Part shown: positions 1 to 64,000 of the stretch, piece by piece
How the letters are laid out: the number at the start of each line of letters is the position of its first letter
Position numbering within the stretch: position 1 is the first letter of the stretch
Source of the DNA: Firmicutes bacterium UBA4996
Lineage (GTDB): Bacteria; Bacillota; Limnochordia; Darwinibacteriales; Darwinibacteriaceae
Length of the DNA stretch: 64,000 nucleotides
Assembly (NCBI GenBank): GCA_002396805.1
Contig: DGYW01000058.1
Span: forward strand, 45,591-109,590
Direction: 5' to 3'
The notes under the pieces: model-generated
Seen by the model: the letters and a program-made list of their open reading frames with translations, nothing else
Database searches by the model: none
What the model was told of the DNA's origin: nothing
Position numbers and translations under genes: made by a program

Positions 1-1842
1 CGCGGCCATGGCGGCTTCGGTCCTAGGGGTATTGGTCGCCCTGTAGAAAAGGCTAAGGATTTTAAGGGAAGTCTCAGACGTCTCCTTGGTTATATGCGCC
101 CGCATCAGCTTAGCCTGGTGTTTGTCTTGATTCTGACTATTCTCAGCACAGTTTTCAACATTTTCAGTCCCAAGATCATGGGGCAAGCTACTACTGTGTT
201 GTTTGAAGGCATGTTGGCAAAGATGAGGGGGGTTCCCGGTGCTAGCATAGACTTTGAAGCAGTAGGCAGGATTCTGATGCTTTTGGCCGGTCTCTATGTT
301 ATTAGTGCAATCTTCAGCTATTTACAGCAATTGTTGATGGTTAATGTATCTCAGAAAACTGTTTATACAATGCGGGAAGACATTAGTAGCAAATTATCTA
401 AATTACCTTTGAAGTATTATGATGCTACCACCCATGGAGAGATTTTGAGTAGGGTTACCAACGATGTTGATACGGTGAGCCAAAGTCTGCAACAGAGTGT
501 CACCCAGGTGATCACCTCGCTGATTAGCATCATCGGAGTCTTAATCATGATGCTGACTATCAGTCCCGTCATGACCCTGATTACTCTGGGCATGTTACCT
601 GTCAGCGCCTTTATCAGTATCTTTATTGCGCGCCGTTCGCAAAAGTACTTTATTCGTCAGCAAAAGATCCTTGGTGAGCTTAACGGTCATGTGGAGGAGA
701 TCTTGACCGGACACACCATCGTCAAAGCCTATGGCCTAGAAGAGGATGCAGTCGCTCAATTCGTGAGAGTCAACGATCAACTCTATGACACGGGTTGGAA
801 GGCCCAATTCGTGTCTGGCACCATCATGCCCCTTATCAATTTTGTGGGCAATATTGGCTATGTGGCTATCGCAGTTGTTGGTGGGATTTTCACATCTAGG
901 GGGATGATCACCATTGGTGACATTCAAGCCTTTATCCAATACTCGCGACAATTTACTATGCCCATTACCCAGATGGCTAGTATTGCGAATGTCTTGCAGT
1001 CTACCGTGGCAGCAGCAGAGCGGGTTTTTGAGTTGCTAGACGAAGAGGAAGAGCCAGAAGATGATCATCAAGCAGTAGTCTTAACTAACCCTCGTGGCGA
1101 AATTCAGATGCAAGATGTGAGCTTTGGATACGACCCGGCCAAACCAGTGATTAAGAATCTTAACCTTCAAGTTCAACCAGGCCAGCTCGTAGCCATAGTG
1201 GGCCCTACTGGAGCAGGGAAAACCACTTTGGTTAATTTGTTAATGCGTTTTTATGATGTGGGCGAGGGAAGTATCACCTTTGATGGTCACAATATCATGA
1301 ATCTCAATCGCGGTAATTTGCGTACTATGTTTGGTATGGTCCTCCAGGACACTTGGCTTTTTGAGGGGACGATTAAGGAGAACATCGCCTATGGTAGGCA
1401 GGGGGCGAGTGAGGAAGAAATAATCTCCGCAGCCAAAGCAGCCCATGCAGATCACTTTATTCGAACTCTTCCTGAGGGATATGATACAATCTTAGGAGAG
1501 GATGCTTCTAGTATTTCTCAAGGTCAAAGACAACTATTGACTATCGCTAGGGCTATTTTGGCGGATCCAGCGGTACTAATTCTTGATGAGGCCACAAGTT
1601 CAGTAGACACTAGGACTGAGAGGTTAATTCAAGAGGCTATGGCAAAGCTCATGGAAGGTCGGACTAGTTTTGTCATCGCCCATCGTCTCTCTACTATACT
1701 AGATGCGGATCGGATTTTAGTGATCAACCATGGCGAAATTGTGGAGCAAGGGACCCACGGTGAGTTATTAGCCCAGGGTGGGTTCTATGCAGAGCTGTAT
1801 AACAGTCAATTTGTGGCTGAACTGGCCCACGAGGTGGGCTGA
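1..1842 (+). CDS. ABC transporter, fused permease/ATP-binding subunit, multidrug-exporter type. The 5' end is truncated by the window: frame 1 stays open from base 1 (..GHGGFGPRGIGRPVEKAKDFKGSLRRLLGYMRP..).
   Basis: Six TM-like segments are followed by Walker A (GPTGAGKTT), the ABC signature (ISQGQRQLL) and Walker B (ILDEATS). The N-terminal tail is the kind seen in YheI/LmrC-family half transporters. Confidence 0.85.
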   Translation, partial: RGHGGFGPRGIGRPVEKAKDFKGSLRRLLGYMRPHQLSLVFVLILTILSTVFNIFSPKIMGQATTVLFEGMLAKMRGVPGASIDFEAVGRILMLLAGLYVISAIFSYLQQLLMVNVSQKTVYTMREDISSKLSKLPLKYYDATTHGEILSRVTNDVDTVSQSLQQSVTQVITSLISIIGVLIMMLTISPVMTLITLGMLPVSAFISIFIARRSQKYFIRQQKILGELNGHVEEILTGHTIVKAYGLEEDAVAQFVRVNDQLYDTGWKAQFVSGTIMPLINFVGNIGYVAIAVVGGIFTSRGMITIGDIQAFIQYSRQFTMPITQMASIANVLQSTVAAAERVFELLDEEEEPEDDHQAVVLTNPRGEIQMQDVSFGYDPAKPVIKNLNLQVQPGQLVAIVGPTGAGKTTLVNLLMRFYDVGEGSITFDGHNIMNLNRGNLRTMFGMVLQDTWLFEGTIKENIAYGRQGASEEEIISAAKAAHADHFIRTLPEGYDTILGEDASSISQGQRQLLTIARAILADPAVLILDEATSSVDTRTERLIQEAMAKLMEGRTSFVIAHRLSTILDADRILVINHGEIVEQGTHGELLAQGGFYAELYNSQFVAELAHEVG

Positions 1843-1852
1843 TTCGCTTTCA

Positions 1853-2587
1853 CTATAGGTTTTGAATGAACTCATCAATTCGTGTAACGATTTGTGCGTT
1901 GTAGGGGGGTACGACGGGAACGCTATGCGTACCTTCTTCTAACCACAGGCATTCCTTGCGTTTAGAGGATATCCTTTGGGCAATGATCTCTGCACTCTCA
2001 GGACGAACCGTAGTGTCGTCTTTAGTTTGGACAATTAGGATATCGGTAGTGATCTGGGGCAAGATTCCCCGTGTGTGGGCAGCTAGGCGTTGTAATTCGG
2101 CAACGGAAGCGACGGGAAAATAAGGATAATGCAGGAGATACTGCTGCTGTTCTGGAGGCCACTCCTTGCCTGGTAAAGAAGTATAGGTTTGGAAGTACTT
2201 GAATAGCCATGCCCAGTAGGCCTTGCGATTAGCCGGTTTGAGGGCTGCAGCAATGGTGACTACGCCGTCTATTTTATTTCTGGCCGCCATTTGCAGGGCT
2301 AAGAGGCCACCCATGGAGTGACCAATGACAATAATTTTTTTGCAACTTTTCTTAAGTTGGTTAATGCCTTGCTGGGCAGATTCAATCCAATCTTCGTAGG
2401 TAACCGGAAGCAAATCCTCTGGTTGCGTGCCGTGTCCTGCCAATAAAATTCCGTTAGTGGTATATCCAACCCGTGCTAGACCTTCGCCGATAAGACGCAG
2501 TTCTGCGGGGGTGCTTGTGAAACCATGAATGAGCAGACAACCGATTTGGGATCCGGCTTTAAAATAGGGAAGTTTGAGTGCAGTCAT
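1853..2587 (-). CDS. alpha/beta hydrolase, carboxylesterase or monoacylglycerol-lipase-like
   Basis: Nucleophile elbow GHSMGG in a 244-aa alpha/beta-hydrolase-like sequence. Confidence 0.7.
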   Translation of the reverse strand: MTALKLPYFKAGSQIGCLLIHGFTSTPAELRLIGEGLARVGYTTNGILLAGHGTQPEDLLPVTYEDWIESAQQGINQLKKSCKKIIVIGHSMGGLLALQMAARNKIDGVVTIAAALKPANRKAYWAWLFKYFQTYTSLPGKEWPPEQQQYLLHYPYFPVASVAELQRLAAHTRGILPQITTDILIVQTKDDTTVRPESAEIIAQRISSKRKECLWLEEGTHSVPVVPPYNAQIVTRIDEFIQNL

Positions 2588-2641
2588 GTCCTCGCCCCTT
2601 CTTTGTTATAACGTAATTTTAACACAGAAGACACAGAATGA

Positions 2642-3748
<1,107 letters not shown>

Positions 3749-3760
3749 GAGGAAGCGAGG

Positions 3761-4042
3761 ATGCTTGTTGGTACTTTGTTAGTTCAGGTTTATATTCCTG
3801 GGGCTACTTCTTTAAAGGATAAGCGCAAAGTAGTGAAAAGTGTGATTCATCGAGTGCAAAATCGCTTCAATGTCTCCATAGTGGAGCTGGACTATGCTAA
3901 TTTGTGGCAGAGAACTACTATCGGAGTTGCCATGGCTGGGAATGATAAGGAGTACATCCAACGACAACTACAGCTGGTCTTGAATTTTCTTGATTCAGAA
4001 CCCCGTTGGGAAGTCGTAGAGGTAGAACTTGGCGTGTCTTAA
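3761..4042 (+). CDS. DUF503-family small protein
   Basis: A 93-aa ORF with an RBS (GGAGGAAG) that resembles the conserved DUF503/YlxP-like family. Confidence 0.5.
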   Translation: MLVGTLLVQVYIPGATSLKDKRKVVKSVIHRVQNRFNVSIVELDYANLWQRTTIGVAMAGNDKEYIQRQLQLVLNFLDSEPRWEVVEVELGVS

Positions 4043-4105
4043 AAGGATTTGTTGGGTCAGTAGGGAATGAAGTAAAGGTTGTTAGTTTAGAAATGGGGGG
4101 AATAA

Positions 4106-4954
4106 ATGATTGAGAAAATTGCCATCATGACGGATAGTACTAGTGACATCCCTCAGGAGCTTGTAGAAGAATTGGGTATTCGGGTAGTTCCCTTAAGGAT
4201 CTTGTTTAGAGACGGTGAATATAAGGATCAGGTGGAAATTTCCGCCGAGGAAGTGTACGCGCGTTTACCCCATGAGGTACCTAGTACATCGTTACCGTCG
4301 CCTGCAGATGTATTGGCTATATTTGAGAAACTGAGAGAAGATGGTTTCACTCATGTTGTGGCCATTCACATTTCTTCGGGCTTGAGTGGTACCGCCCAGA
4401 TGATTGAGAATCTTTCCCATCAGGTTAACGGTATAAGAATCAAAGTCATAGATTCCAAGAACATCTCTATGGGTTTAGGATATATCGTTATCGAAGCGGC
4501 ACGCAAGGTTCAAGCGAAAGCTAGCTTTGATGAGGTTTGTGCCCATGTGCAGCAGTCGTTGAAGAAGATGAATGTCTATTTCGTCTTAGAAACACTGGAG
4601 TATTTGACAAAGGGGGGACGAATAGGTAAAGTTGCAGGCACCTTAGGTCAGATTCTGAATCTAAAGCCCATTATTACTGTTAATGAGGATGGAGTGTATA
4701 CCACGCATGCAAAAGTGAGGGGGCGCAAACAATCCATTGACAGACTTTTTGAAACAGTAAAGATGCACTTAGCGAAACCCATGAATAATGTGGCTGTGTG
4801 CCATGGAGCTGCCAAAGAAGAAGCTCAAGAATTAGTTGAACGCATTAAGAGTCTTGGCAATGTAGGAGAATTGATTATAGGACATGTTAGTCCGGTGATT
4901 GGTGTGCATACTGGACCTGGAACATTGGGACTAGTTGTGTACCAAACGGATTGA
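4106..4954 (+). CDS. DegV family fatty-acid-binding protein
   Basis: The length and motifs (MTDSTSD N-terminus, GTxG) match the DegV family. Confidence 0.8.
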   Translation: MIEKIAIMTDSTSDIPQELVEELGIRVVPLRILFRDGEYKDQVEISAEEVYARLPHEVPSTSLPSPADVLAIFEKLREDGFTHVVAIHISSGLSGTAQMIENLSHQVNGIRIKVIDSKNISMGLGYIVIEAARKVQAKASFDEVCAHVQQSLKKMNVYFVLETLEYLTKGGRIGKVAGTLGQILNLKPIITVNEDGVYTTHAKVRGRKQSIDRLFETVKMHLAKPMNNVAVCHGAAKEEAQELVERIKSLGNVGELIIGHVSPVIGVHTGPGTLGLVVYQTD

Positions 4955-4978
4955 TGTAATTATCAAGGAGGTACGGAC

Positions 4979-6565
4979 ATGACTGAGAAAAATTTGTCAA
5001 CGAGACTGAATGAGGTTTTGGGTCGAAATACTACCCTTCACAATCTCTCAGCAGCCCAGCTAGTAGAAGCGGCCATCTGTAACGGTGAAGGTAAGCTGTC
5101 ATCACAGGGAGCTTTTTCAACAGCTACCGGTAAATACACCGGTCGCTCACCTAACGACAAGTTCATCGTTAAAGACAAGGTTACTCGCGATACTGTGGAC
5201 TGGGGCCCGGTTAACGTACCGTTTGACGAAGATGGCTTTTGGAAAATGTATGCTATGGTAATGGACTTTCTAGAGCAACAAGATCAGCTCTACGTCTTCG
5301 ATGGTTACGTAGGAGCTGATCCAGAGCACCAAATGCCCTTACGAGTTATTAATCAATATGCGTGGCAAAATCTTTTTGCTCGGCAATTATTCATTCGTCC
5401 TAAACGTGAACAGTTAGCGACTCATAAACCGGAGTTTACCGTGATTGCAGTTCCCGGTCTCAAGGCTGTGCCTGAGCGTGACGGAACAAACTCGGAGGCC
5501 TTCGTCATTGTTTCCTTTGAAGAACGTGTAGTTTTGATTGGGGGCACTGCTTACGCTGGCGAGATCAAGAAATCCATCTTTTCTATCATGAATTATCTCT
5601 TGCCACCCCAAGGTGTTTTACCCATGCACTGTTCAGCGAATGTTGGGCAAGATGGTAAGACAGCCTTGTTTTTCGGCCTTTCGGGTACAGGCAAAACCAC
5701 ATTGTCTGCAGATCCCCAGCGTCAGCTTGTAGGTGACGATGAGCATGGTTGGTCTGAGCGGGGTGTCTTCAACCTCGAAGGTGGTTGCTATGCTAAATGT
5801 ATTAACCTATCGCAAGAACATGAACCTCAGATCTGGGAGGCGATTCGTTTTGGATCTGTCCTAGAAAATGTGGTTCTAGAGTCTCAAGATCGTATCGCAG
5901 ATTACGATGATAATTCGCTTACTGAAAATACTAGGGTGGCTTATCCCTTAGATTATATCCCTGGACGGGTAGACCCAAGTATGGCCGGTCATCCCAAAGC
6001 TGTAGTCTTTTTAACGGCTGATGCTTTTGGAGTTCTACCGCCCATTAGTATTTTGGAAGACGAGCAGATCATGTATCACTTTATTTCTGGCTACACCAGT
6101 AAATTGGCGGGTACCGAGCGTGGTATCCAGCAGCCAGAAGCAACGTTTTCTGCTTGCTTTGGAGAACCATTCTTACCATTGAGTCCTCTGGCCTATGCCG
6201 AAATGCTTAAGGATCGAGTGAACCAGTATGGTTCTAAAGTATATTTGATCAACACTGGTTGGTCAGGAGGTCCCCATGGCGTTGGTGAGCGGATTTCATT
6301 GAAGTATACAAGGCAAATGGTAACCATGGCCTTATCAGGCGGACTAGATGATGTGGAGACTCGCATTGATCCCGTTTTCGGCTTTAAAGTCCCCGTAAGT
6401 TGTCCTGGTGTTCCTGCCGAGATTTTGAACCCAAAGCTGACTTGGTCAGATCCGGTTGCATATGATCAGAAGGCAGCTGAACTAGCTAAGGCCTTCCAAG
6501 ATAATTTCAAAAAGAAATATGCTGACTTAGCGCCAGAAGTTCGTAAGGCTGGACCGGTGATCTAG
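4979..6565 (+). CDS. pckA: phosphoenolpyruvate carboxykinase (ATP)
   Basis: Kinase-1a P-loop [12 protein letters not shown] in a 528-aa protein with a typical PckA N-terminus. Confidence 0.9.
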
Positions 6566-6580
6566 GCACTGGTAATCTGA

Positions 6581-6619
6581 GGTGCGGAGTAGCTCCCCGG
6601 AGTTATTCTGCACCTTTTT
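6581..6619 (+). terminator. possible rho-independent terminator after pckA
   Basis: GGTGC...GCACC stem enclosing an inner GGAG/CTCC hairpin, followed by TTTTT. The structure is imperfect. Confidence 0.35.
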
Positions 6620-6651
6620 CACAAGAACCTTAACCAGGGAAGGGGTAAGCC

Positions 6652-7611
6652 ATGATCAAGGTAGACTCGTTAGTGAAGACATACCCTGCTAGCAAGGGTA
6701 ATCCACCAGTTAAGGCAGTTGATGGAGTTAGCTTCGAGATCGCAAAGGGGGAGCTAGTTGGTCTTTTAGGTCCCAATGGCGCTGGTAAAACCTCTACAGT
6801 TAAAATGCTGTGTGGTTTAGTCAGGCCCGATGCTGGACGCATATATCTTAATGGTCAGGATCTACTGGCAAAGCGTAGTATGGCTCTAGCCGGTGTTAGT
6901 GCCGTTTTAGAAGGGAATCGCAATATCTATTGGCGTTTGACCACGAGGGAGAACCTAGAATTCTTCACGGCATTGAATGGTCAAGACCCCAAAACTCTAG
7001 TCTCCCAAATTGATCACTATTTGCAGTTCTTTAATCTTAGTGGCAAGGCTAACGTGGAGGCGAGACAACTATCCCGAGGTATGCAGCAGAAGCTAGCCAT
7101 CGCAGTGGCCCTCATCTCTGGTAGTCAAGTGGTTTTGTTGGATGAACCTACATTAGGCCTCGATGTACAGGCCTCTTACGAGATCCGTCAACTCTTGAAG
7201 ACCGTTGTGACCGAAGAAGGGCGGACCATAGTCCTTACTACTCACGACATGAATGTGGTGCAAGATACCTGCGAGCGTGTGGTCATCATTAACGAGGGTC
7301 GCATCATTGCAGACGAGCTAGTCAAAAACTTGCTGGACTTATTTCGGGTCAGGGTTTACCGCATCGTGATTCAAGGAGCATTGACTGACGAACAACGAAG
7401 CGCCTTAGCTAATATCCCAGCCGTCATTATCGAATCAGAATCGCCTGAGCAAACCAGTCTCAGTGTGCGCTTAGAAGATTCGAGCGTTCTTTATGAAGTA
7501 ATTGGTGTCTTGGGTTCGGGTAATTCGTTGATCGAGTCTATCGACCAGGAGCAAAATAATTTCGAGCGAATCTTTTTAGAACTAGTGGAAGGAGGAGGTC
7601 ACAGTGCGTGA
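6652..7611 (+). CDS. ABC transporter ATP-binding protein
   Basis: Walker A GPNGAGKTS, signature LSRGMQQKL and Walker B LLDEPT. It is coupled to the downstream permease. Confidence 0.85.
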   Translation: MIKVDSLVKTYPASKGNPPVKAVDGVSFEIAKGELVGLLGPNGAGKTSTVKMLCGLVRPDAGRIYLNGQDLLAKRSMALAGVSAVLEGNRNIYWRLTTRENLEFFTALNGQDPKTLVSQIDHYLQFFNLSGKANVEARQLSRGMQQKLAIAVALISGSQVVLLDEPTLGLDVQASYEIRQLLKTVVTEEGRTIVLTTHDMNVVQDTCERVVIINEGRIIADELVKNLLDLFRVRVYRIVIQGALTDEQRSALANIPAVIIESESPEQTSLSVRLEDSSVLYEVIGVLGSGNSLIESIDQEQNNFERIFLELVEGGGHSA

Positions 7612-8383
7612 AAAGCTTCTGCTCCTTCGAGCCTTCTTCAAAATGGAGTTTATTACCTTTCGGCGCTATTGGATGAATAGTCTGGGTGGTATGCTCACCT
7701 TGTACGTTATTTTTTTGGTCCTGTTTGGTGGCTATCAAGGCCTACGGAGTCTTGGAGGTGTCGAAGGTGATCCGGCCGAAGTTATTGTCGTAGGTTATGT
7801 CCTTTGGTTCTTCATGCTCTCTACTTATCAGGATGTATGGTATACCATACGCACAGAAGCTCAGCAGGGCACATTGGAACAACTGTATATGTCTATTCAT
7901 CCCTTCGGTTGGATAATGGGGGCTAAAGTTGTAGCTCGCTTCTTTATCAATTTACTTCTTGTAGCGATTTTGCTGGGGGCTGCTCTTTTTACTACTGGTG
8001 TTACCCTTAATCTTGATTTGCTATCCCTAATGCCAGTTTTAATCGGTACCCTTTTGAGTAGTCTGGGTATAGGATTTCTAATTGGTGGAATTACCCTAAT
8101 GTTTAAGCGGATCGATAGTTACACCCAAATGGTGCAATTTATCCTCATTGCCTTAGTGGCCCTACCTGCGGATCGAGTGTTGTGGATGCGGCTATTGCCT
8201 GGTAGCTATGGGGCAACCTTAATTAGAAACATTTTGGTTGATGGTGCCACCCTGTGGGGACTGGGAGTGGGTAATTTGGCCATGTTATTTGCTATTGGCC
8301 TCTTACATCTGGCAGTGGGTTATGGGGTGTACACCCTCTGTGAGAAAAAGGCTATGTTCCTCGGAATGCTAGGGCATTATTGA
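7604..8383 (+). CDS. ABC-2 type transporter permease
   Basis: Six hydrophobic TM segments. It overlaps the stop of the upstream ATPase gene. Confidence 0.75.
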   Translation: MREKLLLLRAFFKMEFITFRRYWMNSLGGMLTLYVIFLVLFGGYQGLRSLGGVEGDPAEVIVVGYVLWFFMLSTYQDVWYTIRTEAQQGTLEQLYMSIHPFGWIMGAKVVARFFINLLLVAILLGAALFTTGVTLNLDLLSLMPVLIGTLLSSLGIGFLIGGITLMFKRIDSYTQMVQFILIALVALPADRVLWMRLLPGSYGATLIRNILVDGATLWGLGVGNLAMLFAIGLLHLAVGYGVYTLCEKKAMFLGMLGHY

Positions 8384-8844
8384 TTGAGGTGAACGCATTG
8401 TTTAAGGTCATTGTGGATGCAGATGCTTGTCCGAAGACCTGTTTGCGGGTACTACAAAAACATCAACGGCTCAACAACTATCGGTTGCTCACCGTTGCTT
8501 CAGTAGATCATCGTATCCAAAATTCTGATCACATTATGGTAGGCAAAGGGGCAGATGCGGCAGATCTAGCAGTGATGAACAATACCTCTGCCGGTGATAT
8601 TGTAGTCACCCAGGATTGGGGTTTGGCCGCTCTAGTTCTAGGTAAAGGAGCCTTGGCTCTCTCGCCTTCGGGTCGGATTTATTCAGAACAGAACATGGAC
8701 TTTTTGCTTGAAGAGAGATTCCTAAAGGCTAAGCATCGTAGGGCAGGTGGTCGTACAAGGGGTCCATCTGCCCGCACTAACCAAGACGATCAAAGGTTTG
8801 AGCACAGCTTTTTGGAGCTGTTAAAACAAGCAAGTACTCAGTAG
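8380..8844 (+). CDS. YaiI/YqxD family protein (UPF0178, DUF188)
   Basis: N-terminal motif KVIVDADACP is typical of UPF0178. Confidence 0.6.
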   Translation: MIEVNALFKVIVDADACPKTCLRVLQKHQRLNNYRLLTVASVDHRIQNSDHIMVGKGADAADLAVMNNTSAGDIVVTQDWGLAALVLGKGALALSPSGRIYSEQNMDFLLEERFLKAKHRRAGGRTRGPSARTNQDDQRFEHSFLELLKQASTQ

Positions 8845-8856
8845 GAGTTAGATAGC

Positions 8857-10329
8857 ATGAGAATGGATACCTTTTCCTTAGTCATTTTTGGGGCCACGGG
8901 AGATTTAACGCAACGCAAATTATTCCCAGCCCTCTATAACTTGTGTCGTGAAAATTTGCTACCAGAGCACTTTTCTGTTGTGGCCATCGGTCGCAGGGAA
9001 AAAACTCAGGAGCAATTGTACCAGGACATTACAAGCGCGGTTAAACAGTTTTCTCGCGAGAATCATATCAATCAGGATCAATTTGAACAATTTCTTGAAC
9101 GGTTCAGCTACTATCAGCTGGAATTCAATAATTCTCCTGGTTACGCGGAGCTTAAGAGCTATTTAGAGAAACAGGATCGCCGGTGGCACACCCAGGGGAA
9201 TCGGATCTTCTTCTTGGCCGTGGCACCAGAGTATTTTTCGGTCATCACAGATGAACTGCATAAGCACGGAATGGCCACAAATGAGCGGAGCTGGCAACGG
9301 TTAGTGGTAGAAAAGCCTTTCGGTCAAAACCTACATTCCGCCACTACCTTAAATAGTGATGTGCGCAAGACTTTTGCAGAGGAAAACATCTACCGCATTG
9401 ACCATTACCTAGGTAAAGAAATGGCCCAAAACATTATGGTAGTTCGTTTTGCCAACACTCTTTTTGAGCCACTTTGGAATAATCGCTATATCGACCATGT
9501 ACAAATTAGTCTGGCAGAAACAATAGGTGTGGAAGGGCGCGGACCCTACTATGAGCAAGCCGGAGCCTTACGGGATATGGTTCAGAATCACGCCTTACAG
9601 CTTCTCACTTTGATTGCCATGGAACCACCCGTATCTTTGGATACCGAATCTGTACGCGACGAGAAAGTTAAAGTACTACGCTCTTTGAAAATTCGCAAGG
9701 AAGATGTAGTTCGAGGTCAATATGGTTCAGATCATGCAGGCCAACTTCGGGCCTATCGACAAGAAGAACGGGTGTCGCCTAAGTCGCAAACAGAGACCTT
9801 TGTGGCCTTAAAGACCACCATTGATAACTTTCGCTGGGCTGGAGTGCCCTTCTATTTGCGTACCGGCAAACGTCTACCACAGAAATATGCAGAAATAGTC
9901 ATTAGTTTCAAGCGTCTTCCAGGTGTGTTATACTTTGAACAGGAGGACCTAGGGCCCAACGTGTTGGTTATCCGCTTGCAGCCTGATGAAGGCATTTATT
10001 TGCAGTTTAATGCTAAGCGTCCTGGAACCCCAAGTCTTATTCAGCCCGTCTCCATGGACTTTTGTCAAAACTGTCATAACGGTTTTAATTCACCTGAGGC
10101 CTATGAGCGGTTGCTTTATGATGTGATGCGCGGTGATTCAACATTATTCACGCGCTGGGACGAAGTTGAGTACTCTTGGAGATTCGTGGATCAGATTGCT
10201 CAGTGGTGGGAAGAAGATGGGGGCGCCATTCCCGTTTACGCTAGTAACTCCTGGGGACCTCAAGCCAGTGCCGAACTTCTAAAAAAGGAAGGTCGAGATT
10301 GGCTCAGATTTATAGAAACGGAGGTTTAG
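8857..10329 (+). CDS. zwf: glucose-6-phosphate 1-dehydrogenase
   Basis: NADP-binding motif FGATGDL and the active-site region IDHYLGKE in a 490-aa protein. Confidence 0.9.
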   Translation: MRMDTFSLVIFGATGDLTQRKLFPALYNLCRENLLPEHFSVVAIGRREKTQEQLYQDITSAVKQFSRENHINQDQFEQFLERFSYYQLEFNNSPGYAELKSYLEKQDRRWHTQGNRIFFLAVAPEYFSVITDELHKHGMATNERSWQRLVVEKPFGQNLHSATTLNSDVRKTFAEENIYRIDHYLGKEMAQNIMVVRFANTLFEPLWNNRYIDHVQISLAETIGVEGRGPYYEQAGALRDMVQNHALQLLTLIAMEPPVSLDTESVRDEKVKVLRSLKIRKEDVVRGQYGSDHAGQLRAYRQEERVSPKSQTETFVALKTTIDNFRWAGVPFYLRTGKRLPQKYAEIVISFKRLPGVLYFEQEDLGPNVLVIRLQPDEGIYLQFNAKRPGTPSLIQPVSMDFCQNCHNGFNSPEAYERLLYDVMRGDSTLFTRWDEVEYSWRFVDQIAQWWEEDGGAIPVYASNSWGPQASAELLKKEGRDWLRFIETEV

Positions 10330-10332
10330 GTT

Positions 10333-10959
10333 ATGAAGATTTGGGATGTGTCTATGGCTGTTGAACCCACAATGCCTGTTTGGAAAGGTCGCGATACTAA
10401 GCGACCAGTATTCACCATTACCCGTGACTTTATTAATGGCGAAGGAGCCCGCGAGACCAATGTGGCTCTAGACATGCACACGGGGACCCACATTGATGCG
10501 CCTTTACATTTTGTCCATGAGGGTCAGACAATGGATGACATCCCCCTTTCGCAGCTGATCAGACCGGTTAAAGTTCTTGATTTCACCAAAGTTTCCAACG
10601 CCATTGAGGCAAAACATCTAGACAAAACCACGCTAAAGAAAGGAGACTTTGTTTTATTCAAGACACGCAATTCTCTAGAGGATATTCTAGAAGGAGAATT
10701 TGTCTTTATTACTGCTGAGGCTGCGCAGCGCTTGGTTGATCTTGGGGTTGATGGCGTTGGCCTTGATGCTTTAGGTGTTGAACGGGATCAACCAGATCAC
10801 GGTACCCATCACGCCCTTTTAGGTGCCGGGATTATCGTTATTGAAGGCCTGTGCTTGGGCCAAATTGAAGAGGGAGAGTACCTTATGATCGCTGCTCCCC
10901 TCAAAGTAGTAGGATTAGAGGCAGCTCCTACAAGGGTGCTTCTAACCGAACTAAAATAA
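10333..10959 (+). CDS. cyclase family protein (kynurenine formamidase-like)
   Basis: Metal-binding motif HTGTHIDAPLHF characteristic of the putative cyclase family. Confidence 0.7.
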   Translation: MKIWDVSMAVEPTMPVWKGRDTKRPVFTITRDFINGEGARETNVALDMHTGTHIDAPLHFVHEGQTMDDIPLSQLIRPVKVLDFTKVSNAIEAKHLDKTTLKKGDFVLFKTRNSLEDILEGEFVFITAEAAQRLVDLGVDGVGLDALGVERDQPDHGTHHALLGAGIIVIEGLCLGQIEEGEYLMIAAPLKVVGLEAAPTRVLLTELK

Positions 10960-10974
10960 GTAAGGAGGGTTTTT

Positions 10975-11928
10975 ATGCCTGAACACCATTTTGCCGTCCT
11001 GGTAGATGGTGAAAACATTTCACCCCGATTTTTAGGTCCAATTTTGGCCGAAATCAATCGTTCAGGTGAAATTATCTTAACTAGGATTTACGGGGATTGG
11101 ACAGAACCACACATGAGTGGATGGAAGGAGTTATTGCGTAGTTATCCAGTACGTCCCATTCAACAGTTCCGCTATGGACAGAACGCTACTGATGGTGCAT
11201 TAATTATGGACGCCATCGAAATTGTGTCTACAAACCGTAGTCCCATTAATGCCTTTTGTATTGTCTCTAGCGACAGTGACTATTATAGTTTGGCCCTGCG
11301 TTTACGAGAACATGGTATGTATGTAACGGGGATTGGTCGTCAAGGAACTAAGAGTCTCTTGGTCCGTTCTTGTAATCGCTTTATCTATTTGGAAAATCTA
11401 GCTTTTTCCGGCAGTAGTAATTCTCCCATAGTGGAAGAATCGTCACCGGGTGGTGTACCAGTAGAAGATATTGTGCTTAGTGCGTATGATGCTTGTGATG
11501 AGGATAATGACGGCTGGCTGTTGTTAGCTCATCTTGGACAAGCGATTCGTCGGGAATATCCAGACTTTGATCCCCGGAGCTATAATTACACTAATCTTTT
11601 GGATATTGTTCGTTCGTATCCTGACTTGTTTGAAGTAAGAAGTAATGAAAAAACTCCTCCAGTCTATTGGATGCGTCCCATTGTTAAAGCTGAGGATAAT
11701 AGCAGGAAGACTGGAGTTATTAAGCGTTTTATGACTAACTATGGCTTTATTCGCTCAGGTAACGGAGATTATTTCTTTACTAAAGCGAACTTGGCCGCAG
11801 AGCAGCGCGACACTCATTTAAAACCAGGAACACCTGTAGAGTTCGTGGAGATTAAGGCCCCAGATCCTCAAGGTGAAAGCTCCGCGGAACGAAATGGCAG
11901 GGCTCGAAACGTAGTGATCGCAGGCTAG
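10975..11928 (+). CDS. NYN (LabA-like) nuclease domain protein with OST-HTH/LOTUS and a C-terminal cold-shock-like domain
   Basis: N-terminal NYN pattern (VLVDGENI, SSDSDY) and a C-terminal CSD-like segment GVIKRFMTNYGFIR...GTPVEFVEI. Confidence 0.6.
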   Translation: MPEHHFAVLVDGENISPRFLGPILAEINRSGEIILTRIYGDWTEPHMSGWKELLRSYPVRPIQQFRYGQNATDGALIMDAIEIVSTNRSPINAFCIVSSDSDYYSLALRLREHGMYVTGIGRQGTKSLLVRSCNRFIYLENLAFSGSSNSPIVEESSPGGVPVEDIVLSAYDACDEDNDGWLLLAHLGQAIRREYPDFDPRSYNYTNLLDIVRSYPDLFEVRSNEKTPPVYWMRPIVKAEDNSRKTGVIKRFMTNYGFIRSGNGDYFFTKANLAAEQRDTHLKPGTPVEFVEIKAPDPQGESSAERNGRARNVVIAG

Positions 11929-11954
11929 TTAGTCCAGAAATGGGGTAGTCAAAA

Positions 11955-12725
11955 ATGCGCCAACTACTACTGTGTGATGCCACTCAACCGGCCAAGGTGT
12001 CGAAGATTTGCCAACGGACTGGCTTAGGTGTGGAAATCCAAGCATTCTCAAACCCTGATTATCCGGTGCGTAATCCAGATGGGGTAGCGGATCATATGTC
12101 GAAATATAGATCCATTTTGCCTAGGGCTTTGCATGGTCCTTTTGGGGATTTAAGTCCAGGAAGTTGTGATCGCTTAATCCGCCAAGTAACGAAGGAGCGT
12201 TTTGAGTTTGCTTATGACTATGCTCAGAGGCTTGGGGCTAAACAGATTGTCTTACATCATGGTTATGTGCCTGGTACCAATACCTACCGAGGTTGGTTAA
12301 GACGGAGCCGAGAGTTTTGGGCGGACTTTTTGGAAGAAAAGGACCCGCAGATTGTCTTTTGTGTGGAGAATTTGCTAGAATCTGATCCAGAATTAATCGG
12401 GGAAGTGGTAAGAGCAGTTAATCATCCTAATCTTAAAATCTGTCTTGATATTGGCCATGCTTTTTGCCACAGTAAGATTCCCATAGAAGGCTGGATTGAG
12501 GAATTGGGTGAGCTCATCGGGTACGTCCACTTGCATGATAATCATGGTGATCAAGACGATCATCTGTCTTTGGGGAAGGGGCTTATCCCCTTAGATCAAG
12601 TCTGCTACACCTTGGAACGTTGTGCGCCCCAAGCTACATGGGCGTTAGAGGTGGGGCCTGAGAGTTTAGAGGATTCGTTGTTTTGGCTTGAAACCCATGG
12701 ATACCTGTCTGGTGGCGGAGTATAG
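11955..12725 (+). CDS. sugar phosphate isomerase/epimerase (xylose-isomerase-like TIM barrel)
   Basis: Motifs QIVLHHGY and CLDIGHA resemble the AP-endonuclease-2/TIM-barrel family. Confidence 0.55.
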   Translation: MRQLLLCDATQPAKVSKICQRTGLGVEIQAFSNPDYPVRNPDGVADHMSKYRSILPRALHGPFGDLSPGSCDRLIRQVTKERFEFAYDYAQRLGAKQIVLHHGYVPGTNTYRGWLRRSREFWADFLEEKDPQIVFCVENLLESDPELIGEVVRAVNHPNLKICLDIGHAFCHSKIPIEGWIEELGELIGYVHLHDNHGDQDDHLSLGKGLIPLDQVCYTLERCAPQATWALEVGPESLEDSLFWLETHGYLSGGGV

Positions 12726-12727
12726 TT

Positions 12728-13243
12728 ATGGAACTGAGTTTTAGGAAAGTGGATGTGCTCACAGCTTTGGAAATTGTGGCTTGGGAGTATCCGCCACCTT
12801 ATGAGCTTTATACCTTGCACAACTCTCCCCTTGCATTAGTCAAAATGGTGGACGGGCAGTATTATAGTGTTTTTGACCACGGACACCTAATCGGTTTCTT
12901 TTGCTATGGTGCTTCGGCTCAACTAACGAACAAGCGCGATCACCAACTTTATCAAGACCTAGACTACCTTGACGTCGGCTTGGGTATGCATCCCGACTAC
13001 TGTGGTAGAGGGTTGGGAGTCAACTTTGTGCAGGCCGGTTTGGAGTTTGCCACAGAGCAATCCTGGCAAGGAGGATTTCGCCTAACGGTAGCTTCAGACA
13101 ATTTGAGAGCTCTCACCGTTTACAGACGTGTGGGCTTTCGTGAAATAGGGAGGATTACCTGGAGTCCAAACCTGACCGGGCATTTTCTGGTTTTGACTCT
13201 AGATAGTTTTGAGCCAGATTCAATAACAAGGTCTTGTGATTAA
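12728..13243 (+). CDS. GNAT family N-acetyltransferase
   Basis: GNAT acetyl-CoA-binding motif region (RGLGVNFVQAGLEFA). Confidence 0.65.
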   Translation: MELSFRKVDVLTALEIVAWEYPPPYELYTLHNSPLALVKMVDGQYYSVFDHGHLIGFFCYGASAQLTNKRDHQLYQDLDYLDVGLGMHPDYCGRGLGVNFVQAGLEFATEQSWQGGFRLTVASDNLRALTVYRRVGFREIGRITWSPNLTGHFLVLTLDSFEPDSITRSCD

Positions 13244-14501
13244 GCTTAGGATCAAGCAAGACCTGTTCTAGTAAATATTGGAGAAGTTCTCCTACTAACG
13301 GACCCGGTTGAAGTCCAAGGTTATCCATGAGTTCTTGTCCATTAATGGAAAGGTCCTTGATGGTTAGAGCACTACTTTGTGCTAGGACTTCTCTGAATCT
13401 AGCCTCCATGGCTTGCCCATAGTCAATAATAAGGCGCGGGTCTTTATCCATCCCAGCCAGATCTCCTTGGCGGAGCTTTACTAATTGAAATGCTGTATCC
13501 GTCCCGACGCGGGCAAGAAATCTACGGATGGCCCGATTTGAGGAGTGGGGGTGGATTTCAAACATGTGGTTGCCTACTAGTGTTTCTACTTCATGGATCA
13601 ATTTGTTGCTACAGCGTAAGCGTAGCAGTATTGACCTTGCTATTTTGGCACCAAGCTGAGCGTGATCCCTTAGTGACGAATGGAGCTTACCCAGATCATG
13701 AAGCAGTGCTGCCCAGCGTAAGGGCAGGCTTGGGTAGACGAAATGGGCAGACGTGATGGAATGTCCCAAGAGGTCGTAGGGATGACTGTCACCTGGCGAG
13801 ATTCCGGCACCTGCCGCCAATTCCGGAATGATTTCTCTCATCAGAGCTGATTGATAGAATAGTTTCAAAGCGGGGTACAGTTCTTTACCCAAAAGCATCT
13901 TGTTCAGCTCCGCTGAAATCCGTTCAGCACTAACACGATTAATCCACCGGGCTTCTAAGGCGAGCCCGGTCTTTTTTTCTACTCTAAAACCTAAGGTAGC
14001 TTGAAAACGCAACAAGCGTAGCATGCGTAAGGGATCCTCCTGAAAGCGTTCGGTTGGATTGCCTACGGTAGTCAAAATACCTCTCTTTAGATGCTTTGCT
14101 CCACGAAAAGGATCGATAAGTTGCTTAACTAGTGGATCATAAGCCATGGCGTTGATGGTGAAGTCTCTTCTACTCAGATCGGCTTCTAGATTGTTGGTGA
14201 AGAAAACCTGATCCGGATGACGACCGTCTGTATAGGTGCCATCTTGGCGCAGAGTAGTGACCTCTAGAGAGTGATCATCTACGAAGACAGTGACAGTACC
14301 AAATCGCCTGCCAGTAGGCAAAGTGCGCGCAAAGATACCCTCGATCTGCTCTGGTAATGCATCAGTAGCTACATCCCAGTCTAAAGGGGTTAGACCAAGT
14401 AAGCTATCGCGGATCGCACCTCCTACCAGGTAGGCTTGGAAACCGTGTTCGTTTAGGTAGAGACATACTTGGTGGACATACTTGGGGACAATTATGGACA
14501 T
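13155..14501 (-). CDS. cca: CCA-adding enzyme (tRNA nucleotidyltransferase with HD domain)
   Basis: N-terminal motif GGAIRDSLLG...DWDVAT of the polymerase-beta nucleotidyltransferase head, and an HD motif LLHDLGK. Confidence 0.85.
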   Translation of the reverse strand: MSIIVPKYVHQVCLYLNEHGFQAYLVGGAIRDSLLGLTPLDWDVATDALPEQIEGIFARTLPTGRRFGTVTVFVDDHSLEVTTLRQDGTYTDGRHPDQVFFTNNLEADLSRRDFTINAMAYDPLVKQLIDPFRGAKHLKRGILTTVGNPTERFQEDPLRMLRLLRFQATLGFRVEKKTGLALEARWINRVSAERISAELNKMLLGKELYPALKLFYQSALMREIIPELAAGAGISPGDSHPYDLLGHSITSAHFVYPSLPLRWAALLHDLGKLHSSLRDHAQLGAKIARSILLRLRCSNKLIHEVETLVGNHMFEIHPHSSNRAIRRFLARVGTDTAFQLVKLRQGDLAGMDKDPRLIIDYGQAMEARFREVLAQSSALTIKDLSINGQELMDNLGLQPGPLVGELLQYLLEQVLLDPKLNHKTLLLNLAQNYLESKPENARSGLDSR

Positions 14502-14629
14502 TTTGCTTTCTCCTTACCTGATCATCATATCGATCTTTCTCCATTTCCGTTCTTTTACCTATCAGGTAGAGGAATGTTATCATTTGTGAGGAATTGTATT
14601 AGCCAGAACCAAAGTGGAGGAGGTTACTG

Positions 14630-15352
14630 GTGTCTACGATTAGCATACAGTTTGGTGATTTGGTGGAGGCCAGGTTTCTCGAACGGCCTAATCGCTTTAT
14701 CGTCCTTTGCTGTCTTGTCGAACAGAACCAGGTGGTTGAGGCCCATTTGGCAGATCCAGGCCGTCTCAAGGAATTACTATTACCAGGCGCCCGTCTTTAT
14801 CTACGACATAGCAACCAACCTCATCGCAAAACCAAGTGGTCTGTGGTCTTAGTGGAAGCTTCTGACGGTCTCACATTAGTATCTCTGCAATCTACTTTGG
14901 TTAATCAACTTACGGCACTCGCCCTCGAGAAAGATGGCCTTCCAGAACTAGGGGCCTGGAATTTGGTTCGCCCTGAATATAGTTACGATGGTTCGCGTTG
15001 GGACTTCTTATTGGAAAACTCTCAAGCAGAGCAACTTCTTCTGGAAGTGAAAAGCTGTTCGTTAGTCCACGACGGAGTTGCCATGTTTCCAGATGCGGTT
15101 ACAGAGAGAGGAAAAAGACATGTCCAAGAGCTAACTAGACTTCACGCTGAGGGAGTCTTTTCTACAGCAGTTTTGTTCGTAATTCAACGTTCAGACGCCC
15201 ATATATTTAGACCTGCTGACCATATTGATCCTGCTTTTGGGCAAGCGCTCAGGGCGGCGAACTTGGAGGGAGTTCAGGTTTTAGTTAGGGATACCGTAGT
15301 AAGTACAACTGGCATAGACTGGGGAAGGGCACTTCCTGTAAAATTTCCGTAG
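14630..15352 (+). CDS. sfsA: sugar fermentation stimulation protein SfsA
   Basis: Typical SfsA N-terminus (RFLERPNRFIV) and a 240-aa length. Confidence 0.8.
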   Translation: MSTISIQFGDLVEARFLERPNRFIVLCCLVEQNQVVEAHLADPGRLKELLLPGARLYLRHSNQPHRKTKWSVVLVEASDGLTLVSLQSTLVNQLTALALEKDGLPELGAWNLVRPEYSYDGSRWDFLLENSQAEQLLLEVKSCSLVHDGVAMFPDAVTERGKRHVQELTRLHAEGVFSTAVLFVIQRSDAHIFRPADHIDPAFGQALRAANLEGVQVLVRDTVVSTTGIDWGRALPVKFP

Positions 15353-15364
15353 GAGGTTGGTTAA

Positions 15365-16342
15365 GTGACTGCAGAGCTTTTTGTTCAGACCAATATTGCC
15401 GTGATTTGGGATTTTGACAAGACTCTCATTCCTGGTTATATGCAAGAGCCTCTTTTTAAACACTACAATATTGAGGGACGTACCTTTTGGCGTGAGGTAA
15501 ATTCTTTGCCCAAATACTTGCGCCGCGAAGGTAATGAGTTGGTAGCGGAGGACAGTATTTACTTAAATCATATTTTGGCCTACGTGCGAGCTGGTATCTT
15601 TCACGGGCTAAATAATCAACTCTTACGAGAATTAGGTGAGGAGCTGGAGTTTTACCCCGGATTGCCAGAGTTTTTCCCCGCTGTAAAAGAGCATGTGGCC
15701 AATAATCCCGAGTTCAAGAAATATGACATTAAGGTAGAACATTATATTGTTAGCACAGGTCTGCGTCAGATGATGCTCGGTAGCAAGATTGCTCCCTTTA
15801 CGGATGGGATTTGGGGGTGCGAATTTGTGGAGTTGCAGTTCCCGCCAGGATATTTGAAGTCGGGTGCTAAAGCTGCGGATCATGGGCAGTTTACTATTCA
15901 AGATATTGGTTATGTTATTGACAATACTACAAAAACACGGGCCATTTTCGAAATTAACAAGGGAGCCAACAAAAATCCCCATATTGATGTAAACACCCAT
16001 ATACCCAAAGGGGATCGCCGTATACCCTTTCAAAATATGATTTATATTGCCGACGGGCCCAGTGATGTACCGGTTTTTTCACTGATTAATCAGAATGGAG
16101 GCAGAACATTTGGAGTGTATGCAAAGGGTGTGAAGGAAGAGTTCGCGCAGGTTAATAAGTTGCAGAAACAAGGGCGCATTCATTCCTTTGGCGAAGCCAA
16201 TTACAGCCCAAATACCCAAACCTATATGTGGATTATGAACGCGGTTGATGAAATTGGGAAATCGATTGTTAAAAACCGCGAGTGGGTGCTAAAAAACCGC
16301 TTGGGAGATCCACCGCGACACTTAGATGAACAGGGGGAATAA
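15365..16342 (+). CDS. HAD-superfamily hydrolase
   Basis: HAD motif I WDFDKTL and motif IV IADGPSDVP. Confidence 0.55.
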   Translation: MTAELFVQTNIAVIWDFDKTLIPGYMQEPLFKHYNIEGRTFWREVNSLPKYLRREGNELVAEDSIYLNHILAYVRAGIFHGLNNQLLRELGEELEFYPGLPEFFPAVKEHVANNPEFKKYDIKVEHYIVSTGLRQMMLGSKIAPFTDGIWGCEFVELQFPPGYLKSGAKAADHGQFTIQDIGYVIDNTTKTRAIFEINKGANKNPHIDVNTHIPKGDRRIPFQNMIYIADGPSDVPVFSLINQNGGRTFGVYAKGVKEEFAQVNKLQKQGRIHSFGEANYSPNTQTYMWIMNAVDEIGKSIVKNREWVLKNRLGDPPRHLDEQGE

Positions 16343-16344
16343 GC

Positions 16345-17277
16345 TTGAAACATCTTCTCGAGCAATGGGGTCAAGAACTGAGGGATGCTGAAGTCACGCC
16401 TTTACGGACTGGAGTATGGCAAATTAGTGTGGCCGGAGAAGTGTTCATCCTGAAGCGGCGTAGCAATCGCTCTAGAGTGTGGGCGGAATACGATTTGATT
16501 AACTGGCTCATAGTTCACGAGCAGCCAGTTTCGCCTTTGTTATACACAACTAAGGAAGTCCCATGGGCAGAATACGATGGATCTTTTTATATTCTTTATC
16601 CCTATCTGCAAGGAACTCCTGGTGACGAACTTAATCACTATGATCAGAGCTTCGCTTGGACAGTCGGAGCCGCTTTGGCTTGTTTGCACCAAAATTTGGC
16701 TAGTTATGGAGCCACTGAGGAGTTTCCTGGGTTTGATGTGTTTCAGGAAGTGGCTAGTTTTGCTTGGCCAACAGTTCAAGGTTATCTAGGACCAAGCTTT
16801 CGCCATCGTCTTCAGGACTTAGAGCAAGGTATTAGTCGCAATCTTATTAACCCCTATGAAGCGTTACCACGACAACTGATTCATCGGGATTTTCATCCAG
16901 GGAATCTGATTTTCTCGGATGGAAGTCTGGTGGGTATTTTGGACTTCGATCGAGTACGAGTGGGGATTCGCCTCTACGATCTCTGTTATTTGGCTACTGC
17001 TGTGCTGTCTCAAGACTTTGAGGATCTAAAAGGACGGGATAGTTGGTTTATTTTTGTGCAATCCCTAATCGAGGGTTACGGTAGTGTGCAGCCCTTAACT
17101 CAGACAGAAGGCGTTTCTTTTCTATATGTAGTCTACTTGATTCAATTTCTCTTTATTGCCTATCAGTTAGATGCAGGCAATACCGCATTGGCGGATTTGA
17201 ACATAGCGATGTTACTGTGGATCAATGATCAACACGAGTTCTTGGAACCGTTGATTATTAAGACTATTGGTAGCTGA
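16345..17277 (+). CDS. phosphotransferase of the APH/CotS (spore-coat kinase) family
   Basis: Catalytic motif HRDFHPGNLIF and the metal-binding ILDFD motif. Confidence 0.65.
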   Translation: MKHLLEQWGQELRDAEVTPLRTGVWQISVAGEVFILKRRSNRSRVWAEYDLINWLIVHEQPVSPLLYTTKEVPWAEYDGSFYILYPYLQGTPGDELNHYDQSFAWTVGAALACLHQNLASYGATEEFPGFDVFQEVASFAWPTVQGYLGPSFRHRLQDLEQGISRNLINPYEALPRQLIHRDFHPGNLIFSDGSLVGILDFDRVRVGIRLYDLCYLATAVLSQDFEDLKGRDSWFIFVQSLIEGYGSVQPLTQTEGVSFLYVVYLIQFLFIAYQLDAGNTALADLNIAMLLWINDQHEFLEPLIIKTIGS

Positions 17278-17491
17278 AGGAAGGGAGGTTACGTTCATGC
17301 CACTTTATGACTATCGTTGTGACAAGTGTGGGCGTGACTTTGAGGCTAATGTTAGCCTTAAGGATAAGGAGGCCGGAGTGAAGCCTCATTGCCCAAGCTG
17401 CGAGTCACAGGAGGTTATACAAGTTTTTAGGCCTTTAGGATATGTGCGTAGACAATCCTCTAGTGGAAGTTGCAGTTCTGGCTTTGGTTGA
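17267..17491 (+). CDS. FmdB-family zinc-ribbon protein
   Basis: CDKCG...CPSCES zinc-ribbon pair and an N-terminal YDYRC motif. Confidence 0.55.
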   Translation: MVAEGREVTFMPLYDYRCDKCGRDFEANVSLKDKEAGVKPHCPSCESQEVIQVFRPLGYVRRQSSSGSCSSGFG

Positions 17492-17544
17492 GGCATTTAA
17501 CTGGTGCATTAGTTAATGCACATACTGGTCTAAACAAGGGGAGC

Positions 17545-18990
17545 GTGATTACAATTAAAGCGGATCTTGGATTAATAGGTTTAGCAGTCATGGGTGAAAA
17601 TCTTGTTTTAAATATGGAAAGCCGTGGTTTCACGGTGGCAGTTCATAATCGCACACCTGATAAGATTGACCGGCTCTTGCAGGGACGCGCTGCTGGCAAG
17701 AATGTTATAGGTGCCTATACTCTAGAAGAACTAGCATCTCAGCTGAAAAAACCACGGAAAGTAATGCTCATGGTTAAAGCTGGAGAACCGGTGGACCTTT
17801 TCATCCAGCGTTTAATGGAAGTATTAGAACCAGGTGACATAATTATTGACGGCGGTAACTCGCTCTATTCAGATACTATCCGTCGCACCGAGCTATTGGA
17901 GAAAAGTGGATTACTCTACGTTGGAGCAGGTGTTTCTGGTGGGGAAGAGGGAGCCCTGACGGGACCTAGTATAATGCCAGGTGGCAGTCGGAAAGCATGG
18001 CCTCATATCCAACCGATCTTTCAAGCCATCGCAGCCCAAGTAGATGGTGAACCCTGTTGCGAATGGATTGGCCCGGATGGTTCTGGACATTATGTGAAAA
18101 TGGTCCATAATGGCATTGAATATGCTGATATGCAACTCATTGGTGAAGCCTATTTTTTAATGAAGCATTTGCTAGGTTTTAGCGCCAAGCAAATGCAGGA
18201 AGTTTTTGTGGATTGGAACCAAGGGGAATTGGATAGTTACTTAATCGAAATTACGGCCCATATTTTAGGAAAGATTGATCGGGACACACATGAGCCACTA
18301 TTAGAGTTAGTGGGCGATGCGGCGGGTCAAAAAGGTACCGGAAAATGGACTAGTCAAGAGGCTCTAGATTTAGGAGTCGCTGCCCCTACTATTGCGGAGG
18401 GGGTGTTCGCCCGCATTATTTCTGGCGCTCACCACCAACGGGAGCAGGCTGCCCAAGCTTTTCCCTTTGTAGCGCCTAAAGCGGAGCTTAACGCTGTAGA
18501 GTTTGTGGAAGCGGTGCGCCAAGCACTCTTTGCCTCAAAGATTTGCGCCTACGCTCAGGGCTTTGATTTACTAGATCAAGCTTCAAATGAGTACAATTGG
18601 AGTCTCAACCTAGGGGAAATCGCCAAACTTTGGCGAGGCGGATGCATTATTCGCGCTCAGTTTTTACAGCACATAACAGATGCTTACAACCAAGAACCGG
18701 ACTTAGCAAACTTGCTCTTGGCCCCCTATTTTCGAGAGATTTTACAGAGTAGTTTAGGGGCGTGGCGTCAAGTGGTGGCAATTGCCGTGGAACAGGGGTT
18801 GCCTGTACCTGGCTTCGCATCAGCATTGGCCTATTTTGATAGCATTCGCCACCCATATTTATGGACTAATTTAGTGCAGGCCCAGCGAGACTATTTCGGG
18901 GCACACACCTACGCTCGAAGGGATCGTTTAGGGGCTTTTCACACAGAGTGGAACAGTTTGGATGATGTGGTTAGTAGCGATGAAGTATGA
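17545..18990 (+). CDS. gnd: 6-phosphogluconate dehydrogenase (decarboxylating). The start is reassigned to GTG 17545, which follows an AAGGGGAG RBS.
   Basis: NADP-binding motif GLIGLAVMGENL and core motifs of decarboxylating 6PGDH. Confidence 0.9.
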   Translation: MITIKADLGLIGLAVMGENLVLNMESRGFTVAVHNRTPDKIDRLLQGRAAGKNVIGAYTLEELASQLKKPRKVMLMVKAGEPVDLFIQRLMEVLEPGDIIIDGGNSLYSDTIRRTELLEKSGLLYVGAGVSGGEEGALTGPSIMPGGSRKAWPHIQPIFQAIAAQVDGEPCCEWIGPDGSGHYVKMVHNGIEYADMQLIGEAYFLMKHLLGFSAKQMQEVFVDWNQGELDSYLIEITAHILGKIDRDTHEPLLELVGDAAGQKGTGKWTSQEALDLGVAAPTIAEGVFARIISGAHHQREQAAQAFPFVAPKAELNAVEFVEAVRQALFASKICAYAQGFDLLDQASNEYNWSLNLGEIAKLWRGGCIIRAQFLQHITDAYNQEPDLANLLLAPYFREILQSSLGAWRQVVAIAVEQGLPVPGFASALAYFDSIRHPYLWTNLVQAQRDYFGAHTYARRDRLGAFHTEWNSLDDVVSSDEV

Positions 18991-20170
18991 TCGATTAGAA
19001 CCATTGGTGGGAGACGTCTTTGAAGACGAACAGTTAATCTTTTGTAGTCTGAGCAAAGTACGGCAGAAGGGTCAGATCCCCTACAGTAAGGTTTCGATCA
19101 GACCAGTATTACTCAGGGAGAATTTACAATATCAAGTGACCTACCACTATGCCCAAAAGGAATTGCACGAAAATCTGGAGCCTGGCGAAACCCAGGCCCT
19201 AATTCTACGGTTGCTTCAAGGGGTTTTCAGACAAGGATTCTTATATACGGTAGAGGCCGATTGGCAGATATTAGTGAGCAAAAAGGGTGCTGAGAAGATT
19301 CTAAGGCACCCCCCGTCAAGACAGATGCTAGAGCTAAGTCACAATCGCACCAAACGCTATCTTCTAACCGAAGGCACTCCCTATCCTTTTTTGGTAGAAT
19401 TAGGCGTTATGAACAGCGCAGGGCAAGTTTTGTCAAGACGCTACCACAAGTTCCGTCAGCTGAACAAATTTCTAGAGATTGTGGAAGACTGTCTACCGTC
19501 CTTAAAGCAGCGATTGCAGCACGGACATTCCTTAAGGATTGTGGATTTCGGCAGTGGTAAGGCCTACTTAACTTTTGCCCTCTACCACTACTTAGTGGAA
19601 CATCTCCAGCTCCCTGTAGAGATGATTGGCTTGGATTTAAAGGAAGATGTGGTGTTATTTGGTAATCAAGTGGCAAGCAAACTAGGATACGAACACCTCA
19701 GGTTTTCTCATGAGGATATCCGGGACTTTCAGGCGCAAAGCCAGATCGATATGGTTGTGTCTTTGCATGCCTGTGATACTGCCACAGATTATGCCTTGGC
19801 ACAGGCTGTGCAGTGGCAAGCCCAGTTGATTCTGGCAGTGCCCTGTTGTCAGCATGAATTATTTGGCCAGGTAAAACAGGATAGTCAAAAACCCCTCTTG
19901 GAGCATGGGATAGTGAAAGAGCGGATGGCTGCTTTGATTACGGATGCAGCTCGAGCAAAACTGTTAGAAACGGTGGGGTACTCCGTGACTATCATGGAAT
20001 TTGTTGATCTAGAGCACACCCCTAAAAACCTTTTATTACGGGCGTTTCGTGAACCTTCGGGTGCTCCGCAAGGTGCCCTAGAAGAGTATCTGAAATTCAA
20101 GGAATTCTGGAATATCCAACCTAGCTTAGAATCGTTACTGGCAGAGGAGGCCGAAGATGTTAGACCTTAG
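18962..20170 (+). CDS. class I SAM-dependent methyltransferase
   Basis: SAM-binding motif VDFGSGKAY. The function is otherwise unknown. Confidence 0.55.
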   Translation: MMWLVAMKYDRLEPLVGDVFEDEQLIFCSLSKVRQKGQIPYSKVSIRPVLLRENLQYQVTYHYAQKELHENLEPGETQALILRLLQGVFRQGFLYTVEADWQILVSKKGAEKILRHPPSRQMLELSHNRTKRYLLTEGTPYPFLVELGVMNSAGQVLSRRYHKFRQLNKFLEIVEDCLPSLKQRLQHGHSLRIVDFGSGKAYLTFALYHYLVEHLQLPVEMIGLDLKEDVVLFGNQVASKLGYEHLRFSHEDIRDFQAQSQIDMVVSLHACDTATDYALAQAVQWQAQLILAVPCCQHELFGQVKQDSQKPLLEHGIVKERMAALITDAARAKLLETVGYSVTIMEFVDLEHTPKNLLLRAFREPSGAPQGALEEYLKFKEFWNIQPSLESLLAEEAEDVRP

Positions 20171-21065
20171 TAGCGAAGTTCGTCATGCATTAGCCACAAA
20201 CCAACCGGTGGTCGCTTTAGAGTCAACCTTGATCGCCCACGGATTTCCCTATCCAGAAAACTATAGTTTGGCTTTGGAGCTGGAAACTCTTTTACGGGAT
20301 CAAGGGGTGGTGCCTGCCACAATTGCCGTTTTAAACGGGCGATTGAAGGTGGGGTTAACCAAGGAGGAAATCCACTATATTGCAGAGGAAGGAACCATAC
20401 GTAAAGCTAGTTTGCGAGACTTGCCTGTGATGGTGGCTTTGGGTCTTGACGGAGGTACGACTGTAGCTACTACTATGCAGGTGGCCCATTGGGCTGGGAT
20501 TAAGGTCTTTGTCACCGGTGGCATCGGGGGAGTGCATCGTCATGGGGAAGACACCTTTGATATTTCGGCAGACTTGCACGCGCTGACCAATTACAATGTT
20601 ATGGTTGTCTGTGCAGGCGCGAAGTCTGTCCTGGATTTGCCCAAAACCCTCGAGGTCCTAGAAAGCCAAGGTACACCAGTACTAGGTTACCAAACTGATA
20701 GGTTCCCAGCCTTTTATATTCGTGATAGTGGCTTGAAGGTTGACTATCGTTTGGATGATGTGTCGCAAATTGTGCAAGCTTTTAGAATGAAGGAACAACT
20801 AGAAATCCCCGGTGGCCTAGTGGTAGCCACGCCCATTCCTGTTGAAGCTGAATTAGATGAGGTTCAGTTTGACGCTTGGCTCCAAGCAATTTTGACCGAA
20901 GTAGAGGAGAAGGGCGTAACCGGGAAAGATGTCACTCCATATATTCTTAGTCGTCTCCACGAGACCAGTTCTGGAGTGACAGTACAAGCCAATATTGCCT
21001 TGATAAAAAACAATCTTAAGCTCGGGGTAGAGCTGGCCAAAGCCTACTGTGTCGGAGGTAACTAA
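20157..21065 (+). CDS. psuG: pseudouridine-5'-phosphate glycosidase
   Basis: IndA/PsuG family N-terminus (ALESTLIAHGFPYPEN). Confidence 0.85.
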   Translation: MLDLSSEVRHALATNQPVVALESTLIAHGFPYPENYSLALELETLLRDQGVVPATIAVLNGRLKVGLTKEEIHYIAEEGTIRKASLRDLPVMVALGLDGGTTVATTMQVAHWAGIKVFVTGGIGGVHRHGEDTFDISADLHALTNYNVMVVCAGAKSVLDLPKTLEVLESQGTPVLGYQTDRFPAFYIRDSGLKVDYRLDDVSQIVQAFRMKEQLEIPGGLVVATPIPVEAELDEVQFDAWLQAILTEVEEKGVTGKDVTPYILSRLHETSSGVTVQANIALIKNNLKLGVELAKAYCVGGN

Positions 21066-21067
21066 CG

Positions 21068-21943
21068 GTGTTTGGAGTTTTCGGTGATGTGATCGTCGAT
21101 ATTTCGGTACAGGCTCACGGCCCCTTGCAGCTAGGTAGTGATGTGGTGGGTGAAATTTCCTATCAAGGAGGCGGCTCTGCTGCGAATTTTGCCGCTTGGC
21201 TTGGCAGTATTGGAAGTAAAGTTCGCTTTGCAGGGGCCTTAGGTAGGGACTTGGCTGGTCAGATGAGTCGACTCGAATTAGAGCGTTACGGGGTAGAAAC
21301 CTTTTTCGTTGAGAAACAAGAGCCCACTGGCACGATTCTACTCTTCTTAGATGAAGAAGGAGAGCGAACTATGGTTACATCGCGGGGAGCTAACTTGCTG
21401 TTCGAGATTGATGATCTTACTCAAGAATTCTTCCAAGATCTTAGGCATTTGCATGTGACCGCTTATTCTTTTTTCGGATCAAAAGCGTTAGCAAAGACCA
21501 CCACAGAACTTTTAGCCCAGGCTCGTCAAAGGGCCCTTCCTTTCTCGATTGATCCCTCTTCCTATGCCTTACTAGAAGAATTTGGCGTAGACAGGTTTCT
21601 CGCTTTAACACAAGGGGCTATAGTGGTGTTTCCTAACTTAGAAGAAGGTCGCATGCTCACTGGCGAAAACTCACCAGAAGCTATCGTCAAGGTTCTGCAG
21701 AAGCACTATCCAGTAGTGGTACTTACCTTGGGAACGGATGGGTGTTTGTGTGGGCAGGGAAGAGAATTGTTCCATGTGTCAGCGCCCCAGGTGTCAGTTG
21801 TGGATACTACTGGAGCCGGAGATGCCTTTGCTGCAGGCTTTTTGCGCGAGTTTTACAGAAGCTCATCCCTAATCGACGCTGCCCAGGCTGGCAATGCCCT
21901 TGCTACTCTCTGTGTGCAGCACTATGGCGGCCGACCGGTATAA
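21068..21943 (+). CDS. psuK: pseudouridine kinase (PfkB family carbohydrate kinase)
   Basis: PfkB motifs GGSAANFA and TGAGDAFAAGF, and translational coupling to psuG. Confidence 0.75.
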   Translation: MFGVFGDVIVDISVQAHGPLQLGSDVVGEISYQGGGSAANFAAWLGSIGSKVRFAGALGRDLAGQMSRLELERYGVETFFVEKQEPTGTILLFLDEEGERTMVTSRGANLLFEIDDLTQEFFQDLRHLHVTAYSFFGSKALAKTTTELLAQARQRALPFSIDPSSYALLEEFGVDRFLALTQGAIVVFPNLEEGRMLTGENSPEAIVKVLQKHYPVVVLTLGTDGCLCGQGRELFHVSAPQVSVVDTTGAGDAFAAGFLREFYRSSSLIDAAQAGNALATLCVQHYGGRPV

Positions 21944-21952
21944 CGGGTACTC

Positions 21953-21980
21953 TTGACAGATGAGCTAGTTGTGCTAAAGT
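21953..21980 (+). promoter_or_regulatory. sigma-A type promoter for glnS
   Basis: -35 TTGACA (21953-58), a 16-nt spacer and an extended -10 TGcTAAAGT (21972-80). Confidence 0.5.
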
Positions 21981-22016
21981 GTAAAGAGGGAAGAAGCTAG
22001 AGGAGAGGATACATAA

Positions 22017-23684
22017 ATGGATACAAGTTCGAATACTCCGTCCAATTTTATTAGGGCCATTATTGATGAGGATTTAGCAACTGGTAAGCACAGGGAAATT
22101 GTGACGCGCTTTCCTCCAGAGCCCAACGGTTACTTGCATATTGGTCATGCTAAGTCCATCTGCCTAAACTTTGGATTGGCCAAAGATTATGAAGGTACCT
22201 GTCACTTGAGGTTTGATGATACTAATCCTGAGAAAGAAGAGATTGAATATATCAATAGCATTATTGAAGATGTACATTGGCTCGGTTTTGACTGGGGCGA
22301 GCATCTTTATTATGCTTCTGATTATTTTGAACAGCTCTATGGCTTTGCCGTAGAATTAATTAAGCAAGGTAAAGCCTATGTGTGTGATCTAAGTGCCGAA
22401 GAAATTAGGGAGTATCGAGGCACGCTTACCAAACCAGGTAAGAACAGTCCCTACCGCGATCGTTCAGTGGAAGAAAACTTGGATTTGTTCGCTCGGATGC
22501 GCGCAGGTGAATTTGAAGAAGGGTCCCGAGTGTTGAGGGCCAAGATTGATATGACCTCACCTAATGTAGTTATGCGCGACCCTGCTTTATATCGAATTCG
22601 TAAGGTAGAACATCATCGTACAGGTGATGAGTGGTGTATTTACCCCATGTATGACTTCACTCACTGTCTGTCAGATGCCATTGAAGGAATTACCCATTCG
22701 ATCTGTACCTTGGAATTTGAGAACAATCGGCCCCTCTATGAGTGGATTTTGGATCAAGTTTATCCAGAACCACATCCACAGCAAATCGAGTTTGCTCGAC
22801 TCAACTTGAGCTATACCATGATGAGCAAACGCAAGCTCTTAGATTTGGTAAATCGTGGAATTGTGCAAGGCTGGGATGACCCTAGAATGCCTACCATTTC
22901 GGGCCTTCGACGCCGAGGTTACACTCCCGCGTCTATCCGAGATTTCGCAGAACGGATCGGAGTTGCCAAGGCCAATAGTATTGTAGATGTTGCCCTTTTG
23001 GAACATTGTGTCCGGGAGGATCTAAATAAGACTGCTCCACGGACCATGGCGGTATTACGTCCCCTCAAGGTAGTTATTGAAAACTATCCAGAGGGTCAAG
23101 TGGAGGAACTTGAGGCAGCTAATAATCCTCAAGATCCGGATGCAGGGACTAGGAAAATTCCTTTCGCTCGGGAAATCTATATTGAGCAAGAAGACTTCAT
23201 GGAAGATCCACCGAAAAAGTTCTTTAGGCTAGCTCCAGGTCGTGAAGTACGCTTGCGGTTTGCTTATTTCATTACTTGTACTGATGTAATCAAGGATGAA
23301 GATGGCAACATTATTGAAATCCGCGCCACCTACGATCCAGAAACAAAAGGTGGATCTGCACCGGATGGACGTAAAGTTAAGGCTACTTTACATTGGGTAG
23401 CAGCTGAACAGTCATTGCCTGCAGAAGTAAGACTTTACGATCACCTTTTCACGAAGGAAGACCCCAATGAAGGGGATGTAGAGGAAAACCTCAATCCCAA
23501 TTCTCTGGAGACTTTAACGGAAGCCAGGGTTGAGCTTAATCTAGCCACAGTGGAGCCTGGAGATCGTTTTCAGTTCGAAAGGCAAGGTTACTTTTGTGTG
23601 GACCAAGATTCTACCAAAGATAAACTCGTTTTCAATCGTACCGTAGCTCTAAGGGACACTTGGGCTAAGGTGCAGAATCAATAA
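22017..23684 (+). CDS. glnS: glutaminyl-tRNA synthetase
   Basis: HIGH motif (HIGHAKS), KMSKS-type motif (MMSKRK) and a GlnRS-specific N-terminal region ([12 protein letters not shown]...[10 protein letters not shown]). Confidence 0.9.
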
Positions 23685-23685
23685 A

Positions 23686-23724
23686 AGACAAAAAAGGGAC
23701 GCCTTGCGGGCATCCCTTTTATTT
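23686..23724. terminator. bidirectional rho-independent terminator between glnS and luxS
   Basis: Hairpin GGGACGCC-TTGC-GGGCATCCC, flanked by an A-run on one side and a T-run on the other. Confidence 0.6.
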
Positions 23725-23725
23725 A

Positions 23726-24178
23726 TCATGCGTATTTTTCCCTGAGTCCTTGTAACACTTCTCTGGCGTATTCCTGCGCCCCAAAGAGTGACATATCCCG
23801 ATAGTTGCCGCATTGAGTCGCATTCGCCGCGGGAACCGTTTCTGCTTGTACCACCTTTTCTAGCGCCTTGACTAAGGCCTGAGCGATTAGGTCTGTACTA
23901 CCGTGTCCGAGTCGAATTAAATAAAATCCGGTGCGACAACCCATAGGTGAGAGATCGATGATCCCTTCTAACTCCTTCCGCATTAATCCTGCCAACAGAT
24001 GCTCTAGTGCGTGGACAGCACCGGTTGGCATTATCTCCTGATTGGGCTGGGTAAAACGCAAATCATATTTTTCAATCAAATCGTTTTGGGGAGTCCGAAA
24101 GGTCTCAGCCAATCGGACGTGGGGTGCCTTTACTGTGGTGTGGTCAAGAGAAAAACTCTCCACTTGTACTGTCTTCAT
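23726..24178 (-). CDS. luxS: S-ribosylhomocysteine lyase
   Basis: Metal-binding motif HALEHL in a 150-aa protein. Confidence 0.9.
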   Translation of the reverse strand: MKTVQVESFSLDHTTVKAPHVRLAETFRTPQNDLIEKYDLRFTQPNQEIMPTGAVHALEHLLAGLMRKELEGIIDLSPMGCRTGFYLIRLGHGSTDLIAQALVKALEKVVQAETVPAANATQCGNYRDMSLFGAQEYAREVLQGLREKYA

Positions 24179-24194
24179 CTAGTCTCCTCCTATT

Positions 24195-24866
24195 TCAGTT
24201 TACAATTGAACTCAGTTCTTTTAATAGTCCCTCGATAGAGGCGCCACTGGCCCTCTGAGCTAAGGTCTCGGCAGGTGTGAGCTTTTTTTGCCAATAAACT
24301 TGGTTAGCATTCACATTATTGTCTAGAATGGCACCTTCAAAGGAAGCTCCTACAAAAGCCCCTTTACTTAGGGAGTAACTGTATATGGCGGCTTTCAGAT
24401 TCAGATCTGTTCCCGCTTCTGCCGAACGACCAATAGGTCCTGCTGCGATAGAAAGATTGCCACCTAGCGTAATTTTTCCTTCCTGTAAGCTTTCCATTCC
24501 TCGCTCACTAGCCATAACTAAGATGAGGGCAGTTGACTGAATCCCAATTTGAAATCCATAGGAGAGCCCTTTCATTGTTACAAAATAAGGGCCATACCAA
24601 GCCTTGCTAGTTTCATCATACTGAAGAATTAATCCCTCACCATAGCGACCCCCTACACCAATTCCCGCTTTGATCACCGAGGGAAAAATGGCCACACCAT
24701 GAGCCTTCTTTAGCATGGCGTACAGTTGTTCAGAGTCAGGCTGTTCAGCGATTTCTCTGAACACCAATATTGCATCGCTCACAAGTTCATCAGGCAGTCT
24801 TGACGCAGAAACAGGTATACTAAACAGACTAAGCAGTAGCAACACTACTAGTAGATGTTTCTTCAT
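24195..24866 (-). CDS. SYLF/Ysc84-domain lipid-binding lipoprotein
   Basis: Signal peptide with an Ala-Ser cleavage site, and SYLF(DUF500)-like repeats (GIGVGGRYGEG). Confidence 0.5.
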   Translation of the reverse strand: MKKHLLVVLLLLSLFSIPVSASRLPDELVSDAILVFREIAEQPDSEQLYAMLKKAHGVAIFPSVIKAGIGVGGRYGEGLILQYDETSKAWYGPYFVTMKGLSYGFQIGIQSTALILVMASERGMESLQEGKITLGGNLSIAAGPIGRSAEAGTDLNLKAAIYSYSLSKGAFVGASFEGAILDNNVNANQVYWQKKLTPAETLAQRASGASIEGLLKELSSIVN

Positions 24867-24921
24867 TGTCCGTTCCTCCTCGTTTTATCCTAGGTCACAT
24901 TTGTTTTAGGCCGACCCTTCC

Positions 24922-25695
24922 TTGAATATGAATGGAAAGGAAAGGGAGGGCGAAGGAATGTCCCGTTGGTATATTATTATTCTACCAAAAAAACTCGGTT
25001 GGTCGTTCTTAATTTTATGTTGCTGTTTGATTCTATTGGCGTGGAATCAAGCACAGCCTTTGGTGCTATTTACTTTAGGGTTAGCTAGTAGCGACATCAT
25101 TTACGACATTATGCTCGATCCTGGTCATGGTGGTATTGATCCCGGTGCAATTGGCCAAGGTGATCTCTACGAGAAATACTATGTGCTTGACATTGTTCTT
25201 CAAATGGAGAAGATCCTGACAGCCAAAGGCCTAAAAGTTGGACTCACCAGGGATCACGATCGCGATGTTAGCCATCTGGTAGATGAAGGTACCCGTCATC
25301 GCCGGGATCTGTTGGGGCGGTTTAAGCTCATGAACCAGGCGAGGGTGGGTATTAGCATTCACGCTAATGCCACCAAGGATCCTAAAGAATCGGGTGCCAT
25401 CGTTTTCTACCAAGAGGGTAATTATCTTGATCGGATCTACGCTCAAATAGTCTTAGAAGAGCTAGAACGGGTCCAGGTCTTGAACGAGCGGCGAGTCATT
25501 CCTAGGACCACTTTACTCTTGCTAAAGGCCAAACCACCTGTCTTGTTGGTGGAGGTAGGATTCATGTCAAATCCTGCTGACTTGGCTAAGCTAGGGGATC
25601 CTCAGTTTCGAACAAGTGTGGCTCAGGCCCTTAGTGCTGGAATTCTAAACTTCATAAGTTGGCGTTCTGGGGAACAAAGTGAACCTAATCCTTAA
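24922..25695 (+). CDS. cwlD: N-acetylmuramoyl-L-alanine amidase, CwlD-like (sporulation amidase)
   Basis: Amidase_3 motif MLDPGHGGIDPGA behind an N-terminal TM anchor. Confidence 0.75.
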   Translation: MNMNGKEREGEGMSRWYIIILPKKLGWSFLILCCCLILLAWNQAQPLVLFTLGLASSDIIYDIMLDPGHGGIDPGAIGQGDLYEKYYVLDIVLQMEKILTAKGLKVGLTRDHDRDVSHLVDEGTRHRRDLLGRFKLMNQARVGISIHANATKDPKESGAIVFYQEGNYLDRIYAQIVLEELERVQVLNERRVIPRTTLLLLKAKPPVLLVEVGFMSNPADLAKLGDPQFRTSVAQALSAGILNFISWRSGEQSEPNP

Positions 25696-26419
25696 GGAGG
25701 CTCACCAATTTCGAAATTACTCCGTTCAAAGTTGGGATAATCTCTAAGAGATAGGCGTCGAAGTCATCTGGGGCAGTATTGTCTGCTTGGTCCGAAATAG
25801 CCCTCACGATCACATGGGGAACTTGATTAAGCCAAGCTACGTGTGCAATGGCCGCCCCCTCCATTTCTACGCAGGTAGCAGCAGGAAATGACTCTAGAAT
25901 ACGTTGTTTCTGGTCTAGTGAAGAGACAAACTGATCACCGGAAACAACAAGGCCCTGATGAACATTGGACGGCCCCACTTGGCTTTGGGCTGCAGTGGTG
26001 GCTAGGTTTACCAATCTGGAATCTCCCTTAAATATACTAGTTTCTAAACGAGGAATAGTACCCTGAGGGTAGCCAAAGTTATTTACATCAAAGTCATGTT
26101 GCATAGCACTGTGCCCAATGACAATTTGGCCTATTTTAACTTCGGGGCTAAGGCCGCCAGCTACACCGGAATTAATGACCGCTGTTAGGAAAAAATGATC
26201 AAGTAGATATTGGGTGGCAAGGGCAGCGTTAACTTTACCAATGCCACACCTGGCAATTACCACCGCTTCTCCATTGAGCTTCCCAGTAAAAATAGGAAGA
26301 TCAGAGAAAGGGGTGCCATGCTCTTGCAACTCCGTTAATGCTTGTCTTAATGCCATTACTTCTTCTTCCATAGCCCCAATGATCCCTATTCGTTCCGTTC
26401 TCGTTTTCATATTAGTCAC
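25685..26419 (-). CDS. mtnN: 5'-methylthioadenosine/S-adenosylhomocysteine nucleosidase
   Basis: N-terminus IGIIGAMEEEV and a PNP/UDP fold in a 244-aa protein. Confidence 0.85.
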   Translation of the reverse strand: MTNMKTRTERIGIIGAMEEEVMALRQALTELQEHGTPFSDLPIFTGKLNGEAVVIARCGIGKVNAALATQYLLDHFFLTAVINSGVAGGLSPEVKIGQIVIGHSAMQHDFDVNNFGYPQGTIPRLETSIFKGDSRLVNLATTAAQSQVGPSNVHQGLVVSGDQFVSSLDQKQRILESFPAATCVEMEGAAIAHVAWLNQVPHVIVRAISDQADNTAPDDFDAYLLEIIPTLNGVISKLVSLLKD

Positions 26420-26529
26420 CTCTTTGTACAGTCTATCACAGGCAAAAGCTGGGTGTAAAGGCAGGTAAGAGCAGAGTGTTGTCGTATTCTATAATAACAA
26501 TTGTTTGGCAAAGGAGCTGTCTTTAGATC

Positions 26530-27879
26530 ATGAAACAATTGACGTTCGATTACAAATATGCATCACAGTTTGTAGATTCTAGAGAGTTAGAGGCGTTGGT
26601 ACCGGTTGTCGAGTTAGCCCATGAGCAATTGCATTCGGGCAGTGGTTTGGGTAACGATTACCTCGGTTGGATTGACTTGCCCGTAAACTATGATCAAGTG
26701 GAGTTTGCCGCAGTGAAAGAGGCTGCTCAACGGATTCAGGCAAATTCAGAGATCTTGATTGTAATTGGCATAGGTGGCTCCTATCTCGGAGCCCGGGCGG
26801 CCATTGAAATGCTCTCCCATTCGTTTTACAATTTACTGCCTGCCCAAGAACGAAAGACTCCTCAGATCTTCTTTGTGGGTCATGCTATTAGTAGTACCTA
26901 TTTACAGGATTTGCTGGAATTAGTTGGAGAGCGAGACTTTTCCGTAAACGTAATCTCCAAATCCGGAACCACAACAGAACCGGCCATTGCTTTTCGTGCC
27001 TTTAAAGCCTTACTGGAAGAAAAGTATGGTGTAGAAGGTGCTAAAGAGAGGATTTATGCTACCACTGATGCCAGTCGGGGAGCCCTCAAGGAGATGGCTG
27101 ATGCCCAAGGATATATGAGTTTTGTGATACCTGATGATGTGGGGGGGCGATATTCGGTTCTAACTCCTGTGGGACTACTGCCCATGGCAGTGGCGGGGAT
27201 TGACATCGAAGCCATGATGGATGGAGCCGCCGCTGCTCGAAAATGGTATGGATCACCTTCCCTTGATGCAAATCCAGCCTATCAATATGGGGCCTTGCGT
27301 AATATTCTCTACCGCAAGGGCAAGACTACTGAGATTTTGGTGAATTATGAACCATCTCTGCAGTATTTTAATGAATGGTGGAAGCAGCTCTTTGGGGAGA
27401 GTGAAGGTAAGGATCAAAAAGGAATCTTCCCAGCTAGTGTCAACTTTACCACGGATCTTCACTCTATGGGGCAGTTCATTCAAGATGGAACACGCAACAT
27501 TTTCGCCACAACTCTGTGGGTTACTCAGATGCACAAGCAATACATGATTCCAGAGACTGCAGAAGATTTGGATGGTCTTAATTATTTGGCGGGACAAAGC
27601 CTAGATACTGTTAATTACCAGGCATTCCAAGGCACAATTTTGGCCCATACCGATGGCGGAGTACCTAATTTGGTTGTGGAAATTCCTGCGCTGTCGCCTT
27701 TCTATTTTGGTTCTCTTGTCTATTTCTTTGAGAAGGCTTGTGCCGTGAGTGGCTATCTCTTAGGGGTTAACCCCTTTGATCAGCCTGGAGTGGAAGCTTA
27801 TAAGAGCAATATGTTCGCCCTCTTAGGTAAGCCTGGGTTTGAGGAACAACAAAAGGAACTGCAGCAACGTTTAAAGTAA
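26530..27879 (+). CDS. pgi: glucose-6-phosphate isomerase
   Basis: Bacillus-type PGI of 449 aa with conserved SIS motifs. Confidence 0.9.
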
Positions 27880-27891
27880 GGGGGCAGAAGG

Positions 27892-28842
27892 GTGAAACCA
27901 AAATTATATCCACTGACTTTTGAACCTATTTATAAGGACAAGATTTGGGGAGGTAGGATTCTGGAGGAATTGTTAGGCCGAGAGCTACCTCCAGGTGCGA
28001 TTGGGGAGAGCTGGGATGTGGCGGCCCATCCCCATGGCATGAGCGTGGTGGAGCGGGGTCCCTTAGCTGGACAAACATTAGAAGAATTAGTGAAGATCTA
28101 CGGAGCAGAATTGCTCGGTTGCAAAGGAGTGAACGATCAGGAGGCCTTTCCTCTGCTCCTGAAGTTTATTGATGCCAAGCAAGATCTCTCAGTCCAGGTC
28201 CATCCCGCTGATGACTATGTGCGCAACCTGGGGCAAGAGGCTTGGGGTAAAACTGAAATGTGGTACATCGTCCATAGCGAGCCTGGATCTTGGATCATCT
28301 GGGGACTACGTCCAGGGGTTACTAAAGAGGAATTTGCCACAGCGATTAAAAAGGGTGGCGAAGCGATTCTGGCGTGCTTGAACAAAGTCCAGGTTCAACC
28401 GGGAGAACTGTACCCTATTTCCTCTGGCTTAGTTCATGCGTTGGGGGCAGGGGTAGTGGTAGCTGAAATCCAGCAAAATTCCGACACTACTTATCGAGTG
28501 TATGACTGGGAACGCCTAGATGATCAAGGAAAACCGCGAGATTTGCATGTGGAGCAAGCTTTGGATGTGATTGATTTTTCTCTACAGGCCTTAGATATGT
28601 CTTATCAATTTGGCCGTTGTGAAGAGCACTTCAAACTTAATGTTCTACACCAACCGAGTAAAGTGGTTTTAGAGCTCGGGGATGGTTTTCAAATTCTCAC
28701 GGCCTTGCAAGGAGCCGCTCAGATTACCTATGATGGTCAGTTTCTCACTCTACTTAGTGGGCAATCTTGTCTCTTGCCTGCGAGTCTAGGCCGCTGTGAA
28801 CTGAGTGCTCAAGGTGTGGTTTTACAAAGCACCTTACCTTAA
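27892..28842 (+). CDS. manA: mannose-6-phosphate isomerase, class I
   Basis: The cupin PMI N-terminus (YPLTFEPIYKDKIWGG) and zinc ligand region resemble B. subtilis ManA. Confidence 0.85.
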   Translation: MKPKLYPLTFEPIYKDKIWGGRILEELLGRELPPGAIGESWDVAAHPHGMSVVERGPLAGQTLEELVKIYGAELLGCKGVNDQEAFPLLLKFIDAKQDLSVQVHPADDYVRNLGQEAWGKTEMWYIVHSEPGSWIIWGLRPGVTKEEFATAIKKGGEAILACLNKVQVQPGELYPISSGLVHALGAGVVVAEIQQNSDTTYRVYDWERLDDQGKPRDLHVEQALDVIDFSLQALDMSYQFGRCEEHFKLNVLHQPSKVVLELGDGFQILTALQGAAQITYDGQFLTLLSGQSCLLPASLGRCELSAQGVVLQSTLP

Positions 28843-28856
28843 AGCGAGGTGAAAGC

Positions 28857-29357
28857 ATGTGGCAGAATAATCTGCTAATCTTTGTACCTTTAATGGTCAT
28901 CTGTCTTGAACTACTCTTGCCAAGTTTGGAAAACGCTGGTAGGAGGGTGATTGTTTCTTTAGTGGTTATTAGCTTTTGGACCGCTCTTAGATCTCACCAA
29001 CAGGATTGGAGGAGAGTTACTCTAGCTTCTCTCACGAGTTTAGTTGGAGCGGTGATCACCTTTGTCTTAGCTACTCGGTTCCAATTAGGTCCGATGGTTG
29101 CCTCCGGTCTGGTTGGCGTAGTAGGCGGCCGGCTCTTGCCCGAAGACAGGCAACTTCAGCTTTACTTAGGTGCTTTTGTTGGTATGAGTTCGGCTGTGCG
29201 CTTTCCTCATTTCGCCCACCTAGTCTTGGCGGGCGCCCTAGGCGGATTGTTGTGGGAGTTGCTCGAAGCTAGTTGGAGTGGGGTAGGTGGACGTCTTGGG
29301 ACCTTGGCTGCCAGTGCAGTACTAATCGTCTTGCTCTTGAGTGGAGGTGGTTGGTAA
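28857..29357 (+). CDS. small integral membrane protein. It is a paralog of the next gene.
   Basis: Hydrophobic TM segments. It shares the C-terminal motif G(V/I)GGRLGT(L/F)AA with the adjacent ORF. Confidence 0.5.
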   Translation: MWQNNLLIFVPLMVICLELLLPSLENAGRRVIVSLVVISFWTALRSHQQDWRRVTLASLTSLVGAVITFVLATRFQLGPMVASGLVGVVGGRLLPEDRQLQLYLGAFVGMSSAVRFPHFAHLVLAGALGGLLWELLEASWSGVGGRLGTLAASAVLIVLLLSGGGW

Positions 29358-29380
29358 TCATAGCGGTTCTTGGAGTGGTG

Positions 29381-29758
29381 ATGGGGATTTTAGTTGGATT
29401 GGTTGGATTTTGGCTGAGGCAGAACACTAAGCTGTCTATTGTAGAAATATCCGCCTGGTTGACTTTAGGAGCAGGTCTGATCCTACCCCGTTTGGGTTCT
29501 GATGGTTTCTTATTAGGATTAATTTGCACTAGTGTTTCTTATGTGGTAATGTCAAGTAGAGAGCGAATTTCTACCCGAAAAGAGATGGTCATTGTGAGCG
29601 CGACATGTGCTCTAGTGGTATACTATGGCCAGAATGTTTTGGTGGGGATAGGTGGTCGCCTAGGTACCTTTGCGGCCCTCTCGGTATTGTTCTTTAATTT
29701 GGCAAGAGATTACTTAAAACGGAGGTATGATCATGATTACGGTAACCACTACAGCTGA
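29381..29758 (+). CDS. small integral membrane protein, paralog of the previous gene. The start is uncertain: the ORF is open from 29273.
   Basis: Hydrophobic segments and the repeated motif GIGGRLGTFAAL. Confidence 0.45.
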   Translation: MGILVGLVGFWLRQNTKLSIVEISAWLTLGAGLILPRLGSDGFLLGLICTSVSYVVMSSRERISTRKEMVIVSATCALVVYYGQNVLVGIGGRLGTFAALSVLFFNLARDYLKRRYDHDYGNHYS

Positions 29759-30026
29759 ACAGAAGCTGAAGGAAATGTTGGCAGAATCCGAAACAGACTC
29801 TATGGTTAGGCTGTTCGTCGGAGGCTTTGGTTGAGGAGGCCCCAGCTTTGGAATGTCTCTGGAAGAGACAGAAGAGTTAGGTGACACCGTCGTTGAGGTG
29901 GAGGGAATCCGCTTTGTTTTAGATCCTCAGGCTTTCAAGTACGCCGAAGGGGCCACAGTAGATTATCGACAATCAATTTTTGGTAAGGGGTTCACGGTAA
30001 AGACAAGTCTAGGAGGAAATTGCTAA
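29733..30026 (+). CDS. HesB/IscA-like Fe-S assembly protein with an in-frame TGA at 29832..29834, a candidate selenocysteine codon. The ORF track missed it.
   Basis: RBS GGAGGT lies 6 nt before the ATG. IscA-like homology continues in frame on both sides of the TGA (..VRLFVGGFG[U]GGPSFGMSLEE..DTVVEVEGIRFVLDPQAFKYAEGATVDY..GKGFTVKT). The TGA falls at the conserved Cys of the GGGCSGF motif. A small hairpin (GTCTCT-GGA-AGAGAC, 29855..29869) lies 20 nt downstream. Confidence 0.65.
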
Positions 30027-30039
30027 GGAGACAGGTATT

Positions 30040-30948
30040 ATGAACAAACGTTTGTCCGGATTCGTGTTGATTAGTGGACTAGTGTTGTTCTACTTAGTGG
30101 GGGCGGTGGCTTGCGTTCAAGCCACCGAACTCAAGGTAGTGACCACTTTTTCTATATTAGAGGATTTTGTTCGTCAAGTAGGGGGAGAAAGGGTTGAAGT
30201 CAGATCGCTAATTCCTGTAGGTGCAGACCCCCATTCCTGGGAACCCACGCCCAAAGAGGCTCGCCTGGTTGCCCAAGCGGACCTTTTAGTCGCTAATGGG
30301 GGAGGTTTCGACCAATGGTTGGTGGATTTACAGAAAAGCGCAGCGAGACCTGGTGTACCAATGGTTTACGCCTCCCAGGGGCTTCTGGTCTTAGAGCACG
30401 ATCACGATAATGACCATGAACATCATCATGGTGGGGATCCCCATTTCTGGTTAAGTGTGCCTAACGCCATCTATTATGTGGAGCGTATTACTGACGCGCT
30501 TGTGGCACTAGTCCCAGAGGATGGACCGTATTTTCTTGCCCGTTCGCAGGCTTATCTTGCGGAGTTAGCACAGCTCGACAAGGATATCTTATCACAGCTT
30601 CAGCAGATACCGCCTGAAAATCGCGTGATCGTCACGTATCATAATGCCTTCAGTTATTTGGCAGAACGTTATGGATTCAGTGTTATGGAATTTCTTGTAG
30701 AGAATCCTGAAGCGGAGCCTTCTCCTAGAGATTTAGGTCGCTTAGTTCAGGTCTTGAAGCAACAACCCAATCCGGTTATTTTTACTGAGCCCCAGCTGAA
30801 TATTAGTAACCGTTATGTGCAAACCCTGGCTGCTGAAATTCAAGGCAAGGTCTATGTGTTATATAGTGACAGCTTGAGTAGTACCATTACCACTTATGTA
30901 GAAATGATGGAACACAACGCCCAAACCCTAGTGGAGGCTTTGCGATAA
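30040..30948 (+). CDS. znuA: zinc ABC transporter substrate-binding lipoprotein (ZnuA-like)
   Basis: Signal peptide and a His-rich loop (HDHDNDHEHHHGGDPHFW) typical of ZnuA. Confidence 0.8.
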   Translation: MNKRLSGFVLISGLVLFYLVGAVACVQATELKVVTTFSILEDFVRQVGGERVEVRSLIPVGADPHSWEPTPKEARLVAQADLLVANGGGFDQWLVDLQKSAARPGVPMVYASQGLLVLEHDHDNDHEHHHGGDPHFWLSVPNAIYYVERITDALVALVPEDGPYFLARSQAYLAELAQLDKDILSQLQQIPPENRVIVTYHNAFSYLAERYGFSVMEFLVENPEAEPSPRDLGRLVQVLKQQPNPVIFTEPQLNISNRYVQTLAAEIQGKVYVLYSDSLSSTITTYVEMMEHNAQTLVEALR

Positions 30949-31718
30949 TGGTAGATAAAGATGGTTTAGCCCTAGAAGTGTCTGGCCTTACGACGGGTTA
31001 TCAAGGAAAGGTAGTACTTCGAGACGTCACTTGGGAAGTGCCTAGGGGCACTCTAGCCGCGATCATTGGTCCCAATGGGGGCGGTAAATCTACATTTCTA
31101 AAAACTGTAGTTGGTTTGTTAAAGCCTATGGGGTTTGACAAATTAGAGCTTTTGGGACTACCGCCTAGGCGGGGGCGAAGAAAGGCCGCCTACTTGCCTC
31201 AGCAAGAAGAGGTCGACTGGACGTTTCCGATTACAGTTTTAGACGTTGTTTTGCAGGGGCGTTTGGTCTCTCAGGGTATCTGGGGACGCTATTCTAGGGA
31301 AGACTATCGCCGTAGTCTTGACGCTCTTGATGCATTGAGTATGTCGAAGTATGGGCACACCCAAATAGGCTCTCTAAGCGGTGGCCAACGCCAACGGGTG
31401 TTTTTAGCTCGCGCCTTGGCACAAGAGGCTGACCTGATTCTGCTCGACGAACCTTCCACTGGATTAGATGCGCAAGCCCAACATGAGTTGGCTGAGATTT
31501 TTCAGAATTTGGGTGACGCCGGAAAGACAATTGTCGCGGCCACCCACGACATTAATTGCCTCACAGAATGCTTTGATCATATTCTCGCCTTAGACGGACA
31601 AGTGTTAGCTCAAGGGACACCTGAACAGGTCCTTACGGAAGCGAACATGATCCAGCTTTTTGCACGTCATTTTCCTAAGATTGGTGCTAGTGGGGAGGTT
31701 ACGGTACATGACTCTTGA
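30948..31718 (+). CDS. znuC: zinc ABC transporter ATP-binding protein
   Basis: Walker A GPNGGGKST, signature LSGGQRQRV and Walker B LLDEPS. Confidence 0.8.
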   Translation: MVDKDGLALEVSGLTTGYQGKVVLRDVTWEVPRGTLAAIIGPNGGGKSTFLKTVVGLLKPMGFDKLELLGLPPRRGRRKAAYLPQQEEVDWTFPITVLDVVLQGRLVSQGIWGRYSREDYRRSLDALDALSMSKYGHTQIGSLSGGQRQRVFLARALAQEADLILLDEPSTGLDAQAQHELAEIFQNLGDAGKTIVAATHDINCLTECFDHILALDGQVLAQGTPEQVLTEANMIQLFARHFPKIGASGEVTVHDS

Positions 31719-32541
31719 GATGTTTCTAGAACCTTTCCAGTATTCTTTTATGGTTCGGGCTTTTGTAGGGACAGGCCTTGTTGCAGTAATTACCGCGGCT
31801 GTTGGCACCTTTGTGGTTTTAAGAGGTCTAGCCTTCTTAGGTGATGCCATTGCTCATACCTCTTTTACTGGGATTGCTCTCGCCCTACTATTGGGGATTA
31901 GTGTATATTTTGGAGCCTTGTTTTTTGCGATTTTAACTGCCTTGGGGGTGGTTTTTCTCACACGGGTCTCTCCAGTTAAGGACGATACGGCCTTGGCCAT
32001 CCTATTCACGGGGGTATTTGCCCTGGGCATTGTGATTCTGTCTGTCTCTCCAGGATTTGCCGGTGATTTGAGCAGTCTTTTGTTAGGGTCTGTCATGGGG
32101 ATCCAGACCGATGAGATCTGGATCATGGCGACTGTTGCCCTGGCTTTGGCCTTGATTTTGCTTCTCTGTTTCGAACGTTTCGTGTTTGTTTCCTTCGATC
32201 CTATTGGAGCTGAAGCAGCTGGGTTCCCTGTGGCTTTCTTTCAAGGTCTTCTTTTGGTAATAATTGCAGTGGCTATCGTCATAGCCATCCAGGCAGTCGG
32301 CGTTGTGTTAGTTGTCTCGTTGTTGATCACTCCAGCGGCGACCGCTAGCCTTATAACTAAGCGGATTAAATCGCTGTTGGGATTATCTTCAGTCCTCGGC
32401 TTGTTTGCTTCTTTCATTGGGCTTTACCTTTCTTACTTTTGGGGAGCACCACCAGGCGCCACAATAGTACTGGTAGCGACAGCAATTTTCGGGGTGGTCT
32501 TGGGAGTGCAAAAACTGATTGGCATATTTCGCCTAAGCTAG
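31708..32541 (+). CDS. znuB: zinc ABC transporter permease (start set at ATG 31708)
   Basis: ABC-3 family permease with about 8 TM segments. RBS GGGGAGG lies upstream. Confidence 0.75.
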   Translation: MTLEMFLEPFQYSFMVRAFVGTGLVAVITAAVGTFVVLRGLAFLGDAIAHTSFTGIALALLLGISVYFGALFFAILTALGVVFLTRVSPVKDDTALAILFTGVFALGIVILSVSPGFAGDLSSLLLGSVMGIQTDEIWIMATVALALALILLLCFERFVFVSFDPIGAEAAGFPVAFFQGLLLVIIAVAIVIAIQAVGVVLVVSLLITPAATASLITKRIKSLLGLSSVLGLFASFIGLYLSYFWGAPPGATIVLVATAIFGVVLGVQKLIGIFRLS

Positions 32542-32551
32542 TGAAATACTA

Positions 32552-32827
32552 GTGTCGATCTCGATTAAAAGGAGGAAGACACTGTTGGCCAATCGCGTGA
32601 ATTGTAGTGTTAACAACTGCCATTACTGGACTCAAGGCAATGCTTGTGCAGCTTCTAGCATCATGATTACTTCTGATCAAATGGGCTATGAAGAACCCGA
32701 TTCTTTCGACGCACCCCAAGCATCTTTAGCACCTCCCTCACCAGTAGAATCCTGCATGGAGACTTGCTGTAAGACCTTTGTCGCGAAGGGTTCGCCCCAT
32801 ATTCAGGATGATGGAGTCTACAAGTAA
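32552..32827 (+). CDS. DUF1540 domain protein
   Basis: A Cys-rich CxxNxCxYW-like motif (VNNCHYW) characteristic of DUF1540. Confidence 0.5.
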   Translation: MSISIKRRKTLLANRVNCSVNNCHYWTQGNACAASSIMITSDQMGYEEPDSFDAPQASLAPPSPVESCMETCCKTFVAKGSPHIQDDGVYK

Positions 32828-32910
32828 CTAGCGAAAGAGGCCGCTTCGGTCTCTTTTTCATTTGTCAGTTGGGCGCCTCTTGGGGTAGAATGTAAATCAG
32901 GAGGGGTTCC

Positions 32911-33843
32911 ATGCTAGATGCTAAACATGCTCTAACAACCACCGTAAAGCCAGATGAAGATGGCTTAATGATTAAGGAAATTGTCTATGGGCGTTTGAAC
33001 TTGAGTCGTGGTCTATTGCGCAGGATGAAGCGGGGTGGCGGAGTCTATCTAAATGGTCAACGGGACTATCTGACGAGACGGGTACGAAGTGGAGATCAGC
33101 TCCAGATTTTCTTTTATGATGAAGATACCTCCATGGAGCCCGAGGCGATCCCCTTGGAGATTGTGTACGAAGATGACTATCTCTTGATTGTCAATAAGCC
33201 TGCTGGAATGGCGGTCCATCCAACTGGCGCGTACCAACAGGGTACTTTGGCCAATGCTATCGCCCATCACTGGAAGACTATTGGGTTGAGGACGAAGGTG
33301 CGTTTAGTGCACCGGATTGATCGCGAAACCTCGGGTTTGATCTTAGTGACTAAGGAACCTTACAGCTTACAGCGTTTGTTGCTACAGCTAAGTGAACAAA
33401 CCCTGATTAGGGAGTATTTGGCTATCGTTGAGGGGCAACCCAAAGAAACTACCGGTATCATTAGGGCTCCCATTGGGCGTTCCATGGATCATGGTGTAAA
33501 ACGTGCCGTGCGCCCAGAAGGGAAAGAGGCGTGTACAGTTTATGAGACTTTAAGAATTGGCTTTGGGGCTAGTCTACTGCGGGTTCGTTTAGAGAGCGGG
33601 CGGACTCACCAAATTCGGGTACACTTAGCAAGTTTGGGTCATCCTCTATTAGGTGATCCACTTTACAATAAGGGAGTTGAAGGGGAAGAAGGCGGTCAAG
33701 CCCTTCACGCGTGGCGTTTAGAGTTTGTACACCCCCGAACTGGTAAAAAACATGAGATCACCTGCCCCTTGCCAAGGGAGATGTTAGCACTGTGGAAAGA
33801 TAGCTTAGAGGGAGGAAGTGCGGGTCATGCTAGAGGTAAGTAG
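32911..33843 (+). CDS. RluA-family pseudouridine synthase (RluD/YlyB-like)
   Basis: S4-like N-terminus and the catalytic motif HRIDRETSGL. Confidence 0.8.
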   Translation: MLDAKHALTTTVKPDEDGLMIKEIVYGRLNLSRGLLRRMKRGGGVYLNGQRDYLTRRVRSGDQLQIFFYDEDTSMEPEAIPLEIVYEDDYLLIVNKPAGMAVHPTGAYQQGTLANAIAHHWKTIGLRTKVRLVHRIDRETSGLILVTKEPYSLQRLLLQLSEQTLIREYLAIVEGQPKETTGIIRAPIGRSMDHGVKRAVRPEGKEACTVYETLRIGFGASLLRVRLESGRTHQIRVHLASLGHPLLGDPLYNKGVEGEEGGQALHAWRLEFVHPRTGKKHEITCPLPREMLALWKDSLEGGSAGHARGK

Positions 33844-34255
33844 GGAAATGCTGGCCAAGGGTACCAGGGCAGGCCTCAAAACGACCTGGGAATTGGCTAA
33901 AGTGGTGGTTCCCACAGCAATGTTGGTGGCTGTTTTTAAGGCCAGTGGTCTGTTAGGTAGTATTACGGATTTTTTTGCTCCCTATATGGGCTTGTTTGGG
34001 TTATCGGGGGAGGCGGCGGTTGTTCTTTTTAGTGGTTATCTTGTAAATCTATACGCTGCGGCCGGAAGCATAATGGCCTTAAGCCTTGCACCTAAAGAAA
34101 TAGCAATATTGGCAGTAATGCTTACCTTCGCCCACTCTCTTTTGGTGGAACTACCCATCAGTCGCAAAGCGGGTAGCCCCTTGGGTTATGTCCTTATAGT
34201 TAGAATGGGCTGTTCACTTGGGGCCGGACTACTCTTGGGGGTGATTCTATCATGA
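33818..34255 (+). CDS. nucleoside-recognition (Gate) domain membrane protein, SpmA-like
   Basis: Hydrophobic protein forming a tandem pair with the next gene, as SpmA and SpmB do. Confidence 0.5.
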   Translation: MRVMLEVSREMLAKGTRAGLKTTWELAKVVVPTAMLVAVFKASGLLGSITDFFAPYMGLFGLSGEAAVVLFSGYLVNLYAAAGSIMALSLAPKEIAILAVMLTFAHSLLVELPISRKAGSPLGYVLIVRMGCSLGAGLLLGVILS

Positions 34256-34719
34256 CAGTTCTTTGGGAAGGCTTTTTGCAGGGCTTACAAGGGGTATGGA
34301 CAGTAGCCAGGGTAGTGATCCCTCTAATGATAATCTTGGAAATTGCTCAGGGTAATGGGCTACTCCAAAAACTAAATCGACTTTTGGCCCGCCCTTTTCG
34401 AGCCATCGGTCTAGGCGAGGAGGGGGCTTTTCCCGTTGTTGTGGCCATGGTGTTTGGCCTAACCTTCGGCTCTGGGGTAATCTTGAATCACGTACGGGAA
34501 GGGAAAGTTAGTCCCGAGGAAACCAAAGTGATTGGCACGTTCATGGCCTTAGCGCATGCTTTGATTGAGGATACGATTATCTTCATGAGTCTTGGTGCAC
34601 CTTTACTACTGTTGATTCTTCCTCGCGTTATGGTGGCCTATCTTATGGCCTATTTAGTAAATAGACGTAACCAACACTTATCCTTACCGGAGGGGCACCA
34701 CATCCAAGGTATCAATTAG
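34252..34719 (+). CDS. nucleoside-recognition domain membrane protein, SpmB-like
   Basis: Tandem partner of the previous gene, translationally coupled to it. Confidence 0.5.
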   Translation: MTVLWEGFLQGLQGVWTVARVVIPLMIILEIAQGNGLLQKLNRLLARPFRAIGLGEEGAFPVVVAMVFGLTFGSGVILNHVREGKVSPEETKVIGTFMALAHALIEDTIIFMSLGAPLLLLILPRVMVAYLMAYLVNRRNQHLSLPEGHHIQGIN

Positions 34720-35931
34720 CCAGTTTTCTTCGCCTGGGCTGAGACCCAGATTGAGTAGTAATCGCATTTGGGGTGAGTGGGGAACAAAGACTGTGATGCT
34801 CAACGGCTCTAGGGCGATGTATTTTATCTCCCACTGTGTATTGGTGTTTAAAGTATATAAGAACTCCTTAATTTGCTCGACCCGACCTTGTGGGCTGATT
34901 AATGACTCTAGTTGATCCTTCTCTTCTAGTTGTACTGCCGTTTGCAGAGTCTGTACAAAGGATTTTAATGATTGTTCCACTACTGGAGGAACCTGTTGGC
35001 TAGCAGGGACTAGAGAAAAGTTCTGTAAAATCAAGGCACCATTTGCTTCGTGCCAACTCATGGTAGCTAAGAACATTGAGCCTTTTTGGGTGATGAAAAC
35101 CACCTGAAAGGGCTCTTCTGCAAATGTCGGATGCGTGACAAACTCGCTAGTGATTCCTCCATAGGTTTTCGGGAAACTAGCTAAATACAGGGGAAGCCCC
35201 TGCTGTTGCAAGTTTGAACTCACTAAGTTCTCTATCCCTTCCGTATTGCGGTTATTGATGAAATTCACAAGCCTAGCCACTTGGATTTGGATCCTAGATA
35301 GAAACTCTTCCGTTGGAGGCACTTGTTCTATCTGTGGGAGTTGCTCCATAGGTAAGTTATCCTCAGGTAAGTGTTCCTGAGATAAGCGTTCTTCAGACAA
35401 GTGCTCCTTACGCTGGACAGTAAACTCAGGATAGCCCTTCGCCAAGGGTTGCCAAGTAGTCAACGAAGACGTGCTCTTTACTTCGCTATGTAGCCTTTGG
35501 ACCATGTTAATTTCCCACTCTTGAGGCAGCTCGGCTGTAAAGGTGGGTGGCCTAACGGGAAATGAAAATTCAGGAAACCACAGAGTATCACGGTCCAAGG
35601 TGATCTGGTTACCTTTCAAGGACAAAAAACCTTCGTAAGATAAATCTAAGATGGGTGAATGGGCCAGTGTCCCAACGGAAAAAGTTACAACTGTACCTTG
35701 GGACCCTCGTTCGATTTGATAGTTTTCTAATCCTTCTACCCAAAACTCGGTGATCTGGGCGTTGGGAAATACCAAGAAGGAGAGGGGAGCACTGCTAGGT
35801 TCCATGGCTAGTTGTCCCTCTACCCGCAAGTAGCCATTGTCCGGCAAGTAAAACACCTTGACTTCGGCCGTAGCAATGCCCCCTAGACAGAGGAGCAAGC
35901 ATAGAATTGAGTAGAAATAGAGTTTTTTCAT
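34684..35931 (-). CDS. hypothetical secreted or membrane-anchored protein
   Basis: N-terminal signal/TM segment (MKKLYFYSILCLLLCLGGIATA). No recognisable family. Confidence 0.5.
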   Translation of the reverse strand: MKKLYFYSILCLLLCLGGIATAEVKVFYLPDNGYLRVEGQLAMEPSSAPLSFLVFPNAQITEFWVEGLENYQIERGSQGTVVTFSVGTLAHSPILDLSYEGFLSLKGNQITLDRDTLWFPEFSFPVRPPTFTAELPQEWEINMVQRLHSEVKSTSSLTTWQPLAKGYPEFTVQRKEHLSEERLSQEHLPEDNLPMEQLPQIEQVPPTEEFLSRIQIQVARLVNFINNRNTEGIENLVSSNLQQQGLPLYLASFPKTYGGITSEFVTHPTFAEEPFQVVFITQKGSMFLATMSWHEANGALILQNFSLVPASQQVPPVVEQSLKSFVQTLQTAVQLEEKDQLESLISPQGRVEQIKEFLYTLNTNTQWEIKYIALEPLSITVFVPHSPQMRLLLNLGLSPGEENWLIDTLDVVPLR

Positions 35932-35986
35932 GAATAATCAGCCTCCCATTGGCTAGTATTCGGGGACGTGAGAAAAGAATCCTCCC

Positions 35987-36412
35987 CTATGTAGTTAAGC
36001 GCATGGTGCGATGGGGGATACCACCGTCTATAAAGACTTCGCCTTCTACAACAAAACCCAACTGGGCATAGAAGTCTAGGGCTTGGATTTGAGCACCTAG
36101 TACAAACTCCTCTAATCCTTGTTTTTGACCAGTGGCTATTATGGTGTTGATGAGCCTACTTCCAAATCCACGACCACGATATTCTGACAAAATGGCTACC
36201 CGTCCAATTCTACCTATCTGGTCTTGGGTTACCAGGCGACCGGTTCCGACCAATTGACCTTCTAAGAATACTCCAAAATGCTGTGCCGTGTCATCATGGC
36301 TGTCGTATTCTTCCTCTACAGGTACTTGCTGCTCTTCTACAAAAACCTTTAGGCGAATCTCCATCGCTTGGGGAAATTCCTCTGACTTAAGTTGACGATA
36401 GGTTACCGACAA
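35987..36412 (-). CDS. GNAT family N-acetyltransferase
   Basis: GNAT motif A region (RGRGFGSRLINTI). It is transcribed divergently from the fusion gene below. Confidence 0.65.
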   Translation of the reverse strand: MSVTYRQLKSEEFPQAMEIRLKVFVEEQQVPVEEEYDSHDDTAQHFGVFLEGQLVGTGRLVTQDQIGRIGRVAILSEYRGRGFGSRLINTIIATGQKQGLEEFVLGAQIQALDFYAQLGFVVEGEVFIDGGIPHRTMRLTT

Positions 36413-36542
36413 GGCTTGACCTCCTAGATCTGAATCTGCGTTTTTTAGTAATGTTCACTCTTTTTCATTGAAATCCCTGCCTGTGATTGCTATAATTGGA
36501 AGTGTGCACAAAGTGTGCGCAGAACTGAAGGGGGTTCAAAGA

Positions 36543-39167
36543 ATGCATCCATATATTGAGTTTGTCAATCCGCATTTAGGTAAAATGTTAACCGAGATCG
36601 GTTTGAATAAACGTTTTCAACGTGGCCTTGGCTGTAGTCTGTTCGACGACGAAGGAAATGAGTACTTAGATTGCATTGCAGCCTATGGGGCACTGCCTTT
36701 CGGTTATAATCCCCCGGAGATTTGGCAGGCTGTACATACTTTAGAATCAAGTCAGGAGCCGAGCTTTATTCAGCCGTCTCTGCTTGAAGCAGCCGGTGCT
36801 TTGGCCGCAAGACTTGTTGAGATTGCTCCTGCTGGACTGAAACAGGTCACCTTTGCCAACAGCGGGGCAGAAGCAGTGGAAGCAGCCTTTAAACTCTCCC
36901 GGGCGAAAACAGGCAAACTTACGATTTTAAGCACAAAAAACAGCTTTCATGGTAAGACTCTAGGTGCTCTTTCAGCAACCGGCAATACAGGTTACCAAGA
37001 AGTATTTGGTGCTCCCGTACCCGGTTTTCGGCATATTCCCTATGGAGATCTAGAGGCCCTTCAGGCGTACCTGGTAGACTATGCGGACGAAACGGCGGCG
37101 TTTATCGTGGAGCCTATTCAAGGAGAGGGTGGAATTGTAGAGCCTCCTGCTGGGTATTTACGGGGTGTGCAAGAGCTTTGTGCAGAGTATGGAGTGTTAA
37201 CAATCTTCGATGAGATCCAAACGGGTTTAGGGCGTACCGGAACCATGTTTGCTTGTGAAAAAGAAGGTGTTACTCCCGATGTGATGGTGATCGCTAAGGC
37301 CCTGGGTGGTGGGTTAATACCTATTGGTGCGGCGCTTTGTAAATCCCAGGTATATACAGAGGATTTTGGTCTCAAGCACTCCTCGACCTTTGCCGGTAAT
37401 GCTCTTGGTTGTCGAGTGGGTTTGGCTGTAATCGATTTACTTACCAAGGATGACAGAATCCTTCTAGATGAAGTCACCCAGAAGGGTAAGGTGCTCAAAT
37501 CTGGCCTAGAAGAGATAGCTCGGTGTTATCCGCAAATCATCACCAAAATCCGGGGAGAAGGTTTAATGCTTGGTATTGAGTTTAATGACTCCAAAATCCC
37601 CTACCCCCACAGTTTGCTAGGGGTTATGGCTGAACAAGAAATGTTGACTCCCATGATCTCTTCGTATCTGTTGAATGTGGAAAGAATTCGTGTAGCACCC
37701 ACCCTCAACGGTGCCAGTGTAATTCGTATTGAACCGGCTCTAGTCATTAGCGATGCGCAGATTGAGTGCGTGCTCCAGGGAGTAGAGCGGACTGTGCAGA
37801 TGCTAGCGCAACGTAATACAGCGGCGTTTCTTGGCCATTTGGTAGACTTTACACCTAGCCGTAATGGTGCACCGGAAGTCACTGTTACCACTGCGGAGGA
37901 AGTGGCACCACAGCCAGAGGACGGTCGCTTCGCTTTCTTAGTGCATCCGGTAGATCTGCAGAATTACTGCGAGTTCGATGAGAGCCTAGCTTTGCTTAGC
38001 GAGGAACAACTGGAAGACCTTAGTTCTCGTTGGAATGATTTAGTGGAACCGTTTGTTGTGAGCGGAACCAGGATTGTTGATCAAGAGGGGCAAAGTGCTT
38101 ATGGTGAGTTTATTTGTGTGCCCAAGACAGCTGATGAGCTTTTAGCACTAGATGCTGAGCAGGCTACTGCTGAGATTAGCAAGGCCGTTAGTTTGGCTGC
38201 AGAGCGGGGGGCCAAGATTGTGGGACTAGGGGCCTATACCTCTGTGGTTACTATGGGTGGCAGAAGGTTGTTATCCCATACTGACGTAGCCTTAACAACC
38301 GGTAATAGCTACACAGTGGTTTCGGGCGTGGAAGCTATCTTGACTGCTGCACAGCGGATCGGAATGGAGCTAAGCCAAGTAACTGGGGCGGTCGTTGGCG
38401 CTGGAGGCGCCATTGGTAAGGCCCTAGCCTTATTGTTGGCTGAACAGGTCGAACGGCTTCTTCTGATCGGGAATCCCAACAGGCCAGAAAAAAGCGAGTA
38501 TCGCATGCTCCGGGTAGCTGCGGAAATTATCCAACATCTCCGAAACCTGGCCCAAACTGGCCATGTGTTTTCCCAGGGTAGCCTTGGTGCATATGTGACT
38601 CAGTTGAAAAATTTGCCGCAAGATGATGAGCCTGTGGGAGTTTGGATTGAGTATGTGCAACAGCTGGTGGCCAGTGATGCACCCATTGTCATCACTGTAG
38701 ATAGTAAGAAATATCTACCCCAAGCAGACGTAATTATGGTAGCCACTAGTAGCTTAGAAACGCTGATTACTTCGGAATTGCTGAAGTGGGGAGCCCTCGT
38801 TTGCGACATGTCAAGACCGAGCAACGTCAGCAAACAGGTGCTGGAAGAACGTCCTGATGTGTTGGTGATTGACGGAGGAGTCGTGGCTGTACCCAATCAA
38901 CCGGACTTAGGTTGGAATTTTGGTTTTGAGGTGGGAGATGCCTTCGCTTGTATGTCTGAGACTATGATGCTAGCTCTGGAAAAGCGTTATGAACACACTA
39001 GTTTAGGAGCGGATTTAAATCTCGGTCAATTGCAGTTGATGCGTGAGTTGGCTGAAAAGCAAGGTTTTGCTCTCGCTGGTTTCCGCAATTTTGATCGACC
39101 ACTTGCACCCGGAGTGTGGGAGCGGGTGCGATCTCTAAGACAACAGTCCATGGGTCAAGCGAGGTAG
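36543..39167 (+). CDS. fusion protein: class-III PLP aminotransferase (N-terminal) joined to an acyl-ACP reductase (AAR)-like NAD(P)-binding domain (C-terminal)
   Basis: Start ATG 36543 follows a GGGGG RBS. N-terminal half: FDEIQTGLGRTG and the Schiff-base lysine region MVIAKALGGG. C-terminal half (about nt 37935 onward) aligns motif by motif with cyanobacterial AAR: LVHPVDL versus FGLIGHLTSL, IVGLGAYTSVV versus ISALGGFTSII, and TTGNSYTV..GAVVGAGGAIGKALA versus TTGNTHTA..VAVVGATGDIGSAVC. Confidence 0.7.
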   Translation: MHPYIEFVNPHLGKMLTEIGLNKRFQRGLGCSLFDDEGNEYLDCIAAYGALPFGYNPPEIWQAVHTLESSQEPSFIQPSLLEAAGALAARLVEIAPAGLKQVTFANSGAEAVEAAFKLSRAKTGKLTILSTKNSFHGKTLGALSATGNTGYQEVFGAPVPGFRHIPYGDLEALQAYLVDYADETAAFIVEPIQGEGGIVEPPAGYLRGVQELCAEYGVLTIFDEIQTGLGRTGTMFACEKEGVTPDVMVIAKALGGGLIPIGAALCKSQVYTEDFGLKHSSTFAGNALGCRVGLAVIDLLTKDDRILLDEVTQKGKVLKSGLEEIARCYPQIITKIRGEGLMLGIEFNDSKIPYPHSLLGVMAEQEMLTPMISSYLLNVERIRVAPTLNGASVIRIEPALVISDAQIECVLQGVERTVQMLAQRNTAAFLGHLVDFTPSRNGAPEVTVTTAEEVAPQPEDGRFAFLVHPVDLQNYCEFDESLALLSEEQLEDLSSRWNDLVEPFVVSGTRIVDQEGQSAYGEFICVPKTADELLALDAEQATAEISKAVSLAAERGAKIVGLGAYTSVVTMGGRRLLSHTDVALTTGNSYTVVSGVEAILTAAQRIGMELSQVTGAVVGAGGAIGKALALLLAEQVERLLLIGNPNRPEKSEYRMLRVAAEIIQHLRNLAQTGHVFSQGSLGAYVTQLKNLPQDDEPVGVWIEYVQQLVASDAPIVITVDSKKYLPQADVIMVATSSLETLITSELLKWGALVCDMSRPSNVSKQVLEERPDVLVIDGGVVAVPNQPDLGWNFGFEVGDAFACMSETMMLALEKRYEHTSLGADLNLGQLQLMRELAEKQGFALAGFRNFDRPLAPGVWERVRSLRQQSMGQAR

Positions 39168-39186
39168 TTAGAAAATTTTATTTATG

Positions 39187-39210
39187 CCGGGAAACTCTCC
39201 CGGTTTTTTT
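39187..39210 (+). terminator. rho-independent terminator after the fusion gene
   Basis: Hairpin CCGGGA-aactc-TCCCGG followed by TTTTTTT. Confidence 0.7.
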
Positions 39211-39242
39211 ATTTATCTGTTATAATGTAAAGGAAAGGTGGT

Positions 39243-40061
39243 GTGCGGGTGCATATTGTTGTTTGTATCAAACAAGTTCCCGAAACTAGAAATGTAGAGG
39301 TTTGTCCAGAAACTGGTGTCTTATTACGTGATGGGGTAGATAGTATTATGAACCCCTTTGATCTGTATGCCCTTGAGGCTGCCTTACGACTGAAGGAGCA
39401 ATACGGTGGAACCGTTTCTGTAATTTCCATGGGTCCTCCACAGGCTCAGACCGTAATCAGAGAAGCCTATCAAATGGGCGCAGATCGAGGTTATCTGTTA
39501 TCTGATCGGGCATTTGCAGGTGCGGATACCTTAGCTACCTCTTACACTCTGGCCCAAGGGATCGAAAAACTAGACGCCTATGATGTCATTCTTTGCGGTT
39601 TGCAGACAACAGATGGGGACACGGCACAAGTTGGCCCAGGTATTGCTGAGGTCTTAGGAATACCCCATGAATCAAATGTTTCTCGGGTGCTGGGGGCCAC
39701 TGCAGATGGTCTGCAAGTGATTAGCGATCTAGGGACGATGGTGTACACCAAGAGCATCAAATTTCCTTGTTTGGTTACCCTCACAAAAGGGGTAGGTGAG
39801 CCCCGCCTTTTATCGTTCAAGCTTAAACAAAGCACTAGGGATTGGCCCATTACTACGTGGTCAGCCGCTGATTTAGACAGCGCTGCTCAAGATTTTTTTG
39901 GTCTCAGCGGGTCACCCACTCAGGTAGAACGGATCTTTCCGCCTACCGTAAGTGATAGTTTCGAGACTTGGGAAGGTAGCGGACTGGAGTTAAGTCACAA
40001 GTTAGTGCAAAAATTGCAGGAATTACGTTTGGTGGAGGGTGTTGAACGTGCTCAGAATTAA
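39243..40061 (+). CDS. etfB: electron transfer flavoprotein beta subunit (LctB-like)
   Basis: EtfB N-terminus (VCIKQVPE) in a 272-aa protein. Confidence 0.85.
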   Translation: MRVHIVVCIKQVPETRNVEVCPETGVLLRDGVDSIMNPFDLYALEAALRLKEQYGGTVSVISMGPPQAQTVIREAYQMGADRGYLLSDRAFAGADTLATSYTLAQGIEKLDAYDVILCGLQTTDGDTAQVGPGIAEVLGIPHESNVSRVLGATADGLQVISDLGTMVYTKSIKFPCLVTLTKGVGEPRLLSFKLKQSTRDWPITTWSAADLDSAAQDFFGLSGSPTQVERIFPPTVSDSFETWEGSGLELSHKLVQKLQELRLVEGVERAQN

Positions 40062-41238
40062 CCATGATCTCTGCACCTTGTGCGAACACTGTATTAGCGT
40101 TTGTCCCTTTGGAGCTCTACAACTAGCTCACGATAGCATTCAAGTTCTTGATGCATGCCGACTCTGCAAAATTTGCGTGAGACAATGTCCAGTGGAGGCT
40201 ATGTATATTGAATCCACAACTTCTACGCCCGAAGCCACTCCAGACGCCCGAGATGTGCTAGTGGTAGCGGAATTTGAGAACGGTGGGCTGCATCCAGTTA
40301 CCCTAGAGCTGATTGGAAAAGGGCGGGAAATGGCGGACGAGATTTCTGCCAGCCTAGGTTGTGTGTTGATTGGCTTCGGTTCTGCTTCCCACGGTGAGTA
40401 TGTATTAGAATACGGTGTTGATCGGGCCTTCATCTTTGATCACGAGGAGCTAGAGCACTTCCGAATTGAACCCTACACTTGCGCGGTTGAAGAGGTAATC
40501 AAAGAATTTGAGCCAGCAATCGTACTTTTTGCCGCCACACCTATAGGGCGCTCCCTAGCACCGCGGGTGGCTGCCCGGTGTCGCACAGGATTAACGGCTG
40601 ACTGCACTACTCTAGAGGTGAGACCTAACGGGGAGTTGGTCCAGATCAGACCTGCCTTTGGAGGTAATATTATGGCCCAAATTATTACTCCCAATCATCG
40701 ACCCCAAATGGCTACCATGCGTTATAAAATTATGGATCCAGCCAAACCCAGGCGTAATCCTGGGGCTAGAGTGGAAGTCCGGGAGTTAGCTAGTGAGGCA
40801 TTAGCTTCTGCTATTAAGGTCTTGAATGTCGAGAAAAGACCACCTGAAGTTAGTATCGCAGATGCGGAGATTATTGTGGCCGCTGGTCGGGGGATTGGTG
40901 ATCGGGAAACTCTGGCACTTGTTGAAAAATTGGCCCATTTGTTAGGTGGGCAAGTGGGGGTTACTCGCCCCTTAGTCGAAGCGGGTTGGGCCGATTATAC
41001 TCAGCAGATCGGCTTAAGCGGACGCGCAATTCGGCCGAAGTTGTTAATAACGGTGGGTGTTTCAGGTGCGGTACAGTTTTCTGCTAGTGTAACTGGAGCA
41101 GAAGTAATTGTAGCCATTAATAATGATCCTCACGCTCCCATCTTTAAAGTAGCCCATTATGGCTTAGTGGGGGATTTACACGAGATTTTGCCTGCCTTAA
41201 TTAACGATCTTCAGGAGGTGACTGCATATGCCATATAA
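40039..41238 (+). CDS. etfA: electron transfer flavoprotein alpha subunit with an N-terminal 2x[4Fe-4S] ferredoxin domain (LctC-like)
   Basis: Two CxxCxxCxxxCP motifs sit N-terminal to the EtfA FAD-binding domain. Confidence 0.85.
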   Translation: MLNVLRINHDLCTLCEHCISVCPFGALQLAHDSIQVLDACRLCKICVRQCPVEAMYIESTTSTPEATPDARDVLVVAEFENGGLHPVTLELIGKGREMADEISASLGCVLIGFGSASHGEYVLEYGVDRAFIFDHEELEHFRIEPYTCAVEEVIKEFEPAIVLFAATPIGRSLAPRVAARCRTGLTADCTTLEVRPNGELVQIRPAFGGNIMAQIITPNHRPQMATMRYKIMDPAKPRRNPGARVEVRELASEALASAIKVLNVEKRPPEVSIADAEIIVAAGRGIGDRETLALVEKLAHLLGGQVGVTRPLVEAGWADYTQQIGLSGRAIRPKLLITVGVSGAVQFSASVTGAEVIVAINNDPHAPIFKVAHYGLVGDLHEILPALINDLQEVTAYAI

Positions 41239-42619
41239 TAAAGTTACTTTAGAGGATGTTCAAAAGTTTAGACAGATTTGTGATTCTCAGCGAGTTTTGT
41301 GGAAAGAGGCAATTTCACCAGATTATTCCCATGATGAGTTATCCTTAGAGCAGAATCCACCTGAAGTAGTTGTGTTGCCCAATTCCACTCAGGAAGTTTC
41401 GCAGATTCTTGCCTATTGCTCCAAACGTAACATTCCTGTTACACCTAGGGGAGCAGGCACTGGTCTTTGTGGTGGTGCCGTTCCCCTATATGGTGGAGTA
41501 GTTTTAGTCACAACAGAAATGAACAGGATTCTGGAGATCGATCAAGAAAACTTAATGGCAGTGGTAGAACCAGGTGTTCTACTCCTGGAGTTACAGAATA
41601 CCGTAGAAGAGTTGGGTCTGTTTTATCCGCCCGATCCTGGCGAAAAGACAGCCACTATTGGGGGAAACGTTAGTACCAATGCCGGTGGTATGCGAGCCAT
41701 CAAGTATGGCGTAACCCGGGACTTTGTTTTAGGGTTGGAAGCGGTCTTGCCCGATGGACGGATTATTGAGACTGGTGGCAAGGTTTATAAAAACAGTTCA
41801 GGTTATAGCCTGACGGATTTACTGATCGGGGCAGAGGGTACTTTAGCCGTAATTACCAAGATCATTTTGCGTCTCTTGCCGAAGCCTAGTCGCCAATTAT
41901 CCCTAGTGGTGCCCTTTGATGGTCTTTCACCAGCTGTAGCCGCGGTACCGAAAATATTGAGTGCTGGGGAAATCCCTTCCGCCTTAGAATTTTTCCAAAG
42001 AGAGGTTTTGGAGGCGGCTGAAAAGTATCTTGGGCGTAGTTTTCCCCATGGTGAGGCACCAGCCTACCTCATGTTAACCTTTTGGGGAACGGATGCGGTT
42101 GAATTGGAGAAGACGTATGAGCGAGTGGCGAGAGTTTGCCTTGATAATGGGGCCCATGATGTGCTCATTGCCCACACTGCTGATCGCCAGGAGGCTTTGT
42201 GGGAGAATCGTGGTGCTTTCTTAGAGGCTCTAAAGGGTATGGGTGAGCTAGATGAGGTCGATGTGGTGGTGCCTCCTAATCAAGTTGCGGCTTTTATTGA
42301 GTTCACAGAGGAACTACGCGTAGAATATCAGTTGCCCATCCTTAGTTTTGGTCATGCCGGTGATGGTAATCTCCATATTTACCTACTTCGAGATAAAATG
42401 GAGAGGGAGGCGTGGTTAGCTTTGACCCAACAAGCAATGAAAGAGATCTACGCCCACGCCAAGGAGTTGCAGGGATTGGTTTCTGGCGAGCATGGAATTG
42501 GTTTTGCAAAAAAACCCTACTTAGAGCAGGCACTTAGTCCGGCTGTCTTAGAGTTAATGCGCGCCATAAAGCTTGTGTTTGATCCAAATCAACTCATGAA
42601 TCCCGGTAAAGTGTGTTAG
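41228..42619 (+). CDS. FAD-binding oxidoreductase (GlcD / D-lactate dehydrogenase-like, LctD-like)
   Basis: PCMH-type FAD-binding domain (GAGTGLCGG) in a 463-aa protein coupled to etfBA. Confidence 0.8.
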   Translation: MPYNKVTLEDVQKFRQICDSQRVLWKEAISPDYSHDELSLEQNPPEVVVLPNSTQEVSQILAYCSKRNIPVTPRGAGTGLCGGAVPLYGGVVLVTTEMNRILEIDQENLMAVVEPGVLLLELQNTVEELGLFYPPDPGEKTATIGGNVSTNAGGMRAIKYGVTRDFVLGLEAVLPDGRIIETGGKVYKNSSGYSLTDLLIGAEGTLAVITKIILRLLPKPSRQLSLVVPFDGLSPAVAAVPKILSAGEIPSALEFFQREVLEAAEKYLGRSFPHGEAPAYLMLTFWGTDAVELEKTYERVARVCLDNGAHDVLIAHTADRQEALWENRGAFLEALKGMGELDEVDVVVPPNQVAAFIEFTEELRVEYQLPILSFGHAGDGNLHIYLLRDKMEREAWLALTQQAMKEIYAHAKELQGLVSGEHGIGFAKKPYLEQALSPAVLELMRAIKLVFDPNQLMNPGKVC

Positions 42620-42631
42620 GAGTGATTTAAG

Positions 42632-43894
42632 ATGAGTAAACTAGCCCTTCATGGCGGTACCCCTGTGCGCACTAAGCCTTGGGTATCTAAATACATGGGT
42701 AGTGAAGAATTGGGTGCAGAAGAAAAGACGAGAGTGCTCAAGGTCTTAGATAAAAAGCGGGTGTTCCGTTATTATCCGGTAGGACTTGAGGACTCTGAAA
42801 CCAGTATTTTAGAGCAAGAGTACAAAGATTTTCTCGGAACGGACTACGCCCTCGCGGTAAATTCGGGTACCTCGGCTTTAATTTGTGCCTTGATTGCCGC
42901 CGGTGTGGGTCCAGGTGATGAAGTAATTATCCCTGCCTATACCTGGGTAGCCACTGCAGCGGCTGTAGCCATTGTTAATGCGGTTCCTGTTTTAGCAGAA
43001 GTTGATACCAGTCTGACCCTTGATCCTAAAGATTTGGCACAGAGGATCACCCCCAGAACCAAGGCCATTATTGTAGTACATATGCGGGGAATATCTGCTG
43101 CCATGGACGAAATTCTGGAGATCGCCAGAAAGCACAATCTCATGGTCATTGAAGATGCAGCGCAGGCCAACGGTGGTACCTATCGAGGCAAAATGCTTGG
43201 TTCCATTGGTGACCTCGGTTGTTTTAGCCTACAACAATCTAAGGTGATCACCACTGGCGAAGGCGGTATGTTAGTCACTAACTCCGAGGAACTCTGGCAA
43301 CGGGCTGTTCTCTATCATGATGGGGCAGGCTATCAATTTCGTTTCATTGAGCGCAAGATTCCCGCTTTTCCTGGGCAAAATTATCGGTTGACTGAGCTTC
43401 AGGCAGCTCTTTCTTTAGGACAATTGGAGAAGATGCCTGCAATCCTGCAAAAAACCCACAGCACGAAGAAAAAACTTGTGCAGAAACTGCAAGAACAGCC
43501 GAAAATCGAATTATCCCCAGTTTTTGGGACAGAGCGGGATTTGGGTGTCAGCTTGATTTTCTATCTAGAAAATTCCCCAAAGGCTAAGGTAGTGGCGGAG
43601 GCGTTAACTGCTGAGGGCATCCCAGCTTTCCAAGTCTATGATCGGCAGGCTAATGATCAACACATTTACGTTAACTGGGAATTCCTTGTGGAACGACGGG
43701 ACCCCTGGGGTGGTAGTTATCCCTGGTCATCTCCAGCCTATGAAGGCAGTGTTGATTACTCGGAAGCTAGTTGCCCCTTTACTCTAGATTTGCTTAGCCG
43801 GTCAGTACAAATCCATCTCAACCACTTAGTAACTGATGAAGATGTGGATGACATTGTGTTGGCCATTAATAAAGTCGCGAATCACTTACTTTAA
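42632..43894 (+). CDS. DegT/DnrJ/EryC1/StrS family PLP-dependent aminotransferase
   Basis: Fold-type I sugar-aminotransferase-like motifs, including the conserved lysine region (FSLQQSKVITTGEGG). Confidence 0.65.
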   Translation: MSKLALHGGTPVRTKPWVSKYMGSEELGAEEKTRVLKVLDKKRVFRYYPVGLEDSETSILEQEYKDFLGTDYALAVNSGTSALICALIAAGVGPGDEVIIPAYTWVATAAAVAIVNAVPVLAEVDTSLTLDPKDLAQRITPRTKAIIVVHMRGISAAMDEILEIARKHNLMVIEDAAQANGGTYRGKMLGSIGDLGCFSLQQSKVITTGEGGMLVTNSEELWQRAVLYHDGAGYQFRFIERKIPAFPGQNYRLTELQAALSLGQLEKMPAILQKTHSTKKKLVQKLQEQPKIELSPVFGTERDLGVSLIFYLENSPKAKVVAEALTAEGIPAFQVYDRQANDQHIYVNWEFLVERRDPWGGSYPWSSPAYEGSVDYSEASCPFTLDLLSRSVQIHLNHLVTDEDVDDIVLAINKVANHLL

Positions 43895-43954
43895 TTTAGC
43901 TAGAAAACAGGTCAAGACTCCGCTGACCTGTTTTGCTGATCGGGAGGGTTTAAA

Positions 43955-44767
43955 GTGCAGTTCACTAAGTATCATGGGCTTGGAAATGACTTTATTTTTG
44001 TGGAAGACTTTGGAGGGAATCTCGTACCTAATGGCGAAAGTCTTGCTAAACTCATCTGCCACCGCCAATTTGGCATCGGTGCAGATGGTTTAGTGTTAGT
44101 TACTGGCGATGCTAGTCAGTACACCATGCGCATCTTTAACTCCGATGGTAGTGAAGCGGAAATGTGCGGTAACGCCATTCGTTGTATGGCTGATTACTTG
44201 TTAGAACATCGTTTGGCAACGGGACCTGTCTTGACTATCGGCACCATTAGCGGCCCTAAGGAGATTAGGGTTGCCGGTGATTTGTACGTGGTGGACATGG
44301 GAGAACCGGATTTTTCGTTCAATAAGGGAGAAATGGTAGAACTGGATTCCCATGGTGAAATTTGGACCGCCTATCCGGTTTCTATGGGTAACCCCCATGG
44401 CGTTGTGTTCGTTGAGGACATGGAGGAATTGGATTATTGTACTTGGGGTCCCCGTTTAGAAGCCCATTCTACTTGGCCCCACAAGGCCAATATTGAGTTT
44501 ACCCAAGTCTTAAGCTCAAATCATCTGAGTGTACGAGTATGGGAGAGGGGCGCAGGTCCCACCTTGGCTTGTGGCACAGGTGCCTGTGCTGCAGCGGTAG
44601 TGGCGAGCAAATTAGGTTTGGTTGATGCAGGACCAGTAAGGGTTACATTGCCGGGAGGGGACTTGTTGATTGAGTGGGCGGCTGATAATCGAGTCTTTAT
44701 GACTGGGCCTGCCACTAAAGTCTTTACCGGTGTAATTAATATCAATAATCTAGAAAGCGAGAGATAA
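43955..44767 (+). CDS. dapF: diaminopimelate epimerase
   Basis: N-terminal motif KYHGLGNDFIF and two catalytic Cys regions. Confidence 0.9.
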   Translation: MQFTKYHGLGNDFIFVEDFGGNLVPNGESLAKLICHRQFGIGADGLVLVTGDASQYTMRIFNSDGSEAEMCGNAIRCMADYLLEHRLATGPVLTIGTISGPKEIRVAGDLYVVDMGEPDFSFNKGEMVELDSHGEIWTAYPVSMGNPHGVVFVEDMEELDYCTWGPRLEAHSTWPHKANIEFTQVLSSNHLSVRVWERGAGPTLACGTGACAAAVVASKLGLVDAGPVRVTLPGGDLLIEWAADNRVFMTGPATKVFTGVININNLESER

Positions 44768-44769
44768 CT

Positions 44770-45480
44770 ATGTTAGTTGTAGCACACAGAGGATATTCGA
44801 GTAAAGCACCAGAAAACACCATGGCCGCTTTTGAAATGGCCTTGGACGTTGGTTCGGATGGTCTGGAGTTAGACGTTCACCTCACGAAGGATGGCGAAGT
44901 TGTCGTTATCCATGATCATACTTTAGAGAGGACTTCTAACGGTGTTGGTATAGTAGAGCAATATACTCTTGCGGAACTTCAGAAGTTAGATGCCGGTTCT
45001 TGGTTCTCTCCTGAATTTGCAGGAGAACGCCTACCAAGTCTGCGGGAAGTCTGCGAATTAGTTAAAGACAAGGATATCTTGTTTAATGTGGAGTTAAAGG
45101 TGGGTTTGGGTTTTGAGCAACTAAATGCTAAGGTTGCTGAACTTCTTGATGAATACGATCTGCACGAGAAGACTGTAATTTCTTCTTTTAATCATTATGC
45201 TCTGGTTCACTTTAAGCAAATTCGGCCTAAAACCCGTACGGGAATTCTCTATAGTGCTGCCCTGGTAAACCCTTGGGAATACGCAAAGAGTATTGGCGCC
45301 ACCGCTTTACACCCTAGTCACAAGGGTATCATCCCGGAGATTGTGAGCGGCGCTCAGCAAAGCGGCGTCATGGTTAACGTATGGACTGTGGATGCCCCTG
45401 TAGATATTGAACGGATGAAGATTGCTAAGGTAGATAGCATTATTACAAACGTTCCCGAAAGAGTGCAAGACCTACTGTAA
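44770..45480 (+). CDS. glycerophosphodiester phosphodiesterase (cytoplasmic UgpQ-like)
   Basis: GDPD motif HRGYS...PENT and no signal peptide. Confidence 0.8.
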   Translation: MLVVAHRGYSSKAPENTMAAFEMALDVGSDGLELDVHLTKDGEVVVIHDHTLERTSNGVGIVEQYTLAELQKLDAGSWFSPEFAGERLPSLREVCELVKDKDILFNVELKVGLGFEQLNAKVAELLDEYDLHEKTVISSFNHYALVHFKQIRPKTRTGILYSAALVNPWEYAKSIGATALHPSHKGIIPEIVSGAQQSGVMVNVWTVDAPVDIERMKIAKVDSIITNVPERVQDLL

Positions 45481-45492
45481 AGGGGGAGTTAG

Positions 45493-46200
45493 ATGGCCCT
45501 TAACCACCGTTTAGAAGAGTTGCAAATTGATAGTGATTGGATTTTGTCAGCGATAGGCGAAAACGTCATGATTTCCGACTTGAAACACAACCTGATTTGG
45601 ATGAGTGATGGAGCGAAGGAGCTCTTCACCGAAATGAGTTCTGCCACAAAGGTTACTCCGGATAGGATGATGGGCGCTAGTATTGGACCCTACCACAAGA
45701 ACTTTGCTAGGGTGGCCGCAATTCTCACTGATGTGAAGAAATTGCCCCACACTGGTTATGTGCAAATTGGTAGTTTCTACGCTCGGCTGACCGCTGCCGC
45801 GATCCGCAATCCCGAAGGTAGACATGTTGGTAATGTGGTGGTATGGCGAGATATCACGGAGGAAAAACGTCTAGAACTAGAAATTAAGGATGCTTACGAG
45901 AAAGTACAAGAGGAGCAGGAACTATCCCAAAAGATGGTGGAAGATTTAGCCCTCATCCCAGATAAAATCGCCCATTTGGTGAATTCTATTACGGCCATTG
46001 CTAAGCAGACCAATTTAGTGGCCTTAAACGCTTCTATTGAGGCGGCCAGAGCCGGCGAGCATGGTCGAGGTTTTGAGATTGTGGCCCAGGAGATTCGCAA
46101 GCTGTCAGATGGTTCCACAGATGCAGCCAATAAAGTCCAAGAGGCAATTGATGAGGTTAATACACTAATTCAGAGAATTTTGGATTTGCAACAAGGATAA
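45493..46200 (+). CDS. soluble PAS-domain protein fused to only the conserved tip of a methyl-accepting chemotaxis protein (MCP) signalling domain
   Basis: C-terminus [31 protein letters not shown] is the highly conserved MCP hairpin tip. The full protein is only 235 aa. Confidence 0.6.
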
Positions 46201-46241
46201 GGAGTGGCCCCGCCACTCCTTTTTAGGATCAATTCCGGGAG

Positions 46242-47150
46242 GTGGAGATTATGGCTGTTATTGAAGTGGTGGAATTGAAAAAGAGATTTGGGGACTTTTT
46301 TGCTCTAGATGGAGTTAATTTAACGGTAGAAAAAGGCGAGATTTACGGATTTATTGGACCCAACGGCGCCGGTAAGACCACCACGATCAGAATACTTTTG
46401 GGTATGCTCCAGGCGACTTCTGGTCAAGCACTTGTTTTTGGTCAGGATGCTTGGTCTGACGCGCTGAAAATTCATGAGCGGGTAGCCTACGTGCCAGGAG
46501 AAGTCAGCTTGTGGCCTAACTTGACTGGAGGCGAAGTTATTGATTTCTTCATGCGCCTCAGGGGTAGGCAAGCGAATAACCGTCGTGACGAACTTATTGA
46601 AAGGTTTGATCTAGATCCTTCCAAAAAGTGCCGGACATATTCTAAGGGGAACCGCCAAAAGGTGGCTTTAATTGCCGCTTTTGCTTCTGAGGCCGATTTC
46701 TATATTTTAGACGAGCCAACATCGGGTTTGGATCCTCTCATGGAACATGTTTTTCAAGACTGTATTCGTGAGGCCAAGAAACAGGGGAAGAGTATATTGC
46801 TCTCGAGCCACATTCTCTCTGAAGTGGAGAAGCTTTGCGACCGAGTGAGCATCATCAGAAGTGGGCAGATCATTGAAAGTGGTACACTAGATGAACTGCG
46901 CCACCTTACTCGAACGGCGATTAAGGTAACAACCAGGTCCCCTCTAAAGGGCTTGGCAGACTTTCCAGGGGTGCACGATCTGCAGGACAATCGCGGTGTT
47001 ACTCACTTTGCGGTGGATGGAGAGGCGTTGGGCGCTGTAATAGAACATCTAAGTAAATTTGGAATTAGCCAACTGGAGAGTGCACCACCTACGCTTGAAG
47101 ATCTCTTTCTTCATCACTATCAGGGGGCGGGAGGACCAGAGAATGGCTAG
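46242..47150 (+). CDS. ABC transporter ATP-binding protein
   Basis: Walker A GPNGAGKTT, signature YSKGNRQKV and Walker B ILDEPTSGLD. Confidence 0.85.
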   Translation: MEIMAVIEVVELKKRFGDFFALDGVNLTVEKGEIYGFIGPNGAGKTTTIRILLGMLQATSGQALVFGQDAWSDALKIHERVAYVPGEVSLWPNLTGGEVIDFFMRLRGRQANNRRDELIERFDLDPSKKCRTYSKGNRQKVALIAAFASEADFYILDEPTSGLDPLMEHVFQDCIREAKKQGKSILLSSHILSEVEKLCDRVSIIRSGQIIESGTLDELRHLTRTAIKVTTRSPLKGLADFPGVHDLQDNRGVTHFAVDGEALGAVIEHLSKFGISQLESAPPTLEDLFLHHYQGAGGPENG

Positions 47151-48747
47151 AGATCTGTTTGTCCGTTTAAGGCATCTTGGTCTATTTATTCTGCGTAGGG
47201 ATAGGCTCCAGCTAGCCATCTGGATTTTTGCCATAGCTTCGCTTAATGTTATGGTGGCTCTTGCTTATGATGGCCTGTATCAAAATGCTGTAGAGCGGGC
47301 AACCATGGCGGAAATTATGCAGAATCCCGCGATGACATTCATGCTTGGGCCGGGTTATGGGTTGGATGACTATACAATAGGTGCCATGATGGGGCACCAA
47401 ATGCTTCTTTTTTCGGCTTTGGGTGTGGCTATCATGAATATTCTTTTAGTTGCGAGACATTCAAGGGCCGATGAAGAGGCCGGGCGCACCGAGTTAATTC
47501 GTTCTTTGCCAGTAGGTAGATTAGCAAGTTTGGGAGCTATTTTAGTCGTTGCAGTATTGGTAAATATTGGATTAGCATTGGTTGTGAGTTTTAGTTTGTT
47601 TGCTTGTCAAGTGGAATCGGTTACTCTTGCGGGCTCTCTCCTCTACGGCTTTCTTTTGGGAGTGGTGGGTTTTCTTTTCGCGGCAATTACCGCGTTGCTT
47701 GCGCAAATGACAGAGAGCTCCCGAGGTACATTGGGCTATTCTCTTGCAGCTTTGGGCCTATGCTATATTGTGCGGGGAGTAGGCGATGTGAGTAGTGAGC
47801 TTTTGGCTATACTGTCCCCATTAGGGATGATCCTGCGAGCTCAAGTTTATGTGAATAATCTGTGGTGGCCGGTGTATTCAGTTACGATTCTAGGGATAAT
47901 ATTCGCGGGTGGCGCCTTTTTCATAAATTCACGCAGAGATTTGGGTGGCGGATTAATCTCGGCCCGACCAGGACGCACTACTGCTTCTACTTTTTTGCGT
48001 GGTCCCTTCGGTCTAGCATTAAACTTGCAACAAACTACCATTATTGCTTGGTTAGTGGGACTCTTTCTTTTAGGTTTGAGTTATGGTTCTGTCTTCGGTG
48101 ACGTGGAGCTTTTTCTTGAAGGTAATGAGTTTCTCCGGGATATTCTGCCTATGGCTCTAGGCTTCACTCTGACAGAGCAATTCCTTGCTTTGTTAATGTC
48201 CATTCTTGCCATGTTAGCTACCGTTCCGGCCCTGTTAGTGTTGCTTAAAGTGCGGGCTGAGGAGGGGGACACACATGTGGAGCAGGTATTAGCAACAGCC
48301 ATATCCAGAACTCGAATATTATTGAGTTTTGTGTCCTTAGGGGTTGTGGTAGGACTTCTGAGTCTGGTTTTGTCGGGGCTGGGCCTTTGGTTGGCGGCCA
48401 ATGGAGTAATGGATGAGTCTATTTCGGTAATGACGATTATGCAAGCTAGCTTGGCCCAATTTCCCGCGATTCTTGTTATGCTAGCTCTGGCTACTTTTTT
48501 GTTTGGCTGGTGGCCTCAATACATTAACTTAGTGTGGTTGTATTTTGCTTACTCCTTGTTTACGGTCTATTTTGGCGTATTGCTAAAGTTGCCTACCTGG
48601 TTAAAACGACTTTCTCCTTTTGGAGTGTTGCCCCAGATGCCTATTGAACCTTTCGAGCCTATAGTGGCGCTTTGGCTTATTGCCTTTTTTGTGATTGTAT
48701 TGCTGTTGGGATTAAAGGGATTCACAAGGCGCGATTTGAACAACTAA
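47143..48747 (+). CDS. ABC-2 family permease (start ATG 47143 overlaps the upstream stop)
   Basis: Polytopic membrane protein of about 534 aa, coupled to the ATPase. Confidence 0.7.
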   Translation: MARDLFVRLRHLGLFILRRDRLQLAIWIFAIASLNVMVALAYDGLYQNAVERATMAEIMQNPAMTFMLGPGYGLDDYTIGAMMGHQMLLFSALGVAIMNILLVARHSRADEEAGRTELIRSLPVGRLASLGAILVVAVLVNIGLALVVSFSLFACQVESVTLAGSLLYGFLLGVVGFLFAAITALLAQMTESSRGTLGYSLAALGLCYIVRGVGDVSSELLAILSPLGMILRAQVYVNNLWWPVYSVTILGIIFAGGAFFINSRRDLGGGLISARPGRTTASTFLRGPFGLALNLQQTTIIAWLVGLFLLGLSYGSVFGDVELFLEGNEFLRDILPMALGFTLTEQFLALLMSILAMLATVPALLVLLKVRAEEGDTHVEQVLATAISRTRILLSFVSLGVVVGLLSLVLSGLGLWLAANGVMDESISVMTIMQASLAQFPAILVMLALATFLFGWWPQYINLVWLYFAYSLFTVYFGVLLKLPTWLKRLSPFGVLPQMPIEPFEPIVALWLIAFFVIVLLLGLKGFTRRDLNN

Positions 48748-48791
48748 AAAACAAGAGCAGCTCTATTTCTAGAACTGGCTCTTGTTTTTTT
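48746..48791. terminator. bidirectional terminator between the permease gene and the M42 peptidase gene
   Basis: Stem ACAAGAGC...GCTCTTGT flanked by an A-run and a T-run. Confidence 0.65.
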
Positions 48792-48807
48792 AGCTTTGTG
48801 AACGGAA

Positions 48808-49806
48808 TTAGACAACTCCGCCAAGGTCTGTGCCGGCTAAGGCCACTACTAGGTCCACACAGGCTTGCACATCACGTACGTCCACCATTTCGGAAGGTGA
48901 ATGGACATAACGGGTGGGAATGGAGATAGCTCCTGAGGGAATCCCTGCCTTAGTCAGGTGAATTGCTCCTGCATCTGTTCCACCAGCATCTAATACTTCC
49001 ATTTGATAAGGGATGCTATTTTTCTCTGCCAAATCAATAAGTAGTTCCTTGACCTTAGGATGGACAAGAAGGGAGGAGTCTTTAACCTTAATGGCGGCCC
49101 CTTTTCCTAAAGAGACTTCCATCCGTCTTGCTTCAGGCATATCACCTGTCAAAGTCACATCGAGGGCGATGCCCAGATCAGGTTCTAAGCCATAAGCAGA
49201 AGTTCTTGCTCCCCTGAGACCAACTTCCTCTTGAGTGGTGAAGACGAAGTAGAGGGTGTTAAGGGGTTTTTCTAGCTTCTTGAGGGCTTCTACCAATACG
49301 GCACACCCAACGCGGTCATCCATGCTTTTGGCGATGAGGCGATTTCCTAAATCTGTGAATTCCCGATGGAAGATTCCAAATTCGCCAACGGAGACTAGTT
49401 TTTGGGCTTCTTCTTTGTTGTCGGCTCCTAGATCAATGTATAACTTATCGAGATTGAGTTCTTTCCAATCACCTTTTTCTTGGTAGATCACGCCAATCGC
49501 ACCACTGGCAAAGCGGACCCGGTTGCCCACCAGGGTGGAAATTCCTACGCCTCCTACATTGGAGAAACGGAGGAAACCCTGATCATCTATGTGGGTCACG
49601 ATCACGCCGATTTCATCGGTATGGGCTGCGAACATGATCGTTTTACCGTTTTCTTGACCTCGCTTAATTGCGATTAGATTACCCATGACATCGGTCCTAA
49701 TCTCGTCCACATGATCTTTTACCATGGTCTTGATTAAATCCGTGACTTCCGTTTCAAAACCAGATGGCCCAAAGGCCTCGGTTAATCGTTGAATAACTGT
49801 CTTCAT
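48808..49806 (-). CDS. M42 family metallopeptidase (TET aminopeptidase / FrvX-like), copy 1 of 3
   Basis: M42 metal-binding motifs (HTDEIG, TTQEEVGLRGA). Confidence 0.85.
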   Translation of the reverse strand: MKTVIQRLTEAFGPSGFETEVTDLIKTMVKDHVDEIRTDVMGNLIAIKRGQENGKTIMFAAHTDEIGVIVTHIDDQGFLRFSNVGGVGISTLVGNRVRFASGAIGVIYQEKGDWKELNLDKLYIDLGADNKEEAQKLVSVGEFGIFHREFTDLGNRLIAKSMDDRVGCAVLVEALKKLEKPLNTLYFVFTTQEEVGLRGARTSAYGLEPDLGIALDVTLTGDMPEARRMEVSLGKGAAIKVKDSSLLVHPKVKELLIDLAEKNSIPYQMEVLDAGGTDAGAIHLTKAGIPSGAISIPTRYVHSPSEMVDVRDVQACVDLVVALAGTDLGGVV

Positions 49807-49811
49807 GTAGA

Positions 49812-50831
49812 TTATCCCTCCCTTTCTTGGAGACGCCGTAAGTAGTTCTTAACTAGTTGATAAACACCGTCAAAGTCGTCTTGACTCATGACCGATACTG
49901 GTGAGTGGATATAGCGACAAGGCACCGCAATGGTGGCCACTTTGGCACCCTCTTTGGTTAGCTGAATTCTTCCCGCATCTGTTCCACCAGTATTGGTACG
50001 GCGTACTTGTACTGGAATATTTTCTTCTTTTGCGATCCGAAATAACTCTCGTACAAGTGGTGGATGGGGAATAGTGGCTCGATCCATCACCGTAATGGCC
50101 GGTCCTTTTCCTACAGAAGTGGCGTGTTTGTGCTCCTTTGTTTCGGGCACATCAGAAGCGGTGGTGCCTTCTAGAATTAGGGCAATATCTGGCTCGATTT
50201 GATACGCAGCTACACCTGCTCCCCTTAGACCAACTTCTTCTTGTACTGTGAAAGCGGCAATTAAGGGAAAAGTAACCTCTTCTTGGAACAACCTGATGGC
50301 CAGTGCACAACCGACTCGGTCGTCTAGGGCTTTCGCTTTCACTTTGTTGTGACCAAATTCCTCATATTTAGTAGTGAAGTAAGCGATATCGCCTAATTTG
50401 ACTAGACGTTCCGCTTCTTCTTTACTTTTTGCTCCAATATCAATCAATAGTTCTTGGATGGTCAGGGCCCTCTGGCGCTCTTCGGGGCGTTGGAGATGAA
50501 TAGGCTTACTACCAATGACTCCATTAACCTTTTTAGATCCCACTACTACAGTCTTGGCCACTAATACCCTAGGATCGACACCACCAATTGGCCTGAATTT
50601 CAGATAGCCATTACTTTCGATACCTACAATCATGAGAGCCACCTCGTCCATGTGGGCAGCTAACATCACCCGTGGGCCAGGGGCATTGGCATTTTTAATG
50701 GCTAGCAAGTTTCCCAAAGCGTCTGTTTTAATTTCGTCGGCGTGGGGCGCAATCTCGCTACGGATTAAATCCCGCACTTCACCTTCTTGCCCAGGTGCGC
50801 CACACACTTCTGTTAAGCGGGCTAGAAGCAT
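49812..50831 (-). CDS. M42 family metallopeptidase, copy 2 of 3
   Basis: HMDEVA and TVQEEVGLRGA motifs. Confidence 0.85.
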   Translation of the reverse strand: MLLARLTEVCGAPGQEGEVRDLIRSEIAPHADEIKTDALGNLLAIKNANAPGPRVMLAAHMDEVALMIVGIESNGYLKFRPIGGVDPRVLVAKTVVVGSKKVNGVIGSKPIHLQRPEERQRALTIQELLIDIGAKSKEEAERLVKLGDIAYFTTKYEEFGHNKVKAKALDDRVGCALAIRLFQEEVTFPLIAAFTVQEEVGLRGAGVAAYQIEPDIALILEGTTASDVPETKEHKHATSVGKGPAITVMDRATIPHPPLVRELFRIAKEENIPVQVRRTNTGGTDAGRIQLTKEGAKVATIAVPCRYIHSPVSVMSQDDFDGVYQLVKNYLRRLQEREG

Positions 50832-51877
50832 GTCAATCCCTCCACAAATTCATTATCCAATCCAGCGATGAACAAAGCCATCAGTTTTCCCGTGCGTTTC
50901 ACATCCTCATAATCTAGGGTCTCGATGGGGGTGTGCATATAACGTAGGGGGATGGAAAGGAGAATGGTTGCCACACCGGCTCTAGTTACTTGGATGGCAT
51001 AGGCATCTGTGCCACCAGGTGAAGGGGAAGGATCCACAGAATAATTAATATTCCACTCCTTAGCGGTTTCCACCATTCGCTCGTACACCTTTGGATGGAC
51101 ATGGGGTCCAATTGCCACTCCAGGGCCTTGACTGAGTTTGATCGTGTCACTCTCTGGCAAACCTGGCTGATCTCCAAAACCTACATCGATAGCTATACCT
51201 AAATCTGGAACAATGCCGTAGGTACTGGTTACTGCACCCCGGAGTCCGACCTCCTCTTGAACGGTGGCAACACCATAGACATCTGCTTCGTGCTTTAATT
51301 CTGTGAGAACTTTAAAACACTCAAAAATAGCGGCCACCCCGGCCCGGTCGTCGAAGGCTTTACCCGCCATAAGGGATCCTTGCAGATCCACAACTTCTCG
51401 TTTGATGGTGGCTAAATCACCAATGCGGACAAGTTCTTGCACCTGCCCCACAGTGTCATAACCCACATCGATGAACAGGTCCTCCAATTTGACAGCTTGG
51501 TTTTGCTCACCTTGGGTTTGCACATGGGGAGGTTTTGCCCCAATGATTCCAGTTAATTGTGCTTTGCCATGGACTATCACTTCTTGCCCGAGCAAAACCC
51601 GCTGGTCGAATCCTCCAACGGTGCTAAAGCGGAGAAAACCGTCTTTTTCTATCTTAGTAATAATTAGACCAATTTCGTCCATGTGGGCGGCTAACATGAT
51701 CTTAGGCCTGCCCTTGGCTCCTTGTCCCTTTTTGAGCATAATCACGTTGCCCAGTTTGTCGGTGCGAATTTCATCAGCCCACAAGCAGGCTTCTTTGATG
51801 GGCTCCGCCACTTCCTGCTCGTATCCGGATATGCCCGATGCTTCGCTCAGGGTCCGGAAGAATTGTTTTACATCCAC
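50822..51877 (-). CDS. M42 family metallopeptidase, copy 3 of 3. The start is reassigned to GTG (complement of 51875..51877), which follows an AAGGAGGG RBS.
   Basis: HMDEIG and TVQEEVGLRGA motifs. The longer ORF reaching 51976 has no RBS and adds a non-homologous 33-aa extension. Confidence 0.8.
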   Translation of the reverse strand: MDVKQFFRTLSEASGISGYEQEVAEPIKEACLWADEIRTDKLGNVIMLKKGQGAKGRPKIMLAAHMDEIGLIITKIEKDGFLRFSTVGGFDQRVLLGQEVIVHGKAQLTGIIGAKPPHVQTQGEQNQAVKLEDLFIDVGYDTVGQVQELVRIGDLATIKREVVDLQGSLMAGKAFDDRAGVAAIFECFKVLTELKHEADVYGVATVQEEVGLRGAVTSTYGIVPDLGIAIDVGFGDQPGLPESDTIKLSQGPGVAIGPHVHPKVYERMVETAKEWNINYSVDPSPSPGGTDAYAIQVTRAGVATILLSIPLRYMHTPIETLDYEDVKRTGKLMALFIAGLDNEFVEGLTCF

Positions 51878-51967
51878 GCATTTCCCTCCTTTGCAGTTTG
51901 CTTGTATTATTTCTAGTTCGTCGGAGGAAAAACCTGCATAACCTAGAATTAATCTAGATGGGAAGAG

Positions 51968-52381
51968 GTGTTCCACAATATGGGAACCAATCGTGAGTCC
52001 GCCACCGATGGTGGTGTTTATCTTATCTGGATCTATTTACCGAAGGCGATCGAGCTTTCCGTAGGTAAGCTAGGAACCCTTTCTTTTGAAGAAGGGGTTT
52101 ATGCCTATTGCGGAAGTGCCCAACGGGCGCTACAAAAGCGCCTCGCTCGACACGCTAGATTAGATAAAAAACTCCATTGGCACATCGATTATTTGCGATC
52201 CCGCGCCCAGTATTTAGGCTCGGTCGTGTTTTTCAATCAGCCGAAATCAGGAGAGTGTTGGTTGGTGCAAGAATTATTACGTATCCCGGGTAGCTTTTTC
52301 CCCGCTAGTGGCTTTGGCTCTTCTGATTGCACATGTGCTGCTCACTTGGTGCAGGTGCCTTTGGCTTTTCCTAAGAAATAG
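51968..52381 (+). CDS. DUF123 (GIY-YIG-like) domain protein
   Basis: Motifs GVYLIW...YAYCGSA...WHIDYL characteristic of DUF123. Confidence 0.55.
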   Translation: MFHNMGTNRESATDGGVYLIWIYLPKAIELSVGKLGTLSFEEGVYAYCGSAQRALQKRLARHARLDKKLHWHIDYLRSRAQYLGSVVFFNQPKSGECWLVQELLRIPGSFFPASGFGSSDCTCAAHLVQVPLAFPKK

Positions 52382-52385
52382 AGAT

Positions 52386-52580
52386 TTAGTATCTTTTGGC
52401 AATGCGGTTCATCATATTGATTTGGGTGCGACAAAGGCGCTCACACTCTTCGATACTAGAAATTAGGTCGCTATTCTTTTTAGGATGAAGTTCATCAATA
52501 CTCTCTTGACAAAGGGTCTGTAATTCATTTAGTCGTTCCAATAGTCTCCAGATAACATCAGTAGGTTGCACTTTTGACAT
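52386..52580 (-). CDS. hypothetical small protein (64 aa)
   Basis: ORF only. The RBS spacing is poor, and the gene is divergent from tldD. Confidence 0.3.
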   Translation of the reverse strand: MSKVQPTDVIWRLLERLNELQTLCQESIDELHPKKNSDLISSIEECERLCRTQINMMNRIAKRY

Positions 52581-52631
52581 CCTTTCTCAGTTGATTGCTG
52601 TTTCATAATTATAACATTAAAGGGAGGTTTT

Positions 52632-54026
52632 ATGTTGCTTACAGAACGATTAGTAACAGATGTGTTGTTGGCCGCCTTATCTACAGGTGGCGATTTCGCG
52701 GAGATTTTCATGGAGGACACCTACAACACGATGATCCGTATGATTAATGGTACCGTGGAAGAGGGGGTTACCGGACGCGATTACGGCGTAGGTATTAGGA
52801 TTTTCCAGGGGATGCGAAGTGTTTATGCTTACACCAATGATACTGCCAGAGAAAACCTAATGAAGGTGGCCCTTGAAGCTGCCGCTGCTTTAGCAGATAC
52901 TCCGAAAGTAAAGAGCATTGTGCTGGCTCGTATGGCAGTGGAGAAGTTTAACCCGATTGTTTTAGAGCCACGGCAGGTTGCATCGGGGGACAAGGTTGGG
53001 GTGATGAAAAGAGCCCATGCAGCCGCCTTTGATCACCATGAACAAATTAGCCAAGTTGCCATTAATTATCTTGATACGGATCAAAGCGTATTCATTGCCA
53101 ACTCAGAGGGATTGATGGCAGATGACCGCCGGGTCCGGACTCGACTGGCAATTAATGCAGTGGCTACCAAGGGTAACGAAAAACAGTCTGGTTTTTATGG
53201 TCCTGGGCGTCACATGGGTTTTGAACTTTTTGAGCATCTCGATGTGGAGGAATATGCGCAGGAAGCTGCTCGAATTGCAGTTACCATGGTAAATGCTGAT
53301 TATGCACCTAGTGGTAAGTATCCAGTGATCATCCACAACGGATTTGGTGGAGTGATTTTTCATGAGGCCTGTGGACATGGTTTAGAAGCGACCAGTGTGG
53401 CAAAAGGGGCTTCAGTCTTCGCTGGCAAGTTAGGGGAAAAGGTAGCTAGTGAGTTGGTTACCGCAGTGGATGATGGGACCATTCCTAATGCCTGGGGTTC
53501 GCAGAATATCGATGATGAGGGGCATAAAACTAAGCGTAACGTACTCATCGAGAACGGAATTCTGAAGGGTTATATGATCGATAAGTTAAACGGGCGACGC
53601 ATGGGTATGGAACCAACTGGCAACAGTCGACGTCAATCCTATAAATATGCGCCTACCTCCCGTATGACTAACACCTTTATTTGTGCAGGGCAATCCAGTG
53701 TTGATGAGATCATTAGTAATACTGAATATGGTCTGTTCGCAAAACATATGGGTGGCGGGTCCGTTAACCCTGCAACTGGTGAATTCAACTTTGCTGTGTC
53801 CGAAGGCTATCTCGTACGTAATGGTAAAATTGAGAAGCCAGTTCGGGGTGCTACCTTGATCGGAAGAGGGTCTGAAATTCTACAGAAGATCGATATGGTA
53901 GGTTCTAACCTTAGCACTGGCCAAGGCATGTGTGGTTCCATAAGTGGATCCATTCCTGCTGACGTGGGCCAACCAACGATTCGTGTGACGGAAATCACCG
54001 TCGGTGGACGAAAGGAGGCAAACTAA
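52632..54026 (+). CDS. tldD: TldD family metalloprotease
   Basis: HExxxH-type motif HEACGHGLE in a 464-aa protein with RBS AAAGGGAGG. Confidence 0.85.
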   Translation: MLLTERLVTDVLLAALSTGGDFAEIFMEDTYNTMIRMINGTVEEGVTGRDYGVGIRIFQGMRSVYAYTNDTARENLMKVALEAAAALADTPKVKSIVLARMAVEKFNPIVLEPRQVASGDKVGVMKRAHAAAFDHHEQISQVAINYLDTDQSVFIANSEGLMADDRRVRTRLAINAVATKGNEKQSGFYGPGRHMGFELFEHLDVEEYAQEAARIAVTMVNADYAPSGKYPVIIHNGFGGVIFHEACGHGLEATSVAKGASVFAGKLGEKVASELVTAVDDGTIPNAWGSQNIDDEGHKTKRNVLIENGILKGYMIDKLNGRRMGMEPTGNSRRQSYKYAPTSRMTNTFICAGQSSVDEIISNTEYGLFAKHMGGGSVNPATGEFNFAVSEGYLVRNGKIEKPVRGATLIGRGSEILQKIDMVGSNLSTGQGMCGSISGSIPADVGQPTIRVTEITVGGRKEAN

Positions 54027-55381
54027 TGGACATTAGGGAGTTTAAAGACCAAGTATTCGCGGCAGGTCGTGAAGTTGGCTTGGAGGATATGGAAGTTTAT
54101 GTGTCCCGTTCTAAGGACTTTTCCGTACGTATCTATCAAACGGAAGTAGATGATTATACCGTTAGTGTGGAGCAAGGTGTTGGCTTTCGTGCTCGCTTTG
54201 CGGGCAAAGTTGGCTACGCCTATGTGGAAGCTTTAGACCAAGACTCAATCAAACTCTTGGTGGAAGGGGCCAAGGAGAATGCTCAGATTATAGATTCTAC
54301 TGACGAAATAGTCTTTTTCGAAGGTTCTCCAGAGTATCCCGAGGTTTCCGCTTATAGTGAGGAGTTGGAGGGTGTCTCTGCGGAAGAAAAAATCGAGTTT
54401 GCTAAGTCCCTTGAAGCAGAAGCCTTTGCGGCTGATCCGAGGGTTTCGATGGTAAATTGGTCCACTGCTGGGTATGGTGAAACAGAAGTGTACATTGCGA
54501 ACACCAAAGGATTAGAACAGTCCTATAATCGTAACGGAGCCTTCTCCTATGTCGCCGCGGTGGTGAAAGAGGGCGAAACGGTCAAAACTGGTGGACGTTT
54601 TCGCTTTGATAATGATTGGACTAAATTTGATGCCACGAAACAAGCCCAAGAAGCAGTGGCAGAAGGTGTTTCTTTGTTGAATGCTAGTTCTGTTAAGTCT
54701 GGAGACTATAGGGTATTGCTTAGATATGATGTGGCCCGGGATCTTCTTAGTACCTTTTCCTCTGTGTTTTCTGCTGAAGCGGTGCAGAAAGGGTTGTCCT
54801 TGTTAGGAGGTAAACTTGGCGAACAAATTGCCAATCCACAGCTAACTCTTGTTGACGATCCTCTACTTGCCAATGGTGGAGCGTCAGCTCCCTTTGATGG
54901 GGAAGGTGTGGCCACCAAGACTAAAGAAGTCATTTCTCAGGGAAAGCTCGTAACCTTTTTGCACAACCTCAAAACTGCAAAGAAGGACGGGGTAGAGTCA
55001 ACTGGTAATGCTTTCCGTGCTTCTTTTAAGTCCCCAGTGGGAATTTCTCCAAGCAACTTCTATATTCAGCCCGGTGATAAAAGCTATGAGGAACTGGTGA
55101 AAGAGCTCGGCAATGGATTAATTATCATTGACGTGCAGGGCACCCATTCAGGGGCTAACGCAGTGTCTGGAGACTTTTCTTTAGGTGCCTATGGCTATTT
55201 AGTGGAAAATGGTGAGATTACTAGGGCGGTTGATCAGATTACAGTTGCAGGTAATTTCTTTAAGTTGCTTGAAAGCGTGGAAGAAATTGGCGCTGACTTG
55301 GAATTTGGCATTCCGGGTTATGGTGGCAATGTAGGGTCGCCATCACTGATCATTGAAAAACTGGCAATCGCAGGTAATTAG
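54026..55381 (+). CDS. pmbA: TldE/PmbA family protein
   Basis: PmbA/TldD fold paralog lacking HExxxH, translationally coupled to tldD. Confidence 0.8.
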   Translation: MDIREFKDQVFAAGREVGLEDMEVYVSRSKDFSVRIYQTEVDDYTVSVEQGVGFRARFAGKVGYAYVEALDQDSIKLLVEGAKENAQIIDSTDEIVFFEGSPEYPEVSAYSEELEGVSAEEKIEFAKSLEAEAFAADPRVSMVNWSTAGYGETEVYIANTKGLEQSYNRNGAFSYVAAVVKEGETVKTGGRFRFDNDWTKFDATKQAQEAVAEGVSLLNASSVKSGDYRVLLRYDVARDLLSTFSSVFSAEAVQKGLSLLGGKLGEQIANPQLTLVDDPLLANGGASAPFDGEGVATKTKEVISQGKLVTFLHNLKTAKKDGVESTGNAFRASFKSPVGISPSNFYIQPGDKSYEELVKELGNGLIIIDVQGTHSGANAVSGDFSLGAYGYLVENGEITRAVDQITVAGNFFKLLESVEEIGADLEFGIPGYGGNVGSPSLIIEKLAIAGN

Positions 55382-55391
55382 GAGGACGTTT

Positions 55392-55919
55392 ATGAATTTC
55401 TCTACACGTAAGATCGCCAACCTTGGAGTGCTTACGGCAGTATCTATTGTGCTTACTCGGGTCTTCGGCTTCATTGTTCCAGTGGCAGGAGTAGGGGCTC
55501 TCAGAATTAGCTTTGGAGAGATTCCCCTGATCCTAGCTGGCATTTTGTTTGGTCCTTGGGCTGGAGCTGTTACGGGTATAGCTGCGGATTTAATCGGCTA
55601 TGCCATTAACTCACATGGGGGAGCGTTCTTTCCTGGATTTGCCTTAAGTGCAGCCCTGACGGGGCTGCTTCCCGGTTTACTGTTGCACAGTTATCGGGAG
55701 AATCTACGTTGGTGGCAAGTTGGGGTCACGGTGCTGTTGACCGATTTAGTCACAGGCGTTGTTTTAAACACTCTTTGGTTGACAATCTTGTATGGGCAAG
55801 GTTTCTTTGTTATTTTACCCGCCAGACTCTTGGCCCGTTTGGTCACTTTGCCCATCTATACGCTGGCAGTATTCTTGATTAATCGGGCGTATCAAACCTA
55901 TCGACAAGGCGCTCAGTAG
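55392..55919 (+). CDS. ECF-type transporter substrate-specific (S) component (start ATG 55392)
   Basis: Membrane protein of about 175 aa with six TM segments, typical of ECF S components. RBS GGAGGA lies upstream. Confidence 0.55.
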   Translation: MNFSTRKIANLGVLTAVSIVLTRVFGFIVPVAGVGALRISFGEIPLILAGILFGPWAGAVTGIAADLIGYAINSHGGAFFPGFALSAALTGLLPGLLLHSYRENLRWWQVGVTVLLTDLVTGVVLNTLWLTILYGQGFFVILPARLLARLVTLPIYTLAVFLINRAYQTYRQGAQ

Positions 55920-55922
55920 ATC

Positions 55923-55951
55923 TTGCGACCTATTGTATTTTGTGTTATGAT
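55923..55951 (+). promoter_or_regulatory. sigma-A type promoter for the small ORF
   Basis: -35 TTGCGA, a 17-nt spacer and an extended -10 TGtTATGAT. Confidence 0.45.
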
Positions 55952-55992
55952 AGCTTCGAAACTATACATTATACAAAGGCACATAGTGAGGT

Positions 55993-56232
55993 GTGGTTTT
56001 CCGTATGGATCTCGAACCGCCGAGACGGTGGCACAAATGGAAATTAGAGTTCTTGTGGCGATTGCCTTTAGAACCACGCAAGAAAATCAAAAGGTTCATC
56101 AAATTAGGGGACGATTACTTGGTTCAAGGCGAGCTGCTATTAGCAGAGCATTGTTATCATCTCTCTAAGCAGCTAGCTGAAAACGCTGGTACAGTCCATC
56201 TATTGAAAAAGATTGAACAAAGGATCCAATAG
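55993..56232 (+). CDS. hypothetical small basic protein of 75-79 aa (start GTG 55993 or ATG 56005)
   Basis: It is bracketed by a candidate promoter upstream and a strong terminator placed right after its stop. Confidence 0.45.
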   Translation: MVFRMDLEPPRRWHKWKLEFLWRLPLEPRKKIKRFIKLGDDYLVQGELLLAEHCYHLSKQLAENAGTVHLLKKIEQRIQ

Positions 56233-56259
56233 CCTTGGCGGCGACGCCAAGGTTTTTTT
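56233..56259 (+). terminator. rho-independent terminator
   Basis: Perfect hairpin CCTTGGCG-gcga-CGCCAAGG followed by TTTTTTT. Confidence 0.8.
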
Positions 56260-56296
56260 ACCCAGATGCTTGACCTAAATAAGTATCATTATTGGC

Positions 56297-56325
56297 TTGC
56301 TTTGCAGTTTGTAAGAGGTTATAAT
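56297..56325 (+). promoter_or_regulatory. sigma-A type promoter for the ArsR-family operon
   Basis: -35 TTGCTT, a 17-nt spacer and -10 TATAAT. Confidence 0.5.
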
Positions 56326-56360
56326 AACATTAAGAAAACTTTCACATTGGGGGTCGGACC

Positions 56361-56663
56361 ATGAGACAAACTGAGCAATCCGCCCGGCGTTTTCACGTAC
56401 TTGCGGATCCGATTCGTCTACAAATAGCTCTTTTGCTTCGTGAAGGCGAAATGTGCGTAGGGGACTTAGTTAACGAACTAGACATTAATCAACCCAAGGT
56501 ATCATATCATCTTAAACGTATGTATGAGGAAGGTTTATTGGAGCGTCGTACAGAATACACGTGGAGTTTTTATTCATTGTCCACTGACCTGAGAACTTGG
56601 GTCAATGAGGAACTAGATCTCTTACTGGAAAACAGTTCGTTAGCAAAGGCAAGGGGGCTATAA
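56361..56663 (+). CDS. ArsR/SmtB family transcriptional regulator
   Basis: Winged HTH motif (LADPIRLQIALLLREGEMCVGDLVNEL...VSYHLKRM). Confidence 0.75.
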   Translation: MRQTEQSARRFHVLADPIRLQIALLLREGEMCVGDLVNELDINQPKVSYHLKRMYEEGLLERRTEYTWSFYSLSTDLRTWVNEELDLLLENSSLAKARGL

Positions 56664-56984
56664 GTGAAGGATTTGAAGCAATTGACCAAGGCTCCCTCTT
56701 TTCTAGGGGCCATAAAAGCCATTTGGCGGGCGGGGGTAGAGGCTTTTGAGCAGGAGGCAGCTGTAGCGGATTTGCAGAAGACAAAAGCGCGTCTCCAAGA
56801 AGAATCCTTAGCCTTGTCTCGTCTTGTACACGATTACGAAACCAAGATACATAATATAGTTCGCGAAAATGAAGAACTCCGCAAACAAAACCGCGAATTT
56901 GAGTGGGCCTACAGGGCCTTGCGTCGTGAAAATCAGTGGCTGAAAGAAGAAGTGTTTAAGCTAAAAGGTCGACCATTACAGTGA
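56664..56984 (+). CDS. coiled-coil protein of unknown function (GTG start overlapping the ArsR stop)
   Basis: Heptad-rich sequence, translationally coupled to the ArsR gene, with a terminator immediately downstream. Confidence 0.5.
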   Translation: MKDLKQLTKAPSFLGAIKAIWRAGVEAFEQEAAVADLQKTKARLQEESLALSRLVHDYETKIHNIVRENEELRKQNREFEWAYRALRRENQWLKEEVFKLKGRPLQ

Positions 56985-56987
56985 GTG

Positions 56988-57018
56988 GGAGCCAGGCAAG
57001 GGGCTCCTTCTTTTATTT
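56988..57018 (+). terminator. rho-independent terminator
   Basis: Hairpin GGAGCC-aggcaa-GGGGCTCC followed by TTCTTTTATTT. Confidence 0.7.
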
Positions 57019-57099
57019 GCTCGCTACCGAATAGCCCAGCGTTGGGCAGGATTATGCATCGTTGAGTCGAAACCTCTACGTTGGAAAAGGAAGTGACTT

Positions 57100-57585
57100 G
57101 TGATGAACTCAAAAAAGATGATCCAAACCGCTCTTTTAGTTGCTTTAGTTGCAGTTACCACCATGGTGGTGAATGTACCACTACCGGGGGTCAAAGGGTA
57201 TATCAATATTGGGGATACGATTGTGCTATTATCTGGAGTTTTGCTTGGTCCCACAACAGGGGCAGTGGCAGGCGCCCTCGGATCTAGCCTTGCGGATCTT
57301 CTCTTAGGATATGCCCATTGGGCACCATGGACCTTTATAATTAAGGGGTTAGAAGGGTTTTTGGCCGGCTGGTTGGTGTTGCGTCTCCGTAAGGGGACTA
57401 CACTAGCTACGGTGATCGGTGCTGCTGTGATGGTTGGTGGCTATTTTCTAGTGGGTACCTTGTACTATGGTTTCGGTGTAGCGGTTGCCTCTGTGCCTGG
57501 AGATCTACTTCAAGGCGGTGCCAGTGTGCTTTTGGCTCTAGTCTTGGTGCGGCCTCTCCGGAAATATCTGGGCCTGGGCCAGTAA
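57100..57585 (+). CDS. membrane protein, ECF-transporter S-component-like
   Basis: Five to six TM segments in about 160 aa, with motifs typical of ECF S components. Confidence 0.5.
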   Translation: MMNSKKMIQTALLVALVAVTTMVVNVPLPGVKGYINIGDTIVLLSGVLLGPTTGAVAGALGSSLADLLLGYAHWAPWTFIIKGLEGFLAGWLVLRLRKGTTLATVIGAAVMVGGYFLVGTLYYGFGVAVASVPGDLLQGGASVLLALVLVRPLRKYLGLGQ

Positions 57586-57595
57586 GGAACAGGCA

Positions 57596-57622
57596 CATTT
57601 TCTCTCTCCACCTCATAAGATA
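57596..57622 (+). promoter_or_regulatory. candidate sigma-E/sigma-K type promoter upstream of the sigK 5' segment
   Basis: CATAagaTA (57614..57622) matches the CATA---TA -10 consensus recognised by sigma-K. An AC dinucleotide lies about 16 nt upstream. Confidence 0.35.
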
Positions 57623-57641
57623 GTTTTGCAGAAGAGGGGAG

Positions 57642-58007
57642 GTGGGCGGTGAGTTGTTTGCCCCACTATTCAGTGGAATAGGTTTGTGGTTGTTGGAGGG
57701 CGTAGGTATGCTGGCTTCCTTCGTCACCAGTGGGAGTGCTTTTCCTAAACCCTTAAGTCCCGAAGAAGAGCAAGAATTATTAATCAAGAAGGCAGAAGGA
57801 GACGAAGGGGCCCGAAATACTCTGATCGAGCGCAACCTTCGTCTTGTGGCTCATATTGTCAAAAAGTTCGATAATACGGGTGAGGACAGTGAAGATTTGA
57901 TTTCCATCGGCGTCATTGGTTTAATTAAGGCCATTAACACCTTCAATCCTCACAAGAACACTCGCCTAGCTACTTATGCAGCTCGGTGCATTGAGAATGA
58001 GATCTAA
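57642..58007 (+). CDS. sigK: sigK 5' segment (equivalent to spoIVCB): pro-sigma-K N-terminal half, GTG start, ending ..CIENEI* at the element junction
   Basis: Near-identical to the B. subtilis SigK N-terminal half ([11 protein letters not shown]...[37 protein letters not shown]...[14 protein letters not shown]). RBS GAGGGGAGG lies upstream. Confidence 0.9.
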
Positions 58008-60309
58008 CTGTCAAAGGATCGGTGTCCACCATATAGCGTTGACCGTATACTAAAAGTTCGCAGGGTGAAGCACCTTCGTGTTTGATCTTCACTCCTTCTT
58101 GATGTACCTTTACTTCGAGTCTATGACCCCTAAAGAGTAGCTTGAAGTCATAACCAGACCATTGTCGTGGTAGAAAGGGCTTTAGGGAGAGTGTGTCATT
58201 CTCAATTCGTAAGCCACCAAATCCGTAGACGATAGACATCCAGGTACCAGCCATACTAGTAATGTGCAGGCCATCATCTGTGTCATTGTTGTAATTGTCT
58301 AGATCCAAACGGGCGGTACGCAGATACAGCTCGTATGCCTTCTCTAGATAGCCTACTTCAGCCGCAATGATCGAATAAACGCAAGGAGAGAGGGAAGACT
58401 CGTGCACTGTCATGGGTTCGTAGAAATCGAAATTGCGTTTTTTTGTTTCTAGATCATAGCGGTCTCCAAGGAAGAAGAGCCCTTGGAGTACATCTGCTTG
58501 CTTGATAAAGCAAGATCGCAGAATCCGATCCCAAGACCAGTTTTGATTCAAGGGAAGCTCGTGGGGTGGTACGGCACTCACTGGGAGTAATTCTTTATCC
58601 ATAAACCCATCCTGCTGTTCAAAGACATCGTGTTTTTCCACATAGGGGTAGTACATCTTATCCATTATTTCTCCCCAACGTACCGTTTCTTCGTGACTGA
58701 GATTTAGTTGGGTGTATAATTCTCGAAAACGACTAGGATCGCTTTGGCGAACATAGTCTAGTACCTCGAGGGTGTATTCTAAACACCAAGAAGCCATGCG
58801 ATTGGTATGCCAATTGTTGTTCACGTTGTTTTCGTACTCGTTGGGTCCCGTAACCCCGAGGATCATGTAAACACCTTTGCGGGGCTGATATGTGACTCGG
58901 CCTGCCCAAAAGCGACTAATTTCTACCAATACCTCAAGGGCGTATTCTCCTAAATATGCTCGATCGTTGGTATAGCGAACATAGTTGAAGATGGCGTAGG
59001 CTATCGCCCCATTGCGATGAATTTCTTCAAAGGTGATTTCCCATTCATTATGGCATTCTTCTCCTGTCATGGTCACCATAGGATAAAGGGCCCCCGGAAG
59101 ACCTAGTTTTCGGGCATTTTCTTTGGCTTTTTCCAGGTGTTGGTAGCGATAAATTAGGAGATTACGCGCGATTTGCGGATCGCTGGTACTTAAATAGAAG
59201 GGGAGACAATATGCCTCCGTATCCCAGTAGGTACTTCCACCGTATTTTTCTCCAGTGAAGCCTTTGGGACCTATGTTTAGACGGGGATCTTCTCCAGTAT
59301 AGGTTTGATTGAGGTGGAAGATGTTAAAGCGGATTCCTTGCTGGGCGGCGGGATCGCCTTTGATTTGAATGTCACTATCGTACCATGTTTGGGCCCATGC
59401 TTGCTCGTGTAAAGCAAAGAGTTGATCATAGGTTGATTGACCGTGCTGGTCTAATAGCTTAAGAGCTTGCTCAGTAACTTGTTTGGCGGGGTAATCCCGA
59501 TTAGTGGTGACGGCTACCAACTTCTCTAAGGTCAGGGTCTGACCTAACTGCAACTTCTGTTGAACGCTAGCCTCCGCATACCCGGAACTGGCGGCAAATT
59601 GGGTGGAATTTTCCGTTATTTCGTGTTCATCCAAATAGAGGCGAAACGAGCTGGAGGCCGCCACAAGAAATCCAGATTTTTTAGTCTCCATGGTGACCAT
59701 TTGGTGGTTCGCTTCACTGGCTTCGGTCACGCCTAGCCAAAAGTCTTCACCGTAGTTGGCGTCTTCGTTGATGACGTTGCCATCAAGGTATGGCGTAAAC
59801 TCTACTTCCACACCTTCGTATGAAGGATCCTCTTCTAGGGTTACACGGTAACGGATTGCTGCAAGTTGTCGCTGATGTTTACTGACGAAACGCCCAGTTT
59901 CAAGATGTAAGATGCGTCCTTGTTCATCCTGAACTCTAAACGAACGGGTGAGTTGGCCTGCCCGCATATCCAATTTACGCTGAAAGTCAAGGGGCTCCCA
60001 AGTGTGTAGATCTACTGCGCGTCCCCCAAGACCAACTCTTATACCAATAAAGTTTACCGCGTTGAGGACTTTCGCGAAATATTCCGGATAGCCATTCTTC
60101 CACCAACCGACCACAGTACGATCAGGATAAAATACTCCTGCGATATATGTACCCTGAAGGCTATCGCCAGAATAGTCCTCCTCGAAATTTCCGCGCATGC
60201 CCATATAACCGTTGCCTAGGCTCATGAGGCTCTCGGTGACTCGATTCCTTTCTGGATGAAACCCCTTTTCAATGATTTCCCATTCATGGGTTCCGTAGAA
60301 AAATTTCAA
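57970..60309 (-). CDS. glycoside hydrolase family 65 disaccharide phosphorylase (maltose/trehalose/kojibiose phosphorylase-like). Its last 12 codons read across attL antisense to sigK.
   Basis: A 779-aa protein with GH65 N-terminal, catalytic (alpha/alpha)6 and C-terminal regions. TTG start follows a GGGGGG RBS. Confidence 0.8.
57999..58005 (+). repeat. left copy of the 7-bp direct repeat GAGATCT (attL core)
   Basis: It is identical to 62008..62014. Joining the two copies restores ..ENEILMHLR.. in frame. Confidence 0.8.
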
Positions 60310-60433
60310 GAAGATCCCCCCTTTAGAAGTCTGTTAAGTTTATCATAACTTATTTGTCATCACTTGGCAATCGTTTGCACAAAAAGCCGAGTAGTCCGTG
60401 GGGAAATCACCAAGTGGGACCTGCTGGTTCCTT

Positions 60434-61096
60434 TTAAGATTGTCGTTGCAGGGCCTCAAGTAGTTGTTTTAGGCTCACGGATTCAAATCCAGAAATAACT
60501 ACATGGGCTGCAGATAACATATTTGGCTCACCGACACCAACCGTAAGCATTCCAGCGTTTAGAGCCGCCTCAATTCCTGCTTGGGCATCTTCAAAAACCA
60601 CAGTATGTTCTGGGGCCACGTTTAGCTGAGCTGCCCCTAGTAAAAACACCTCTGGATCGGGCTTAGCTTTCGAGACCAAATTCCCATCAATGATGGCGTC
60701 GAAATAATCAGTGATCTGAACCCTTTCCAATATGGTTCGGGCGTTCTTACTTGCTGAACCAAGGGCGATTTTTATGCCCTGACCCCGCAATTCGTCTAGG
60801 AAGTCCAAGACCCCTGGTAGTATTTCCGAAGTGTCCATTTGTAAAATATACTGTACGTACCAGGTGTTTTTCTTCGCGGCTAAGGATTCTTTTTCTGCAG
60901 TTGTTTTCTCTTGCTTGCCAATCTCCAACAGAATTTCTAAGGAACGCATCCGGCTGACTCCCTTTAGCCGTTCGTTATCTCGTTCGGTAAATTCGATGCC
61001 CAATTCGGCACCTAGACGTTTCCAAGCTAAGTAATGGTATTTGGCAGTATCAACAATTACCCCATCCAAATCAAAAATGGCCAGACGAATATCCAT
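60434..61096 (-). CDS. pgmB: beta-phosphoglucomutase (HAD family)
   Basis: HAD motif I AIFDLDGVIVDT in a 220-aa protein, upstream of the GH65 gene in the same operon. RBS AAAGGAGG. Confidence 0.85.
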   Translation of the reverse strand: MDIRLAIFDLDGVIVDTAKYHYLAWKRLGAELGIEFTERDNERLKGVSRMRSLEILLEIGKQEKTTAEKESLAAKKNTWYVQYILQMDTSEILPGVLDFLDELRGQGIKIALGSASKNARTILERVQITDYFDAIIDGNLVSKAKPDPEVFLLGAAQLNVAPEHTVVFEDAQAGIEAALNAGMLTVGVGEPNMLSAAHVVISGFESVSLKQLLEALQRQS

Positions 61097-61174
61097 AAGC
61101 TGCCTCCTTTACGGACCCATTATAACATGAGATGGAGTGGGAGCACATAGATTTTAAAGAAAGGGAGGAAGGAG

Positions 61175-62017
61175 GTGGCGTATCTGATTGCCATCTACGC
61201 CCGGGTAAGCACGGAAGAACAAGCTAAACATGGTTTTAGTATCGCTGCGCAAATTCGGGAATGTCAGGAACTGGTCGATCCTCAGCTCACCTTAACCTTT
61301 GTAGATGAGGGTGTTTCTGGTGAGATTCTGCACCGCCCAGCTCTAGAAGAATTGCGCCTAAAGATCGAACAAGGGGAAGTTAACACCGTGGTGTGTTTGG
61401 ATCCTGACCGCCTATCTCGTAAGCTACTCCATCAGCTTTTACTCACGGAGGAATGGGAAAAGCGGGGGGTGCAGTTGACTTTCGTGCACGGGGATTATAG
61501 CAAAACTCCTGAAGGCAATCTTTTTTATGCCCTCAGGGGGGCGATTTCTGAATTTGAGAAGGCTAAGATCACTGAACGTATGTGCAGGGGGAGACGGGAA
61601 AAGGCTAGGCAAGGAAGGGTTTTGAGGGATTTTCAGATCTATGGGTATGATTATGACGTGGAGCATGAACAACTAGTGGTGAATAGGGCTGAGGGAATAA
61701 TAGTAAAGAAAATTTTCACCTGGTTCTTAGAGCCGCCACCAGGAGTCAAGGGAGTCTCCAGCATTGCCAAGACCTTGACATATCAAGGAGTACCTACGAA
61801 GAGAGGTGCTAAGCAGTGGCACCGGCAAGTGGTACGTCAAATTCTGAGTAATCGTACTTACTTAGGGGAATTTTATCAGAATAAATGGGACACTACCAAC
61901 TCTCAAGTCCGGTTGCGACCGTTTGAAGAGTGGATTTTAATTCCTTGTCCATCCTTGGTTACGGTGGATGTCTTTAACCAGGTTCAGAAAAAACTGTCAG
62001 TGAATTCGAGATCTTAA
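61175..62017 (+). CDS. serine recombinase (SpoIVCA-like, but only 280 aa). It has the resolvase catalytic domain and a Recombinase domain, but lacks the zinc-ribbon and coiled-coil region.
   Basis: Catalytic motif YARVSTEEQ (Ser nucleophile). GTG start follows a GGAGGAAGGAGG RBS. The stop TAA overlaps the sigK 3' ATG. Confidence 0.8.
   Translation: MAYLIAIYARVSTEEQAKHGFSIAAQIRECQELVDPQLTLTFVDEGVSGEILHRPALEELRLKIEQGEVNTVVCLDPDRLSRKLLHQLLLTEEWEKRGVQLTFVHGDYSKTPEGNLFYALRGAISEFEKAKITERMCRGRREKARQGRVLRDFQIYGYDYDVEHEQLVVNRAEGIIVKKIFTWFLEPPPGVKGVSSIAKTLTYQGVPTKRGAKQWHRQVVRQILSNRTYLGEFYQNKWDTTNSQVRLRPFEEWILIPCPSLVTVDVFNQVQKKLSVNSRS
62008..62014 (+). repeat. right copy of the 7-bp direct repeat GAGATCT (attR core)
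   Basis: It is identical to 57999..58005. An additional AACTGTCA octamer repeat sits inside each element end (58006..58013 and 61993..62000). Confidence 0.8.
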
Positions 62018-62367
62018 TGCATCTACGCACCACCAAGAGGGCTCGTCAAGAGGTGATGCTGTACGATCCCATCGGAGCAGACCGGGAGGGAAATGAGATC
62101 AGTTTGATGGATATTCTCAGTTCCGATGGTGATGAAGTACTGGAGTCGGTGGTCTTAAATATGGATCGCAACCAATTAGCAGAAAAATTCCACTGTCTCT
62201 CCAAGCGCGAGCGGATGGTTTTGGAACTAAGATTTGGTTTAGGACACCAAGAACGGCACACTCAAAGGCAGATAGGACGCATATTAGGCATTTCTCGTTC
62301 TTACGTTTCTCGTATTGAAAAACGAGCTTTGGGTAAGCTTCTAAATGAAATGGGCCCCCTCAGCTAA
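62017..62367 (+). CDS. sigK: sigK 3' segment (equivalent to spoIIIC): sigma-K C-terminal half, regions 3 and 4
   Basis: MHLRTTKRARQEVMLYDPIGADREGNEISLMDIL...QIGRILGISRSYVSRIEKRALGKL closely matches the B. subtilis SigK C-terminal half. Confidence 0.9.
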   Translation: MHLRTTKRARQEVMLYDPIGADREGNEISLMDILSSDGDEVLESVVLNMDRNQLAEKFHCLSKRERMVLELRFGLGHQERHTQRQIGRILGISRSYVSRIEKRALGKLLNEMGPLS

Positions 62368-62425
62368 GGACCAGGTCCCGCAGTGGGGATCTGGTCTCCC
62401 CCTTGGGGATCATTTTGTTTTATCC
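62368..62425 (+). terminator. possible terminator after sigK
   Basis: Hairpins GGACCAG...CTGGTC and TCCCC-ctt-GGGGA, followed by a T-rich tract. Confidence 0.4.
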
Positions 62426-62481
62426 TTTTTTCCCCGGATATGTTATAATAAAGCGATACATTTTGGAAAGATGGAGCTGTT

Positions 62482-63018
62482 ATGGGATTATTACAACCAG
62501 ACTTGATTTTGGAGGATGTCTTTGCTATAGATCTACCAAGACTACAAGCCAACGGCATCAAAGGATTATTGATTGACCTAGATAACACCATAGTGCCCTG
62601 GGAAGAGTCACTCATGGAAGAGCGTTTCATCACTTGGGTGCAGCAGGTTAAGGAGCAAGGTTTCGCCATTTGCCTTGTTACTAATGCTTTGGAAAATCGC
62701 ACCGCAAACTTTGCGGGTCTTCTGGAGATCCCCGCTGTTGGACGGGCCTGGAAACCATTAAACCGGGCTTTTTCGCGTGGTCTAAAGTTATTGAAGTTAC
62801 CTGCAGCCCAAGTGGCGGTAGTGGGCGATCAGTTGTTTACAGATGTTCTAGGCGGTAATCGTATGGGACTTTTTACTATTTTGGTTAATCCCTTGAGCAC
62901 AAAAGAGCTTAAAACTACAAAGTTCATGAGGCGCCTAGAAGGTCGAGTACTAGACAAGATGGTACAAAAAGGTCAACTAAGTGCTCAAGCGGTGTCGATA
63001 CGCAAAGGGGGAGACTAA
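62482..63018 (+). CDS. yqeG: YqeG-family HAD phosphatase (subfamily IIIA)
   Basis: HAD motif LIDLDNTIV. It lies upstream of yqeH, as in Bacillus. Confidence 0.8.
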   Translation: MGLLQPDLILEDVFAIDLPRLQANGIKGLLIDLDNTIVPWEESLMEERFITWVQQVKEQGFAICLVTNALENRTANFAGLLEIPAVGRAWKPLNRAFSRGLKLLKLPAAQVAVVGDQLFTDVLGGNRMGLFTILVNPLSTKELKTTKFMRRLEGRVLDKMVQKGQLSAQAVSIRKGGD

Positions 63019-63019
63019 T

Positions 63020-64000
63020 ATGAGGCAACAACATTGTCAGGGATGTGGTGCCCACATCCAAAGCAGTAATCCAAGTGAGTATGGTTATGTACCAGAAGGC
63101 CAGCTGAATCGGGAACCCCTCCTTTGCCAACGTTGTTTTAGAATCAACCATTATGGTCGTGATGACATCGGTCCGGTCCAGGCCAATGATTCCCTTGCCT
63201 CCATTGAAGCTGGTTTAGCTTGGTGCAGCGGGGTTGTTTTGGTGGTGGATCTCATGGATTTCGAGGCCAGCGTGCCTCGAGAGCTTGTAGGTATGATTGG
63301 CAACAAGAAGACCATCCTGGCCGTGAACAAGGTGGATCTCTTGCCAGAACAGACACCCTTACGGGAAATCCATGGATGGATTGCTAAAAGGCTTACAGAT
63401 TTAGCCTTTCCCCAGGTACAGGTGAATTTGATTAGTGCCGTTAATGGCCATGGTTTTCCCGATCTTGCGGATGAAATCGAGAACCTAGGTCCGAATGTTC
63501 TGTTTATTGGAGTCACCAATGTGGGTAAATCCAGTGTCTTAGAAAGGCTTTTACATATGCGCATTGGTGGGGGTAAGCGGGGTATTGTTAAGCCCACCAT
63601 TTCACCGTATCCAGGCACAACCGTTCAGGTTTCAAGGTGGCGGTGTCCGGGTGGTTTGGTTTTGGCTGACTCCCCCGGCTACGTTCCCCAGGGGCGGGTG
63701 AGCGATCAAGTGGCAGCAGAATGTGCCCGGGAGCTAATTCCCCATCGCCAGCTGTCTTCTCATCTCTATCCTGTGCAGGTCGGGGAACTGATCCATATTC
63801 CGGGTCTTTGTGGATTTGAGTGTTTGGAAAGCTCCGGTTCTGGTCTGCTCTTGGGCTTTACGGGATCGGGTGTACAGTGGCAGAAGTCCACTAACAAACA
63901 CCTGAAAAAGTGGCTTGAAGAGTATGCTGGCCCCTGCCAAGTTAAGACATGGGAGCAGAGGACGATCAGATTATACCCAGGGCAAGATGCGGTGATTAGT
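63020..64000 (+). CDS. yqeH: ribosome biogenesis GTPase YqeH (circularly permuted GTPase). The 3' end is truncated by the window, and the gene is absent from the ORF track.
   Basis: N-terminal zinc finger CQGCG...CQRCF, G4 NKVDLL preceding G1 GVTNVGKSS, and G3 DSPG. The reading frame is open to the window end. Confidence 0.85.
   Translation, partial: MRQQHCQGCGAHIQSSNPSEYGYVPEGQLNREPLLCQRCFRINHYGRDDIGPVQANDSLASIEAGLAWCSGVVLVVDLMDFEASVPRELVGMIGNKKTILAVNKVDLLPEQTPLREIHGWIAKRLTDLAFPQVQVNLISAVNGHGFPDLADEIENLGPNVLFIGVTNVGKSSVLERLLHMRIGGGKRGIVKPTISPYPGTTVQVSRWRCPGGLVLADSPGYVPQGRVSDQVAAECARELIPHRQLSSHLYPVQVGELIHIPGLCGFECLESSGSGLLLGFTGSGVQWQKSTNKHLKKWLEEYAGPCQVKTWEQRTIRLYPGQDAVIS

Follow-up and report, generated by a model that had tools for sequence, protein, structure and literature searches.

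The question raised by this locus is what a single protein that joins an aminotransferase to an acyl-ACP reductase-like domain produces in a Limnochordia-type Bacillota chromosome, where its gene stands alone among housekeeping genes. The initial annotation had described a class-III aminotransferase fused to a domain resembling cyanobacterial long-chain acyl-ACP reductase (AAR), and had suggested that the two would together turn a thioester into an aldehyde and then into a primary amine. The window, to which all positions refer, is the whole stretch of 64,000 nucleotides that was analysed.

The fusion gene and its two catalytic domains

Based on the open reading frames of the window, we found one uninterrupted frame at 36468-39167 on the plus strand. 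The ATG at 36543 is the likely start codon of the fusion gene and, on reading the sequence, has a Shine-Dalgarno-like GAAGGGGG 8 nt upstream (36527..36534, plus strand). A putative sigma-70-like promoter (TTGAAA, 17 nt, TATAAT, with an extended -10 TG; 36468..36496, plus strand; 11 of 12 consensus matches) falls inside the alternative, TTG-extended frame, which favours the start at 36543. The coding sequence (36543..39167 including the stop codon, plus strand) thus specifies 874 aa, arranged as a transaminase (TA) followed by a thioester reductase (TR); its delimitation draws on the frame, its translation, the start context, the domain matches and collinearity with PtTamH of Pseudoalteromonas tunicata. 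An intrinsic-terminator-like hairpin (GCCGGGA...TCCCGGT, then TTTTTTTATTT; 39186..39214, plus strand) lies 19 nt 3' of the stop codon. With a putative promoter and a putative terminator of its own, both read from sequence, the fusion gene appears to be a stand-alone transcription unit. All motifs quoted in the initial annotation were found in the translation, namely FDEIQTGLGRTG at residue 222, MVIAKALGGG at 248, TTGNSYT at 585 and AVVGAGGAIG at 616, and the single-polypeptide fusion that it described is present as one frame of 874 aa, free of stop codons, in which both domains were matched.

The class-III PLP aminotransferase domain comprises residues 1-431 (36543..37835, plus strand) and is of the YgjG/PigE omega-transaminase type, as had been annotated; Pfam Aminotran_3 (PF00202) matched residues 26-417 with an E value of 3.5e-93. 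The predicted PLP Schiff-base lysine, Lys252 in VIAKALGGG (codon at 37296..37298, plus strand), aligned with K340 of PtTamH and is a lysine in 73/73 full-length orthologues. Among solved TA structures the nearest were E. coli putrescine aminotransferase (E 2e-90) and the TA domain of PigE (E 3e-87), putrescine aminotransferase YgjG being the nearest that stands alone. The scores were below the YgjG/PatA cut-offs, at 349 and 310 bits versus 612 (PRK11522) and 658 (TIGR03372). The two domains are joined by a poorly conserved linker of residues ~432-460 (37836..37922, plus strand), for which the mean identity to the window protein across the 73 orthologues was 17%, compared to 62% for the TA and 53% for the TR domain.

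The TR domain comprises residues 461-874 (37923..39164, plus strand). [quoted passage not shown] The nucleotide-binding motif G619-A-G-G622-A-I-G625 (38397..38417, plus strand) aligned with GATGDIG of AAR and with G707xxG710xxG713 of PtTamH, and each of its three glycines is kept in 73/73 orthologues. Cys803 (codon at 38949..38951, plus strand), the predicted acyl-enzyme nucleophile, is likewise a cysteine in 73/73 orthologues; in the alignment its context DAFACMSE stood opposite MFACFAE with Cys294 of AAR, and it corresponded to Cys296 of PigE and Cys887 of PtTamH. The AlphaFold (AF2) model of the domain had a pLDDT of 89.9, and its best Foldseek match was AAR (6jzy/6jzu) with an E value of 2e-21 and a TM of 0.77-0.80, whereas generic Rossmann dehydrogenases appeared only at E values of at least 5e-6 and a TM of ~0.3. 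The profile, PDB and Foldseek matches together with Cys803 bear out the annotated AAR-like C terminus, including its NAD(P)-binding core, over an unrelated Rossmann family.

Proposed reaction and substrate

By analogy with its characterised homologues, we consider it probable that the protein is a bifunctional TamH/KecF-type enzyme that converts an activated acid to a primary amine and takes a lipophilic medium- or long-chain acyl substrate from the cell's own acyl-ACP pool. The TR domain, which by sequence and fold has the required features, would accept the acyl group of a phosphopantetheine thioester at Cys803 and reduce it with NAD(P)H to the aldehyde. Like AAR and PtTamH, it most likely draws on an acyl carrier protein as donor. 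The aldehyde would then be taken over by the N-terminal YgjG/PigE-type PLP transaminase with Lys252 and, as the homologues suggest, be converted to the primary amine with an amino acid, probably glutamate or alanine, as amino donor. The annotated chemistry from thioester to aldehyde to primary amine is supported by the same-order homologue PtTamH, which catalyses it (PMC9594044). At ~30% identity to characterised enzymes, we infer the substrate, its chain length, the carrier (ACP or CoA), the cofactor and the amino donor by analogy. Two ANL and two carrier domains of fused relatives, used as phmmer queries on all six-frame ORFs in the 64-kb window, gave no match to a dedicated acyl-activating or carrier partner, so that the origin of the thioester is assumed.

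The positions equivalent to the alkyl pocket of PtTamH, which were located by sequence alignment to the docked PtTamH model, hold conserved residues of hydrophobic or aromatic character (F465 in 73/73, Y475 in 68/73 and F478 in 60/73 orthologues), and a fatty, long-chain substrate is plausible on this analogy. Since putrescine aminotransferase is the nearest characterised relative of the TA domain, a polar omega-amino substrate is also possible. The same chemistry could then act on a polar or short CoA or carrier thioester (succinyl-, malonyl- or omega-aminoacyl-) and yield, by transamination of the semialdehyde, a small amino compound (GABA, beta-alanine or a diamine, for example) that would serve primary metabolism or the cell wall. 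The closeness to E. coli YgjG would suit such a substrate, as would the conserved, stand-alone gene in its housekeeping context and the adjoining dapB, dapF and DegT-type aminotransferase genes of Limnochordia. However, the dap synteny occurs in close relatives only and is absent from other lineages, the pocket-equivalent residues are hydrophobic or aromatic, and the closest characterised TR relatives (AAR, TamH and PigE) all use lipophilic acyl chains. We therefore regard a polar substrate, with the products named, as unlikely.

We also weighed the opposite direction, in which the TA domain would oxidise an amine, for instance a polyamine or alkylamine, to the aldehyde, and the Cys/NAD domain, as an acylating aldehyde dehydrogenase, would save the energy in a thioester for these fermentative or syntrophic hosts. 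The hosts are Bacillota from anaerobic digesters and sediments, the TA domain is YgjG-like, and an aldehyde dehydrogenase gene lies 3' of the fusion in Sporotomaculum, all of which would fit catabolism. Yet all characterised members of the AAR/PigE/TamH group work reductively, the adenylating and carrier domains found fused across the family suggest biosynthesis, and no thioester-utilising partner (phosphotransacylase or kinase) is conserved nearby, which makes a catabolic role quite unlikely compared with the reductive synthesis of a lipophilic amine.

Genomic setting, distribution and physiological role

The neighbours of the fusion gene in the window are housekeeping genes (pgi, znuABC, rluD, spmAB, dapF and peptidases). 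Divergent from it, across an intergenic region of 130 bp, a GNAT N-acetyltransferase of 141 aa is encoded (35987..36412, minus strand; Acetyltransf_10 with E 1e-17, and Acetyltransf_1, in Pfam). The initial annotation had suggested that this enzyme N-acylates the fatty amine to give an N-acyl alkylamine. The divergent arrangement was confirmed and is kept in six other loci, all from close relatives (L004, L007, L009, L010, L011 and L012), but the GNAT gene is missing at L003, L006 and L008 despite kept flanking synteny and occurs in none of the more distant lineages, so that the two genes are adjacent in ~6/69 loci with an upstream flank. Moreover, the protein scored below every NCBIfam cut-off and its best matches were generic small-molecule acetyltransferases. 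The gene pair thus stands for this window and a few relatives, the co-occurrence does not extend to the remaining lineages, and N-acylation by this GNAT appears improbable.

Coupling to the downstream EtfB, EtfA-ferredoxin and GlcD-like genes was rejected: the terminator-like hairpin separates the fusion gene from them, the block occurs at 0/85 related loci, and it is an insertion relative to L003 that is found only in this window. A link to the diaminopimelate/lysine genes was also rejected, as the adjacency to dapB, dapF and the DegT-type gene is confined to the Limnochordia group. No universal conserved neighbour was found across the 85 loci. Lineage-specific patterns were observed, in which the fusion follows an HTH gene and a gene for a 307-aa protein, stands between two M16 genes and ProRS, or follows a Glucodextran_C protein; the tightly linked 307-aa partner had no match in Pfam, NCBIfam and PDB, also when a profile of 12 sequences was used. 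The neighbours in other lineages are also of the housekeeping kind (M16 peptidases, ProRS, acpS-yjeF-alr), and in some lineages glycosyltransferase and cell-envelope genes lie near the fusion. In Sporotomaculum the gene 3' of the fusion encodes an aldehyde dehydrogenase.

If the fusion had a tailoring function in a specialised-metabolite cluster, like PigE, TamH and KecF, it would match its characterised relatives, which all belong to biosynthetic clusters, and the many family members with fused NRPS/PKS-type domains. However, we found no biosynthetic cluster and no gene for a PKS, NRPS, ANL or other adenylating enzyme or carrier protein in the 64-kb window, the housekeeping synteny is conserved across species, and the neighbourhoods in other lineages are of the same kind, which makes a tailoring role very improbable.

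Independent assemblies yielded at least 73 full-length orthologues in which the two domains and all catalytic residues are retained, and a 100% identical protein as well as full-length relatives of 56-85% identity came from many independent assemblies. Orthologues occur in hundreds of Bacillota species. An artefact of assembly or gene calling that joined two genes, a possibility raised with the initial annotation, is effectively refuted, since the window frame is free of stop codons and the same two-domain protein is encoded at 81/85 related loci, including the complete genome of Symbiobacterium thermophilum, although separate adjacent TA and TR ORFs were seen at 2/85 loci (L066 and L082). The wider TR-domain family comprised ~2000 clusters at 50% identity with E<=1e-10 and includes fusions with AMP-binding and phosphopantetheine carrier domains (ANL-ACP-TA-TR, TA-TR-ANL and TR-ANL); cluster look-ups of 10 distant representatives led to Chromobacterium, Streptomyces and metagenomes. 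The fusion clade is large and vertically conserved in anaerobic Bacillota. Its stand-alone transcription, housekeeping surroundings and vertical, Bacillota-wide conservation point to a core physiological product rather than a strain-specific secondary metabolite. This raises the physiological question of which primary amine these anaerobes make constitutively.

Deinococcus and Thermus are long-standing examples of bacteria with N-glyceroyl alkylamine lipids, and a 2025 study by Bale et al., cited in PMC13274423, reportedly places such membrane lipids in Bacillota. N-glyceroyl alkylamines have also been listed in Moorella thermoacetica (PMC13274423). Among the papers searched, none connects these lipids with an aminotransferase, and none assigns a gene. 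We speculate that the Bacillota TA-TR clade is the missing alkylamine synthase for N-glyceroyl alkylamine phosphoglycolipids, acting on FAS-derived fatty acyl-ACP, and hold this to be rather unlikely as it stands. The fit is circumstantial and lies in the reaction type, the constitutive or housekeeping appearance, the wide vertical distribution in Bacillota and the cell-envelope neighbours in some lineages. No Moorella protein was among the best 120 matches of a query with the Desulfovirgula orthologue, and tblastn against plasmids returned proteobacterial copies only, with none in Thermus or Deinococcus replicons. If true, the lipid role would supply a missing step in bacterial lipid biosynthesis.

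Comparison with known fusions and relatives

The TR domain shares with AAR a common fold, the nucleotide motif and the catalytic cysteine (6JZQ/6JZY), at an identity of ~21% and with a TIGR04058 score of 81.5 bits, below the cut-off of 449.7. AAR is a stand-alone protein of ~340 aa that passes its aldehyde to the deformylating oxygenase ADO, whereas the TR of the window is fused to a transaminase; no ADO-like gene was found in a Pfam scan of 28 neighbouring ORFs between 22 and 55 kb. The second-best structural match was the terminal amidation domain TAD of CarI (PDB 9E4S, E ~1e-17), whose AAR-like fold is more distant and which has an invariant cysteine and binds NAD (bioRxiv 10.1101/2024.10.28.620694). 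In contrast to the TR domain, with which it shares 15-17% identity, the TAD forms an NRPS C terminus, is proposed to form an amide and lacks a fused transaminase.

The fusion had been described as not recognisable as a characterised enzyme; however, PigE (PMC8341465), PtTamH (PMC9594044) and KecF (PMC6498172) have been published as fusions of a thioester reductase with a transaminase. PigE acts in the MAP branch of prodigiosin synthesis in Serratia, and its reductase function has been reported (PMC8341465). Its model (NF053554) was the best NCBIfam match of the whole window protein, with 553 bits against an equivalog cut-off of 850. Both proteins have the two catalytic modules and the catalytic cysteine, but the order is TR-TA in PigE and TA-TR in the window protein, and this permutation was visible in the profile alignment, where residues 4-350 matched positions 383-730 and residues 462-652 matched positions 1-193. 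The substrate of PigE is a 3-acetyloctanoyl thioester. No pig cluster accompanies the window gene. For KecF from the koreenceine pathway of Pseudomonas koreensis, the predicted reaction is the reduction of an ACP-bound intermediate followed by its transamination (PMC6498172). It resembles the window protein by description alone, with an N-terminal aminotransferase and a C-terminal COG5322 NAD(P)-binding reductase, and unlike the window gene it is encoded in a type II PKS cluster.

TamH is the only characterised enzyme with the TA-TR order. In the tambjamine YP1 pathway PtTamH converts C12-ACP with NADH to the C12 aldehyde, and this with L-Glu to the C12 amine, dodecylamine (PMC9594044). Using its sequence from the supplement of that paper, which carries small OCR errors, BLASTP gave 29% identity over 765 aa (E 1e-73) in a single alignment across both domains and the linker, in which K252/K340, GxGxxG/GxGxxG and C803/C887 were paired. 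The cluster of PtTamH itself was absent from the 150 best representatives of the homologue search. In both proteins a class-III omega-transaminase at the N terminus is connected by a linker of ~30-50 residues to an AAR-like TR at the C terminus, but PtTamH is longer, its 941 aa including a TA-domain insertion, and its gene lies in a pigment cluster that also encodes TamA, its dedicated ANL-ACP partner. Judged by the TA lysine, the AAR-like GxGxxG and cysteine, and the full-length collinearity with TamH, the window protein is a TamH/KecF-type TA-TR fusion. The conversion of a thioester to an amine by one protein is sought after for biocatalytic fatty amines, and hundreds of Bacillota species carry a compact version of ~875 aa outside clusters, offering many new catalyst candidates that are possibly thermostable, several hosts being thermophiles. 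Fusions of this design had been described before in bacterial pathways for pigments and alkaloids (TamH, PigE and KecF), and TamH-type enzymes form a very large family that reaches beyond a few proteobacterial pigment clusters.

Gene structure and domain assignment

We found an uninterrupted ORF on the forward strand at 36468-39167, counted from the first possible TTG, with a likely start at ATG 36543 that yields 874 aa. Sequence inspection placed GAAGGGGG upstream of this ATG at 36527-36534 (+). A strong sigma-70-like promoter (TTGAAA-17 nt-TG-n-TATAAT, 11/12 matches) at 36468-36496 (+) falls within the longer TTG form of the ORF, and beyond the stop codon lies a terminator-like hairpin ending in a run of T (39186-39214, +). 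Having its own promoter and hairpin, the fusion gene is apparently transcribed on its own. The four motifs that the initial annotation quoted were all found, at residues 222, 248, 585 and 616 of the protein.

The N-terminal transaminase (TA) half is a nearly full-length match to Pfam Aminotran_3 (residues 26-417, E 3.5e-93), and among solved structures it comes closest to YgjG, the putrescine aminotransferase of E. coli (E 2e-90), and to the transaminase portion of PigE from Serratia (E 3e-87). The C-terminal 429 aa gave nothing significant against Pfam, with Shikimate_DH and THF_DHG_CYH_C weak and below cut-off. The same segment resembled the N-terminal part of the NCBIfam PigE model (E 4e-47), cyanobacterial long-chain acyl-ACP reductase (AAR; TIGR04058, E 7e-23) and the PDB entries 4PPM (residues 2-337, E 4e-27) and 6JZQ, the Synechococcus AAR (E 1.6e-13). 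Sequence alignment paired Cys803 with catalytic Cys294 of AAR, and GAGGAIG with the AAR motif GATGDIG. An AlphaFold2 model of this domain was confident (pLDDT 89.9, pTM 0.89), and Foldseek returned AAR as closest (E 2e-21, TM 0.77-0.80) and the carmabin terminal amidation domain second (E about 1e-17), with glutamate, phenylalanine and other ordinary Rossmann dehydrogenases reaching just E>=5e-6 and TM about 0.3. Profiles, PDB matches, Foldseek and the Cys803 alignment agree on the AAR-like thioester reductase (TR) domain proposed initially; an unrelated Rossmann family without AAR catalytic residues is ruled out by the AAR fold and Cys803. By sequence and fold, the protein has an AAR-type active site, with Cys803 beside the Rossmann nucleotide site, and a complete class-III PLP site with Lys252.

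Conservation and genomic neighbourhood

Independent assemblies contain a protein identical to this one and more than 100 clusters of full-length relatives (56-85% identity), and 81 of 85 loci code for this two-domain protein at a length of about 870-880 aa; the fusion is real, and an assembly artefact is essentially excluded. Among 73 aligned full-length orthologues Lys252, Asp223, Gln226, Gly619, Gly622, Gly625, Cys803, Glu806 and Thr807 were invariant, and mean identity to the window protein was 62% for the TA domain, 53% for the TR domain and 17% for the linker. Purifying selection acts on both halves within a single protein. Separate neighbouring TA and TR ORFs were seen in two MAGs (L066:8585-11251 and L082:8588-11580), as either genuine split genes or frameshift/assembly errors.

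A scan of one genome per species located TR-domain relatives in at least 574 genomes. The best 80 of these were almost all Bacillota (Limnochordia, Symbiobacteriaceae, Thermaerobacter, Syntrophomonadaceae, Peptococcaceae, Dethiobacteria, Halanaerobiales and Brassicibacter), together with a few myxobacteria, one Limnocylindrales MAG and one Pyrinomonadaceae MAG. Cultured species with the gene include Symbiobacterium thermophilum, Thermaerobacter subterraneus, Sporotomaculum syntrophicum and Brassicibacter mesophilus DSM 24659. Myxobacterial TA-TR proteins (loci L031, L084 and L085; proteins P0361 and P0370) occur in Corallococcus, Archangium, Stigmatella, Nannocystaceae and Polyangiaceae. Those of Archangium and Stigmatella share about 56% identity with a Bacillota orthologue, and the TR domains of the other three groups share 44-54% with the window TR. 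This pattern suggests horizontal transfer, and the myxobacterial carriers are genetically tractable hosts.

The host is a Limnochordia-type Bacillota, and its named relatives include Candidatus Darwinibacter and Limnochordia MAGs. Domain scans of the window ORFs identified the fusion's neighbours as housekeeping genes: pgi, pmi, znuABC, a pseudouridine synthase, spmA/spmB, a secreted 415-aa protein and a GNAT acetyltransferase on one flank; EtfB, EtfA-ferredoxin, a GlcD/LctD-like FAD oxidase, a DegT-type aminotransferase and dapF after the fusion; and, further on, a GDPD-family phosphodiesterase, M42 peptidases and TldD/PmbA. Synteny around the fusion is maintained in relatives, among which L003 lacks the ETF block and L004 shows that dapB can directly follow the fusion.

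Several neighbours have features of their own. The 415-aa protein (34684-35931, -) has an N-terminal signal-like sequence and no Pfam or NCBIfam match, and 11 related loci keep it directly ahead of the fusion, encoded on the other strand. The ETF block (39243-42619, +; EtfB 272 aa, EtfA 399 aa, FAD oxidase 463 aa) is an insertion relative to the otherwise syntenic L003, with the terminator between fusion and block; EtfA bears an N-terminal 2x[4Fe-4S] ferredoxin domain, and the arrangement resembles that of electron-bifurcating lactate dehydrogenase/Etf complexes. At 42632-44767 (+) a 420-aa DegT/DnrJ/EryC1-type aminotransferase, beneath all NCBIfam cut-offs, adjoins dapF, as it also does in L003, L004, L006 and L008-L011, with dapB adjoining in L004, L010 and L011. 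This enzyme may be an atypical diaminopimelate-pathway aminotransferase rather than one that acts on sugars. A 562-aa ORF without Pfam match follows an ABC ATPase gene at 47059-48747 (+) and probably supplies the permease to an ABC-2-type exporter that is itself uncharacterised; its L003 counterpart has faint ABC-2 membrane-protein matches only. Three tandem M42 (glutamyl aminopeptidase family) paralogues lie at 48808-51976 (-), a trio also found in L003 and L004.

Distant orthologues have quite different neighbours, again housekeeping. The gene for a 175-aa HTH protein precedes the fusion on the same strand in 21 loci from Symbiobacteriaceae, Limnochordales and Peptococcaceae; 11 of them also encode, in between, a highly conserved protein of 307 aa (MKRIVSVSLGSSKRNH...), with gaps of 4-50 bp. 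This three-gene arrangement occurs in the complete genome of Symbiobacterium thermophilum, whose fusion lies at 863273-865900 of AP006840.1; HTH/307-aa genes were located there (L086:8508-9977, AP006840.1), at L001:8475-9972 and in 10-20 further loci. Searches of Pfam, NCBIfam and PDB, including some with a profile built from 12 sequences, gave no match for the 307-aa protein, and both genes are absent from the 64-kb window. In Syntrophomonadaceae (16-18 loci) two M16 peptidases lie upstream of the fusion and ProRS and 5-formyl-THF cyclo-ligase downstream; another group of loci has the order acpS-yjeF-alr, Glucodextran_C protein, fusion. Among the loci compared, no partner was conserved across the whole fusion family.

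Proposed reaction, substrate and role

Judging from characterised homologues, the acyl group of a phosphopantetheine thioester would be transferred onto Cys803 and reduced by hydride to the aldehyde, which would be handed from reductase to transaminase and converted to the amine with an amino acid spent as donor. An exhaustive TR-domain search gave 2006 representatives (50% clusters) at E<=1e-10, of which 575 reached E<=1e-30. The best matches included TA-TR proteins of about 870-990 aa, fusions with an adenylating (AMP-binding) domain (ANL) or phosphopantetheine carrier (ACP), namely TA-TR-ANL (about 1400 aa), ANL-ACP-TA-TR (about 1600 aa) and TR-ANL (949 aa), and a 2624-aa NRPS/PKS-like protein (ANL...AONS-like...ANL-ACP-TA-TR) ending in ACP-TA-TR. 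Such repeated fusion independently supports carrier-bound thioester substrates and a "carboxylate to amine" role family-wide. Each of the multi-domain proteins would unite a whole 'acid to amine' module in one polypeptide, and no report of their characterisation was found in the literature searched. The multi-domain proteins P0125, P0126, P0139, P0151, P0170 and P0209 are the nearest TR relatives outside the orthologue group.

No PKS, NRPS, ANL or carrier-protein ORF occurs in the entire 64-kb window; with no linked activating enzyme or carrier, the simplest acyl source would therefore be the cellular acyl-ACP pool, on which cyanobacterial AAR also draws. The substrate may be lipophilic, because the residues aligned with the docked alkyl pocket of the tambjamine enzyme PtTamH (F550, L554, I555, L560 and I563; PMC9594044) are F465, P469, V470, Y475 and F478 in the window protein and hydrophobic or aromatic in orthologues. 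A polar or short thioester, towards which the YgjG-like TA domain and the dap genes nearby in one lineage point, is an unlikely substrate.

In Deinococcus and Thermus, long-chain alkylamines are bulk membrane building blocks. N-glyceroyl alkylamine lipids were described in Bacillota by Bale et al., as cited in PMC13274423, which lists such alkylamines for Moorella thermoacetica; some Bacillota thus also build the bulk of membranes with long-chain alkylamines. No paper assigning a gene to alkylamine-lipid formation was found in the literature searched, and Moorella was not among the best 120 matches of a related query. Constitutive-looking and vertically conserved in Bacillota, a fatty-amine synthase is an obvious candidate for alkylamine formation, and it is a tentative possibility that the Bacillota fusion clade supplies the long-chain alkylamines of membrane lipids.

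Catabolic operation from amine to thioester seems improbable. Equally improbable is the initially proposed pathway in which the divergent GNAT (35987-36412, -; 141 aa, by domain match) N-acylates the amine: GNAT lies beside the fusion in only six other loci, all close relatives, and is absent from L003, L006 and L008, where the flanks are retained. A hidden secondary-metabolite role amid these housekeeping genes is essentially excluded.

Comparison with PigE, PtTamH and KecF

The fusion had been regarded as uncharacterised, which is not so, as three precedents have been published. A 2021 study recast PigE of the prodigiosin pathway as an N-terminal AAR-like thioester reductase (Cys296) fused to a transaminase (PMC8341465), the same two halves in the opposite order. 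PtTamH of the tambjamine YP1 pathway has the transaminase first and the AAR-like reductase second, as in the window protein, and together with TamA, an ANL-ACP protein, it turns dodecanoic acid into dodecylamine by way of C12-ACP and C12 aldehyde, using NADH and L-Glu and refusing C12-CoA (PMC9594044). For KecF of the koreenceine pathway the same mode of action was predicted in 2019 (PMC6498172).

With NCBIfam, the PigE model was best for the whole window protein (553 bits vs cut-off 850), the two halves matching it in exchanged positions. The PtTamH sequence, taken from the supplement of PMC9594044, was collinear with it across TA, linker and TR (29% identity in a 765-aa alignment, E 1e-73), pairing K252 with K340, C803 with C887 and GxGxxG with GxGxxG. 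This homology supports, by analogy, the thioester to aldehyde to amine chemistry suggested initially. By its sequence, the window protein is a new, distant (about 30% identity) member of the TamH/PigE/KecF thioester-reductase/transaminase fusions. It stands out mainly for lying among housekeeping genes, outside any cluster, and for belonging to a large, conserved Bacillota clade.

Follow-up and report, generated by a model that had tools for sequence, protein, structure and literature searches.

Skin elements are the textbook example of how bacteria delete DNA as part of a developmental programme. To our knowledge, all skins described so far encode full-length large serine recombinases and, where this was tested, also require a directionality factor. 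Activation of small serine recombinases normally requires accessory sites or factors. In B. subtilis the skin recombination site is AATGA and spoIVCA, oriented against sigK, adjoins its 5′ part (PMC10745906), with skr overlapping the 5′ end of spoIVCA (PMC6957869). Galperin et al. 2022 described skins of 2.6-48 kb with 2-67 proteins in 15 genomes; spoIVCA was always located at an edge, mostly immediately upstream of spoIIIC. For LI integrase, removal of the coiled coil (ΔCC) results in an enzyme that performs excision with every pair of sites, attL x attR among them, and cannot integrate, and removal of the zinc-ribbon domain (ΔZD, residues 1-264), tested in this sole large serine recombinase, weakens att binding approximately 25-fold (PMC3783163). 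An enzyme working alone without a zinc-ribbon domain is thus not what model systems predict.

Here we describe a sigK gene that carries a 4-kb insert at the Bacillus skin site and is located within a 64-kb stretch of DNA (the window). Such a split is in itself ordinary. The unusual feature is the recombinase, which lacks zinc ribbon and coiled coil and apparently has no helper gene.

Results

A preliminary description of the window had reported sigma-K as encoded in two separated halves. Both ORFs are present: the 5′ ORF (57642..58007) ends in ..CIENEI with a TAA stop at 58005-58007, and the 3′ ORF, if annotated alone (62017..62367), starts with MHLRTTKRARQ at the ATG at 62017 (Table 1). A terminator-like hairpin is found at 62392-62412, 3′ of the second part. 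In-silico removal of 4,009 bp (one repeat plus insert) generates an in-frame ORF of 238 aa reading ..ENEILMHLR.., which reaches 337.7 bits against the equivalog model TIGR02846 (spore_sigmaK; cut-off 298.65) and stays under the cut-off of the SigE model. The sigK coding sequence is interrupted, and its two parts together represent one SigK, as had been proposed. The insertion also occupies the reported B. subtilis skin position ENEI|L, the crossover GA being the end of AAT-GA in ..GAG AAT GA|G ATC TTA ATG, and the recombinase does abut the right junction, its TAA stop overlapping the ATG of the sigK 3′ part (TAATG). The GC content of the element is 46.5%, compared to 46.8% for the window. The in silico data support a sigK-intervening element of the skin type that occupies the B. 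subtilis site and encodes a serine recombinase of the SpoIVCA family. Its small size and tidy ends, initially considered unusual, are not: Galperin et al. 2022 list skins down to 2.6 kb with spoIVCA commonly just upstream of the sigK 3′ part, and relatives of the window element are as small as 1.6 kb.

Table 1. Features of the interrupted sigK locus (positions refer to the window).
Feature	Position	Strand	Basis
sigK 5′ part, pro-sequence and region 2	57642..58000	+	Pfam Sigma70_r2, E 3.5e-15; includes central GA of attL
Cargo gene 1, GH65 glycoside phosphorylase (maltose/kojibiose-phosphorylase type), 779 aa	57970..60309	-	Pfam GH65 N, m and C domains; NF010380, 1147 bits
attL: B arm GTGCATTGAGAAT, central GA 57999-58000, P′ arm GATCTAACTGTCA	57986..58013	+	junction alignment, 21 loci
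Intervening element, 4,009 bp, crossover taken at central GA	58001..62009		in-silico deletion
Cargo gene 2, beta-phosphoglucomutase (bPGM), 220 aa	60434..61096	-	TIGR01990, 248.7 bits (cut-off 189.4)
Conserved block CATTATAACATG, minus-strand extended -10 (TGTTATAAT)	61118..61129	-	conserved in 20 loci
Conserved CATAGATT box, 22 nt upstream of recombinase start	61146..61153	+	kept in all clade loci
Serine recombinase of 280 aa, limited to catalytic domain (R10, S12), helix alpha-E and recombinase domain	61175..62017	+	Pfam Resolvase and Recombinase
attR: P arm TGTCAGTGAATTC, central GA 62008-62009, B′ arm GATCTTAATGCAT	61995..62022	+	junction alignment
sigK 3′ part, regions 3-4	62010..62367	+	Pfam Sigma70_r4, E 9.3e-16

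The identical locus was recovered from at least 6 independent assemblies, and the same arrangement, i.e. bPGM with or without GH65 and a recombinase of 275-296 aa, from 20 related species-level MAG loci with inserts of 1.6-4.2 kb. The survey of relatives proposed in the preliminary description revealed that sigK is split at the same codon and central GA in these 20 loci as well as in more than 40 Bacillales loci, which argues against chance, while intact copies are present on contigs L087-L090. The clade consists of uncultured Bacillota and conserves the 280-aa form throughout; sister lineages encode a 380-aa form (devoid of the coiled coil) and a 463-aa form. The recombinase tree agrees with the host-flank tree, and L088, a species with intact sigK, is nested inside the element-bearing clade, a pattern that fits precise loss. 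For the number of zinc-ribbon losses within the crown group, bootstrap NJ trees gave no resolution. Sporulation genes flank the locus, with the spoIIIA operon downstream; as the organisms are uncultured, sporulation is deduced only from genes of this kind.

The GAGATCT direct repeat reported at the element ends is real (57999-58005 and 62008-62014), but it is particular to the window genome and not general: most relatives share GAGA only, and L025 and L026 only GA. This points to the central GA dinucleotide of two ~28-bp sites as the functional core. The att arms are conserved to ~13 bp around this dinucleotide, with the B-arm codons TGC, ATT and AAT invariant in 21/21 loci. The P arm of attR codes for the conserved recombinase C-terminus ..LSVNSRS, and both P and P′ arms are kept even where they are non-coding (L025, L026, L028). 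Along sigK, synonymous codon entropy has its minimum exactly at att, and relatives with intact sigK have drifted at this position, to TGT ATC GAA AAT GAA ATT. The symmetry of attP ends at 13-14 bp in forms without the zinc-ribbon domain; sites of the full-length Bacillales recombinases display an additional outer symmetric motif. The short sites consist of inverted-repeat arms with a common crossover, and precise in-silico deletion yields in-frame, stop-free ORFs in 21 of 21 loci.

The 280-aa recombinase matches PF00239 (E 8e-33), with the R10-V-S12 motif present, and, following helix alpha-E, the recombinase domain PF07508 over model positions 6-100 of 102. A search of this protein for the zinc-ribbon domain PF13408 gave no match, and the coiled coil is likewise missing. 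The ORF ends in the linker between recombinase and zinc-ribbon domains, directly followed by the sigK 3′ part. Bacillales skin recombinases, with 53-59% identity over the shared domains (residues 1-279), likewise stop just before the sigK 3′ part. A PDB search matched SprA (residues 62-296), and the AF2 model (pLDDT 89.4) was matched by Foldseek to the NTD and recombinase domain of large serine recombinases, the latter resembling those of SprA, Bxb1, phiC31 and LI integrases. The C-terminal domain is thus a 120-aa recombinase domain of the large type and not a small HTH, and the protein does not have the format of small serine recombinases (catalytic domain plus ~40-aa C-terminal HTH, ~180-200 aa in total). 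Given that zinc ribbon and coiled coil are missing, we classify it as a derivative of the large serine recombinase family rather than a member in the strict sense. Among recombinases without the zinc-ribbon domain dN/dS was 0.06-0.16 at dS of at least 0.85, pN was far under pS, and the catalytic RVS motif was intact in all 24 recombinase sequences, indicating purifying selection.

A separate fragment coding for a zinc-ribbon- or coiled-coil-like sequence was not detected by tblastn, either in the window itself or in the ±10-kb flanks of the loci lacking the zinc-ribbon domain. Completion of the recombinase ORF across the circle junction was ruled out, as read-through of attP adds only 15 codons and that of GH65 changes little. 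P0099 (282 aa), a candidate for a further lineage without the zinc-ribbon domain, proved to be a frameshifted full-length gene.

An overlapping ORF in the position of skr accompanies the full-length forms and is also found in L023, L024 and L027. An HMM built from the N-terminus of Skr was weakly significant for L027 only (E 0.016), with L023 and L024 at noise level, so that these two are labelled Skr-like on the basis of position, reading frame, RBS/ATG and the pattern G-x8-C-x2-Y-L. All forms without the zinc-ribbon domain lack a Skr-like overlapping +1-frame ORF. Their loci provide only ~25 nt between -10 box and recombinase start codon, which leaves no room for it. The window element apparently does not encode the cognate directionality factor (RDF) typical of large serine recombinases, and its recombinase would act RDF-independently.

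The GH65 ORF reads through attL as previously noted, its last 10 codons and stop lying outside the element (30 nt beyond the crossover, antisense to sigK), but this is peculiar to the window genome: in 17 relatives the last cargo gene stops at a TGA within the P′ arm. GH65 orthologues occupy the same position in 17 relatives. bPGM was present in all 23 related elements fetched. With this conserved and vertically inherited cargo the element is not phage-like. The block at 61118..61129 is probably the promoter of the bPGM-GH65 operon. The CATAGATT box corresponds in position to the gCATAYCTT that precedes skr-spoIVCA in Bacillales and represents a candidate mother-cell -10 element (sigma-E/K-type, CATA...T). 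A clean sigma-E -35/-10 match was not obtained for the recombinase promoter, and its sigma factor is ambiguous because the -35 region fits poorly. The conserved block upstream of the box is more readily interpreted as an extended -10 on the minus strand, serving bPGM.

Products of excision were sought in public data. An IUPAC pattern for the attP junction had 0 matches in JGI metagenome contigs and IMG/VR. The corresponding attB pattern matched 12 contigs, all from unrelated Firmicutes (0/12 related to an element-bearing locus), and among 5.8 billion proteins none was an intact SigK with over 85% identity to that of the window. The closest intact SigK proteins, those of L087-L090 (81-85% identical), were considered as excised copies and rejected, since they belong to other species (67-77% nucleotide identity).

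Discussion

We consider it likely that the window element is an immobile skin which occupies the canonical SpoIVCA site of sigK, has been domesticated and is passed on vertically, and that its own 280-aa recombinase removes it in an excision-only manner. In the mother cell, this protein would be expressed from the CATA-type promoter and bind four ~13-bp half-sites sharing CA(G/T)TGA at equal distance from the centre. Cleavage at the central GA of attL and attR would release the 4,009 bp as a circle and join ..ENE|IL.. to an intact pro-sigma-K gene. The zinc-ribbon domain and the coiled coil, which blocks attL x attR, have been lost from the enzyme, as apparently has a Skr-type directionality factor, so that it should behave as an RDF-independent intramolecular 'resolvase' that excises but does not integrate. 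Timing would be set by transcription alone, and the GH65 and bPGM sugar genes would be trapped passengers. We infer that excision occurs, that the 280-aa protein alone catalyses it and that its expression is mother-cell-specific.

Alternatively, the 280-aa protein may be insufficient alone, and excision may depend on a partner in trans: another large serine recombinase, a zinc-ribbon/coiled-coil protein encoded elsewhere, or a factor of the host that bends DNA or assists otherwise. The poor DNA binding of LI integrase ΔZD and the usual reliance of small serine recombinases on accessory sites or factors speak for such a partner, but no matching coding sequence was detected in the window or in the ±10 kb around the loci lacking the zinc-ribbon domain, and it is the cis-encoded recombinase and the 13-bp arms that are conserved and co-vary; we regard this explanation as unlikely. 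Still less probable is a dead relic, in which an inactive truncated recombinase leaves sigK permanently split in lineages without completed sporulation. In its favour, the truncation affects domains required by model large serine recombinases, and excision products were not seen in assemblies. However, decay would be expected over such divergence, whereas recombinase omega is low, both parts of sigK are undamaged and in frame at each of the 21 loci, constraint at the DNA level falls exactly at att and sporulation genes flank the locus.

Two-subunit sigma factors such as SigO-RsoA exist, and the TAATG/TGATG overlap in the window and many relatives could suggest a two-piece sigma factor formed without DNA rearrangement, its 3′ half being translated by coupling to the recombinase stop. 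This is very improbable: the codons I-L-M by themselves create the overlap, which is missing in L022-L028 with their stop 10-60 nt further upstream, a Shine-Dalgarno sequence was not found before the ATG at 62017, the tails of the 5′ halves beyond ENE differ in length and sequence, and the conservation of recombinase and att arms would be left unexplained. The window stems from metagenome-type data, and unrelated DNA might have been joined within sigK by assembly or binning; with the same junctions in the independent assemblies of the species and in 20 other species, the chance of such an artefact is negligible.

Returning to excision by the element's own recombinase, a stronger proposal, on which we are evenly divided, is that catalytic and recombinase domains alone (~280 aa) suffice for precise, RDF-independent, excision-only developmental deletion at ~28-bp sites, and that this state arose by stepwise, probably repeated, loss of coiled coil, zinc-ribbon domain and Skr once the skin had become an immobile fixture of the host. 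If true, the locus would reveal what remains of a mobile integrase domesticated for one irreversible job, and nature would have its own version of the engineered ΔCC 'unregulated resolvase'. The locus would further test the view of the zinc-ribbon domain as indispensable for DNA binding, and a 0.85-kb gene with ~28-bp sites that only excises would make a compact deletion tool. GH65 and bPGM would be ordinary metabolic genes locked in an excision element over long evolutionary time.

With the B. subtilis skin the window element shares the target gene, the crossover (AATGA / ENEI|L), the recombinase family over catalytic and recombinase domains and a CATA-type box upstream of the recombinase gene, and in both cases excision would restore pro-sigma-K. 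In contrast, the B. subtilis skin is phage-like and 48 kb long, whereas the window element comprises 4 kb with sugar-metabolism genes; SpoIVCA has 500 aa with zinc ribbon and coiled coil, the window recombinase 280 aa with neither; skr overlaps the spoIVCA 5′ end in B. subtilis, an ORF with no equivalent in the window element; and spoIVCA is located by the sigK 5′ part in opposite direction, the window recombinase by the 3′ part and co-directional. The small skins of Galperin et al. 2022 are similarly compact, have their recombinase gene at the edge, directly preceding the sigK 3′ part, and, like the window element, do not share their other genes with different elements. That survey allots ~1.5 kb to spoIVCA, i.e. 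takes the gene as full length, and includes L. pilosa as the only representative of Limnochordia, so that the window clade is not covered; elements of this clade, by comparison, go down to 1.6 kb and have cargo common to the whole clade. The gin element in gerE of B. cereus (GirC/GirX) and the C. difficile skin (CD1231/CD1234) are also non-phage or degenerate gene-intervening elements removed by a serine recombinase during sporulation, but they use full-length large serine recombinases with an RDF and other target sites, gin even another gene. A close parallel to the proposed activity is LI (A118-type) integrase ΔCC (Rutherford et al. 2013), a promiscuous intramolecular 'unregulated resolvase' performing attL x attR excision without RDF and no integration, as suggested here for the 280-aa protein, which in domain content equals the LI ΔZD construct (1-264). 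While the LI variants are laboratory truncations, those of the window clade are natural, maintained by purifying selection and accompanied by shortened att sites.

A sigK gene split by a compact element

The preliminary description had read the two ORFs as halves of one sigma factor separated by a skin (sigK-intervening) element, and our analysis confirmed this basic reading. The direct repeat GAGATCT is present at both junctions, and in silico deletion of the 4,009 bp yields a continuous 238-aa ORF (..ENEILMHLR..). Both halves belong to one SigK, as the rejoined ORF matches the NCBIfam SigK equivalog TIGR02846 with 337.7 bits (cut-off 298.65), whereas the score against the SigE model is under the cut-off. 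The recombinase gene indeed ends at the right junction. The locus was recovered from at least six independent assemblies, with the spoIIIA operon downstream of the split gene.

Features of the split sigK locus in the window
Feature	Position	Strand	Remark
ECF-transporter S-component gene	55353-55919		upstream of sigK
ECF-transporter S-component gene	57100-57585		upstream of sigK; paralogous to the former
sigK 5' ORF	57642..58007	+	ending ..CIENEI, then stop
GAGATCT, left copy	57999-58005
GH65 C-terminal tail region	57970-58013		last 10 codons and stop antisense to sigK
GH65 phosphorylase	57970..60309	-	insert gene
Beta-phosphoglucomutase (bPGM)	60434..61096	-	insert gene
TGnTATAAT extended -10	61118-61129	-	facing bPGM-GH65
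ACATAGnnT box	61146-61153
Serine recombinase	61175..62017	+	insert gene; TAA overlaps ATG of sigK 3' half
GAGATCT, right copy	62008-62014
sigK 3' ORF	62017..62367	+	N-terminus MHLRTTKRARQ

The cargo is kept among relatives: bPGM occurs in 23 of 23 related elements and GH65 in most, while four elements (L022, L025, L026 and L028; 1.6-1.9 kb) consist of bPGM and recombinase alone. The last cargo gene of 17 relatives terminates on the TGA of P', one of the two element-side arms (P and P'), which leaves the element without non-coding ends. The GH65 gene of the window reads P' in another frame than its relatives, whose stop is the TGA within TGACAG; it extends 30 nt further and gains a 12-residue C-terminal tail. 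The bPGM-GH65 operon seems to have its own housekeeping-type promoter within the element, given the conserved extended -10 facing it. The ECF S-component pair flanks an ArsR-type HTH gene and a 106-aa ORF, an arrangement kept in relatives, including species with intact sigK.

A recombinase without zinc ribbon and coiled coil

The 280-aa recombinase comprises a resolvase catalytic domain and the PF07508 'recombinase' domain (positions 6-100 of 102), and then ends; domain search and alignment revealed neither zinc ribbon nor coiled coil. It aligns with residues 62-296 of the SPbeta integrase, and its AlphaFold model (pLDDT 89.4) matches the catalytic and recombinase domains of the SPbeta, Bxb1, phiC31 (4bqq) and LI integrases. 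By protein search the recombinase belongs to a family of 275-296-aa proteins, 63-84% identical and mostly from MAGs bearing the name Limnochordia or Bacillota; in the main group the attR P arm codes for the C-terminus (..LSVNSRS). The truncation is thus clade-wide and no lesion private to the window genome. Longer forms within the clade have 378-383 aa (L022-L024; zinc ribbon present, coiled-coil region deleted) or 463 aa (L027). A 282-aa protein adjoining a sigK 5' half (P0099; L103, 6001-7508) was rejected as a form lacking the zinc-ribbon domain (ZD), being a frameshifted full-length recombinase with its zinc ribbon in the next ORF; length by itself is therefore no marker of ZD-less forms.

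Surveying relatives for intact versus interrupted sigK, as the preliminary description had envisaged, revealed both states: the order sigK-5', cargo, short recombinase, sigK-3' is common to 20 species-level loci (L008-L021, L078 and others), and sigK is intact in L087-L090. The recombinase tree has the same main groups as a tree built from four flanking host proteins, consistent with vertical descent. L088 and L089 represent one syntenic species nested inside the element-bearing clade, and its intact sigK (L088, 4574-5275) is best explained by precise loss of the element. L087 and L090 likewise have intact sigK in the same gene neighbourhood and are nested in this clade. In intact-sigK species, attB shows synonymous drift (TGT ATC GAA AAT GAA ATT TTA). 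Since the ZD-less forms fall into two separated groups (L025/L026/L028 and a crown group) that differ in their C-terminal junctions and are interleaved with ZD-bearing forms, the tree, with moderate bootstrap support, suggests that the ZD was lost at least twice. We regard the element as an immobile, domesticated skin with conserved cargo.

Constraint on recombinase and recombination sites

Pairwise Nei-Gojobori omega among short recombinases was 0.06-0.16 at dS ≥0.85, and the catalytic R-V-S motif was invariant among the recombinases compared. Rejoining at GA gave an in-frame ORF free of internal stops in each of the 21 loci that have both junctions. Synonymous-codon entropy along sigK of element-bearing genomes has its minimum exactly at the att region, where TGC, ATT and AAT are invariant in 21 of 21 loci and related intact-sigK species use TGT, ATC, GAA and ATT; this minimum and the different codons of the intact-sigK relatives indicate that selection acts on the att DNA sequence itself. 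The element-side arms are conserved, non-coding cases included (P = TGTCAGTGAATTC; P' = GAATTCAMTGTCA). Low omega, in-frame rejoining, att constraint and conserved arms together argue that the short recombinase system is alive.

Serine recombinases are expected to have a 2-bp crossover centre. In L025 and L026, attL and attR have GA alone in common, which places the crossover at this centre. By direct sequence reading, CA(G/T)TGA occurs in four of four half-sites at equal distance from it. The P/P' symmetry stops at 13-14 bp in ZD-less forms; in full-length Bacillales sites a further symmetric motif lies outside this, around -20 to -23. This difference agrees with the structural model, where the inner half-site is read by the recombinase domain and the outer part by the ZD (PMC3783163). 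The inner P' arm of the window is GATCTAA instead of the clade consensus GAATTCA, hence its 7-bp repeat.

The directionality factor Skr of B. subtilis (64 aa) is encoded in the +1 frame overlapping the 5' end of spoIVCA (PMC6957869). Almost every full-length Bacillales locus has a Skr-type ORF (MHVKIIEGDS..CY.YL..KYRREK) that starts at -82 to -91 from the recombinase start. L023, L024 and L027 have an ORF in the corresponding position (sequence-significant for L027 only), and every ZD-less locus lacks one. The conserved ACATAGnnT box, ~25 nt before the short-recombinase start codon, matches in position the gCATAYCTT box of Bacillales skr-spoIVCA. Mother-cell expression of the short recombinase is plausible, since CATA-type -10 elements are common to sigma-E and sigma-K promoters (PMC3789822). 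In Bacillales (L029-L086), the region ~25-45 nt ahead of the Skr-like ORF shares gCATAYCTT as a -10 box, with a SpoIIID-box-like GACAAGC ~12 nt further upstream.

Proposed excision by a minimal enzyme

The recombinases form a natural length series from 500 via 463 and 380 (no coiled coil) to 280 aa (no zinc ribbon), accompanied by Skr loss and site shortening. Such reduction would be expected if the skin became a fixed, excise-only host feature, whose sole task would be one excision in a terminal cell, spanning 1.6-4 kb. LI integrase ΔCC performs intramolecular excision on every site pair, attL x attR included, and cannot integrate, and was described as 'an unregulated resolvase' (Rutherford et al. 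2013). The weak point of this mechanism is DNA binding by the ZD-less enzyme, a step that we infer and that leaves a trans-acting helper as a live rival: ΔZD LI integrase (residues 1-264) binds att sites ~25-fold more weakly (Rutherford et al. 2013). No excision product turned up: the attP-junction pattern had no matches in JGI metagenome contigs and IMG/VR, the contigs with the attB pattern all came from unrelated species, and the closest intact SigK proteins are those of different species. As an assembly reflects the predominant genome, vegetative or spore, this is uninformative and no evidence against excision.

Comparison with known skin elements

The compact size and tidy ends, which had seemed striking, are already known: published skins span 2.6-48 kb and 2-67 proteins in 15 Firmicutes (Galperin et al. 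2022), where spoIVCA invariably occupies an edge, mostly directly ahead of spoIIIC. Scanning one genome per species showed full-length relatives of the window recombinase in more than 40 Bacillales loci (genera including Brevibacillus, Paenibacillus, Fictibacillus and Aneurinibacillus), where sigK is interrupted at identical residues and GA is central in both junctions. Given these loci and the small published skins, a compact skin at this site with the recombinase abutting attR is here one more case of a known kind. In several Bacillales (L059, L045, L047, L075; tblastn), among them Brevibacillus aydinogluensis, Aneurinibacillus aneurinilyticus and Shimazuella soli, sigK is apparently cut twice, once at the skin site and again near residue 70-73 in the 5' part, there by a second element carrying another serine recombinase (~30% identical); this position resembles the island IV site of B. 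cereus bv. anthracis. The B. subtilis site, AATGA (PMC10745906), has the same crossover GA as ..AAT GA/G ATC.. in the window, upholding the proposed identity of position. The recombinases of the scanned Bacillales loci are full-length (~500 aa), in contrast to 280 aa in the window. What is new is a natural, minimised SpoIVCA without zinc-ribbon and coiled-coil domains and without a Skr ORF, conserved in an uncultured clade, where it belongs to an immobile element with sugar-metabolism genes.

Follow-up and report, generated by a model that had tools for sequence, protein, structure and literature searches.

The sigK locus and its insert

The sigK gene in the window (the whole 64,000-nt stretch of DNA that was analysed) is broken at CIENEI/LMHLR, and its two halves are held apart by a 4,009-bp insert between direct copies of GAGATCT. 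The skin element of B. subtilis presumably interrupts sigK in the identical codon context. The insert contains three genes, encoding a GH65 phosphorylase and a beta-phosphoglucomutase (pgmB) on the minus strand and a serine recombinase on the plus strand. They are separated by intergenic spacers of 124 and 78 nt, and phage genes are absent. The features of the locus are the following:

57614..57622, plus strand: CATAAGATA, putative match by eye to a mother-cell sigmaE/sigmaK-type -10, some 20 nt before the start of the sigK 5' half
57642..58007, plus strand: sigK 5' half (spoIVCB-like) with Sigma70_r2; TIGR02846 positions 9-113 of 227; C-terminus ...CIENEI, then stop
57970..60309, minus strand: GH65 phosphorylase of the maltose-phosphorylase type, 779 aa, TTG start
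57999-58005: left core repeat GAGATCT, with GA at 57999-58000 as the probable crossover dinucleotide, in line with the dyad symmetry that the sites show on reconstruction
58001..58014: left element arm GATCTAACTGTCAA, with the conserved TGTCAA motif; its minus strand encodes the C-terminal tail of GH65
60370-60342, minus strand: promoter-like TTGCCA-17-TATGAT in the pgmB-GH65 spacer, a consensus match only
60434..61096, minus strand: pgmB, beta-phosphoglucomutase, 220 aa, HAD_2 (Pfam)
61117..61129: conserved box CCATTATAACATG, whose minus-strand reading TGTTATAAT is a candidate extended -10 for pgmB; on the plus-strand side it overlaps the -35-like ACATGAG of a putative recombinase promoter
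61146..61153, plus strand: CATAGATT, conserved CATA-type -10, 14 nt past the -35-like box and upstream of the recombinase RBS and GTG
61175..62017, plus strand: serine recombinase, 280 aa, GTG start, catalytic and "Recombinase" domains only
61994..62007: right element arm CTGTCAGTGAATTC, which doubles as recombinase codons L-S-V-N-S
62008-62014: right core repeat GAGATCT
62014..62367, plus strand: sigK 3' half (spoIIIC-like) with Sigma70_r4; TIGR02846 positions 115-226 of 227; N-terminus LMHLR
62392..62412, plus strand: terminator-like hairpin 3' of sigK

Joining the GAGATCT copies in silico yields ...TGC ATT GAG AAT GAG ATC TTA ATG CAT..., which reads CIENEILMHLR and restores an intact, in-frame sigK; the intact sigK orthologues of two relatives, L019 and L180, share this junction sequence. 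The predicted junction is GAGAATGAGATCTTAATGCAT (longer context ...GCATTGAGAATGAGATCTTAATGCATCTACG...). The junction of the excised circle would be GTGAATTCGAGATCTAACTGTCAAAGG (longer context ...CTGTCAGTGAATTCGAGATCTAACTGTCAAAGG...). Within the protein collection there is no intact SigK at least 90% identical to that of the present organism, the best being 85% identical, and the GH65 and recombinase clusters contain no circle-junction variants, only proteins of chromosomal-form length or fragments. A scan of positions 52000-64000 against Rfam gave no match at the gathering threshold. With its in-frame split of sigK, its SpoIVCA-like serine recombinase at the edge, and its short core repeat with inverted-repeat arms, the insert is of the skin type.

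A predicted maltose phosphorolysis pair

The GH65 protein covers its Pfam domains in full (Glyco_hydro_65N 2-233/233, 3.5e-71; 65m 1-371/371, 2e-145; 65C 1-60/62, 3.8e-19) and scores 1147.6 bits against NF010380 (NCBIfam; cutoff 838). Its best solved relative is the L. brevis maltose phosphorylase 1H54, at 822 bits, while kojibiose phosphorylase reaches 443 bits. The acid catalyst motif GxxEYENN is present, GPNEYENN aligning to GADEYENN of 1H54, and the general acid Glu in the (alpha/alpha)6 barrel is the counterpart of LbMP Glu487, counted along the alignment. The specificity loops are ungapped, and loop 3 is exactly that of 1H54, including the HNE motif, whose role in maltose phosphorylase specificity has been described (PMC11442529). 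Judged by these alignments, the specificity of the enzyme can be narrowed to maltose phosphorylase (EC 2.4.1.8). The pgmB product scores 248.7 bits against the TIGR01990 bPGM equivalog (cutoff 189.4), has the nucleophile motif FDLDGV at residues 8-13 (the HAD DxDG motif), and matches the PDB beta-PGMs 3NAS and 1LVH at about 1e-51. An earlier note on this DNA had described a complete, canonical pair of GH65 phosphorylase and beta-PGM, and a cargo that is metabolic rather than phage-like. Both statements hold. The two genes are intact, with full domains and an equivalog score, and they are the only passengers of the insert.

This pair has in common with those represented by L. brevis MP (1H54), L. 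lactis beta-PGM (1LVH), and B. subtilis 3NAS the two-enzyme route via beta-glucose-1-phosphate, a likeness that rests on the MP-type HNE motif, the short loop 3, and the bPGM equivalog match. Unlike them, it stands alone inside a sporulation gene, with neither transporter nor regulator, and the 3' end of its GH65 gene is fused to a recombination site. The GH65 stop TAG (57970-57972) lies 38 nt within the opposite-strand sigK 5' ORF, the final 12 codons and the stop being antisense within it. The run of 38 nt past attL that the note had pointed out is therefore real by ORF coordinates. It is a quirk of the present lineage: GH65 of most relatives terminates 7-9 nt within the element, at the TGA contained in the att-arm motif TTTGACA. 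As for the claim that pgmB and GH65 form one operon, it is plausible because the minus strand of their 124-nt spacer has no terminator-like site, but the arrangement need not be exclusive given the promoter-like TTGCCA-17-TATGAT.

Distribution, inheritance and selection

Identical proteins in an identical arrangement occur in at least six independent metagenome samples. Beyond these, the cassette is present at the identical site in about 20 related lineages, all of them uncultured Limnochordia/DTU010-like Bacillota, in the gene order sigK5'-GH65-pgmB-rec-sigK3' and flanked by ECF-S and yqeG-like genes. Identity across these lineages is 65-83% for the recombinase and 67-82% for GH65. Some relatives have lost GH65, pgmB abutting attL instead, and cassette length across the clade ranges from 1.6 to 4 kb. 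The element is neither a recent nor a sporadic insertion but a cassette that a deep clade has passed on by vertical descent, and since it is one cassette across the whole digester and fermenter group, it is a long-fixed, stripped-down relative of classic skin. In the yqeG-like alignment scan of genome contigs, about 8 of the 80 loci listed were close relatives, the others being generic HAD motifs. The trees used below are neighbor-joining trees of 276-667 columns from metagenome contigs.

The ratio pN/pS is 0.22 for GH65, 0.23 for pgmB, 0.20 for the recombinase, and 0.11-0.12 for the sigK halves, at a pS of about 0.78 that marks synonymous sites as saturated; the flanking yqeG and ECF-S genes are at 0.29. 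No decay-indicating stop appears in the cargo and recombinase HSPs, and one stop was counted in each of the pgmB and sigK 5' sets. Purifying selection of this kind at saturated synonymous sites means that the cargo genes are not pseudogenes; cargo made up of pseudogenes was one of the two findings that the earlier note had named as fatal to its reading. Locus L123 was considered as a case of decayed cargo, since its GH65 and pgmB matches are split and its recombinase has stops. It was rejected because the frameshifts extend to the flanking yqeG and the sigK 5' half, and it is treated as an error-rich assembly.

All 200 bootstrap trees (100%) place the intact-sigK loci L019 and L180 within the element-bearing clade, and clean loss or excision of the element has therefore occurred. 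The other finding that would have told against the note, the same operon beside an uninterrupted sigK, is not encountered here: the operon is absent from this position in L019, L179, L180, L022, and L026. In the outgroups L022, L026, L029, and L041 and in nested relatives, sigK sits directly upstream of yqeG. A further outgroup, L021, is sister to the entire element-bearing clade in the flank tree and has ECF-S, a terminator, GH65, pgmB, and yqeG, with neither sigK nor recombinase. This L021 state, with GH65-pgmB at the very same position, is equally compatible with an operon that predates the element at the locus. The idea that L021 is a recent derivative of an element like that of deep-branching L097 was rejected, since the two are not specially related (GH65 identity about 60-66%).

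L021 is what speaks for another origin of the cargo, in which GH65-pgmB would be an ancestral chromosomal operon of the ECF-S/yqeG locus, captured into sigK by rearrangement rather than carried in by a mobile element. We hold this to be very unlikely. It is at odds with the outgroups and nested relatives that lack the operon, and moving an adjacent operon, a recombinase, and inverted-repeat arms into a gene would take several improbable steps. A simpler route to L021 is the decay of sigK and recombinase in a lineage that no longer sporulates. In L097, moreover, the cargo is already within sigK, together with a full-length recombinase.

A shortened serine recombinase and its sites

The recombinase is a more surprising feature than the metabolic cargo, and its shortness and missing domains went unmentioned in the earlier note. 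Its N-terminal catalytic domain (PF00239), which carries the serine nucleophile, spans residues 5-148, with YARVSTEEQ kept in all homologues, and its RD (PF07508) spans residues 176-275, or profile positions 6-100 of 102; the SPbeta integrase alignment reaches residue 296. The protein stops 5 residues past the RD and has no zinc-ribbon domain (PF13408), the CxxC...C segment of which is retained in the relatives L097, L098, L014, and L018. The coiled coil is missing from the 280-aa protein and from forms of 381-383 aa, and present in those of 466-474 aa. Homologues at 44-60% identity are recombinases of 450-490 aa from Bacillus-group genomes. Shortening within the clade was stepwise, from about 470 to 381 to 280 aa, and truncation to the catalytic and recombinase domains arose at least two times independently, being retained each time. 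To our knowledge, no serine recombinase lacking the zinc-ribbon domain acts on att-type sites.

Completion of the recombinase ORF across the circle junction was considered and rejected, as right-to-left joining of the ends adds only 15 codons. A search for a continuation on the plus strand between 58000 and 60300 found no long ORF. A frameshift that would fuse the recombinase to the sigK 3' half, and translationally coupled expression of that half, were also considered, neither having evidence in its favor. Instead of the 280-aa protein, excision could be the work of another, full-length recombinase encoded elsewhere in the genome.

The att arms are constrained as nucleotides. The last seven recombinase codons, which make up the right arm, are nearly invariant in 18 lineages (third positions invariant in five of the seven), and the codons upstream of them are conserved at 0.33-0.89 (third positions 0.39-0.72) in 18 lineages. 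On the element side of attL, conservation across 14 lineages is 90-100% for about 11 nt and falls away sharply beyond them. The inverted-repeat arms of relatives, TCAATGTCAA / TTGACATTGA with core GAGA(TCT), are also conserved at the nucleotide level, and the core repeat in relatives is shorter, only GAGA or TGAGA.

A truncated recombinase might be unable to excise the element, in which case sigK would be permanently split, the insert would be a dead, immobilised remnant, and sporulation would be incomplete or the halves used otherwise. The missing zinc ribbon and coiled coil fit such an outcome, as do the absence from the protein collection of a rejoined sigK of the present species and the ATG that the sigK 3' half has of its own, overlapping the recombinase stop TAA. 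Even so, we find it improbable: the sigK halves, recombinase, and att arms are strongly constrained over some 14-18 lineages with saturated synonymous divergence, the same truncated architecture was reached repeatedly and kept, and the nested intact-sigK lineages attest to clean excision. The spoIIIA operon and other sporulation genes that adjoin the locus are also intact.

Promoters and transcription

Conserved boxes occupy the divergent pgmB/recombinase region, which measures 70-78 nt. The box at 61117..61129 is conserved in 18 of the 19 aligned lineages. The -10 of B. subtilis sigmaK/sigmaE has the pattern CATAnnnTA, and by its sequence CATAGATT may be a sigmaE/K -10. On this reading of the two strands, the pgmB and recombinase promoters would overlap.

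Downstream of GH65, no terminator-like site was found on the minus strand between 57970 and 56900. Whichever gene lies next to attL (GH65, or pgmB in variants without GH65), it is convergent with the sigK 5' half in all variants, and its stop codon falls within the att arm or past it, so that a terminator has no space. Since the cargo operon has no terminator before attL, its transcripts would continue into the sigK 5' half as antisense RNA. This geometry, together with the overlapping promoters, has led us to consider that the cargo could be coupled to sigK control, sigmaA-driven antisense helping to silence sigK in vegetative cells and the forespore until excision uncouples the two. We think this unlikely. 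Deletional compaction alone predicts the geometry equally well, about 430 nt of junk separate attL in L097 from a GH65 that has its own stop, and relatives with an intact sigK manage without antisense cargo.

Comparison with known intervening elements

The B. subtilis skin (SpoIVCA; spoIVCB/spoIIIC) shares with the present element a recombinase gene at the edge, a short core repeat, inverted-repeat arms, and an intact rejoined sigK. However, it is a 48-kb, prophage-like element with a recombinase of roughly 500 aa, sporadic among strains, whereas the element described here is 4.0 kb long, without phage genes, has a 280-aa recombinase, and is fixed in a deep clade. The skin elements surveyed in 15 species range from 2.6 to 48 kb and from 2 to 67 proteins; spoIVCA, which occupies the edge and in most cases directly precedes spoIIIC, is the one gene they share (Galperin et al., 2022, bioRxiv 10.1101/2022.02.25.481979). 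In the parts of that survey available to us, the taxa are Bacilli, Clostridia, Negativicutes, and Tissierellia, with none in Limnochordia. The present element fits the size range and the recombinase-at-edge pattern reported there, its recombinase gene adjoining the sigK 3' half, but those parts of the text describe neither a conserved metabolic cargo nor a domain-truncated recombinase, both of which are seen here.

In C. difficile, skinCd is excised in the mother cell by the large serine recombinase CD1231, and directionality comes from a separate, sigmaE-controlled RDF, CD1234 (PMC5025042). Both are sigK-intervening elements with a serine recombinase, and mother-cell excision is presumed for the present one as well. 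The present element differs in that its three genes and their 124- and 78-nt spacers leave no space for an RDF gene, and in that its recombinase lacks the coiled coil, the part through which RDFs act. The gin element interrupts another gene, gerE of Bacillus cereus ATCC 10987, and has three recombinase genes and an accessory factor, GirX; no metabolic cargo is described for it in the portion of the source consulted (PMC5595907). The Listeria phage integrase mutant LI Int deltaCC, deprived of its coiled coil, needs no RDF to recombine attL with attR on one molecule and delete what lies between (PMC5499577). This offers a rationale for the 381-aa recombinases of L014 and L018, but LI Int deltaCC is engineered, keeps its zinc ribbon, and has low in vitro efficiency, while the natural 280-aa forms lack the zinc ribbon as well. 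In the literature searched, no paper links skin or spoIVCA to maltose phosphorylase or beta-PGM, and the description of Darwinibacteriales does not mention sporulation, sigK, or maltose.

A model for the element

We consider it likely, with a fair margin for error, that this is a domesticated and compacted skin-type element with a vegetative maltose cargo, excised in the mother cell by its short recombinase. It would be a maximally compacted sigK-intervening element, passed on by vertical descent in the Limnochordia/DTU010-like clade. During growth, pgmB-GH65 would be transcribed off the conserved sigmaA-type extended -10 promoter. GH65 would convert maltose and Pi to glucose and beta-glucose-1-phosphate, which beta-PGM would then turn into glucose-6-phosphate. 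What would keep the cargo is purifying selection of the ordinary kind, acting on carbohydrate metabolism and not on a sporulation function. The CATA-type promoter, overlapping that of pgmB, would drive the short serine recombinase in the mother cell, and this protein would delete the element between two sites of roughly 30 bp and rebuild sigK. Excision in the mother cell is indicated indirectly, by the nested empty sites, the constraint on all parts, and the CATA-type box; we infer its timing, the promoter assignments, and catalysis by the 280-aa protein.

The most probable reading of the cargo is that of an unremarkable maltose module of vegetative cells, carried along by a domesticated, minimised skin-type element. 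That it would be lost from the mother cell and retained in the germline, as the earlier note had stressed, is formally true of any skin cargo, but the functional consequence is probably nil.

A bolder version can be offered only tentatively, at somewhat less than even chances. Here an integrase reduced at least twice to its catalytic domain and RD (about 280 aa, with no zinc ribbon, coiled coil, or RDF) would rearrange sigK in a resolvase-like manner, on sites of roughly 30 bp that coincide in part with the seven final codons of its gene and with the 3' end of the adjoining cargo gene. The maltose operon would be a permanent passenger, with overlapping promoters and read-through antisense to the sigK 5' half.

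Conclusions

Skin elements are usually viewed as sporadic prophage remnants with only the recombinase in common. The cassette described here contrasts with that view: at 1.6-4 kb it is fixed in a deep clade, and it places a housekeeping sugar-catabolic operon inside a sporulation gene. Its presence accounts for the annotation of sigK in these MAGs as a pseudogene or as two pieces, and for the "maltose phosphorylase" that lies between them. It also shows the extent to which an intervening element can be domesticated and compacted, with coding sequence fused to both att arms, no RDF, and a shortened recombinase. If the 280-aa protein is active, it would define the minimal domain set and site size of a unidirectional, "excise-only" serine integrase, which would be of interest for recombinase mechanism and tool design. 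The hosts in which this has come about are abundant, uncultured bacteria of digesters and fermenters.

Layout of the split sigK locus

The 4,009-bp element lies within sigK, whose two fragments were placed on TIGR02846, the SigK equivalog profile. In silico, removing one copy of the core repeat along with the intervening sequence (4,009 bp in all) restores an unbroken sigK reading TGC ATT GAG AAT GAG ATC TTA ATG CAT.

Features of the sigK locus (window positions)
57100-57585, ECF-transporter S-component gene, left flank
57614-57622, + strand, CATAAGATA, fits the mother-cell sigma-factor -10 pattern CATA---TA and precedes the sigK 5' half by about 20 nt
57642-58007, + strand, sigK 5' half, ending ...CIENEI-stop; TIGR02846 positions 9-113 of 227
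57970-60309, - strand, GH65, 779 aa
57999-58005 and 62008-62014, core repeat GAGATCT
60434-61096, - strand, pgmB, 220 aa
61117-61129, box CCATTATA(A/T)CATG, TGnTATAAT when read on the - strand, preceding the pgmB RBS by about 25 nt
61146-61153, + strand, box CATAG..T, 14 nt past the first box, upstream of the recombinase RBS
61175-62017, + strand, serine recombinase, 280 aa
62014-62367, + strand, sigK 3' half, starting LMHLR; TIGR02846 positions 115-226 of 227
62482-63018, yqeG-like HAD phosphatase gene, right flank

The insert holds exactly three genes; an ORF survey showed its two spacers, of 124 and 78 nt, to be too short for any phage gene, transporter, regulator or RDF-sized ORF. The metabolic, non-phage cargo described in the earlier note is borne out. 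At the right edge (61994-62017), the stop codon of the recombinase, T(A/G)A, shares nucleotides with the ATG (Met) of the sigK 3' half, and translation of that half may therefore be coupled to that of the recombinase.

At the left edge, the GH65 frame crosses the att arm and ends at a TAG (57970-57972), its final 12 codons being antisense to the sigK 5' half. This tail is not part of the fold, as the last residue of the Pfam C-domain is 759. Among 17 scorable related loci, 13 have the stop of the gene adjoining attL 7-9 nt within the element, at the TGA of the conserved arm motif TTTGACA, and in L182, the nearest relative of the window, the cargo stop is about 21 nt within. Read-through into sigK is confined to the window's own lineage. 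The 38-nt overlap reported previously is therefore genuine, but it results from a change of frame specific to this lineage. The general feature is that the cargo and the sigK 5' half never leave enough space for a terminator between them.

The spacer between pgmB and the recombinase (70-78 nt) contains two boxes conserved in 18/19 aligned lineages. Compared with the familiar sigmaE/sigmaK consensus, the relatives' TCATGAT-N14-CATAGTCT resembles a promoter of that class, and is a candidate for driving the recombinase. The predicted pgmB TGnTATAAT box overlaps the -35 region of this predicted CATA-type promoter. There is a second promoter-like site upstream of GH65.

Cargo enzymes and selection

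The GH65 protein spans all three Pfam GH65 domains end to end and passes NF010380. Its closest solved structure is Lactobacillus brevis maltose phosphorylase 1H54 (822 bits), as against 443 and 413 bits for kojibiose phosphorylases and 319 bits for a glucosylglycerol phosphorylase. In the pairwise alignment with 1H54, loop 3 is identical and gap-free, and the GxxEYENN acid-catalyst context is retained. The HNE triplet in loop 3 is the maltose-phosphorylase motif, its replacement by TPK gives kojibiose activity, and a short loop 3 is typical of these enzymes (2024 GH65 review, PMC11442529). Because of the best match, the identical loop 3, the retained acid-catalyst context and the HNE motif, GH65 is assigned from its sequence as a putative maltose phosphorylase. 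The pgmB product scores 248.7 bits on the beta-phosphoglucomutase equivalog TIGR01990 (cutoff 189.4), contains FDLDG as its nucleophile motif, and aligns with beta-phosphoglucomutases of known crystal structure at about 1e-51. The earlier note is right to speak of a "complete phosphorolysis module" as far as the two enzymes go; the genes for uptake and glucokinase must lie elsewhere. Its interpretation holds as to cargo identity, but overstated the meaning of cargo "loss" from the mother cell and omitted the unusual recombinase.

Selection was estimated by Nei-Gojobori counting over 14 divergent loci arranged like the window (state a below), where pS, at about 0.78, indicates saturation of synonymous sites. 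The pN/pS values are 0.20 for the recombinase, 0.22 for GH65, 0.23 for pgmB, 0.11-0.12 for the sigK halves, and 0.29 for the flanking yqeG and ECF-S genes. No stops signalling decay were found in the cargo and recombinase sets of these 14 loci; a single stop was counted in the pgmB set and another in the sigK 5' set, both untraced. With pN/pS of 0.20-0.23 and no decay stops, GH65, pgmB and the short recombinase are under purifying selection and are not pseudogenes; for the cargo genes, the earlier note had named that possibility against itself.

Distribution and history

Identical copies of the window's proteins occur in the same order in at least six metagenome samples. The closest recombinase homologues (65-83% identity) are nearly all 277-285 aa long, with named sources being "Limnochordia bacterium" or Bacillota MAGs, and the closest GH65 homologues (67-82% identity) share contigs with them. 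Seven query proteins were mapped onto about 180 loci (L-numbers); all states lie between ECF-S and yqeG-like genes.

States of the locus
(a) sigK5'-GH65-pgmB-recombinase (280-288 aa)-sigK3': about 20 distinct lineages of uncultured Limnochordia/DTU010-like Bacillota
(b) as (a), recombinase of 381-383 aa: L014
(c) as (a), recombinase of 466-474 aa: L098, L097
(d) pgmB and recombinase, GH65 lost: L018/L118 (381 aa), L012 (about 280 aa)
(e) intact sigK, no insert: L019, L179, L180; more distantly L022, L026, L029, L041
(f) ECF-S, terminator, GH65, pgmB, yqeG, with neither sigK fragment nor recombinase: L021

In the state (d) elements (L012:7236-8840 and L018:6654-8563), which are only about 1.6-1.9 kb, pgmB is intact and fused to the left att arm. 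In L097, whose element has a full-length recombinase, the gap of about 430 nt between attL and GH65 (1400-1810) translates to a fragment similar, by eye, to the C-terminal maturase region of reverse transcriptases encoded by group II introns. Other metagenome contigs (L126:1988-5151, L127:3-1257 and L136:1550-2357) have another skin layout: a related recombinase (56-60% identity; 502-504 aa in the first two, cut by the contig end in L136) comes directly after the sigK 5' half and is encoded on the same strand as it. In assembly GCA_900198705.1, two very long contigs lose synteny exactly at the sigK cassette edges, probably reflecting chimeric assembly at a conserved region. L009 diverges from L008/L010 downstream of 9200, past the sigK 3' half; in L011, as compared with L012/L013, ATP-synthase and MiaB-like genes precede the recombinase upstream of 8000, replacing pgmB and the sigK 5' half.

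In a neighbor-joining tree of five flanking proteins (667 shared columns, 200 bootstraps), L019 and L180, whose sigK is intact, fall within both MRCA(L012, window) and MRCA(L098, window) in 200/200 bootstraps. As they are nested in the element-bearing clade, the simplest reading is clean germ-line loss of an element that was hence excisable. L021, a soda-lake "Clostridiales" MAG contig, has its operon in the orthologous position (2680-6020), its terminator being a bidirectional hairpin. It branches as sister to the whole element-bearing clade; in the outgroups beyond it, sigK is intact and the operon absent. We favor a history in which a recombinase-GH65-pgmB unit entered sigK ahead of the clade's radiation and the L021 lineage later lost sigK and the recombinase by decay. 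The reverse order, with GH65-pgmB older at the ECF-S/yqeG locus and later captured into sigK, seems unlikely.

Recombinase shortening and att sites

The 280-aa recombinase consists of a catalytic domain (residues 5-148) and a Recombinase domain (176-275), then ends; its similarity to SPbeta integrase stops at residue 296 of 545. Aligned relatives form a series of three lengths: at 466-474 aa both zinc ribbon and coiled coil are present (L097:5069-6484, L098:8001-9371), at 381-383 aa the coiled coil is deleted (L014:8001-9143, L018:7418-8563), and at about 280 aa the zinc ribbon is missing as well (window 61175-62017, L012:8001-8840). The shortest forms end in ...LSVNSRS-stop, and L012 in ...LEKGHARVSVKLRF-stop. 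In the recombinase tree the 381-aa forms are the sister group of the main short clade and L012 groups with the 466-aa L098, so truncation occurred at least twice. Since deleting the coiled coil lets a Listeria phage integrase recombine attL with attR intramolecularly in the absence of an RDF (PMC5499577), an "excise-only" trajectory is plausible by analogy for the shortened enzymes. Excision might also be performed in trans by a full-length recombinase encoded at another locus of the genome, in place of the form without a zinc ribbon.

The last seven recombinase codons (61994-62017) are the right att arm plus core. In the short forms of 18 lineages they are near-invariant as nucleotides (CTG TCA GTN AAN TCG AGA TCT), with 5/7 third positions invariant; farther upstream, per-position conservation is 0.33-0.89, and 0.39-0.72 at third positions. 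On the left side about 11 nt (TTCAATGTCAA) are conserved, with a sharp drop beyond. The arms are inverted repeats about a central GA; by eye, the four half-sites have CATTGA(A) at positions 10-5 from the center in common. The constrained DNA is thus about 14+2+14 bp per site, which matches the size of a resolvase/invertase crossover site rather than an integrase attP.

Comparison with known elements

Non-phage cargo as such has a precedent in the arsenic-resistance operon of the B. subtilis skin. The skin elements that Galperin et al. (bioRxiv 10.1101/2022.02.25.481979) describe from 15 species measure 2.6-48 kb, with a recombinase at the edge beside spoIIIC and no further genes in common; there, a single Limnochordia genome was examined and no skin element reported in that class. 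Intervening elements that are not prophages are known, such as gin in gerE (PMC5595907). None of the papers searched links skin or spoIVCA with maltose phosphorylase, and the paper describing "Ca. Darwinibacteriales", a related order, makes no mention of sporulation, sigK or maltose. What is new here is the clade-wide vertical retention of a catabolic operon within sigK, the extremely compact layout, in which both arms are fused to ORFs, and the domain-reduced recombinase. If the 280-aa recombinase proves to be the active excisase, the element would be of higher interest.

Follow-up and report, generated by a model that had tools for sequence, protein, structure and literature searches.

A serine recombinase of only 280 amino acids, encoded at one edge of a 4-kb element that splits sigK in Limnochordia-type Bacillota, is likely to be the working excisionase of that element. 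Comparison of the 64-kb stretch of DNA analysed here (the window) with its relatives suggests that the element is domesticated and vertically inherited. Its enzyme would descend from a full-length large serine recombinase (LSR) of the SpoIVCA type that lost its coiled coil (CC) and then its zinc ribbon domain (ZD), together with an skr-like RDF gene.

The split sigK locus and its recombinase gene

In the window, sigK lies in two halves split at CIENEI|LMHLR, and the only genes between them encode a GH65 glycoside phosphorylase, an HAD hydrolase and the recombinase. The locus comprises the following features.

57595..57622, + strand: sigK promoter-like site (AC, N17, CATAAGATA), read from sequence
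57642..58007, + strand: sigK 5′ half, Sigma70 region 2, ending ...AARCIENEI and then a stop
57970..60309, − strand: GH65 glycoside phosphorylase cargo gene, 779 aa
58001..62009, no strand: sigK-intervening element, 4,009 bp between the two crossover dinucleotides
60434..61096, − strand: beta-phosphoglucomutase-like HAD hydrolase cargo gene, 220 aa
61118..61153, + strand: promoter-like region upstream of the recombinase, seen by conservation
61118-61129, + strand: upstream element of that region, CATTATAACATG
61146-61153, + strand: CATA-type −10 box of that region, CATAGATT
61175..62017, + strand: truncated SpoIVCA-type serine recombinase gene, 280 aa (ORF call, Pfam, AF2 model)
62017..62367, + strand: sigK 3′ half, beginning MHLR..., Sigma70 region 4, 116-aa ORF

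The core GAGATCT is common to the attachment sites attL (57999-58005) and attR (62008-62014), and the last 11 codons of the GH65 gene cross attL into sigK. Joining the sites in silico at the core or its GA yields ...CIENEILMHLR..., a full-length SigK of 238 aa; precise excision in silico thus leaves an intact sigK frame, as for SpoIVCA-type elements, and in the intact gene this frame enters the 3′ half at the TTA of 62015-62017. The spoIIIAA-AH operon of the same species is intact 3.5 kb downstream. The CATAAGATA site upstream of sigK matches the sigma-K/sigma-E type consensus of B. subtilis. The conserved block upstream of the recombinase leads directly into the ribosome-binding site and start codon, and resembles a sporulation sigma-factor promoter in its motifs only. 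We speak simply of a CATA-type −10 box because the spacing fits neither the sigma-E nor the sigma-K consensus cleanly, and assignment to one of the two was dropped.

Translation of the recombinase starts at a GTG preceded by a GGAGG ribosome-binding site. Pfam places Resolvase (PF00239) at aa 5-148 (E 8e-33) and the Recombinase domain (RD; PF07508) at aa 176-275 (E 1e-16), with no match to Zn_ribbon_recom (PF13408). The parts of the protein are laid out as follows.

Ser12: catalytic nucleophile
Arg10, Asp76, Arg79, Arg82: further catalytic residues
aa 112-145: alpha-E helix (AF2 model)
about aa 150-279: RD

The AF2 model (pLDDT 85 overall and 91-98 over the RD) comprises a whole catalytic domain, alpha-E and the RD, and the final RD helix (264-279) is the end of the protein. 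Its top Foldseek matches are the SPbeta, Bxb1, phiC31 and LI integrases, in agreement with a PDB sequence search; the fold also matches TP901-1 integrase, and the model superposes on the LI integrase CTD (4KIS) with an rmsd of 3.3 over 144 columns. A CC is absent from both the alignment and the model. The protein therefore has two LSR features, a resolvase-type catalytic domain and an RD after alpha-E, and by orthology it belongs to the SpoIVCA lineage, but it lacks three features that define LSRs, the ZD, the CC and RDF control. It does not have the build of a small serine recombinase (180-200 aa, a short HTH, accessory sites or an enhancer): its RD is LSR-type and its closest relatives are LSRs.

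The earlier note had described a 280-aa protein of catalytic and Recombinase domains that ends at the attR core, which Pfam, ORF and attachment-site coordinates bear out. Pfam, the AF2 model, the alignment and a tblastn search of the window likewise agree with its statement that zinc ribbon and coiled coil are missing. The ORF terminates within the attR of the sigK-splitting element, and its last seven codons (LSVNSRS) are read-through of the attachment site's P′ arm. A gene spanning attP was rejected as a candidate: reading the sequence of the circularised element adds 15 unrelated codons, then a stop, and the next gene is the convergent GH65 gene. The expectation that circularisation would add only a few codons thus holds, the actual number being 15 rather than about 13.

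A normal gene of about 500 aa could in principle have been shortened by misassembly or by a sequencing frameshift, the latter being the case that the earlier note named as refuting its description. The sigK 3′ half directly follows the recombinase ORF, however, and no coding remnant of a ZD or CC occurs in any frame of the 64-kb window (tblastn with the ZD/CC of six longer orthologues; best E 0.047). Moreover, 15 contigs from several independent metagenomes share an identical recombinase protein and gene order, which excludes such an error, and the same architecture recurs in 19 other species. The artefact reading is refuted and retains next to no probability.

Relatives and the reduction series

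Many of the relatives found by protein search measure 277-295 aa and are 63-83% identical, several of them being labelled Limnochordia; others measure about 380 aa or 456-490 aa. A genome scan and contig look-ups yielded 24 further species-level loci of Limnochordia-type Bacillota with an element at the same sigK codon, which with the window make up our comparison set of 25 species-level loci. Their common layout is sigK 5′ half, GH65, HAD, recombinase, sigK 3′ half. GH65 is missing in four loci (L023, L026, L027 and L029), so their elements measure only 1,620-1,932 bp. The recombinases take three forms.

463 aa: full recombinase with ZD and CC; L028 (1 locus)
378-381 aa: CC lost, ZD kept; L005, L023, L024, L025 (4 loci)
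277-294 aa: both ZD and CC lost; the window plus 19 more (20 loci)

The truncated form, taken in the earlier note for a singular oddity, is instead the norm of a whole clade, with the RD-only architecture in 20 of the 25 loci and about 40 protein clusters. Arg10, Ser12, Asp76, Arg79 and Arg82 are invariant across all 25. In the alignment, the ZD cysteines and the C-terminal strands (...RELLRILIKEI...TF) are still present in the 380-aa forms and the CC is not; their AF2 model retains the ZD, with a 13-residue loop replacing the CC hairpin. Pfam ZD matches in these forms mostly lie near or just below the curated cut-off, and a ZD is also present in the 456-aa relatives. One candidate for another RD-only lineage, P0099 (282 aa), was rejected as a frameshifted full-length gene with a Zn-ribbon ORF downstream.

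Full-length orthologues of about 500 aa, 52-59% identical over the catalytic and Recombinase domains, occur in Brevibacillus, Paenibacillus, Aneurinibacillus, Fictibacillus and others. In these Bacilli the sigK 3′ half follows them directly, sigK is split at the same codon, and their P′ arm is related (TGACATTAGAATC|GA). From the orthology, the position beside the sigK 3′ half and the related P′ arm, we assign the window recombinase to the SpoIVCA-type skin family; like other members it lies at the element edge, next to the sigK 3′ half.

In the B. subtilis skin element, the RDF Skr is encoded by a 64-aa ORF immediately upstream of spoIVCA, which it overlaps by 101 nt in a different frame (PMC6957869). 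Nearly all full-length orthologues, as well as L028, L025, L005 and L024, have an skr-like ORF with the pattern MHVKIIEG..IR..CY.YL.EKYRRE... that starts 91-97 nt upstream of the recombinase and overlaps it by some 100 nt; among the Limnochordia loci, a profile made from these ORFs matches end to end in the four just named only. Its unique N-terminal half was absent from all 20 truncated loci and L023 in a profile search, the only match there falling in the half forced by overlap with recombinase coding. In the window, the gap between the promoter-like region and the recombinase start is too short for an skr/RDF ORF.

In an NJ tree built on the 275 aa that all share, the truncated genes fall into two separate clades: in one, full-length L028 stands beside L029, L026 and L027, and in the other, CC-less forms are basal to 17 truncated genes. 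The truncated tail peptides differ in deletion end-point and frame (...LSVNSRS*, ...SSLSVNSRS*, ...SVKLKF*, ...CQ*, ...IRH*). By the two clades and the differing tails, the reconstruction has the ZD lost at least twice. An NJ tree of the host flank (HAD phosphatase and YqeH, together 540 aa) gives matching groups at high bootstrap support, and this congruence points to vertical inheritance of the element; both trees were built on short alignments. The relatives whose sigK is intact (L088, L089/L090, L091) branch from within the group that carries the element, which suggests a precise germ-line loss at some time; the node that excludes clade A has 100% bootstrap, and the exact position of L088-L091 is poorly resolved.

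Excised forms were sought more directly. Among 5.8 billion proteins, the reconstituted 238-aa SigK found no same-species intact match above 85% identity; its best matches, at 85, 81 and 82%, come from loci L088-L091, which are other species at 67-76% nucleotide identity. In JGI metagenome contigs, a degenerate pattern for the attP junction gave 0 matches. A pattern for the attB junction gave 8, all in distant species.

Selection, attachment sites and rival readings

All 20 truncated recombinase ORFs are open. The genes differ by about 25% at the amino-acid level (median dN 0.20), and synonymous sites are saturated in 158 of 190 truncated-gene pairs. Because dS is saturated in most pairs, the NG86 dN/dS ratios are rough: 0.025-0.156 for the whole gene in unsaturated truncated pairs, and, among eight selected close pairs of which seven have usable dS, 0.014-0.047 for the NTD (catalytic domain) and 0.03-0.13 for the RD. 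The ZD-bearing pair L005/L024 is similar (0.028), and both sigK halves give 0.01-0.056. These ratios indicate that the truncated recombinase is still under purifying selection.

The attachment sites are imperfect inverted repeats around a non-palindromic GA, as is typical of LSRs, and have the following parts, the two junctions on the last lines being predictions for the excised state.

57986..58013, + strand: attL
57986-57998, + strand: attL B half-site GTGCATTGAGAAT, sigK coding
57999-58000, + strand: attL central GA
58001-58013, + strand: attL P half-site GATCTAACTGTCA
61995..62022, + strand: attR
61995-62007, + strand: attR P′ half-site TGTCAGTGAATTC
62008-62009, + strand: attR central dinucleotide GA
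62010-62022, + strand: attR B′ half-site GATCTTAATGCAT, sigK coding
attB junction (predicted): GCATTGAGAATGAGATCTTAATGCATCTACGC
attP junction (predicted): GTGAATTCGAGATCTAACTGTCAAAGGATCGG

All four half-sites share C-A-n-T-(G/A)-A at −10 to −5. The central GA is present at each end in all 22 loci examined, and in every one of the 22 rejoining at GA gives full-length sigK in frame, with the motif ending (H/Q)LR. In the clade B truncated species (n=17), the element-side P′ arm reads TGTCAGTGAAyTC and carries 1.75 bits per position at −13 to −1, against 0.73 beyond. This arm now lies within the recombinase ORF of truncated species, where third-codon positions hold 1.87 bits inside the arm and 0.69 upstream. 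The P arm behaves likewise (1.66 bits against 0.56 beyond), so that in these 17 species conservation drops sharply past 13 bp on both element arms. This extent matches the RD contact area of 13 bp in the LI integrase-DNA structure, in whose sites the ZD motif occupies positions 16-24 in attP and 11-19 in attB (PMC3783163). ZD-bearing forms retain CCTTT/AAAGG at −14 to −18 (n=5 sequences). Loss of this outer ZD-binding motif as a clean correlate of truncation was rejected, since the comparison is weak: it has n=5, the 3′ end of GH65 runs into the P arm, and AAAGG is still present at the outer position in some truncated loci, the window included.

These patterns bear on whether the element is decayed and immobile, with the recombinase a dying remnant, sigK permanently split and sporulation lost or compromised. 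The missing ZD, CC and RDF would suit decay, as would the lack of an excised form in assemblies. Against it, 20 independent truncated ORFs have stayed intact through about 25% amino-acid divergence and saturated synonymous sites (dN/dS at most 0.16) with invariant catalytic residues, the half-sites show conservation even where a change would be synonymous or would fall in non-coding sequence, strong purifying selection acts on each half of sigK and the two still join in frame, and spoIIIA is an intact operon; site conservation, in-frame rejoining, sigK selection and spoIIIA would not all persist around a dead switch. Genuine decay has another appearance: L101 carries a frameshift, with a stump of 282 aa followed downstream by a Zn-ribbon ORF of 233 aa. 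The selection data largely refute decay, which we consider very improbable. Of the two outcomes that the earlier note had left open, a naturally minimal enzyme is thus favoured over a decayed element by selection on the gene, sites and sigK halves, by rejoining that keeps the frame at all 22 loci examined and by the intact spoIIIA operon.

A role of another kind can also be considered: the protein might be kept for DNA binding or regulation at sigK, with SigK working without rearrangement, for example as two polypeptides whose 3′ half is translated by coupling to the recombinase stop (TAATG). The stop TAA (62015-62017) does overlap the ATG that opens the sigK 3′ ORF, and selection on the protein alone does not specify which activity is selected. 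The invariant Ser12 and Arg/Asp set nevertheless argue for catalysis, palindromic half-sites around a shared non-palindromic GA suit strand exchange rather than a repressor, and the TAATG/TGATG overlap is explained by conservation of the sigK ILMH codons. We know of no natural two-piece sigma-K, and give this reading very little credence. Fusion of the recombinase to the 3′ half of sigK by programmed frameshifting was rejected on inspection, no slippery sequence being present.

It is also conceivable, if unlikely, that the truncated protein functions but needs a specific partner encoded elsewhere, a full-length LSR or stand-alone ZD/CC protein that would lend it DNA affinity or synapsis in trans, perhaps within mixed tetramers. 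Several COG1961 recombinases are usual in Firmicute genomes (bioRxiv 10.1101/2022.02.25.481979), and the ZD is important for binding in model LSRs: phiC31 integrase needs it for high-affinity DNA binding and activity (PMC3152356). Neither the element nor the 64-kb window holds such a gene, however, and the window has no second serine recombinase. Conservation stops at position 13, the RD footprint, so that a partner would meet no conserved ZD motif further out; and truncation arose at least twice, each time with loss of the RDF ORF, a pattern better explained if the directionality module was lost entirely than if it was outsourced.

Proposed excision and comparison with known systems

We favour the reading in which the 280-aa recombinase itself probably cuts the insert out. 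Its conserved promoter, with the CATA-type −10 box, would bring about expression in the mother cell during sporulation. Dimers would then bind attL and attR, each subunit reading one 13-bp half-site through its RD only. Cleavage at the central GA by Ser12, followed by subunit rotation and religation, would join CIENEI to LMHLR, restore sigK and release a circle of 4,009 bp. Because a protein that has no CC should be free of the auto-inhibition of attL × attR, we propose that no RDF would be needed; directionality would come from intramolecular geometry and the terminal fate of the mother cell, and a general host DNA-bending factor may assist. A more general claim, on which we are evenly divided, is that a natural recombinase of catalytic domain plus RD could perform precise, RDF-independent deletion on sites of about 28 bp, having evolved at least twice by stepwise loss of CC, ZD and RDF once the element was a fixed, excision-only developmental switch.

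Work on model integrases cuts both ways. LI integrase without its CC recombines attL × attR without an RDF, at about 2% efficiency, and so sets a precedent for the first stage of the reduction; phiC31 integrase without its CC is inactive (PMC10754689, PMC5499577); that inactivity, the low LI efficiency and the zinc-domain requirement described for phiC31 count against an RD-only excisionase. The literature searched gave no report of a recombination-active LSR lacking a ZD, and no description of a truncated skin recombinase or of a Limnochorda sigK element.

LSRs are thought to need the ZD/CC module for attachment-site recognition, synapsis and directionality. If our reading is correct, this module would serve only integration and directionality control and be dispensable for catalysis and site choice. 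The series from 463 to 380 to 280 aa, with loss of the RDF and of outer-site conservation, would define a minimal LSR-type machinery: a domesticated, excision-only switch that has shed the parts serving integration and reversibility. A 280-aa scaffold that acts on short sites without an RDF would then be of interest to genome engineers. With these loci, the known range of sigK-intervening elements also comes to include a Limnochordia-type lineage and sizes as small as 1.6 kb, the cargo being metabolic genes in place of prophage ones.

The closest comparison is the B. subtilis skin element, with its SpoIVCA of about 500 aa and the RDF Skr. The recombinase families are orthologous, related half-sites (TGACAT...) occur in Bacilli skin orthologues at the same sigK codon as in the window, and the same outcome, reconstitution of sigK in the mother cell, is expected. 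The window recombinase differs in having no zinc ribbon, coiled coil or skr ORF, and its recognisable element-side site has shrunk to 13 bp per arm. The element itself measures 4.0 kb (1.6 kb in some relatives) rather than 48 kb, and carries sugar-metabolism genes instead of prophage genes. The C. difficile skin element (CD1231, RDF CD1234) and other small skin elements are developmentally excised with an LSR at the edge, as we predict for the window, but the C. difficile element needs its RDF and the window element has none. Non-phage versions, as in the window, are among the small skin elements surveyed by Galperin et al. The skin elements surveyed range over 2.6-48 kb, and all have at their edge a full-length, roughly 1.5-kb spoIVCA gene (bioRxiv 10.1101/2022.02.25.481979); in the window the recombinase gene measures 0.84 kb, and at 1,620 bp the smallest related elements fall below the published size range.

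Among engineered enzymes, the CC-less LI integrase (A118 family) has lost directionality and allows RDF-independent attL × attR deletion. Its architecture is that of the natural 380-aa relatives, and the 280-aa form goes one step further: the laboratory mutant, about 2% efficient, keeps its ZD, whereas the window protein also lacks that domain, and the natural proteins have been under long-term selection. The gin element in gerE of B. cereus (GirC and GirX) offers a parallel outside sigK, being a minimal, non-phage element in a sporulation gene that is excised by its own recombinase. It nonetheless needs the accessory GirX and carries three recombinase genes, and its target gene and recombinase lineage differ from those of the window. 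In build, the window protein recalls the small serine recombinases (gamma-delta/Tn3 resolvase, Hin/Gin), which likewise combine a catalytic domain with one compact DNA-binding domain and act on half-sites of about 12-13 bp around a 2-bp crossover. Their DNA-binding module is a 45-aa HTH, whereas that of the window protein is an LSR RD of about 130 aa, and no accessory sites or enhancer are evident in the window. The ancestry of the protein is clearly that of an LSR.

Putative promoter, neighbourhood and integrity of sigK

Upstream of the 5′ half of the split sigK lies a promoter-like site that perfectly fits the B. subtilis consensus for sigma-K/sigma-E type promoters. In the window's species, at locus L100, sigK is followed after about 3.5 kb by an intact operon, just past the window's end:

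Window 57595-57622: promoter-like site, AC, N17, CATAAGATA
L100 15553-20385: spoIIIAA-AH operon

At the other end of the element, the stop codon of the recombinase overlaps the ATG of the sigK 3′ ORF as TAATG or TGATG, both in the window (62015-62019) and in all related loci. This overlap arises as a by-product of the conservation of the ILMH codons, and it could permit translational coupling of the recombinase and the sigK 3′ ORF.

Close relatives whose SigK is 81-85% identical carry an uninterrupted sigK in the corresponding gene neighbourhood (L088, L089/L090 and L091), which implies that some of the clade's lineages have precisely lost the element. In a different lineage the skin recombinase is genuinely frameshifted, a 282-aa ORF being followed by a 233-aa zinc-ribbon ORF; this may be either a true pseudogene or the product of a sequencing error:

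L101 8001-9508: frameshifted recombinase adjoining a sigK 5′ half

A conserved small ORF preceding the recombinase

A conserved ORF of 44-66 aa resembles the B. subtilis skin RDF gene skr. Its start lies 91-97 nt ahead of the recombinase, whose 5′ end it overlaps in a different frame:

L005 9910-10044: skr-like ORF; also present in L024, L025, L028 and most of L030-L087

It matched no Pfam family, and in Bacilli it is widespread before full-length sigK skin recombinases.

Cargo and element size

The element's cargo is devoted to sugar metabolism and lacks prophage genes:

Window 57970-61096 (-): GH65 phosphorylase and β-phosphoglucomutase-like HAD genes

The GH65 ORF, which lies on the strand opposite to sigK, crosses attL and enters the 5′ half of that gene (window 57970-58007); excision would replace its present 13-residue C-terminal end with ...TVRSRIH*. 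In most relatives, unlike in the window, the GH65 stop is a TGA within the TGTCA of the P arm, the element-side half-site.

This cargo is kept in about 20 species at 62-81% amino acid identity. In four relatives (L023, L026, L027 and L029) the element is reduced to the HAD gene and the recombinase, and these sigK-intervening elements span only 1,620-1,932 bp, below the 2.6 kb of the smallest published example (bioRxiv 10.1101/2022.02.25.481979).
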